Assembly: GCA_964549075.1 (NCBI GenBank) | Contig: CAZJUB010000015.1 | Span: forward strand, 24,687 to 47,423 | Source: an uncultured archaeon | Lineage (GTDB): Archaea > Asgardarchaeota > Heimdallarchaeia > Heimdallarchaeales > Heimdallarchaeaceae | Length of the DNA stretch: 22,737 bases | Direction of reading: 5' to 3' | Position numbers and translations under genes: made by a program | In this document: positions 1 to 22,737 of the stretch, piece after piece | Numbering within the stretch: position 1 is the stretch's first letter | Layout of the letters: the number at the start of each line of letters is the position of its first letter | Notes under the pieces: model-generated | Database searches by the model: none | What the model was told of the DNA's origin: nothing | What the model saw: only the letters and a program-made list of their open reading frames with translations

Positions 1-105
1 TCTGAAGGGAAAGAGTCTGAAGGGAGAGAGTCTGAAGGGAGAGAGTCTGAAGGGAAAGAGTCTGAAGGGAGAGAGTCTGAAGGGAGAGAGTCTGAAGGGA
101 GGGAG
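1..105 (+). repeat. 15-bp tandem repeat TCTGAAGGGARAGAG, at least 7 copies (cut by window edge), in-frame coding for SEG(K/R)E
   Basis: Units start at 1, 16, 31, 46, 61, 76 and 91. The variable codon reads AAA, AGA, AGA, AAA, AGA, AGA, AGG. There are no spacers. Confidence 0.97.
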
Positions 106-810
106 CATCCTTTCTCTTACATAGAATTTCACCCGATCCAACTCTTAATTTTAAGGGATATCACAAGAGATTTTAAAACACCTATGACTGAATTACTAGA
201 AAAATATAGAAGTTATTTTTCAGAAAAAACAGAAAAAAGTGGAGTAATACCAAAATATGACGATGTTAGTTCATTTAAACTCCCTAATTATTTTAAATCC
301 TATCTACATGAATTTTTCTCAGATAAGAGAACTGAAAATGCAATCTACTTAGATTTTAAGAAAAAATATCATTTAGTTGTAGATAAACATGTTGAAAGTT
401 ATTGGTTGAGTATAAAGAGAAAGTATTTTGATTTATTTATAAGATTTGGGTACATAATAAATAACATAACAGTTGAAGAAAAACAAAGGATTTTCAACAT
501 TTTTTGTTGTGAGAAACCTCCATTTAATATATATCTTGAAGATCTTGGAAAGAACATTTTTTTAACCTTATCTTTACCTCCTTATTATCAATCAAGATTA
601 TCCTATTTAATGAAAGAACTATACGGTAAATTTTCTGTTTTTTTAATAGATAGTTTTGAATATAACGCAATAAAGTACAGATTTTTCATTGAAAATTATA
701 ATATTGAAAATCAAAAATGGCGTAGTGATAAAGAATGGATGTATGATAAAGTGGTAGAAGGAATAGAAGATAATTTGTCAAAAGAAGTGTATAGAACGGT
801 TCAAAACTAA
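1..810 (+). CDS. Hypothetical protein, 5'-partial, with SEG(K/R)E repeats followed by a possible Lrp/AsnC-like HTH segment
   Basis: Frame +1 is open from base 1 to TAA at 808-810. The track ORF 184..810 is in this frame and reads through as (SEG[K/R]E)7-HPFSYIEFHPIQLLILRDITRDFKTPMTELLEKY. The segment IQLLILRDITRDFKTPMTELL resembles an AsnC-type HTH start, which is a weak call. Confidence 0.7.
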   Translation, partial: SEGKESEGRESEGRESEGKESEGRESEGRESEGREHPFSYIEFHPIQLLILRDITRDFKTPMTELLEKYRSYFSEKTEKSGVIPKYDDVSSFKLPNYFKSYLHEFFSDKRTENAIYLDFKKKYHLVVDKHVESYWLSIKRKYFDLFIRFGYIINNITVEEKQRIFNIFCCEKPPFNIYLEDLGKNIFLTLSLPPYYQSRLSYLMKELYGKFSVFLIDSFEYNAIKYRFFIENYNIENQKWRSDKEWMYDKVVEGIEDNLSKEVYRTVQN

Positions 811-823
811 TGAGGAATAAGAA

Positions 824-1213
824 ATGGTAAAAATATATATTGTTGAAGATAATGAAGAACTACAAAAATTGTATGTTTTGAATCTGACTAATAATGGGCA
901 TACAATTATAGGACAGTCTTATAATGGGGAGGAAGCATTAATTGATTTGTTTTTCAATTATGGTACAAATACACCAGATATTTTAATTTTAGACTATAAC
1001 ATTCCAGGTAAAAATGGACTTGAACTTTTTAATGATTTAAATAATTTAGGTTTATTAACAAATACAAGCACTTTACTCATTTCTGCTAACAAAGATTTAG
1101 AAACTCAGGCTTTAGAAATTGGAATAACTAAATATATTAACAAACCGTTTTATTTTAAAAAGCTAAATGAAATAATATCTGAACTCATCAAAATACAACT
1201 TAATTTTCCATGA
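824..1213 (+). CDS. Stand-alone response regulator receiver (CheY-like) protein
   Basis: Acidic pocket IVEDN, phosphoacceptor in PDILILDYNIPGKNG, LISA and YINKPF motifs. Upstream GAGGA; starts 13 nt after the previous stop. Confidence 0.93.
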   Translation: MVKIYIVEDNEELQKLYVLNLTNNGHTIIGQSYNGEEALIDLFFNYGTNTPDILILDYNIPGKNGLELFNDLNNLGLLTNTSTLLISANKDLETQALEIGITKYINKPFYFKKLNEIISELIKIQLNFP

Positions 1214-1303
1214 AGAAATAATAGTTTAGGGAACATTTTTCTTAGTTTCAACCTTTAATATTTCTATTTAAAGGCATATAAAATTAGAAAAAATAAAGAA
1301 GCA

Positions 1304-4027
1304 TCAGGTTTCGAGTTCTTTACAAAGACTTGTTGCCTGTTTTTTCTTCTTTATTAGTTCATTGTAGAAATTCTCATATTTCTTTATAAAAATCTTAATT
1401 GCTTTATCATATGTTGAAATAGATAATTTGCAATTTTCCTCGTTTTTATCAACTTCAGCAATAATTCTGTAAGTGTCAGCTAAAATCGATGTGGTCACAG
1501 CATATTCAAATGGAAATTGTGCTTGATTTCTAACTGTTAATGAATCATTAAGAGCTACAATAGCTTGATTACAATTTGCTAGCTTCTTTTCATTACTACT
1601 AAGCTCAGCTAATATAGAGTAGGATAAACCAATATTATTGTAAATCATTGATTTTTCAGTTAATATTAAATCTAAAGAACCAGCTCTTAAAGCTCCATTA
1701 AAAGAATCAATTGCAAAGGTTGCATACATTTCTGATTCAGTAGTAAGAGCAAGATTCAAATATGCTATCCCCTGATTTACCATTGTAATAGCATATTCAA
1801 AAGGAGAATTTATCAGATCTCTACTTTTTAATGCTTCTTGGAATGCAAGAATTGTCATTTTTATATTAAGTTCTTTTTCTTCTAATTCTGATAAAGTATA
1901 GTACGCTAATCCAAGGTTATAATTTACTTGTCCATATTCATATTTAAATAACGAACTAGAATATATTTTCAATGCATCTTGATAGGATGAAATCGCATAT
2001 TTACAGTTGTTTGCCTTAGCTTCGATTTCAGATAAAGAAAGATAGAAATTACCTAAATCATTTTTTATTTGCGCAAATTGAAGTGGAAAACTTAATATCG
2101 TATATTTTTTCAGTGCACTTCTATAAGCTTTAACTGCAATTTTAATAAACTGCTTTTTCCATTTTTTAACATCAGAATCAGAAATAAAAGAATTAACATT
2201 CCAGAAGTGGGAAGAATACATACTATCAATATTAGCAATAAAGTAAGCAGCATCTCCAATATCCACAAGAACATCTGGAACATTTCTGAATATTTGTATC
2301 AAATCTGTAAAAAGTTGTGGGATATCAGGAGGGACATTAGCTCCAAAACCTAAAGCTTCTCTTAAGAAATACTTTTCTGATGGTAGTTCATAATTATCTA
2401 ACAGAAGAAGTTTGTCATTTTTCAAAGCTCCTAACCATTCTTTCCACAGATACCAACTACCTGAGAGAGATTCTGTTTTATATTCTGACTTAATAGACCA
2501 ATCTTTCGGAATTTCCTCTTTTTCTTGATTTTTCTGACTTGGTTCTAACATCTCTTTAAGCATTTGTTCTTCAGCTGAATAATCTTCAATTTTTGGTTCG
2601 ATTATTTTATCACCTATCTTTTGAATTAAGACTCCTCTCTTTTTCATAGCATGTGCAGCTACAAGCTGATAATGTCCTCCATAAACAACAAAATCTAATA
2701 TTTCGTGTATTCTTTCATCAGCTTTTCCATATAAACTTCGAATATCTTTTACAGAAGAGTTCCTTGCATAAGCTATATCAGCATATGTTAGATCTATTTC
2801 TTCTTTCAAATGCCAAACGTACCAATGTTCATCTTTAAGTAATAACGGATAAGGATTTTTTATTCTTATATAGCCAAATTTTAAAAGAAAACGGTATGCT
2901 TGACCAAATTGTACTAAATCACCACCTGCTATAAGATTATCTACAGAAATTGGATCATTTTCATCTAATAACTCAATTCTGTTAAAAAGAGTTCGTGAGT
3001 TTATTGTTATTTGTAGTAAGGGGGTTTTTTCATTTTGTAGGATATGATTTAATAAGTAATTGAAATCCTGCTTATCAACTGCAAATTCTTTGATATGATT
3101 TAGGTCTCTAATCTTAAAAATATCAACGTCACCTGGTATTGGTAATAATTCACGTTTGATTTTTTCTCCTTCTTCTTTAATTGATTCTCCTAATGAAAAA
3201 GAAGTCATACTTCTGACATCTGAAGGTACAGATTCAAGTTGAGCACGTGAATCTTTATAAGATGTTCTAAGTTGTTTTGTCGATAACTGAGGTCTTTTTA
3301 CTTCTTCTGAAATTGGTTTTAATTCAGATCTATGGTCTTTCACTTTAACTTTCATATCTTGTTTTTGTAATGTGTGTCGTTTTTCTTCTTCAGAGACCTT
3401 TTTTAATCCTGCTTTTACATCTTTAATTTCAGTTTGTAAATCTTTTTTCTGCAATACATGTTTTTTCTTTGAATCAGCTACACTAACTAAATCTGCTTTT
3501 GCATCCTTTATTGCTAATTCCAAATCTTTTTTTGAAAAGGAATGTGTCTTATCTTCATCGTGTACTGATTCTAGACTCGAAATTGCATTTAGAATAGCTG
3601 ATTTTAGATTTTCATTAGTCTGGTCTTCTTTCTTATCACTTTTTGGTGTTTTTACTAATTGTTCTTTCGCTTCTAAAATATCATTTTGTAAAGATGGTTT
3701 TTTCGATAGAAGAGATTTTTCTTCTAATGTAGCCGAAGTCAAATTTTCTAAAACATCACGAATTGTAGATTCTAAATCATTTTTTGTTGTATTTTTCTTT
3801 TTTTCTTCTTGTGATACAGGTTCTAATCTTAAAATAGCTTCTTGGATTGCACTTTGAAGACTTTTTTGTGTTTCTATGTCACCTTTTGATTTATCTGTTC
3901 CTCTTTTTTCTATAGGATTTTTCTTTTTATTTTTTAATTCTTCTTTTGAGTTTTGAATAATTGCTGCAGTAGGAGACTTTTTAGTTGAACTTGTTTTAGA
4001 TTTTGTTTTCTTTTTCTTCTTTGACAT
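1304..4027 (-). CDS. Large multidomain protein: Lys-rich N-terminus, 8 x 28-aa WH2/beta-thymosin-like repeats, sigma70-r4-like HTH, C-terminal TPR array
   Basis: Start moved to ATG 4027 (GGTGA-gaat-ATG). TPR units of the type AxxAYxxALxxxTxxxFPxxYAxxxxNLGxxYxxL lie at about 1307-2150, the HTH-like segment LTYADIAYARNSSVKDIRSLYGKADERI at about 2696-2842, and the repeats at 3188-3859. Confidence 0.88.
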   Translation of the reverse strand: MSKKKKKTKSKTSSTKKSPTAAIIQNSKEELKNKKKNPIEKRGTDKSKGDIETQKSLQSAIQEAILRLEPVSQEEKKKNTTKNDLESTIRDVLENLTSATLEEKSLLSKKPSLQNDILEAKEQLVKTPKSDKKEDQTNENLKSAILNAISSLESVHDEDKTHSFSKKDLELAIKDAKADLVSVADSKKKHVLQKKDLQTEIKDVKAGLKKVSEEEKRHTLQKQDMKVKVKDHRSELKPISEEVKRPQLSTKQLRTSYKDSRAQLESVPSDVRSMTSFSLGESIKEEGEKIKRELLPIPGDVDIFKIRDLNHIKEFAVDKQDFNYLLNHILQNEKTPLLQITINSRTLFNRIELLDENDPISVDNLIAGGDLVQFGQAYRFLLKFGYIRIKNPYPLLLKDEHWYVWHLKEEIDLTYADIAYARNSSVKDIRSLYGKADERIHEILDFVVYGGHYQLVAAHAMKKRGVLIQKIGDKIIEPKIEDYSAEEQMLKEMLEPSQKNQEKEEIPKDWSIKSEYKTESLSGSWYLWKEWLGALKNDKLLLLDNYELPSEKYFLREALGFGANVPPDIPQLFTDLIQIFRNVPDVLVDIGDAAYFIANIDSMYSSHFWNVNSFISDSDVKKWKKQFIKIAVKAYRSALKKYTILSFPLQFAQIKNDLGNFYLSLSEIEAKANNCKYAISSYQDALKIYSSSLFKYEYGQVNYNLGLAYYTLSELEEKELNIKMTILAFQEALKSRDLINSPFEYAITMVNQGIAYLNLALTTESEMYATFAIDSFNGALRAGSLDLILTEKSMIYNNIGLSYSILAELSSNEKKLANCNQAIVALNDSLTVRNQAQFPFEYAVTTSILADTYRIIAEVDKNEENCKLSISTYDKAIKIFIKKYENFYNELIKKKKQATSLCKELET
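3188..3859 (-). repeat. Eight tandem degenerate 28-aa (84-bp) protein repeats, consensus L-x3-I-x6-L-x2-V-x3-(E/D)-K
   Basis: Repeats start at track-ORF residues L76, L104, L132, L160, L188, L216, M244 and L272. The period is exactly 28 residues, with Leu at +11 and Lys/Arg at +19 in all eight. Confidence 0.9.
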
Positions 4028-4209
4028 ATTCTCACCTTGTGGAGTATTACTTGAACTTGAACTACCTCGTTTTAGAATAATCAATAAAATAGTGATTTTT
4101 ATTTTTAATATGATTTTGAAAATAAAAGGTCAAAATATAGAAAAAAATAGAAAGACAAAGTGTAAATATTTAATTTTGAAAGATATTTTTTAACATGTTT
4201 GATCAATAT

Positions 4210-5172
4210 CTACAAAGAAATTTCACTTACTTCTCTATACTCATCTTTCGGAATTTCAAATGTTTTAATTATAAATTTGATTAATTCATCTTTTGAACTT
4301 GATCTTCTTTCTTCCAGATGCTCAAAAATAAGATCAATAAGTCGCTGAGCATTTTTGTGGGAGGTATTTATTTCAGTTATTAAAGATATTACAATCTCCC
4401 CTCTCTCCTGAAACACTATTTGTCCATAGTTTGATACTATACTTGCGATTCTTTCCTCTCTAAGTGAGTTTTCTTCTTTTTCTAATACATTAGATAACAT
4501 GGTTATTATTATGTCAATATTCTCAGTTACATCAGAAAAATCAAGAAACAATTTAATATTTCCAAATGTATTTGAAATTATCAGACCTTTAGGAATGAGC
4601 AATTTATCAATAGTAATTTCCTGAATTTTCTTAGAAAACCAGTCCATTGCTTCAGGTAAGTTAAAATTTGTTTTAACACTTATTTTGAATATCTGAAAGC
4701 TAATTTTTGGATATTTACTCATTCTTTGTAATTCAAGTGATTGGATTATATCTTCAAGAGTCATGCAATCTAAATCTGCTTTGTTTGCGAGAAATGCTAC
4801 TACTATCTTGTTTTCTATTTCTAAATTATCTATCAAATACCAAAACCATTCCTTACCTTCTTTTATTCTTTCTTGATTTGAAGCATCAAATATAAAAAGA
4901 ACGCCATAGCTATTAGAAGCATAGTTTATCCAAAACTGTCGCCTTAAAACTTCATGACCTCCTAAATCAAAAAGTTTCAAACGAGTATCTCCAATCCTAT
5001 AGGTTTCGAAGTTAATACCCAAAGTAGGAACAGTATTATCAATCCATTCTCCAGTTGCAAGTCTTAAAGCTAAACTAGTTTTTCCTGCTTCATTTAATCC
5101 AATAAGAGTAACTGGTATTCCTTTTATTCCAGCATCTAAATTTACTTTGTTGTTAGTTTTGTTTATAGTCAT
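4210..5172 (-). CDS. Arf/Sar1-like small GTPase with C-terminal longin/roadblock-like domain (paralog 1)
   Basis: G1 GLNEAGKT, G2 PTLG, G3 DLGGH, G4 NKAD, G5 SVK, followed by an alpha/beta tail of about 135 aa. Confidence 0.92.
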   Translation of the reverse strand: MTINKTNNKVNLDAGIKGIPVTLIGLNEAGKTSLALRLATGEWIDNTVPTLGINFETYRIGDTRLKLFDLGGHEVLRRQFWINYASNSYGVLFIFDASNQERIKEGKEWFWYLIDNLEIENKIVVAFLANKADLDCMTLEDIIQSLELQRMSKYPKISFQIFKISVKTNFNLPEAMDWFSKKIQEITIDKLLIPKGLIISNTFGNIKLFLDFSDVTENIDIIITMLSNVLEKEENSLREERIASIVSNYGQIVFQERGEIVISLITEINTSHKNAQRLIDLIFEHLEERRSSSKDELIKFIIKTFEIPKDEYREVSEISL

Positions 5173-5201
5173 CGTTTATCTTTTCCATTTTTATTTTTGT
5201 C

Positions 5202-6533
5202 TTAATCTATAAATACAATCTCCCTGAATTTTGTTAAGTCATTCTTATCCATTCTATTAGGATATTCGTAATCTTGAATTAAATCTAAAAATCTTTTTTC
5301 TATTTTCTTGTTTGAAACAAGAAATTCTGTTTTATCTTTTGGAAAAATAACAGCAAGCAGATAATATTGATTCCTGTCCATTCTAGAATCAATTTCTGCA
5401 TCATCTCGACCAGTAAATGCAAAAATAATAGCATTAAAATTCTTCAATTTTGGAGCTGGAATTGGACCATATACTCCCTTTGCATGTCTATTTCCTTGTC
5501 CTATACTTGTATAGAATACTGTTGAAAAGTATTCGGGATATATCTTAAAATTCCTTAAATCTTCTATTACAATTTCTCCTCCAAGAGATGCAAAACGAAA
5601 TAATACAACTCCTACACTATCATCATTTGCTATTGTTCTTCTTATATTTACTATTTTTTCCTTCTGCTTTATATTATAACTATCATCAGTAAGGGTAATT
5701 ATGTGTGTAATTTCATCATCTTCTGTTACTTGTACAATAGAAACTAGACAAGGGAATTCAAAGTTATCTTTCCGTCTGATATTAAAGATTCTACCTTCTA
5801 TTGGTCGATTTTCAAAGATTACAAAAGTAAAATCTGGGAAAATATGGTTTATTATAATATCAGATTCATGAAGTTCAGCTAAAGAGTATCCTGTCATCAT
5901 TTCAAACATTTGATTTGCAAATTGGATCTTTCCTTTTGAATTAACTGAAGCAATACCTGAGGGATTACAATTCAAAATTCTAGTAGTTTCTTTGTTATTA
6001 AATTCTAATTGTTCAAATAAAATTGCGTTTCTAATCGATAGCACTATAACAGCATTTATTTTTTCTATATTTTTCTTAATTTTCTTCAATTCAATAATAG
6101 AATTTCCTAACGGTATTTCAATTATGTAACCATATAATTTTGAAATTTTGAAAGGAAAATAGAAAGTAAGAATATTTTTCCTTTGAAAAATGGATCTTTT
6201 TCTAATACAAGGTTTTGTTATATTTCTCAACCTTTGAATTAATTTTTCTAGTACAATAATTTTTGTTTTTATTTCTTCTTCTAGCCAAAAAGATTGGATA
6301 ATATCATTATTGTAATCAAAAAAATAGAAACTCAGTTTCTGATTTTTGTAGATTTTATATAAATTAGCTAGAATAATTTTAACAATATCAGAAAGAGATA
6401 ATTTTTCTCGTAGTTCTTGTGCAAGATTTATAGTTGTATTTAAGAAATAATTCTCTTCATATAAGTTATCATCATTTTTTATATTTTCCTTCATTTTAAT
6501 CAATTGATTTGAAAAGTTTTTTATGTTTCCCAA
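5202..6533 (-). CDS. Sensor protein: GAF-like N-terminal region, PAS domain, uncharacterised C-terminal alpha/beta domain
   Basis: The ...SIRNAILFEQL helix is typical of a GAF end. PAS reads ILNCNPSGIASVNSKGKIQFANQMFEMMTGYSLAEL...RRKDNFEFPCLVSI. The start is either TTG 6533 (overlapping the upstream GTPase stop) or ATG 6494. Confidence 0.85.
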   Translation of the reverse strand: MGNIKNFSNQLIKMKENIKNDDNLYEENYFLNTTINLAQELREKLSLSDIVKIILANLYKIYKNQKLSFYFFDYNNDIIQSFWLEEEIKTKIIVLEKLIQRLRNITKPCIRKRSIFQRKNILTFYFPFKISKLYGYIIEIPLGNSIIELKKIKKNIEKINAVIVLSIRNAILFEQLEFNNKETTRILNCNPSGIASVNSKGKIQFANQMFEMMTGYSLAELHESDIIINHIFPDFTFVIFENRPIEGRIFNIRRKDNFEFPCLVSIVQVTEDDEITHIITLTDDSYNIKQKEKIVNIRRTIANDDSVGVVLFRFASLGGEIVIEDLRNFKIYPEYFSTVFYTSIGQGNRHAKGVYGPIPAPKLKNFNAIIFAFTGRDDAEIDSRMDRNQYYLLAVIFPKDKTEFLVSNKKIEKRFLDLIQDYEYPNRMDKNDLTKFREIVFID

Positions 6534-7420
6534 ACAATATCTTTAACTTGATTAAGGAGAAATTCTTTATCTACCTTTAAATCATGATTAATTCGAGAGA
6601 GAGAGTTAAAAAACAAAGACAAACCTATTTCTCTTGCCAAACTATGTGGATCATCTTTATCAACATATATTACAGCTCTATAATCGCCTTTTTTTAGGAT
6701 ATGTGCTGTATATCCCTCAATATTAATATGAGGTAAAGAATCAATCATCTTTAAAGAGTGTGTTCGGAAAATTCCCATAATTTTCTCTATGTCTTTTTCA
6801 TTTTCTTCAGAAGCTAGATTTTCACGAATTATAGATTCTATCCTATCATCATAAATTTCAAAACCATGTACGTGAACGAATTTCTTTGAATCAATTCGAT
6901 TTCTGATAGATTTAGCTAACCAATTCCAACAATCTTCAATATTTTCTCCAGTTTTACTGGATGTTTCAAAGATTCTGAAGCTTTTCAGTGGAGATTCACT
7001 AAATTTAGATAGCTCTAAACCTTCTATTATATCGTCTAATGACATTGAAGGGAGTATATCAGATTTATTAGCAAAAAAGGCAAAGTTTGCATCTTTGGGT
7101 ACCCATTTTTCAACTTTCCATAACCATTCTTTTGCCAAATTGATTCTTTTTGCATCAGATCTATCAAATATAAAGATACATCCATGGCATGAAGTAACAA
7201 AGTTTTCCCAAAAAGTTGTTCGAAAAGCTTCATGTCCTCCTAAATCCACAATGTCAAAACGAAAATCATCTCGTTCTAAAAATGAAAGATCATATCCTAT
7301 TGTTGGATGAAAATCTGGTTTAAACTCACCTGTTTTCAACCTATGAATGAATGTTGTTTTTCCTGCATTATCTAATCCTGTTATTGCTATTAATGGATTT
7401 ATCTTTCTTTTTATACTCAT
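6521..7420 (-). CDS. Arf/Sar1-like small GTPase with C-terminal longin/roadblock-like domain (paralog 2)
   Basis: G1 GLDNAGKT (canonical Arf type), PTIG, DLGGH, NKSD, SSK. RBS GGTGA-tagt-ATG. Confidence 0.93.
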   Translation of the reverse strand: MSIKRKINPLIAITGLDNAGKTTFIHRLKTGEFKPDFHPTIGYDLSFLERDDFRFDIVDLGGHEAFRTTFWENFVTSCHGCIFIFDRSDAKRINLAKEWLWKVEKWVPKDANFAFFANKSDILPSMSLDDIIEGLELSKFSESPLKSFRIFETSSKTGENIEDCWNWLAKSIRNRIDSKKFVHVHGFEIYDDRIESIIRENLASEENEKDIEKIMGIFRTHSLKMIDSLPHINIEGYTAHILKKGDYRAVIYVDKDDPHSLAREIGLSLFFNSLSRINHDLKVDKEFLLNQVKDIVWET

Positions 7421-7486
7421 ACTATCACCAACATATTATAATCTATTTTGTAACTAAAATTGAATTATTATTATAATTTAGAAATG

Positions 7487-7516
7487 ATTATGAAAAAATA
7501 TAGAAAAAAATGTAAA
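7487..7516 (-). promoter_or_regulatory. Candidate shared upstream element TTTACAT(T/A)TTTTTCTAT..TTTTCA(T/A)AAT
   Basis: By manual alignment it matches 12620-12650 at 26 of 31 positions. A related copy lies at about 4113-4153. It ends about 67 nt before the paralog 2 start. Low complexity weakens the call. Confidence 0.3.
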
Positions 7517-7799
7517 GATTAGATTGAAGTTTCGAAAGCGAGATTTAATTTTTCAACGAAAAGAGAAGAATCAAAAGAAACACATCAATTATTGCTGGAA
7601 TCATTTATTTAATAAAGTTTTATTTAAACTATATAATAAAAACATAAAATTATACAACTGTTTTTTTGTTTATTTAGCGTGTTTGCAGTTTGAGAAAACT
7701 TTATTAAAAATAAATTTTAAACCATATATACAGGGTTTGCTAAATCATTTGTAGTTAGAGGGAATTTCATGTGGTCACAAGGTTTGGAGGGGGTATGAA

Positions 7800-10766
7800 A
7801 TGAGTCTTGCTTATTTAAGTCAAAAAGAATTGATAGATATTGCTAATCTAGTTTATCTTTCATTAGATACAGACTTTAATATTGAAATGATTAATCAGAA
7901 GGGTTGCGATTTATTTGGATTTACTGAAGATGAGATAATCGGAAAAAATTGGTTTGATACTTTTTTTCAGAAAAAAACAGCAAAAGAGCTCAAACAGAAG
8001 TACAGAAAGTTAATCAATGTAAAAGAAAAGCAAGAAACTCTAAGAGTAGATCAAATTTATACAAAGTCAAGAGAGTTAAAAACAATCTCTTGGAAATGCA
8101 GAACTATCCAAAACGAAAATGGAGACGTTATAGGATTATATAGTTCAGTTGATGATACTACTAAACAGGTTACTTTAGAAAAAATCATCAAACAAACTGA
8201 AGAAAAGTACAATACTTTATTCGAAATTTCTGGAACAGCAATAGGGATAGCTAATCTACAAGGATTTTACACCTTAGTAAATTCGAATTTTGAAAAAATC
8301 ACCGGTTTTGAAAAAAATGAAATTATAGATAAGAAACATTGGAAAGAATTTATTCCAAAGAGTGAATATTCATGTTTAGAAGAAATAAAAGATGTTATTA
8401 ATAAAGATGAAGATTATTCTGCTCAATATGAATCTAAAATAATAACAAAAAGCAGTGAAATAAGAAATGTAATCATAAATATTGAATATATTTCCAAACA
8501 GCGAGAAATTATTACTGTTTTTTCAGATATAACTGAATTAAAGAAAAAAGAACAATTAGCTAGAGAGAGTGAAGAAAAGTATAAGAAATTAGTTGAAGTA
8601 ATACCAGAAGCAATTATTCTAAGTGATCTAGAAGGGGAGATATTATATGCAAATAATAATGCAGCAAAGATTTTCAGCTTTAACAGATTAGTTGACTTTG
8701 AAAGATTAAATATTAAATATCTCTTCCATGAAAATTCAATAAACAAGTATGAAAAAAATTTAGCTGATATTCTGCATGAAAATGAAATAGATTATACTGA
8801 ATACCAAATGATAAGGAAAAATGGAATAAAGTTTCCTTTAGAAGTAAAGCTGAAGCTTATTACAGATATAAATAATACACCTATAGCTATTATGACTATT
8901 GGAAGAGATTTAACAGAAGAAAAGAAACTTGAGCAAGAATTAAAAGAAAAAGAAAGATTGTCTAATAATATTCTGGACAATTCATTTCAATTAACATGGT
9001 TATTACTTCCTCAAGGTAATATAATTAATGTAAATAAAACTGCACTTGATTTTGTTAATGTTAAAGAAGAAGATGTAATAGGTGTTCCAATCTGGGAAAC
9101 TTCTTGGTGGTCAAGTTCTGTACATGAACAAGACAAAATGATGGAAGCAGTTGATAAAGCTGCAAAGGGTAATATAGTAAAAGATGAGTTGTTAATTATT
9201 GATAAAGAAGACAACATAAGAACCATATCCTTTTCACTTAAACCTTTACATAATCAAGAGGGAAAAATAACATATTTAATCTCAGAGGGACAAGATATAA
9301 CTGAAAAGAAAATTGCAGAAAATAACTTAAAGGCATCTGAAGTTCTATATAAAACTCTATTTGAAAATACAGGAACAGGCGTATTTCTCGCTGATGATGA
9401 CTATACTATTTTATTGTGTAATAATAGTTTTGAGAAGATGTGTGGATATTCTGAGAAAGAACTTCAAGGAAAAGTAAAATTAATGCAATTAATAAAAGAA
9501 GAAGAACAAGTAGAATTCTTTGAAATACTGAATAATCGTTCTACTAAAAAATGTCCAGCTATTAACTATGAAACTATTATGAAAACGAGAGATGGGGAAC
9601 TAATACATGTTTTAATTTCCATTTGTGAGATTCCAAAAACAAAACAAACAATTGTATCTGTTTTAGACATAACCGAAAGAAAACTCTTGGAAGGTAAACA
9701 AAAACGAAGTGAAAATAAATTAAAATATTTAGTAGAAAATATGCCTATAGCAATTTCAATCTTATCTCAAAGTTTTGGCATAGTTTCTGTAAATTCTGCA
9801 TATTGGAAATTGTTTGGATATAACTCGAAGAATGAATATTTAGTGAGTGACAATAATGATTTTTGGATTGATACAAATAGAAAAAACAAATTGTTTGAAA
9901 TGATACAAGAAAAGAATTTCATTAGGAATTTTGAAACAAAATTACAAAAAAAAGATAAATCAAGTTTTTGGGCATCAATTTCGTTAATTAGTTTTAAAGA
10001 TATTATAGGTGAGATTTCTTATTTTCAAATAATCGAGGATATTTCAACCAAAAAGAAGTTAGAAGAAAAACTCATCTACAACAAATTAGACTATAAGATA
10101 GAAGAAGCACATATCTATATGATAGAAGAGGAAAGAGCTTTTCATTCTAAAGAAATATTTGAAGATTTATTAAAGGTCGGTTATAACGGCATTTATTTTT
10201 CAAGAGAAATAGAAAAACAACTGAGAAACGACCTTAATAAGAATTGTATCTACTATAAATTTTCAGAAAAAGGAAGTGGTAATATTGTACCACCAAACCT
10301 TAAGAAAATAGAACAAATAATAGAAAAACTTCCAAATAGATGTGTTGTTTTTATTGATAGATTAGATTATTTAATTCAAAAAAATGGCTTTGAATCTACT
10401 TTATTCTTCATTTATAAGCTAATGGATATTGTTTTTCTAAACAACAACATAATACTTGTTTCTGTTGATACTACTACTATGAATCCACAAGAAAAGAAGT
10501 TGCTTGAAAAAGAGCTAAAACAACTCAATAACCATAAAGAAGAACTTCTTCCAGAAGAGCATTATCAACTATTAAAATTCATTTATCAGACTAATATAAC
10601 AGGCTCAAAGCCGACTATATCTGATATAATAACGAAACTTAAAATTAGTCGTCCAACAGCAAGAAAGAGAATAGTCCAATTAATGAATAAAGATTTCATA
10701 GTAGAAAAAACCAGTGGTAGAAGTAAGCTTATTGAGATTACACCAAAAGGTAAATCAGTTTTTTAA
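7800..10766 (+). CDS. One-component regulator: six PAS domains, DUF835 (inactivated KaiC/RecA-like) domain, C-terminal winged HTH
   Basis: Six PAS/PAC units end in DDTT, DITE, DLTE, DITE, DITE and DIST. DUF835-like VVFIDRLDYLIQKNGFESTLFFIYKLMD...LLEKEL lies at about 10090-10530. The wHTH reads PTISDIITKLKISRPTARKRIVQL...GRSKLIEITPKG. Upstream GGAGG. Confidence 0.9.
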   Translation: MSLAYLSQKELIDIANLVYLSLDTDFNIEMINQKGCDLFGFTEDEIIGKNWFDTFFQKKTAKELKQKYRKLINVKEKQETLRVDQIYTKSRELKTISWKCRTIQNENGDVIGLYSSVDDTTKQVTLEKIIKQTEEKYNTLFEISGTAIGIANLQGFYTLVNSNFEKITGFEKNEIIDKKHWKEFIPKSEYSCLEEIKDVINKDEDYSAQYESKIITKSSEIRNVIINIEYISKQREIITVFSDITELKKKEQLARESEEKYKKLVEVIPEAIILSDLEGEILYANNNAAKIFSFNRLVDFERLNIKYLFHENSINKYEKNLADILHENEIDYTEYQMIRKNGIKFPLEVKLKLITDINNTPIAIMTIGRDLTEEKKLEQELKEKERLSNNILDNSFQLTWLLLPQGNIINVNKTALDFVNVKEEDVIGVPIWETSWWSSSVHEQDKMMEAVDKAAKGNIVKDELLIIDKEDNIRTISFSLKPLHNQEGKITYLISEGQDITEKKIAENNLKASEVLYKTLFENTGTGVFLADDDYTILLCNNSFEKMCGYSEKELQGKVKLMQLIKEEEQVEFFEILNNRSTKKCPAINYETIMKTRDGELIHVLISICEIPKTKQTIVSVLDITERKLLEGKQKRSENKLKYLVENMPIAISILSQSFGIVSVNSAYWKLFGYNSKNEYLVSDNNDFWIDTNRKNKLFEMIQEKNFIRNFETKLQKKDKSSFWASISLISFKDIIGEISYFQIIEDISTKKKLEEKLIYNKLDYKIEEAHIYMIEEERAFHSKEIFEDLLKVGYNGIYFSREIEKQLRNDLNKNCIYYKFSEKGSGNIVPPNLKKIEQIIEKLPNRCVVFIDRLDYLIQKNGFESTLFFIYKLMDIVFLNNNIILVSVDTTTMNPQEKKLLEKELKQLNNHKEELLPEEHYQLLKFIYQTNITGSKPTISDIITKLKISRPTARKRIVQLMNKDFIVEKTSGRSKLIEITPKGKSVF

Positions 10767-11147
10767 CTTTTCATATTTTTCTATTTTTTTTATAATAATT
10801 TACGAAATAAATTAAATTATTTAGTATTATATAAACTTGAAAATGATTATTGTAGTTTTAGTTGTGAAGATATTTTTCATTCTTTGTATAAATTTAAAAG
10901 AAATATTAATAGAAAAGAAAAATTTACAGAATGACAAAATACGATCAATTCATTCACGCTATAAATATATATTAAATAGCTTGAAGACATTTATTTTATT
11001 TAAGATAGAAATACAAGAATTCACTAAACGTACTTTTCCTTCTGAAATAAGAGATATTAATTTTAACAAATTCTACACAACCATTGAACTTCCTGAGATT
11101 CGCATTCTGTCTAAAAACATTATAATCCATGAGAAATGGGGAAAAAA

Positions 11148-11603
11148 ATGAAAGAGAATAAAAACAAGCTAAAAATAACAGACAATTTAAATTCACTAGA
11201 ACAAGTCGAAACTGCTGTTATTAAAAAGAAAATCAAGAAGAATAGAATTTTACTAGTTGAAAATGATGAAGATAACAAGTTTATAATTAAGTTTATTCTT
11301 GGTAAATATGATTTTGAAGTTGTTTCAGCTTCTAGTGGTTCTACTGCTTTAGATCTTGTTGATAAGTCTTTTAGTATAGCAATAATAAATAACAATATTC
11401 CAGATATTGGAGATACTAAATTATTCACCAATCTAAAATCAATAAATTCGAATATTGATTTAATTGTCATTAGTGATGGATACAATAGAGAGATTTCAGA
11501 AGATATAGTTATTATAAAAAAACCAATATCAGCTATCAAATTGTTAAGTGCAATAGAACGAATAGTTACAAGAAAAAAGTATACTAGACATGTTAAAATC
11601 TAA
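11148..11603 (+). CDS. Atypical (pseudo-)receiver domain protein lacking the phosphoacceptor Asp
   Basis: Motifs ILLVEND, SSGSTALD, IAIINNNIPD (Asn in place of Asp at 11388-11390), IVIS and IIKKPI. The start is ATG 11148 or 11136. Confidence 0.85.
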   Translation: MKENKNKLKITDNLNSLEQVETAVIKKKIKKNRILLVENDEDNKFIIKFILGKYDFEVVSASSGSTALDLVDKSFSIAIINNNIPDIGDTKLFTNLKSINSNIDLIVISDGYNREISEDIVIIKKPISAIKLLSAIERIVTRKKYTRHVKI

Positions 11604-11620
11604 ATTAAAATGGGGAGTTT

Positions 11621-12559
11621 ATGACATTAACAAAATATTTATCGTTTGATAAAAGTGGGATTCCTATTACAATTGTAGGATTACCTCAAGCAGGTAAAAC
11701 AACATTCGTAAATAGAATGAAGACAGGAACATTTACAATTCCAAATCCAACAACAGGTATGCATTTCGAGAGAATAAACATTCAAGATATTCATTTTGAT
11801 ATATTTGATTTAGGAGGACATGAAATTTATCGTAAAACAATTTGGGAAAGTTATATAAAATTAAGTTATGGAATTATTTTTATCATCGATTCTGCTAACG
11901 AAAGCATCCTAGAAGAAGTAAAGAAAGAATTTTGGAGATGCATAAGTATCAAAGAAAAAGATGAAGAATTTCTTTTGCTCTTTTTGTGTAATAAATCAGA
12001 TCTTGAAAAAAGTATGAATTTGGAAATTTTGGTGAAGAAACTGGAATTATATAAATTAGCACAAATACCAAATTTAACTTATCAATTTTTCAAAGTAAGT
12101 ATGAAAACTGGAGAACACTATGAGTATATCATGAATTGGTTGCACAATAAAACAGAGAAAATAACTTCAAAAAGGAAAATTACTCCATTAATGATTCTCA
12201 TAGCTCAAAAAAGTGGATTATTTATATTAAGCATAGATAAACTAGAGAACAAACAAGATCCGAATCTTGTTTCAGGATTTCTTTCTGCTGTTGAAGGATT
12301 TACAAGAGAAGTGTTTAGAAATGAAGGTTTTTTACAATTTATATTAGAAGAAAATCACAAATATATCATTTCAGCTAAAGAAGAAAACATCTATGCGATA
12401 TTGATTGATAGAGATGATTCACAAGAAGAAGCAAGAAGAATTATAGAAATTATTGATAAATATTACGAGAAAACTAAGAATTACGAATCTTTAGAACAAT
12501 ATATACTACAGATTTTTAGACTAGATATTAAATATTACAACATATCTAGAGCATATTAA
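11621..12559 (+). CDS. Arf/Sar1-like small GTPase with C-terminal longin/roadblock-like domain (paralog 3)
   Basis: GLPQAGKT, PTTG, DLGGH, NKSD, SMK. The tail has MILIAQKSGLFILS...DPNLVSGFLSAVEGFTREVF, a typical longin/roadblock-type helix. GGAG RBS. Confidence 0.93.
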   Translation: MTLTKYLSFDKSGIPITIVGLPQAGKTTFVNRMKTGTFTIPNPTTGMHFERINIQDIHFDIFDLGGHEIYRKTIWESYIKLSYGIIFIIDSANESILEEVKKEFWRCISIKEKDEEFLLLFLCNKSDLEKSMNLEILVKKLELYKLAQIPNLTYQFFKVSMKTGEHYEYIMNWLHNKTEKITSKRKITPLMILIAQKSGLFILSIDKLENKQDPNLVSGFLSAVEGFTREVFRNEGFLQFILEENHKYIISAKEENIYAILIDRDDSQEEARRIIEIIDKYYEKTKNYESLEQYILQIFRLDIKYYNISRAY

Positions 12560-12619
12560 TTGTATTTAGAACTGTTTCCAAAATCAAGAATTTCAAAAAA
12601 CCGATATAATTTCTATTTT

Positions 12620-12650
12620 TTTACATATTTTTCTATTTACTTTTCAAAAT
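12620..12650 (+). promoter_or_regulatory. Candidate shared upstream element (copy of 7487-7516), or T-rich terminator of paralog 3
   Basis: TTTACATATTTTTCTATTTACTTTTCAAAAT, ending about 77 nt before ATG 12727. Confidence 0.3.
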
Positions 12651-12726
12651 AAGTAAAAAGATTCAATTCAATTTCAACAAGATAATTTAGTTTGATTTAT
12701 TCAAACAAATATTTAGTGGTGGGTTG

Positions 12727-13644
12727 ATGAATAAAAAGGGAAGTCCAATAAATGTTGTGATACTTGGTTTAGAAAATGCAGGAAAAACTACTCTCTTGAA
12801 TCATATAGCAGGTTATGAATTCACTGAAACACTAACTACAATAGGAGTCAATGTAGAATTAATTAACTATAGAGGAGTAAATTTCCAAGCGATAGATATT
12901 GGAGGTCAGCTGATTTTTCGAGAGAACTTATGGGGTCATTATGCTACTTTAGCAAAAGGAGTCATCTTTATTTTCGATATTTTTGAAAAAAGTAAGATTA
13001 ATGAAGCAAAGATATGGTTTGAGTATATTCAGAATTGGATCGCTGAGGATGCTAAGCTGATTTTTATTGCTAATAAAATAGATCTAAAAGAAGATAATGA
13101 TAGTTTTTTATCACTTGAAGAGATAATACAAGCTTTTCAATTAGAGAAATTAGCAAAATTTCCTAAAAGAAGTTTTAGAATCTTCGAAGTATCAGCTAAA
13201 ACTGGTAAAAATGTTAAAAATGCGATTACTTGGTTTTTTGAAAAAATCCTTGATAATATTAAAACTGAAAAAAATGTTTCATTTATATATGTATTAGATA
13301 ATGAAAATAATCTTGTTTATTGTAATAATTTAGTTGAAAATGATGAAGTTAATGAAGATTCGCAATTAATCTTTGAAACAATTAAAAATATGAAAGAAAT
13401 GAAAATTAAGCAAAATCTTTTATCTACCAACAATCAAATAATCAATATTGTCGTTGAGAAGAATTTTAGTGTGGTTATTGGGTCTAAGCAAGATATTTCT
13501 AAATATGAATTGACTACAGCTACAAACTCAATTTCAGCAATGATAAAAACTCACTATTTACCAATAAACAAACACGTAGAGGAATTACATGATGTAGTGA
13601 ATACCGCATTTATGAGAAGTTTAACAGAAAAACAAGGTGAATAA
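12727..13644 (+). CDS. Arf-like small GTPase with C-terminal longin/roadblock-like domain (paralog 4)
   Basis: GLENAGKT, TTIG, DIGGQ (the only paralog with the Arf-type Gln), NKID, SAK. Upstream GGTGGG; TTG 12724 is an alternative start. Confidence 0.93.
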   Translation: MNKKGSPINVVILGLENAGKTTLLNHIAGYEFTETLTTIGVNVELINYRGVNFQAIDIGGQLIFRENLWGHYATLAKGVIFIFDIFEKSKINEAKIWFEYIQNWIAEDAKLIFIANKIDLKEDNDSFLSLEEIIQAFQLEKLAKFPKRSFRIFEVSAKTGKNVKNAITWFFEKILDNIKTEKNVSFIYVLDNENNLVYCNNLVENDEVNEDSQLIFETIKNMKEMKIKQNLLSTNNQIINIVVEKNFSVVIGSKQDISKYELTTATNSISAMIKTHYLPINKHVEELHDVVNTAFMRSLTEKQGE

Positions 13645-14604
13645 ATGGTTAGAACTACTATTGCTATTACAGGTCTTCAAAATGCTGGAAAAACATCCTT
13701 CTCTCAAAGATTAGTCTCTGGAGCATATATATTGTCTCAACCAACATATGGTGTAGATGTAGAATTTACACAATATAGAGGAGTACCAATACAAATTTGG
13801 GATATGGGGGGTCATGCTTCATTTAGAAAACATATCTGGCAGAATTATGTAGAACAATCCTCAGCATTAATTTTCATTTTTGATGCAAGTGATTTAAGTA
13901 AAATGGAGGAAAGTGCTGAATGGTTTTGGAACAGTTATGCTTGGATAGCAGAGAAACAAATCCCAATTTTATTTCTAGCAAATAAGTGGGACTTAGTAAA
14001 GGAAACAGAAGAAACAATAGACAAAATAGTATCAGGATTTAATTTGAAAAAAATATCAGAAAAAGCTTTAGAAACACCTTTTAGATTCTTTTTTGTTTCA
14101 GTAAAAACTGGAGCATTTATATCAGAAGCTATGAATTGGTTAATTGGAAAGAGTTTAAATCAATCTAAAGATCAAAAACGAGAAGTTATTTCATTTGATT
14201 TATTCATAAAAATTGATAATTATATAGCTCACTTGCATGATAACACAGATAAAAGAAATATGGTTGCAAAACTTATAAACACCTATAAAGAAAAATGGTC
14301 TTCTACAATGGATTCACTTATTGATGTTTTGGAGGAAATTGTTTTTGAAAAATATAGGGTTTTGTTTATTTCTTATAAAAATAAAGCAATTGTAATTTCA
14401 TCAAAAAGAGAATTTCTAGATCAATCTGTTTTTAAAAACCTAGTACAGGATATTTCTCTTTCTAAATTCAATGATAACATAAATGGTTTTTATAATCTTT
14501 TTGAAGAAACAAAATCTGAATTAGAAAAATACTTTCAGGTAGAGATTGCATCATCATTAAGTTGTGATGTCTCAGATGTAACAACTAGTCAATTTACCAA
14601 TTAG
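13645..14604 (+). CDS. Arf/Sar1-like small GTPase with divergent C-terminal domain (paralog 5)
   Basis: GLQNAGKT, PTYG, DMGGH, NKWD, SVK. The ATG directly abuts the paralog 4 stop, with a GGTGA-ataa-ATG RBS, consistent with translational coupling. Confidence 0.92.
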   Translation: MVRTTIAITGLQNAGKTSFSQRLVSGAYILSQPTYGVDVEFTQYRGVPIQIWDMGGHASFRKHIWQNYVEQSSALIFIFDASDLSKMEESAEWFWNSYAWIAEKQIPILFLANKWDLVKETEETIDKIVSGFNLKKISEKALETPFRFFFVSVKTGAFISEAMNWLIGKSLNQSKDQKREVISFDLFIKIDNYIAHLHDNTDKRNMVAKLINTYKEKWSSTMDSLIDVLEEIVFEKYRVLFISYKNKAIVISSKREFLDQSVFKNLVQDISLSKFNDNINGFYNLFEETKSELEKYFQVEIASSLSCDVSDVTTSQFTN

Positions 14605-14634
14605 ATTAATTCTTTTCTTTGTCGAAATTTCAAG

Positions 14635-14880
14635 TTATTCTAGAGTTCTAAGAATGACATCAACTGTAAAACCATACTTCTTTTCAATTTGTGTTATAAT
14701 CAATTCTTTAATCTCAGAAGCATCATTAACTGCAGTTTTGAAAATCACATTCCCACTCTGAATATAAGTTTGTACTTGATCAAAACCTAATGATTCAAAG
14801 ACAGTTTTAAGTTCGCCCATTTTAATTTTCTTCTGACCACTTACATTTATTCATCTTAACATCGATATGAAGACAGTCAT
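14635..14880 (-). pseudogene. DUF1697-family pseudogene (internal stop, truncated)
   Basis: Reads MTVFISMLR*INVSGQKKIKMGELKTVFESLGFDQVQTYIQSGNVIF..., matching the family motifs LRGINV and TYIQSGN. TGA at 14851-14853 replaces Gly. The frame ends after about 81 codons at RTLE*. Confidence 0.85.
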
Positions 14881-15011
14881 ATGAAAAAGATATCAGAAAA
14901 AAGTTAAAAGATTTCGATTTGACTAAATAAAACACAATTTACATTCTGTAGTTAATCAAACACCCAAGAAACATTAAAAAGTAGTTTCACCTATATTTTA
15001 ATGGTGATAAA

Positions 15012-15260
15012 ACGAGTCAAGAGAAGGTAGCTTCTGTTTTCAAATTCTATGTAAAACCATGTGTTGCTGCATTGGAAGTTGAAGGAGACATAAAAATTGG
15101 TGATAAACTACTTTTCAAAGGTGCAACAACAGATTTTGAGATGACTGTAGCATCAATGCAAATTGAAGGAAAAGATGTTGAAGCAGTTACAAAAGGACAG
15201 CAAGTTGGCATTAAAACACCAGAAAGAGTTCGTCCAGGTGATGATGTTTTTAAGGTATAA
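15012..15260 (+). CDS. Small beta-barrel protein (U32-peptidase C-terminal / translation-factor-like domain), apparent ACG start
   Basis: Reads (T/M)SQEKVASVFKFYVKPCVAALEVEGDIKIGDKLLFKGATTDFEMTVASMQIEGKDVEAVTKGQQVGIKTPERVRPGDDVFKV. Family-like sequence extends 20 codons upstream of the track start (TTG 15072) to ACG 15012, behind GGTGA-taaa. Confidence 0.8.
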   Translation, partial: TSQEKVASVFKFYVKPCVAALEVEGDIKIGDKLLFKGATTDFEMTVASMQIEGKDVEAVTKGQQVGIKTPERVRPGDDVFKV

Positions 15261-15413
15261 TCTACACAAACAAGATTCTAATTACCAAGAAGGTATATAC
15301 GACTTGAATATCGTTATTCACATTTTTGTACTCCAGCTCAATCTCTTTTAAGAGAGCTGAAGAGCTACTATGATATTAATTTATAACAAAAAAGAAAAAG
15401 AGGAAGTTGGTTA

Positions 15414-17477
15414 TTACCTTGAATTCTTCTTTTTAAATCGATTATATACTAAAGTGACTAACAACATCAGTGGAATAAGAAGTAAGCTAAGAACTGGAAT
15501 AAATTCTGAGATTACTGGGTTTACTGTAACAACTACTGTATCCTCTGCAGTGTTTCCTGCAAGATCTTCAACGACAATTCTGAATGAGTATATATCTACA
15601 GATAAACCATCAACATCTACTACGATTGGATTATTTGAGTCCCAGTAACCTGAGGTATAGACGGTTTCCGGACCACCGCTTGGATTAATGTAAACCGTGT
15701 AAACGTGTGGATTCATATCCGTAGCTGACCAATCTATGGTGTTACCAGTCGCTCCTACTATGTAGTCGAAGTTTGCAACGCCTACTACATCGGGATTGAT
15801 GAAATCAATAGTGGTCTCGATAATATTAAGCTTGATCTGACCAGGTAGTATTAAGTAATAGATAAGATTTGAACTTTTCTCAACATATAAGACAGAGTTA
15901 GGATAAGCGAAGTAGGTTAAAGTCCAAACTTCAGTATATTCCCAGGACTTGCTACCATTAATAGTCATCATATCGAACCAATAAACCCAATTTGCATTAT
16001 CACCAATTATAGGATTAGGAACGAGGTTAGCAAAAGCGAAGAATTTCTGATAGAGAAACATCGAAGTTGGGTCGACAGAAACATAACCGTTGAGAACATT
16101 TATCACTATATAATAATTCATTTCTCCTGTAGTCCCAGTTTCGTCGTAAGAACGAAGGCTTACAAGGGTATTCATTTCAAATGGTGATAACCACTCAACA
16201 AAAGTAAAATTATATTCAGCTCCTTCAGTGGTAGATAAGGATAGATATTCCATATTTAAGATATCTCCTTCCTTAAGATTTACAATAGGTATCACATTTA
16301 CTGAGTTTATTTCTACTGAGTCATTTGATACTGACAAATCATAAAAGTGTCCTTCAATATAAATAGTATTTGTACCATTTTCAAACACAGGAACGAAAAA
16401 TTCGTCAATATACGGGTAGTTAAATGTCGTAATAAATACATCATTTACATATATGTCTATGTAATCAAGTTCATAAGAATCCGAGACATCAATTTGACAT
16501 AATACAGATCCTCCTTCTACTGTAGCATAAGGCATTGGAGATTCTATACTCAAAGTATAGACAACTGGATCAAGATATAGTTCAATAATTACACCTTCTC
16601 CATCATAGTTAATTACTGCTGTAGTTTCATTCCAATAATATTTATCAGCTGAAGCCTCAATAATATAATTTCCTGGACCTAAGTTACTACAATTAAATAA
16701 ACCATTGATATCAACATAACCATCAATGATGAAGTAATAGTATTCTGTGTAAAAGGTCACCCATGCACTTTGAATAGGATTTAGAGTCAAACTGTCATAA
16801 ACATATACTTCTAAATAACCTAGCCCTGGGGTGTACTTTGGTGCTAAAAGTATTTCTAGATATACTCCTTCGCCGTCATAAGTGATATGTGGATATGATT
16901 CATTATACCTATAATTTTCAGCGTCGACAAAAATCCAGTATTGACCAACACCTAAACCTGTAAAGTTATAGAAACCATTTACATCAGTAAGTCCAGAATC
17001 TATGTATATACCACTATCACCTGTATAAAGACCAACGTTTGCATTTGGTATTGCAGAAAAATTCCCTGCATCAAGAACGTATAATTCAAAATATCCATTT
17101 CCCGGAGTATAGGGGATAGGGAGATAAAATTCAACTACCTTTTTTTCACCTTCATAATCAATTGTAAGAAAAGAGTCGTTAAATGCATATCCTTGAGCAT
17201 ATACCTGAATAATATAGTCACCTGTTGCTAAGTCTGTAAAATTACAAAAACCACTAGTATCTGTATTAATACTAGCTATCAAAATATAATCATAATCATA
17301 GAGGTCAATGCTGGCATCATAAATGGGCGATAAAGATTCAGCTTCGTAAACGTAGACTTCGATAAAAGCAGTATCCTGAGCGGTTACGGTTAAATAAGTT
17401 GAAAATAGAGGAGTAAAAATTCCAAATAACAAGACAAAGAAAACTAAACCAAAGCAGGTTTTATTCTTTTTGTTCAT
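15414..17477 (-). CDS. Membrane-anchored cell-surface protein with three carboxypeptidase-regulatory/prealbumin-like beta-sandwich repeats and Ig-like domains
   Basis: Start ATG 17477 (GGTGA-aaaa-ATG). Signal peptide MNKKNKTCFGLVFFVLLFG. Three repeats of about 92 aa (EVYVY..P I..A...D.NG..NF..L..G.Y.I...A..Y...I.Y.GE). Ig-like end FRIVVEDLAGNTAEDTVVVTV. C-terminal ISEF, TM helix and basic tail. Confidence 0.88.
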   Translation of the reverse strand: MNKKNKTCFGLVFFVLLFGIFTPLFSTYLTVTAQDTAFIEVYVYEAESLSPIYDASIDLYDYDYILIASINTDTSGFCNFTDLATGDYIIQVYAQGYAFNDSFLTIDYEGEKKVVEFYLPIPYTPGNGYFELYVLDAGNFSAIPNANVGLYTGDSGIYIDSGLTDVNGFYNFTGLGVGQYWIFVDAENYRYNESYPHITYDGEGVYLEILLAPKYTPGLGYLEVYVYDSLTLNPIQSAWVTFYTEYYYFIIDGYVDINGLFNCSNLGPGNYIIEASADKYYWNETTAVINYDGEGVIIELYLDPVVYTLSIESPMPYATVEGGSVLCQIDVSDSYELDYIDIYVNDVFITTFNYPYIDEFFVPVFENGTNTIYIEGHFYDLSVSNDSVEINSVNVIPIVNLKEGDILNMEYLSLSTTEGAEYNFTFVEWLSPFEMNTLVSLRSYDETGTTGEMNYYIVINVLNGYVSVDPTSMFLYQKFFAFANLVPNPIIGDNANWVYWFDMMTINGSKSWEYTEVWTLTYFAYPNSVLYVEKSSNLIYYLILPGQIKLNIIETTIDFINPDVVGVANFDYIVGATGNTIDWSATDMNPHVYTVYINPSGGPETVYTSGYWDSNNPIVVDVDGLSVDIYSFRIVVEDLAGNTAEDTVVVTVNPVISEFIPVLSLLLIPLMLLVTLVYNRFKKKNSR

Positions 17478-17808
17478 TTTTTCACCTACATATTTTATAA
17501 GCTTAAACAATTAGCTTATCAATAAAAATTTTTAACAAATTTTATAAATGTTTTCCATTATTTGAATATATAATATGTTCATCTATTATTTTAAAAAAAA
17601 AGAAAAAAGAAGAAAGAAAAATTTTAGAATCTTATTTTACTTTTTTTCTTAGTATAATTATTGGTACTGCTAGAAGAAATATTAGAGGTAAAAACAGATT
17701 ATTACTAAATTCCATAATCGAGGGTTAATCTGAAATAACATTAAAAAATCAAATTTAAATATAACATAAAATATAATTAGCAGTAATTAAAATATAAAGG
17801 GTATATCT

Positions 17809-18762
17809 GTGAATAGTGAAGAATATGCAATTGTTATTGAAAATTTAGTCAAAAAGTATGGTGATTTATTAGCTGTAAATAATATTTCATTTAAAATTCG
17901 AAAAGGAGAAATCTTTGCATTTTTAGGACCTAACGGGGCAGGAAAAACCACAACAGTAGAAATACTTGAAGGAATTAGGAAAAAAACAAGTGGAAAAGCT
18001 TACGTTTTAGGGAAGGATATTGATAAGAAGAAGGAATTGGATAGTTTAAAGAAAATTATAGGTACTCTCCCTCAAGAATTTAATACGCACGAAAATTTGA
18101 CTGTAAAAGAGAATCTTAGATTTTGGAGTAAAATGTATGAAAAATCACTTTCTATCGATTATTTAATTGACTTGGTTAAACTTACAGATAAAACCAAAGA
18201 AAGGTATAAGAATCTTTCTGGTGGATTAAAAAGAAGGCTAGGAATAGCTATTTCACTTGTAAATGATCCAGAATTGATTTTTTTGGATGAGCCTACTACT
18301 GGTTTAGATCCTAGAGCACGAAGAGAAACTTGGGAAGTGATTGAGGATTTAAAGGAACAAGGAAAAACGGTTTTCTTAACTACTCATTATATGGAAGAAG
18401 CTCAAGTTTTAGCAGATGAAGTAGCTATAATTCACAAAGGAGAAATAATAGATATTGGGACTCCTACTCAACTGATTGATAAATACGGAGGAGACAATAA
18501 AATCATTGTTAGATGCAATAGTGATGAAGTACGACAACAAATTTACAGTATTCTTTTTGAGTTAGGACCTGCAGAAAATGAGGATAAAGACATAGTTGTT
18601 TCAGCAAAGCGAGGAGGTTTATCTAAAGTTGTTGATCTTTTAGAAGACAACAAAATTCCTTATACTGATATAATTTCTCAAAGACCGACTCTTGAAGATG
18701 TATTTTTGTCATTAACTGGCGAAGTATTGATAGATAAGAAAGCAGTAAAAACTGCTACATAG
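17809..18762 (+). CDS. ABC-2 type exporter ATP-binding subunit (DrrA/NodI-like)
   Basis: Walker A GPNGAGKT, signature LSGG, Walker B IFLDEPTTGLD, TTHYMEEA, C-terminal PTLEDVFL. GTG start. Confidence 0.96.
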   Translation: MNSEEYAIVIENLVKKYGDLLAVNNISFKIRKGEIFAFLGPNGAGKTTTVEILEGIRKKTSGKAYVLGKDIDKKKELDSLKKIIGTLPQEFNTHENLTVKENLRFWSKMYEKSLSIDYLIDLVKLTDKTKERYKNLSGGLKRRLGIAISLVNDPELIFLDEPTTGLDPRARRETWEVIEDLKEQGKTVFLTTHYMEEAQVLADEVAIIHKGEIIDIGTPTQLIDKYGGDNKIIVRCNSDEVRQQIYSILFELGPAENEDKDIVVSAKRGGLSKVVDLLEDNKIPYTDIISQRPTLEDVFLSLTGEVLIDKKAVKTAT

Positions 18763-18773
18763 GAAGTGCTAAG

Positions 18774-19985
18774 ATGGTAAAAGGTAAATCTATTTTTTCA
18801 AAAATAAGATTCAGTTTTCGAAAAATCTTTGGGTTTACTAGTACTACTGCATTAAGTTGGATAAAAACAGGACCTGCACTATTCTTTACTTTCATCTACC
18901 CTATTATCATGATACTATTGTTTGGATATATTTTTAGTGCTGGAGGAGATGAAAATCTCTATAATCTCGCTTATATGAATAATGATACTTATCAAGTAGG
19001 AGATCAATATTATAGTTATACTCCAGCTTCAATTCTATTACAAAGGCTCGGTTATCAAAATAGTACTCTTGCAGAAGAATTGAATCTAAATTTACAAGAG
19101 GTATATTATAATTCTTCACAAACAACTGCTATGGATTGGATGAAGGATAATGATATACCTTATTTACTTGTCATTCCAGAAGGTTGGTCTGCTACATTAA
19201 ATGAATCAATTACTAATAGTTCAGCGCCAATAGCAAATATCTATTACTACTATGATCCATCTTATACTAGTTCAATGGAAGTAAGAAGTATTATAGACAA
19301 TGTTCTACAAAAGATGAATATTGAGGAATTTGGTATACAATCGTTTATACAAATCGAAACAAAAACCACTCCAAGTCGTGAAGGTTTAAACTATATTGAT
19401 TTCTATGTTCCAGGAATTATTATGGTCACAATTTCAACTTCTGGAATGATGGGATTAGTTAGTACGGTCACAGAAGAAAGAAAAACAGGATTGATCTATA
19501 AAATATCTTCTACTCCTTTGAAGAAATGGGAATGGAGCTTGTCTCAATTATTATGGCAAGCAATATTAGGCATCATTGTTGCGATATTGACAGTATTAAC
19601 TGGGTGGGTTGCATTTGGTTTTAACTTAAAATCCATCCATCCTTTGATGATTGTTGCATTAATATTTGGTTCAATGACTTTTGCAGGATTGGCTTTAATT
19701 CTTGCGTTTTTTGTTAGGAGAACTGAAGCTGCAATGGCAGTAACAATGGCTTTTGTTTTTCCTCAAATGTTCTTATCAGGAGCTATTTTCCCAGCTGAGA
19801 TGTTACCTAGTTATATGCAGACTATAGCAAAAATCTTTCCACTATACTATATGGGAGAAGCAATGAGAAACATGATGTTAGCATCAACTTTTCATAAAGT
19901 ATGGCTAAATTTGGGTATAACAATAGCAATGGGAGTGGTTTTCTTTGTTATAGGTTCAATAATTACAAAATGGAGGAAAGAATAA
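18774..19985 (+). CDS. ABC-2 type permease
   Basis: N-terminal TM (FFTFIYPIIMILLFG), an extracellular loop, YIDFYVPGI, ERKTG, five further TMs and FLSGAIFP. Confidence 0.93.
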   Translation: MVKGKSIFSKIRFSFRKIFGFTSTTALSWIKTGPALFFTFIYPIIMILLFGYIFSAGGDENLYNLAYMNNDTYQVGDQYYSYTPASILLQRLGYQNSTLAEELNLNLQEVYYNSSQTTAMDWMKDNDIPYLLVIPEGWSATLNESITNSSAPIANIYYYYDPSYTSSMEVRSIIDNVLQKMNIEEFGIQSFIQIETKTTPSREGLNYIDFYVPGIIMVTISTSGMMGLVSTVTEERKTGLIYKISSTPLKKWEWSLSQLLWQAILGIIVAILTVLTGWVAFGFNLKSIHPLMIVALIFGSMTFAGLALILAFFVRRTEAAMAVTMAFVFPQMFLSGAIFPAEMLPSYMQTIAKIFPLYYMGEAMRNMMLASTFHKVWLNLGITIAMGVVFFVIGSIITKWRKE

Positions 19986-19987
19986 TT

Positions 19988-21244
19988 ATGTCACAAGAAA
20001 AAGATGGTTCAGAAACAAGAAAAGAGAGGAAGATATTTTCAAACTTCTCTATTGGTTTCAAAAGAATAGGGGCTTATATTTCCGCAGCACTATTAGATTT
20101 TAAAAGATCCCCACTTACCATGTTTTTCACTGTTGCTTACCCAATTATTCTTATTTTATTATTTGGTGCAATTTTCTCTGATTCAAACACTGCTTTTACT
20201 TCCTATAATCTATATATCCAAAGTGAAGGTGATGAGGGGTTTTTAATCCAACCGTCTCCTCCAATATTACTAAATTTTACTGATACTCTGATTTCTGCAT
20301 TAACTGATATTGAAACTAATGATAGCCAGCCTTTTTTCAACATTAATTTTATACCACTTAAAGATGAACAAAATAACATAATAGATCCTGGAACTTACCT
20401 TGAAGAAGTAGAAGGATATATATGTTTAGTAATCCCAAAGAATTTTACCCAAGAAATTCTATTTGATTATCCTACAAATCTTACTATTATATTAGATAAA
20501 AATTCTCAATCAGCTTCAATTTCATTAAGTATAATTAACAATATTGTGTATAATTTCAATTTAGCAGTTAATGGCTCTCAAACAAATTTAGGAATGGAAA
20601 CTATTGATATCTATTTAGGACAACAGATTGAATATTTTGAATTTCTTATTCCTGGTATAATAGCTATAGCAATAATGAACAATGCAGTGTTAGGAACGAT
20701 TAACAGATATAGCTATTTTAAGAAGCAAGGTTTCTTTAGAAAGCTGATAACAACTCCGATGAAGAAAAGAGATGTAGTACTTGGAGAAACCTTTTGGCAA
20801 CTAATTCAAGCAATAATTTCAATAATAGCCATACTTTTAATCGCTTGGATGGTTTTTAAACTTCCTCAAGGAGATTTTACATGGATTTTAAGAGTTCTTG
20901 ATTGGAAAATTATTCCTGTAGCTATTGCTGGGGTCATGTGTTTTACAGGATTAGGGATGATAGGAGCGAGAATAGTAAAGAATCCTGAATCAGGAACAGC
21001 AGTTGGGAATTTTATTTCTTTTCCAATGATGTTCCTTAGCGGGGCATTTTTTGATGTTTCTGGTGTACCAGTTATTAGCACCATTTCTAAGATGATACCA
21101 TTGACCTATATGATTGATTCTCTAAGAGCATCTATGATAACAAACAATCCACCAATAGCGTGGATTAATATGGGTATTAGTTTAGCTTTTAGCGTAGCTA
21201 TTTTGATAATAGGGATATTACTAACAAAACTATCTGAGGATTAA
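19988..21244 (+). CDS. ABC-2 type permease (second, paralogous)
   Basis: Start moved to ATG 19988, after GGAGG and 2 nt after the previous stop. Motifs FFTVAYPIILILLFG, YFEFLIPGI and FLSGAFF. Confidence 0.93.
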   Translation: MSQEKDGSETRKERKIFSNFSIGFKRIGAYISAALLDFKRSPLTMFFTVAYPIILILLFGAIFSDSNTAFTSYNLYIQSEGDEGFLIQPSPPILLNFTDTLISALTDIETNDSQPFFNINFIPLKDEQNNIIDPGTYLEEVEGYICLVIPKNFTQEILFDYPTNLTIILDKNSQSASISLSIINNIVYNFNLAVNGSQTNLGMETIDIYLGQQIEYFEFLIPGIIAIAIMNNAVLGTINRYSYFKKQGFFRKLITTPMKKRDVVLGETFWQLIQAIISIIAILLIAWMVFKLPQGDFTWILRVLDWKIIPVAIAGVMCFTGLGMIGARIVKNPESGTAVGNFISFPMMFLSGAFFDVSGVPVISTISKMIPLTYMIDSLRASMITNNPPIAWINMGISLAFSVAILIIGILLTKLSED

Positions 21245-21273
21245 AGAATAAAATTACACTTAAAAATAGTCTA

Positions 21274-21771
21274 TCAGATTTTTTTATTGTAAAAGCAACT
21301 ATTACCTTCAGAATAGATTTGTTCAAAACCATGGTGTTCATAAAATCTTCTTGCTACGTTATTCGATTTTGCAACATGAAAAGCTATATTACTCAATCCT
21401 TGTTCTTTCGACCAGTCTTCAGCTAAAGCAATAAATTTCGAAGCTAATCCTTGTTTTCGAAAGTGTGGCTCTACAAATACATTAACAATCCAAGCTAAAG
21501 ACTCTTGAATTAAGTCGAAATCATCTCTTATTTGCAACCACAAAATACCAGAATTTTCTCCTTTTTCTGTTTCTGCTACAAAAATTGAATACTGTGGATT
21601 ATTTGGGTTCATAGCTTTTTTTTCTTTGTCATAAAAATCTTGAAAAGTTTTTCGTGCTTCTTCTTCAGTAGCATCATTTTCTTCACAATATGTTATTTTA
21701 TAACTTTGAAAAGTTGTTTCTAGCCAATAATCAAAGTCTTTTAATTTATCCATTTCACGAATTTGAAACAT
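21274..21771 (-). CDS. GNAT family N-acetyltransferase
   Basis: Motif A VFVEPHFRKQGLASKFI and motif B HVAKSNNVARRFYEHHGF. Start moved to ATG 21771 (GGAG upstream); the Phe-rich extension in the track is a translated T-tract. Confidence 0.92.
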   Translation of the reverse strand: MFQIREMDKLKDFDYWLETTFQSYKITYCEENDATEEEARKTFQDFYDKEKKAMNPNNPQYSIFVAETEKGENSGILWLQIRDDFDLIQESLAWIVNVFVEPHFRKQGLASKFIALAEDWSKEQGLSNIAFHVAKSNNVARRFYEHHGFEQIYSEGNSCFYNKKI

Positions 21772-21865
21772 TTTTTTTCTCCATTTACTAATCTTGAAAA
21801 TAAATATTATTAAAATGAGAAAAAAAATCATAAGTAAAAACATATTGGAATGTATATTGAAAAAA

Positions 21866-21890
21866 ATATCAAAAAAAAAGAAAAAAAATT
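21866..21890 (-). terminator. Probable archaeal T-rich terminator downstream of the Ntn-hydrolase gene
   Basis: The minus strand reads TTTTTTTTCTTTTTTTTTG a few bases after the TGA at 21891-21893. Confidence 0.4.
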
Positions 21891-22737
21891 TCACGGATTT
21901 TTCCTTTTTCCTTTAAATGAAAATATCTTAACAAACAATAAAAGTGCAAAAAAACAAATTGCATATGAAATATTAAATTCTGTTTTTTCAGTGGTTGTAG
22001 TTGTTTCAAAGATAATGTCAATCTTTTCAGTTTTTACAAGGACTCCTTCTTCTACTCCTTCTACTCCAAAAAAACTATCTTTTTGAACATAGGAAGATTT
22101 GTCCGCTAAAATAGCTGTTAAATTGTATTTATTTTGGACCGAAAAATCTTCTCCTGAATTAAAATAAAATTCTAGATTAACTGGATCACAAATATTACTG
22201 TATTTAGTTGAATAAACACCTTTTTGATGAACATTATAGAGTAGGTCTGCGCAATATGAGATGTTGAGATCTTCTTCATATTCAACTGCTCGCAGCATAT
22301 TTGTTGCAGTTTCATATCGTTGGCAAGGATAAGATCCGTGTGTTACATTGTTCAAATCAAAATTGGTAGACACCATAAAATTGTCATTAATTCTTGTAAA
22401 TACCCATTGACCTGTAGAATTTACACCAACCACAACAGCATCTCCTGTTTTATCAGCATAATGGAACTGAGCTCCAAGGTATCCACTCCATTTATGATTT
22501 TCAAACCAATCTATTACTTCTACTACAGTTTTACAATCCCACAGCACTTGTGCGAGAGCATGAGTAGTATATGGAAAATGAGCAGTAGGATTAAGATTCA
22601 ACTGAATGTCTGGCAAACCATTTGCATCATAACACAAACCATATTCATTCATACCACCTTGTTCCCAACCGTCCGTTTCAGAATTATCGTTATTATCAAA
22701 ACCAAAAAAAACCGAACCATATATTTCTTTAATTCCA
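21891..22737 (-). CDS. Ntn-hydrolase (C45/AAT or choloylglycine-hydrolase-like), 5'-partial, with C-terminal membrane anchor
   Basis: The frame is open to the window edge (GIKEIYGSVFFGF...WEQGGMNEYGL). Motifs GGMNEYGL, CKTVVEVI, HYADKTGDAVVV, VSTNF, CQRYETA and TKYSNI. A Thr-rich linker, TM helix and basic tail end the protein. Confidence 0.85.
   Translation of the reverse strand, partial: GIKEIYGSVFFGFDNNDNSETDGWEQGGMNEYGLCYDANGLPDIQLNLNPTAHFPYTTHALAQVLWDCKTVVEVIDWFENHKWSGYLGAQFHYADKTGDAVVVGVNSTGQWVFTRINDNFMVSTNFDLNNVTHGSYPCQRYETATNMLRAVEYEEDLNISYCADLLYNVHQKGVYSTKYSNICDPVNLEFYFNSGEDFSVQNKYNLTAILADKSSYVQKDSFFGVEGVEEGVLVKTEKIDIIFETTTTTEKTEFNISYAICFFALLLFVKIFSFKGKRKNP

Follow-up and report, generated by a model that had tools for sequence, protein, structure and literature searches.

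A PAS-longin protein and ArfR-type GTPases with C-terminal domains share a conserved gene cluster in Heimdallarchaeaceae

Small GTPases number in the dozens in Asgard archaea, alongside many longin and roadblock proteins. Because the genes for them tend to be scattered, it is hard to tell which regulator serves which GTPase (available text of PMC10933270). Among the GTPases, the ArfR group includes HodArfR1 and GerdArfR1 (PDB 8ouk, 8oul, 8oum, 8oun; Vargova et al., 10.1101/2024.02.28.582541). The characterised ArfRs are about 180 aa long and bind membranes by an N-terminal amphipathic helix, and the available part of that study sets ArfRs with extra domains aside in its methods. Other Asgard proteins join a small GTPase to a roadblock- or longin-type domain (Tran et al. 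2024, PMC10933270; LokiRagO 8yl2, LokiRagM 9m28; 8yqg). In the available text these fusions are Rag-like, come from Prometheoarchaeum and generally do not lie in operons with regulators. On the regulator side, longin GAP complexes for Rag and Arf GTPases comprise FLCN-FNIP, GATOR1 Nprl2-Nprl3, Lst4-Lst7 and C9orf72-SMCR8. The accessible part of PMC12290439 reports GP/Arg-finger longins in Heimdallarchaeia and raises the question of which GTPases, ArfR or Rag, they partner. In the MglA-MglB-RomR polarity module of Myxococcus, a small GTPase works with a regulator of the roadblock superfamily and a receiver protein (PMC6785124, PMC13408092, both in part). Archaeal PAS-DUF835 proteins are a known architecture in which DUF835 is an inactivated KaiC-like (iKaiC) output domain, and REC-NitrOD3 is a precedent for a receiver with a roadblock-related output (Galperin et al. 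2018, PMC5847659, available text).

The window analysed here is a 22,737-nt stretch of a Heimdallarchaeaceae genome. Its homologues carry Heimdallarchaeaceae names, in agreement with an Asgard origin. An earlier note on it had described five GTPases within about 10.4 kb, in two divergent arms with several tight junctions, and all of the genes were found in place. From G1 to G5 the GTPase genes extend over 10,395 bp. The minus-strand arm is a cassette that begins with G2 (6521..7420) and continues with a 443-aa PAS-longin protein (5202..6533), G1 (4210..5172) and, as its last gene, a 926-aa repeat/TPR protein (1304..4084). On the plus strand lie a 988-aa one-component regulator (7800..10766), the degenerate receiver REC2 (11136..11603), G3 (11621..12559) and the tandem genes G4 (12724..13644) and G5 (13645..14604). 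The receiver REC1 (824..1213) is also on the plus strand. The stop of G2 overlaps the start of the PAS-longin gene by 13 nt. Gaps of 29, 17 and 0 nt were measured at the PAS-longin/G1, REC2/G3 and G4/G5 junctions, respectively; the G1/TPR gene and G3/G4 gaps are 125 and 164 nt. Every junction from the TPR gene to G5 was bridged by ~99% identical contigs of an independent 2015 marine-sediment run.

The five GTPases are 299-320 aa long and share about 30% identity with one another. Pfam Arf (PF00025) matched all of them with E values from 1.7e-27 (G5) to 7.7e-34, including 1.9e-30 for G1, 1.1e-29 for G2 and 2e-31 for G4, and motifs G1-G5 are intact in each protein. A His, as in Sar1, replaces the catalytic Gln in four of the five, which also sets them apart from the characterised ArfRs. 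The G3 motif of the GTPase G1, for example, is DLGGH, and DIGGQ occurs only in G4. In profile searches the best solved matches were HodArfR1 (8e-45) and GerdArfR1 (1.5e-42), with Arf1 behind at ~1e-36. When the G domain of the G3 model (AF2, pLDDT 88.3) was used for a structure search, HodArfR1 was matched with Z 22.9 over 169 residues. The best 50 structural matches to this domain were all of the Arf family, in searches that were run with the whole G3 model and covered residues 9-186 only, so that a Rag two-domain match could not appear. Judged by sequence and, in G3, by modelled fold, the G domains of all five GTPases are ArfR-type, like those of HodArfR1 and GerdArfR1. In an own-genome tree, built without named ArfL and eukaryotic references, each paralogue paired with its orthologue (SH-aLRT 99-100), so the paralogues are old.

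Unlike the characterised ArfRs, all five GTPases carry a C-terminal extension of ~125 aa (~130 aa in G1, ~120 aa in G2), and their N-termini are short. An N-terminal amphipathic helix is absent from the G3 model, in which residues 1-13 are coil and the first strand starts at 14. In G2, G4 and G5, strand 1 begins after only ~5-10 residues, and none of the GTPases has a Gly2 for myristoylation. The C-terminal domain of G3 (aa 186-312, window 12176-12559) has the order beta-beta-alpha-beta-beta-beta-alpha-alpha in the model, which is the longin topology. Its sequence matched proteins of the same genome that have sub-threshold Fuz_longin_1/Longin matches, and PF19036 was found in 3 of 62 G3 homologues. 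The ESM Atlas leads for this domain were all below 0.9, and Pfam gave no meaningful match in the C-terminal domains of the five GTPases or of the sensor. Profile-profile comparison of the C-terminal domains returned no match, even for G1 against G2, and is uninformative with alignments this shallow (Neff ~1.5). We consider the extensions to be alpha/beta domains, predicted to be longin-like in G3, the sole one modelled. A small GTPase together with a putative roadblock/longin-type domain is shared with the published Asgard fusions; here the G domain is ArfR-type, not Rag-like, and a sensor-longin gene belongs to the same conserved cluster.

The protein encoded between G2 and G1 matches PAS_9 (E 9.8e-7). 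The earlier note had spoken of PAS/GAF sensors: the PAS part is borne out by Pfam and the GAF-like part is a language-model lead only. The C-terminal part of this protein was modelled at pLDDT 87.5 (AF2). As a query in VIA, its longin domain (aa 291-443, window 5205-5663) matched the Loki Roadblock-Longin protein 8yqg with Z 10.6 (135 residues, rmsd 3.4) and the Lst4 longin with Z 10.4, followed at lower scores by Npr2/3 (8.1), C9orf72-SMCR8 (8.0) and the FLCN complex (8.0). Foldseek returned NPRL2/GATOR1 (6e-4), FNIP2 (8e-4) and a Loki longin (1e-3), with Lst4 also among its top matches. The two fold-search programs agree that the modelled domain has a longin fold. This fold is employed by GAP and GEF complexes acting on small GTPases, and the longin GAP complexes for Rag and Arf GTPases are among the best structural matches. 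As in those systems, client-like GTPases adjoin the longin gene. Unlike in them, the longin is fused directly to a PAS/GAF-like sensor and there is no DENN domain. Because the PAS protein has a predicted longin domain and the GTPases have C-terminal extensions, longin-like in the G3 model, the sensor-GTPase link appears stronger than first noted.

The sensor longin belongs to a family for which we collected 366 representatives. Among 100 scanned members, fusions to PAS (29), TPR (27), REC (10) and GAF (6) were found. Asp-x-Arg is present in 99 of the 100; the near-invariant Arg is at longin domain position 94, in the loop that joins strand 4 to strand 5. Before strand 2, Gly occurs in 98/100 and is followed by Pro in 54/100. 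A Gly(-Pro) before strand 2 is likewise a feature of the GP/Arg-finger Asgard longins (PMC12290439, available text), and the near-invariant Arg is a candidate counterpart of the arginine finger of the FLCN/Nprl2/SMCR8 class. Unlike the GP-type longins, this orthogroup (the window protein plus 7 orthologues) has Gly-Gly at that place, which we count against a link between sensor and GTPases. A further difference is that its candidate clients, of ArfR type, bring C-terminal domains of their own, and its GAP role is putative. A complex prediction for G1, G2 and the sensor longin domain scored 0.01 against a mark of 0.32, a value that is uninformative on binding. Three other families have REC- or PAS-longin genes of 420-434 aa that share this longin domain, and there no long ArfR-type GTPase adjoins them, which again counts against such a link. 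A Ras-like GTPase gene three genes from a sensor-longin gene (two loci) was set aside as coincidental, with AsnC and TruD genes lying between. A 596-aa protein with a 45% identical longin domain has its own conserved locus, which has no GTPases.

We compared gene neighbourhoods across related genomes. The order G2-PAS/longin-G1-TPR is kept in all five congener loci that cover the four positions, and the outer flanks differ; here and in the counts below, most loci come from one genus and the related genomes are not independent samples. G1 orthologues (60-68% identity) adjoin the PAS-longin gene in two genera, and TPR-protein orthologues (53-58%) follow G1 in six loci. In genus g10, the genes for G4, PAS-longin, G1, G2 and G5 still adjoin one another, but their order differs and neither the regulator nor the TPR gene is with them; genome G020 is rearranged too, with the same orthogroups still adjacent. 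Of the 31 genomes of the family, 12 yielded a full-length PAS-longin orthologue, and 16 genomes of three other families in the order yielded none, a narrow distribution that counts against the sensor-GTPase link; G2 co-occurs with PAS-longin in the same 12. Also against it, a 5.9-kb contig of g11 carries the PAS-longin gene alone, and a different contig carries the G2 orthologue. The complete genomes of g13 have neither PAS-longin nor G2, and their G1-, G4-, G5- and TPR-like genes are dispersed. The G4-G5 pair is on the cassette contig in G001, G005, G008 and G024. G4 adjoins G2 in G002 and G015 and the PAS-longin gene in G041, and G5 orthologues (50-57% identity) lie beside G4 or G2. G3 orthologues (61-63% identity) of G024 and G002 are elsewhere, with no REC or G4 neighbour. 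The linkage of GTPases with PAS, proposed in the earlier note, is therefore conserved in relatives, although its extension to receivers was not upheld: REC1, REC2 and also G3 are not conserved neighbours.

The 3.23-Mb genome has 6 receiver matches, 2 of them in the cluster, and PAS in 9 frames, again 2 in the cluster. Half of its 10 long Arf-like GTPases are in the cluster. By a post-hoc Poisson estimate, the clustering has a probability of ~3-5e-7 for the sensors and ~9e-8 for the GTPases, and so exceeds chance. None of the five long ArfR-type GTPase genes outside the cluster has a PAS or REC neighbour, a result that again counts against the sensor-GTPase link.

The last protein of the cassette has a K/S-rich N-terminus, 28-aa repeats, an unassigned middle part and a TPR_12-like C-terminal third. 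There are eight repeats (aa 72-295, starts 72, 100, 128 ... 268; window 3200-3871), which the orthologues share. It had been described as a WH2-like/TPR protein. TPR_12 is below threshold in the window protein (E 7e-4, 20.2 bits against a cut-off of 30.1 bits), and of 19 Heimdall orthologues 12 have a PF13424 record. WH2 (PF02205) gave no Pfam match even at E <= 10, a search in which HMMER filters may hide weak matches. The WH2 reading was dropped, and with it the suggested cytoskeletal output: the repeat consensus is L-x-P-V, and a single LKKV among the eight repeats is all that points to WH2 or actin. By its sequence, the protein is a candidate scaffold.

The divergent regulator has PAS_9 matches in six stretches, then DUF835 (E 2.2e-22, aa 782-906) and a C-terminal tail that looks winged-HTH-like by eye. 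Unlike the known REC and PAS-DUF835 architectures, it has six PAS domains before DUF835 and an HTH-like tail after it, and the longin output sits in a GTPase cluster. The regulator is the divergent neighbour of the cassette in five of the six congener loci covering that side. Between them, the intergenic region of 379 bp (7421..7799) presumably holds the promoters of both arms. Two repeats were noted in it, one direct (13 nt, at 7623 and 7716) and one a perfect inverted repeat of 14 nt; they are not interpretable because the DNA is so AT-rich. REC1 is a canonical stand-alone receiver of 129 aa (Response_reg E 5.2e-16) with its phospho-acceptor Asp present, and has no counterpart in loci L013-L019. 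REC2 (155 aa, E 3.9e-8) matches profile positions 1-81 of 111; its C-terminal part is shortened. As its designation as a pseudo-receiver implied, it has Asn at the phospho-acceptor column, and the REC2-like genes of L013 and L015 retain Asp. HATPase_c has no match in the window and its 7 matches in the genome are all on other contigs; a two-component system with a cognate histidine kinase was not found in the locus. The cluster is also distinct from MglA-MglB-RomR: its GTPases are ArfR-type, MglB is only a distant match of the sensor longin (Z 5.7), and the receivers are not conserved neighbours.

We give a probability of about 50% to the reading that the longin fused to the sensor is a regulator or partner of the adjacent ArfR-longin GTPases, as a conserved sensory module of Heimdallarchaeaceae. 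From the gene content, folds, conservation and co-occurrence described above, we infer binding, GAP activity, a signal and an output along the following lines. The PAS/GAF part would sense a small molecule or redox state. The sensor longin would pair with the C-terminal domains of G1, G2 or both, and perhaps also with those of the G4-G5 pair, in a manner resembling the longin heterodimers FLCN-FNIP or Nprl2-Nprl3. By this means it would control the nucleotide state of these GTPases, with a GAP role as the likeliest mode. The TPR protein may be a scaffold or effector, and the divergently transcribed 6xPAS-DUF835-HTH protein may control transcription of the cassette. A bolder version, which is possible but doubtful, takes the PAS/GAF-longin protein to be a ligand-gated GAP-type longin acting directly on Arf-related GTPases that have their own non-catalytic partner domains. 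On this view the eukaryotic FLCN-FNIP, GATOR1 and C9orf72-SMCR8 systems would have a compact archaeal counterpart in the cassette, which might even be related to their ancestor, with the sensor fused to the catalytic longin and with Arf-type, not Rag-type, clients as the original substrates.

RagA/C pair through roadblock domains. It would be conceivable, and in our estimate unlikely, that the GTPases form Rag-like dimers through their C-terminal domains (G1+G2, G4+G5) and that the PAS-longin protein, instead of regulating them, reads their state as a scaffold or effector. A G domain followed by a C-terminal alpha/beta domain, at 299-320 aa, does resemble Rag/Gtr. G4 and G5 abut here and overlap in L016, and another abutting pair of long GTPases is found at G000:C61:12896-14902. 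The Loki Rag-like structure 8yl2 also matches the G domain with Z 18.6, and 9m28 and 8yl2 match the sensor longin model with Z 6.8-6.9. However, the G domains are closest to ArfR/Arf, and Gtr1_RagA (PF04670) matched none of the five proteins at E <= 0.01, whereas true Rag/Gtr genes are elsewhere in the genome (C179 at 2e-33, C9 at 4e-18). The C-terminal topology in the G3 model is longin-like, not roadblock, and dimers of this kind leave the near-invariant Arg of the sensor longin family unexplained.

The genes might instead be co-regulated with no physical contact between sensor and GTPases, sharing a promoter region and perhaps a role in one condition sensed by the 6xPAS-DUF835-HTH regulator. 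The regulator's conserved position beside the cassette fits this, as does the statement in the available text of PMC10933270 that Asgard GTPase genes generally lie outside operons of putative regulators. We nevertheless regard this explanation as improbable: the g10 GTPases and PAS-longin stay together where both the regulator and the TPR gene are missing, PAS-longin and G2 co-occur in 12 of 12 genomes, their genes overlap, and the output domain of the sensor is a GTPase-regulator fold. A chance or merely inherited paralogue array, in which synteny reflects the close kinship of the compared genomes, was already disfavoured and seems very unlikely. Most loci do come from one genus, and the genomes are related. 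Yet the paralogues are only ~30% identical and each has its own orthologues, the cassette persists while the outer flanks vary, the same orthogroups remain adjacent after rearrangement in g10 and G020, and PAS and REC genes are rare in the genome. An array that arose by chance was expected to lack conservation of the GTPase-PAS linkage in relatives; since this linkage is conserved, that expectation was not borne out.

The earlier note had called the cluster undescribed. This holds for the cluster and the PAS-longin fusion, of which we found no description in the literature; the supplementary tables of the ArfR and AArf papers were outside the search and may list these long ArfRs. The terms "longin", "roadblock" and "GTPase" are absent from the PAS survey PMC10468136. 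The label does not extend to the components: publications already cover ArfR GTPases, fusions of GTPases with longin or roadblock domains in Asgard archaea, and Asgard longins of the GAP type (10.1101/2024.02.28.582541, PMC10933270 and PMC12290439, available text).

The linkage is limited to 12 of the 31 genomes of a single family. There, the cluster offers a concrete candidate pairing that can be assayed, between a longin fused to a sensor and two to four ArfR-type GTPases with C-terminal domains. This pairing bears on the question, posed in the available part of PMC12290439, of whether the GAP-like longins of Heimdallarchaeia have ArfR or Rag GTPases as partners. If the pairing is true, it would reveal how a sensor domain of prokaryotic style is connected to a GTPase switch of eukaryotic style.

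The ORF listing and Pfam confirmed every gene that the earlier note had named in the cluster. On the minus strand lie the genes for a 926-aa repeat/TPR protein (1304-4084), the GTPase G1 (4210-5172), a 443-aa PAS protein (5202-6533) and the GTPase G2 (6521-7420); the receiver REC1 (824-1213, +) stands at the outer end. The divergent plus-strand genes encode a 988-aa regulator (7800-10766; six PAS domains and, at aa 782-906, DUF835 with E 2.2e-22 by Pfam, plus an HTH-like tail), the receiver REC2 (11136-11603) and the GTPases G3 (11621-12559), G4 (12724-13644) and G5 (13645-14604). The tight junctions claimed previously were found as a 13-nt overlap, then 29-, 17- and 0-nt gaps. Past 14604, the genes are unrelated to the cluster: a secreted protein of 698 aa (15414-17510, -), which starts with a signal-like segment, carries CarboxypepD_reg/SpaA-type repeats and ends in a membrane anchor; an ABC ATPase accompanied by two ABC-2 permeases (17809-21244, +); and a GNAT acetyltransferase (21274-21894, -). 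The window spans C15:24687-47423 of the assembly G000 (3.23 Mb, roughly 90% complete), and homologues of the window proteins bear the names Candidatus Heimdallarchaeaceae or Heimdallarchaeota.

A 5'-open ORF (1-810, +) starts with a repeat (1-105) of seven 15-nt units coding for SEGKE/SEGRE; Pfam matches nothing in its other 208 aa. The stretch from the regulator to REC2 contains a 104-aa ORF (10837-11151, +) that runs 16 nt into REC2; it too lacks a Pfam match and is probably no gene. The divergent intergenic region carries a 13-nt direct repeat, TTTAAACYATATA (7623-7635 and 7716-7728, spacing 93 nt), and a perfect 14-nt inverted repeat (7608-7621/7695-7708). They may act as promoter or operator elements or, given the high AT content, be fortuitous.

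All five GTPases matched Pfam Arf (E 1.7e-27 to 7.7e-34) and have intact GTPase motifs G1-G5, although their identity to protein G1 is only 29-31%. Four carry DxGGH, as does Sar1, and G4 carries DIGGQ. A profile built on G3 and its relatives had HodArfR1 (8e-45) and GerdArfR1 (1.5e-42) as its best solved sequences, with eukaryotic Arf1 behind them at ~1e-36. The AlphaFold2 model of G3 (pLDDT 88.3) matched HodArfR1-GTP best (Z 22.9, 169 residues, rmsd 2.1), and all 50 listed rows of that search were Arf family. A wide structural search gave Z 19.5-21.4 for Arf6, Arl8, Sar1 and SR-beta and 18.6 for a Loki Rag-like GTPase. Pfam Gtr1_RagA matched two genes elsewhere in the genome but none of the five. 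Because profile and structure favour HodArfR1 and Gtr1_RagA is unmatched, the G domains are ArfR-type. The Arf hallmark is missing, the N-termini being short and residues 1-13 of the G3 model being coil.

Beyond the G domain, each GTPase runs on for roughly 125 residues. In the G3 model this part has the order beta-beta-alpha-beta-beta-beta-alpha-alpha, which according to the description in the available part of PMC10933270 is that of longin, not roadblock. Its sequence matches 600-726-aa TPR proteins and a 208-aa protein of the same genome, which have sub-threshold Fuz_longin_1 or Longin, and PF19036 is recorded in 3 of 62 G3 homologues. The whole-model fold searches covered the G domain; by topology and these weak sequence links, the C-terminal domain of G3 appears longin-like. 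The C-terminal domains of G1, G2, G4 and G5 align poorly with it. The matched TPR proteins number five (contigs C19, C29, C35 with two genes, and C181), one with Fuz_longin_1 at E 4.5e-5. Contig C61 of this genome (12896-14902, +) encodes two further long Arf-type GTPases (336 and 331 aa) whose genes likewise abut with a 0-nt gap and which have weak Gtr1_RagA matches; the second of the two is very divergent (end branch 2.02 in the tree).

Residues 291-443 of the PAS protein were modelled with 11 relatives (pLDDT 87.5). The top Foldseek matches, GATOR1 (6e-4), FNIP2 (8e-4), a Lokiarchaeota Roadblock-Longin protein (1e-3) and Lst4, are longin domains from GTPase-regulator complexes. A search independent of Foldseek gave 8yqg (Z 10.6, 135 residues), the Lst4 longin (10.4), Npr2/3 (8.1), C9orf72-SMCR8 (8.0) and the FLCN complex (8.0); TRAPP, Mon1-Ccz1, roadblocks and MglB scored lower. 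The model identifies this C-terminal domain as a longin. Pfam matches nothing in the first 180 residues; among named language-model clusters the closest to them are all GAF (0.93-0.94), a lead only towards a GAF-like N-terminus.

When 1.84 billion representatives were searched with a profile of this longin family, 366 proteins passed E <= 1e-3, 139 of them also E <= 1e-10. The domain scan covered 100 of the best 150, namely the first 103 rows less three 81-104-aa fragments, with 47 lower rows outside it. Among these 100, the longin is fused to PAS in 29, TPR in 27, REC in 10 and GAF in 6. Gly precedes strand 2 in 98, with Pro next in 54. Helix 1 leads into a GQG, strand 3 contains G-x-x-GP-x-P, and an Asp-x-Arg (Arg in 99) is likewise conserved. 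The available text of PMC12290439 defines eukaryotic GAP longins by Gly-Pro before strand 2 and an arginine finger, ascribes both to Heimdallarchaeial longins, and poses the question of ArfR or Rag GTPases as their partners. The window protein and its orthologues have Gly-Gly in place of Gly-Pro but retain the conserved Arg of their own family, a candidate arginine finger.

The same longin domain occurs elsewhere in the genome in a receiver fusion (283 aa, C1:4242-5093, -) and a weak-PAS fusion (296 aa, C10:22266-23156, +). A 596-599-aa protein with this domain at ~45% identity is present in four other genomes (loci L066-L069; G014, G013, G021 and G024) and was not found in the window's genome. 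Its neighbourhood is conserved, with divergent 390- and 305-aa genes, a ~360-aa gene downstream and no GTPases. In family f4 (locus L058, 4743-6839), a 429-aa REC-longin gene follows a 239-aa Hpt-P2 gene that looks like a CheA N-terminal fragment; the pair hints at a phosphorelay input to a longin output.

Could the cluster be a product of assembly, recent duplication or chance? The gene arrangement is not an assembly artefact, because contigs (~1% divergent) from an independent 2015 marine-sediment run bridge TPR/G1/PAS-longin, PAS-longin/G2/intergenic, regulator/REC2 and REC2/G3/G4/G5. In a quick tree of the genome's own G domains, G1, G2, G4 and G5 each stand beside their own orthologue (SH-aLRT 99-100) and G3 beside a paralogue on contig C55 (97), a pairing which argues for an old array without recent duplication. 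The window holds 5 of the genome's 10 long Arf-type GTPases, 2 of its 9 PAS-bearing frames, 2 of its 6 Response_reg matches (5 above cut-off) and none of its roughly five histidine kinases. Post-hoc Poisson values were about 3-5e-7 for the sensors and 9e-8 for the GTPases; both overstate the clustering because the window was chosen for that feature. No PAS or REC gene adjoins any of the remaining five long GTPases.

Full-length PAS-longin orthologues (49-51% identity) were found in 8 of 24 congeners, and seven congener loci were fetched. The cassette G2-PAS/longin-G1-TPR is intact in all five loci spanning its four positions (L013-L017). L019 is interrupted by a contig end, and L018 (genome G020) has no G2 at the cassette position; in that genome G2 follows the TPR gene on contig C210, which plausibly continues L018. 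Of the 6 loci spanning the divergent side, 5 have a multi-PAS-DUF835 regulator next to the cassette and L017 has G4 there; the outer flanks vary. The G4-G5 pair shares the cassette contig in G001, G005, G008 and G024, and G4 adjoins G2 in G002 and G015. Genus g10 (G041, G042) has a rearranged locus: a small GTPase and G4 stand before PAS-longin, G1 and G2 (convergent), and G5 and another small GTPase come after, with no TPR or regulator gene. PAS-longin (E <= 1e-50) and G2 (E <= 1e-80) occur in the identical 12 of 31 family genomes. Both are absent from two complete g13 genomes, whose G1-, G4-, G5- and TPR-like genes (45-51% identity) lie megabases apart. In g11 the PAS-longin gene stands alone on a 5.9-kb contig. 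Three other families of the order have the longin domain in 420-434-aa REC or PAS fusions, with no ArfR-type long GTPase beside them. The GTPase-PAS linkage proposed earlier is therefore kept in congeners and, reordered, in g10. The proposed linkage to receivers fared differently: REC1 has no counterpart in the other congener loci, and only L013 and L015 have REC2-like genes, near the second multi-PAS gene. In G024 and G002 the G3 orthologues (61-63% identity) map to other places, with neither a receiver nor G4 next to them.

In the 926-aa protein, aa 72-295 form eight 28-aa repeats with a conserved pattern (Asp-Leu-x-x-Ala-Ile ... Leu-x-Pro-Val) that orthologues share; there is no tandem repeat at the DNA level. 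The earlier note called it WH2-like and TPR. The former is not supported: Pfam gave no WH2 match, and LKKV occurs in only one of the eight repeats. The latter stands in part, with TPR_12 sub-threshold in the window protein but on record for 12 of 19 orthologues, and more distant similarity is to the TPR regions of CHAT proteins. A scaffold is a fair inference; a link to actin is not. An Arf GTPase of Lokiarchaeum ossiferum co-precipitates with Lokiactin, according to the available part of a preprint (10.1101/2025.11.30.690169); this keeps the actin idea alive without bearing on the window's 926-aa protein.

The best-supported reading is that the cluster is a sensory GTPase module, with binding, catalytic role, signal and output inferred. 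A GAF-like/PAS sensor is fused to a regulator-type longin; its gene is flanked by those of two ArfR-type GTPases, each with a C-terminal domain, and precedes that of a putative TPR scaffold. The divergent gene adjoining the cassette encodes a predicted one-component regulator, and G4-G5 form a second GTPase pair, often attached. The components belong to known kinds, namely ArfR, Asgard GTPase-longin/roadblock fusions, GAP-like Asgard longins and PAS-DUF835. The literature searched yielded no account of either the PAS-longin fusion or the conserved cluster. The cluster supplies a defined candidate GTPase-regulator pair for testing.

Follow-up and report, generated by a model that had tools for sequence, protein, structure and literature searches.

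The coding sequence at positions 1304..4027 on the minus strand of the window (the whole stretch of 22,737 nucleotides analysed here, from an archaeon of the Heimdallarchaeaceae) raises the question of what a single archaeal protein might do with an N-terminal repeat array, a central HTH, and C-terminal TPRs. An earlier note on this DNA had read the repeats as WH2-like and had proposed that the protein links actin to DNA, with the TPRs as a possible binding surface for the neighbouring GTPases. From the N- to the C-terminus, the protein consists of a lysine-rich tail, eight 28-residue repeats, an alpha/beta domain, the HTH, a conserved region, and six TPR hairpins, which are located as follows.

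1304..4027, minus strand: whole coding sequence (907 aa plus stop, ATG at 4027; from the ORF list and translation)
3869..4027, minus strand: lysine-rich basic tail, predicted to be disordered (aa 1–53; composition, pLDDT)
3197..3868, minus strand: array of eight 28-aa repeats (aa 54–277; period, unit HMM)
3365..3448, minus strand: single LKKV unit, the most WH2-like one (aa 194–221; regex scan)
2858..3139, minus strand: small alpha/beta domain (aa 297–390; predicted model)
2681..2857, minus strand: sigma-70 region-4-like three-helix HTH (aa 391–449; predicted fold, profile match)
2168..2680, minus strand: conserved region of unknown fold (aa 450–620; many invariant alignment columns)
1307..2167, minus strand: TPR solenoid of 12 helices forming six hairpins (aa 621–907; model, Foldseek, TPR_12)

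The ORF extends over 1304–4084 (minus strand), and the ATG at 4027, which agrees with the N-termini of the aligned orthologs, yields the protein of 907 residues; the coordinates and strand in the earlier note are correct. The homology search found 20 homologs at E≤1e-217, every one with a named source being from Heimdallarchaeota. The ~20 orthologs in Heimdallarchaeota share 46–80% identity with an unchanged domain order, although related genomes among those compared are not independent samples. The family is not composed of TPR-only proteins, an outcome that the earlier note had named as adverse to its proposal: all three modules of the tail–repeats–alpha/beta–HTH–TPR family occur in the same order in 15 of the 17 aligned homologs, the other two being truncated proteins. 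In two other genomes, the gene is decayed or interrupted. The gene encodes a genuine, conserved, and narrowly distributed archaeal protein.

The assignment of the C-terminal part as TPRs proved well founded. This region was modelled with pLDDT values of 81–95 over most of its length (full model), TPR_12 (PF13424) reached E≤0.01, and 6.4e-9 at best, in 16 of the 18 family members aligned, and Foldseek returned 39 PDB matches at E≤0.001 with a probability of 1.00, led by OGT, SPY, LGN/Pins, and designed consensus TPRs. The window protein's own TPR_12 match (E 0.028, 15 bits) is under the cut-off of 30.1 bits. The Foldseek rows also include HAT/TPR-like helical-repeat proteins. The preceding conserved region (aa 450–620) has pLDDT values mostly of 31–66 in both models and matched no family in the Pfam, PDB-sequence, and ESM Atlas searches; a profile of the whole central region gave one chance-level match (E 0.67) to PDB sequences, and an ESM Atlas look-up with aa 296–620 gave no usable match. 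Because neither this region nor the alpha/beta domain has an assigned fold, these parts could conceal an enzymatic or ligand-binding function.

The alpha/beta domain has the order beta-alpha-alpha-beta-beta-beta-alpha (pLDDT, 83–93 in the fragment model and 72–86 in the full model) and is followed directly by the HTH, within which the segment quoted in the earlier note (aa 396–444, nucleotides 2696–2842) is located. The HTH helices (pLDDT, 88–92 in the fragment model) were superposed by VIA-align on region 4 of SigR (5fgm_A; Z 9.4; rmsd, 2.2 Å over 59 residues), as well as on 1rp3_A (Z 9.2) and 2h27_D (Z 8.1), the whole region-4 domain being covered each time; every one of the 15 matches at Z≥8 is a chain with sigma region 4, a LuxR-type chain, or another HTH regulator, as are the majority of the top 30. 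Foldseek aligned the HTH with 5fgm at a probability of 1.00 and an rmsd of 1.1 Å over 53 columns, yet with an E-value of 0.28. When a profile including the stand-alone relatives described below was compared with PDB sequences, six of the seven matches at E≤10 were to ECF sigma region 4, with E-values (0.011–0.24) that are marginal but in register. The Pfam families Sigma70_r4 and Sigma70_r4_2 (PF04545 and PF08281) matched nothing on the window protein at E≤10, and the HTH fragment alone matched only HTH_Tnp_ISL3 (E 0.031). The stand-alone relatives gave sub-threshold matches to Sigma70_r4_2 (P0024; E 0.0032; 17.5 bits, below the cut-off of 25.7) and to Sigma70_r4 (P0025; E 0.013, below cut-off), as well as to sigma70-ECF. 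A HigB_toxin match at aa 408–472 (E 0.0052, sub-threshold, in 3 of 18 members) was set aside, since it is below the cut-off and falls on HTH helices that were modelled with confidence. Altogether, the central segment is predicted to have a sigma-70 region-4-type HTH fold, and the earlier reading of this segment holds. The predicted fold is the same as that of sigma-70/ECF region 4 and LuxR/GerE HTH domains (Z 8–9.4; rmsd, ~2 Å over 55–59 residues), and the sequence L-[ST]-Y-x-[DE]-I-A ... [ST]-V-R is in register with sigma region 4. In contrast to sigma factors, the target is encoded by an archaeal host and has no sigma region 2 or other sigma domain (Sigma70_r2 gave no match, and the upstream domain is alpha/beta instead of the helical region-2 fold); unlike sigma region 4, its HTH is preceded by the alpha/beta domain and is net acidic, and even its relatives score below the Pfam cut-offs.

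The alpha/beta domain is common to the stand-alone proteins P0023 to P0025. These small alpha/beta plus HTH relatives account for three of the six matches found among 1.84 billion representatives, and by sequence comparison the alpha/beta plus HTH module is homologous to them. The two groups differ in charge: the HTH of the window protein has a net charge of −5 (−1 to −6 over the large-protein family), and the recognition helix of the large proteins carries −2 to +1, compared with +3 to +5 in the stand-alone relatives. Since the HTH of the large proteins is net acidic, unlike that of the basic relatives, DNA binding is doubtful.

The very basic N-terminus was confirmed (18 K/R against 6 D/E among the first 53 residues; pI, 10.3) and has pLDDT values below 50 in the full-length model. 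The eight following units (starting at aa 54, 82, ..., 250) have an exact period of 28 residues and the core motif K-x-D-L-x-x-x-I-x-D-[AV]-x-x-x-L-x-[PK]-[VIL]. An HMM built from them gives E-values of 1e-9 to 1e-13 for the units in the window protein and detects 8–9 units in each of the eight distinct orthologous loci scanned, mostly at 1e-4 to 1e-11 with a few weaker; the repeat array is real and far above chance. Orthologs differ in unit number through whole 28-aa indels, and the units of orthologs from different genera align in register, at an overall identity of 46–58%. Over 54 aligned units, L4 is conserved in 51, I8 in 46, L15 in 53, K1 in 45, and D3 in 39; the repeats are evidently under residue-specific constraint. 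Conserved K-K-H-x-L linkers join the repeats, and the 28-aa period is rigid. Most of aa 1–277 has low pLDDT in the full-length model, in which each unit appears, with low confidence, as a helix of 10–20 residues followed by a non-helical stretch. The repeats were found nowhere else in the same genome; in a collection of 5.8 billion proteins, from which the 8000 candidates with the most words in common with the query were scored, only family members and two partial ones had them, and the array was found in no other architecture, for example with gelsolin or profilin. An ESM Atlas look-up with aa 50–280 gave no usable match. Weak Pfam matches on the array to the coiled-coil families SMC (E 5e-4) and ERM_helical (best E 8.6e-4), as well as to FIVAR and ThiD2, are compositional and far below the cut-offs.

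Three genes upstream of the target, all on the same strand, encode two GTPases and a PAS-domain protein.

4210..5172, minus strand: Arf-family GTPase of 320 aa with a C-terminal extension of ~130 aa, upstream and co-directional (Pfam Arf, E 1.9e-30)
5202..6533, minus strand: PAS-domain protein of 443 aa, upstream and co-directional (Pfam PAS_9, E 9.8e-07)
6521..7420, minus strand: second Arf-family GTPase of 299 aa, co-directional (Pfam Arf, E 1.1e-29), with a 13-nt overlap between its gene and the PAS gene

The Arf-like and PAS genes adjoin the target in all four loci fetched from genus g1 (4/4), the ortholog of the first GTPase showing 65–68% identity, and the second GTPase is present in all three g1 loci whose contig extends far enough. 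Every g1 genome with a complete PAS ortholog (8 of 8) has the target; in G015 and G024, the coordinates leave between the target and the PAS ortholog, on the same strand, a gap of ~1.1 kb with room for one gene. In G002 of genus g2, the N-terminal part of the target survives as a frameshifted remnant next to the same GTPase–PAS cluster. Because this cluster exists without an intact target in g2 and g3, and because in genus g5 (G006 and G007) the target is flanked by different genes and a search for a PAS ortholog at E≤1e-20 found none, the partnership of target and cluster is not obligatory. Small GTPase genes are also very numerous in these genomes (five in the window alone), so that adjacency carries less weight than usual. 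A link of the target to the neighbouring GTPases is supported by the conserved gene order, its sole basis, and we infer from synteny alone that the TPRs could bind these GTPases. In papers on Asgard Arf GTPases, we found nothing on a TPR, operon, neighbour, or extension.

The explanation that we favour, with about even confidence, is that the protein is a Heimdallarchaeaceae-specific multidomain scaffold or regulator, most likely acting with the upstream Arf-like GTPase/PAS sensor module. The TPR solenoid would provide a peptide- or protein-binding surface, and the eight repeats, each with a short amphipathic helix leading into an extended L-x-P/K-V stretch, would serve as multivalent docking motifs that engage the GTPases, a different partner, or the TPR groove of the same protein, in the last case leading to autoinhibition or self-association. 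The HTH module may descend from a small DNA-binding regulator and, in the large proteins, may have lost most of the basic charge of the recognition helix; with that charge lost, it would either bind DNA weakly with the help of the basic tail or act as a protein-contact module. The output would be an assembly dependent on the GTPase state and possibly coupled to gene regulation, although the acidic HTH weakens the transcriptional part of this explanation. Known proteins combine an HTH and TPRs in other ways. Peptide sensors of the RRNPP/ComR/AimR type begin with an XRE-type HTH, directly followed by a TPR peptide-binding domain, and lack a repeat array, and ECF42-type sigma factors carry a C-terminal TPR extension together with sigma region 2. 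In both, as in the target, the same chain holds an HTH and then a long TPR solenoid that would bind a peptide or protein signal; compared with the RRNPP proteins, however, the HTH of the target has ~390 residues in front of it, and the chains that it matches best by fold are those of sigma region 4 and the LuxR type. No sequence relationship to RRNPP-type or ECF42 proteins was detected in the general Pfam, PDB-sequence, and protein-collection searches.

An alternative that we rate as unlikely is that the array binds, within or between molecules, to the protein's own TPR groove, the resulting autoinhibition or self-assembly being relieved by GTPase binding. This would be analogous to LGN/Pins, whose TPR domain is combined with tandem GoLoco motifs and holds them until G-alpha binds. 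The TPR part matches the fold in LGN/Pins TPR–peptide complexes (4g2v_A, TMt 0.64; 3ro2_A, TMt 0.62), four TPRs in a row keep their N-L-G-x-x-Y positions with little or no variation (N656, N704, N751, and N798), the array and the TPRs always occur together, with the array confined to this repeat–HTH–TPR family, and GTPase genes are adjacent. Both systems thus place TPRs and a tandem short-motif array in one chain and are associated with a GTPase of the Arf/G-alpha superfamily, here through gene order. On the other hand, the TPR asparagine belongs to the generic TPR consensus, the repeats yielded neither GoLoco nor any other known motif, the domain order is reversed, and the target has the extra alpha/beta–HTH module, leaving an analogy of logic only. 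It is decidedly unlikely that the N-terminal half is instead mainly a flexible charged spacer, or an amphipathic region binding membranes or nucleic acids, that lacks a specific partner and is attached to an HTH–TPR core that acts as an ordinary transcription regulator. The low pLDDT over most of aa 1–277, the basic tail, the variation of unit number by whole 28-aa indels, and the array's weak compositional matches, to coiled-coil families only, are consistent with such a spacer, but specific positions are kept in nearly all units, which is more constraint than a spacer needs, with the register held across genera, and the acidity of the HTH argues against the regulator.

That the repeats are divergent WH2/beta-thymosin actin-monomer motifs, through which the protein would couple actin filaments or the actin monomer pool to DNA via the HTH or to GTPase signalling, we regard as very unlikely. 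An actin that scores 448 bits against Pfam Actin is encoded in the genome and is conserved, its full-length matches in the whole class being 71–100% identical, and each unit is predicted, with low confidence, as a short helix followed by an extended stretch opening with an invariant leucine, an arrangement like the amphipathic helix and leucine-first segment of tandem WH2/beta-thymosin proteins such as Spire, Cobl, VopL/VopF, and ciboulot; we also take the spacing of the hydrophobic residues to be like that of beta-thymosin. L-[KR]-[KR]-[VTIL], which speaks for this reading, is present in one window unit and in 9 of 54 aligned units. A strict WH2-type regex based on general WH2 features fits one of the eight window units and occurs 81 times in the 954,798 residues of the long ORFs of this genome, whose proteome is lysine-rich. 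One of the eight window units has L-[KR]-[KR]-[VT], as do 5 of 54 aligned units, compared with 25 of 54 for L-x-P-[VIL]; at the third position of the LKKV motif, proline is the commonest residue (26/54), followed by lysine (16/54). The two conserved aspartates (D3 and D10) are not known as WH2 features. LKKV is shared by a minority of the target's units, most of which read L-x-P-V, and the target further differs from tandem WH2/beta-thymosin proteins in these aspartates, the rigid period, and the K-K-H-x-L linkers, and in having no profile similarity to them. At E≤10, with HMMER filters discarding most matches above E ~0.1, Pfam WH2 (PF02205; cut-off, 23.1 bits) matched nothing on the whole protein, on six repeat arrays, or on six single LKKV-type units, including aa 194–221 scanned alone, and no thymosin profile matched; a six-frame search of the genome with Pfam WH2 gave one match (13.2 bits, E 0.35), in a different gene. 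Repeat profiles built from the 54 units or from 13 LKKV-type units reached no WH2 or thymosin chain among PDB sequences at E≤10. The restriction of the array to a single architecture in the searches described above also weighs against an actin role. At the level of sequence, the WH2 reading, to which the label in the earlier note amounted with one LKKV unit in eight, does not hold beyond motif resemblance, and the proposed actin link has no support so far and is not required by any of the observations. In favour of the WH2 reading, PMC9433394 documents LKKT-like motifs contacting actin in Asgard gelsolins, and the LKKT-like linker of the Asgard 2DGel gelsolin described there likewise shares with the target a helix followed by a leucine-first extended segment. 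The boldest form, in which the 28-residue units are very divergent archaeal WH2/beta-thymosin-type motifs wiring actin to an Arf-like GTPase switch and a sigma-4-like HTH, has at most an outside chance; if true, no tandem array of actin-monomer-binding motifs would have been known before it except in eukaryotes and their pathogens, and a GTPase-controlled activity of nucleator or sequestrator type would be older than eukaryotes. Were the repeats to bind actin, GTPase signalling and the actin cytoskeleton would be linked in a prokaryote, which the present evidence does not favour.

The favoured scaffold or regulator bears on the biology of these archaea in other respects. Few known archaea are as closely related to eukaryotes as the Heimdallarchaeia, and the effector links of their many small GTPases are largely unknown. 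The family described here is a concrete candidate effector or scaffold, placed beside two Arf-like GTPase genes and a PAS sensor gene, in which protein-binding modules (the TPRs and a multivalent array) are joined with a module from a putative DNA-binding regulator, a sigma-region-4-type HTH being predicted to be reused in an archaeon. It is a finding of moderate interest, giving an orphan family a testable set of partners.

The protein under study is encoded by the following reading frame.

1304–4084, minus strand: open reading frame of the repeat–HTH–TPR protein; ATG at 4027, giving 907 residues

The N-termini of the orthologs align with the start at ATG 4027, and translation confirmed the coordinates and strand assigned in the earlier note, the basic N-terminus described there, and the position of the quoted helix-turn-helix (HTH) segment (residues 396–444, nucleotides 2696–2842). 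The overall architecture, in which a basic tail is followed by 28-residue repeats, an α/β domain, the HTH and TPRs, is real, conserved and unusual. Homologs are assigned to Heimdallarchaeota or Heimdallarchaeaceae wherever the source gives a name, and no description of the family was found in the accessible parts of the literature on WH2/Asgard actin, archaeal nucleators and Asgard Arf GTPases. The AT-rich window (G+C, 25–35%) contains five Arf-family GTPase genes, PAS genes, receiver-domain genes and an ABC transporter. The last is a three-gene ABC-2 operon (17809–21244, plus strand) adjoining the gene for a 698-residue, probable surface protein with CarboxypepD_reg, SdrD_B, SpaA and PKD-like domains (15414–17510, minus strand).

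The repeat array consists of eight units beginning at residues 54, 82, 110, 138, 166, 194, 222 and 250, with a period of exactly 28 residues. When orthologous loci were scanned with a repeat HMM trained solely on these eight units, each locus showed 8 or 9 units (E mostly 1e-4 to 1e-11, with a few weaker), and whole units have been gained or lost between orthologs. Tandem-repeat detection at the DNA level saw nothing in the array, which is therefore old and diverged. Among 64 units in 8 loci, 54 were aligned (ten near-duplicates from two loci being left out), showing strong preferences for K1 (45), D3 (39), L4 (51), I8 (46) and L15 (53), for Asp at position 10 (36, with Glu in 11 more), for Pro (26) or Lys (16) at position 17, and for Val/Ile/Leu at position 18 (49). 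In the full-length AlphaFold2 model, of low confidence here, each unit forms a helix of 10–20 residues followed by a non-helical stretch. A repeat search found the array nowhere else in the source genome (G000), and in a collection of 5.8 billion proteins, with the 8000 candidates of highest word overlap scored, it was limited to this family, all 19 longer and both shorter matches being members or fragments.

The earlier reading of these repeats as a WH2-like array was not borne out in any profile test run. The Pfam WH2 model gave no match at E ≤ 10 to the whole protein, six arrays, or six isolated LKKV-type units, and the whole genome, translated in all six frames, returned a sole match (13.2 bits; E, 0.35) in an unrelated helical protein. 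Profiles of the 54 units and of 13 LKKV-type units only likewise retrieved no WH2 or thymosin chain at E ≤ 10 among 177,635 distinct PDB sequences, leaving the actin reading of the array unsupported. The motif L-[KR]-[KR]-[VT] occurs in one of the eight window units and in 5 of the 54 aligned, and L-x-P-[VIL] in 25 of the 54. A strict regular expression modelled on general WH2 features has 81 matches in this lysine-rich proteome (954,798 residues), so that one match carries little weight. As far as the accessible parts of the reports indicate, WH2-like LKKT-type motifs in Asgard archaea occur only as the inter-domain linker of two-domain gelsolins (PMC9433394; bioRxiv 10.1101/2025.11.30.690169), and the actin regulators known so far are profilin and gelsolin (PMC12050087); titles in the literature on the WH2 domain, archaea and nucleators indicate no archaeal tandem WH2 array.

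The protein with the chance-level WH2 match (locus L069, G000:C11, 796–3075, minus strand) is long and helical, with an apolipoprotein A1/A4/E match below threshold; its open frame is 1262 residues, of which the locus holds 759. The same genome encodes a second, divergent actin-family protein (L002, G000:C10:26700-27932; 191 bits to Pfam Actin), and several genomes of the genus have a second actin paralog with 82–85% identity to the main actin.

The fragment of residues 278–570, folded with 9 sequences, was confidently modeled only at residues 298–443 (pLDDT, 83–93), as a small α/β domain (β-α-α-β-β-β-α) followed by three helices. In a structural search against 48,161 chains, every one of the 15 rows with Z ≥ 8, like most of the first 30, was a sigma-70 region 4, LuxR-type or other HTH regulator chain, the match covering model residues 114–172 (protein residues 391–449) in each case; the best was SigR region 4 (Z, 9.4; rmsd, 2.2 Å over 59 residues). 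Foldseek gave no match at E ≤ 0.001 for this module, but the families in its list are those of the structural search. A profile of residues 278–570 (alignment A2) retrieved only six proteins from 1.84 billion representatives, three family members and three stand-alone proteins of 175–238 residues; a further stand-alone protein is encoded in a same-genus genome. With the stand-alone proteins included, the profile of residues 297–450 had seven matches in PDB sequences at E ≤ 10. Six of these are ECF sigma factors, whose region 4 aligns in register (E, 0.011 to 0.24), and the stand-alone proteins gave sub-threshold matches to Sigma70_r4, Sigma70_r4_2 and sigma70-ECF. Because these individually marginal lines agree, the proposed sigma-70 region-4-like HTH is accepted as a predicted feature. 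Domain searches found no sigma region 2, and the protein is thus not a sigma factor. The net charge of its recognition helix is −2 to +1 in six members of the large family, whereas it is +3 to +5 in four stand-alone relatives; together with the acidic HTH of the large family (−1 to −6), this makes strong binding of the large protein to DNA less likely. The stand-alone α/β–HTH proteins (L023, G010:C1, 1447–1974, plus strand; P0023, P0024 and P0025; 175–238 residues) probably act as regulators that bind DNA, and the module of the large protein probably came from them. Residues 450–620 are highly conserved.

The TPR part (residues 619–906) comprises twelve confident helices in six hairpins (pLDDT mostly 81–95 in the full-length model). 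The TPR reading holds: among the 39 PDB structures that Foldseek matched at E ≤ 0.001, the leading ones are OGT, SPINDLY, LGN/Pins and designed consensus TPRs, and TPR_12 was matched at E ≤ 0.01 in 16 of the 18 family members, the window's own protein falling under Pfam's cut-off. A 592-residue paralog (L071, G002:C22, 4039–5814, plus strand) is similar only at residues 550–845 (27% identity; E, 1e-27), the common part being the linker end and TPRs and the N-terminal half being different.

The genomes compared are close relatives and 64–99% complete, so that the following counts are descriptive only. Matches at E ≤ 0.001 were found in 21 of the 83 genomes of the class; those extending past the TPR part were confined to one family, namely ten genomes of the window's genus, g1 (the source genome and 9 of 24 others), and both g5 genomes. 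Each of the four g1 loci fetched has orthologs of an Arf-like GTPase (4210–5172) and a PAS protein (5202–6533) upstream of the gene and in its orientation; the second Arf-like GTPase and a divergent multi-PAS/DUF835 gene are also present in the three loci whose contig extends further, and two more g1 genomes have coordinates consistent with the target/GTPase/PAS arrangement. Wherever a g1 genome encodes a full-length PAS ortholog (eight cases), the gene is found as well; both are lacking from most g1 genomes. In G002 (genus g2), the GTPase–PAS cluster is present, and between an Arf-like gene and the PAS ortholog lies a frameshifted N-terminal remnant (L070, G002:C36, about 8850–9260, minus strand) that stops after the basic tail and about three repeat units, a decayed copy beside an intact cluster. 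In G007 (g5), the gene is interrupted (L068, G007:C1; 7609–8952, 9212–10723 and 10884–11963), its halves of 448 and 360 residues flanking a 504-residue ORF whose Cas12f1-like TNB domain and weak OrfB_IS605 match mark a TnpB-type (IS605-like) element; the neighbours differ in g5, where a search for PAS orthologs at E ≤ 1e-20 was negative. The association with the GTPase–PAS cluster, occurring in g1 and g2, is old but not obligatory, and the protein is dispensable in several lineages.

The five window GTPases (299–320 residues) lie within 10.4 kb (4210–5172 and 6521–7420, minus strand; 11621–12559, 12724–13644 and 13645–14604, plus strand), each with a C-terminal extension of ~130 residues without a Pfam match, and their orthologs are likewise clustered in g2 (L070). 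Divergent from the GTPase–PAS–GTPase–target cluster is the gene for a 988-residue protein with six PAS stretches and DUF835 (7800–10766, plus strand), whose position is kept in the three g1 loci that reach so far. The accessible parts of the Asgard Arf GTPase papers mention no TPR, operon or neighbour; their supplementary tables may list the window GTPases.

RRNPP regulators, ECF42 sigma factors, LGN/GoLoco and β-thymosin spacing serve here as background comparisons. By analogy with LGN/Pins, one of several leading matches of the TPR fold, the protein's own TPR groove might hold the array until a GTPase intervenes, which we regard as unlikely. Somewhat less probable still is a mostly unstructured spacer joined to an ordinary HTH–TPR regulator, which would suit the low-confidence model of the array and sit poorly with the residue preferences of its units. 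WH2 motifs are short and notoriously difficult to detect, and the negative profiles therefore lower the case for a WH2 array far more than that for an ability to bind actin. Actin binding by the array appears the least probable of these readings.

We consider the chances about even that the protein serves the co-encoded Arf-like GTPase/PAS module as its scaffold or regulator. The TPR solenoid would then offer a peptide- or protein-binding surface, and the eight constrained units could serve as multivalent docking motifs. The α/β–HTH module would derive from a small, probably DNA-binding, regulator and, having turned acidic, may now make protein contacts. For the role of this family, the link to the GTPases is the best lead.
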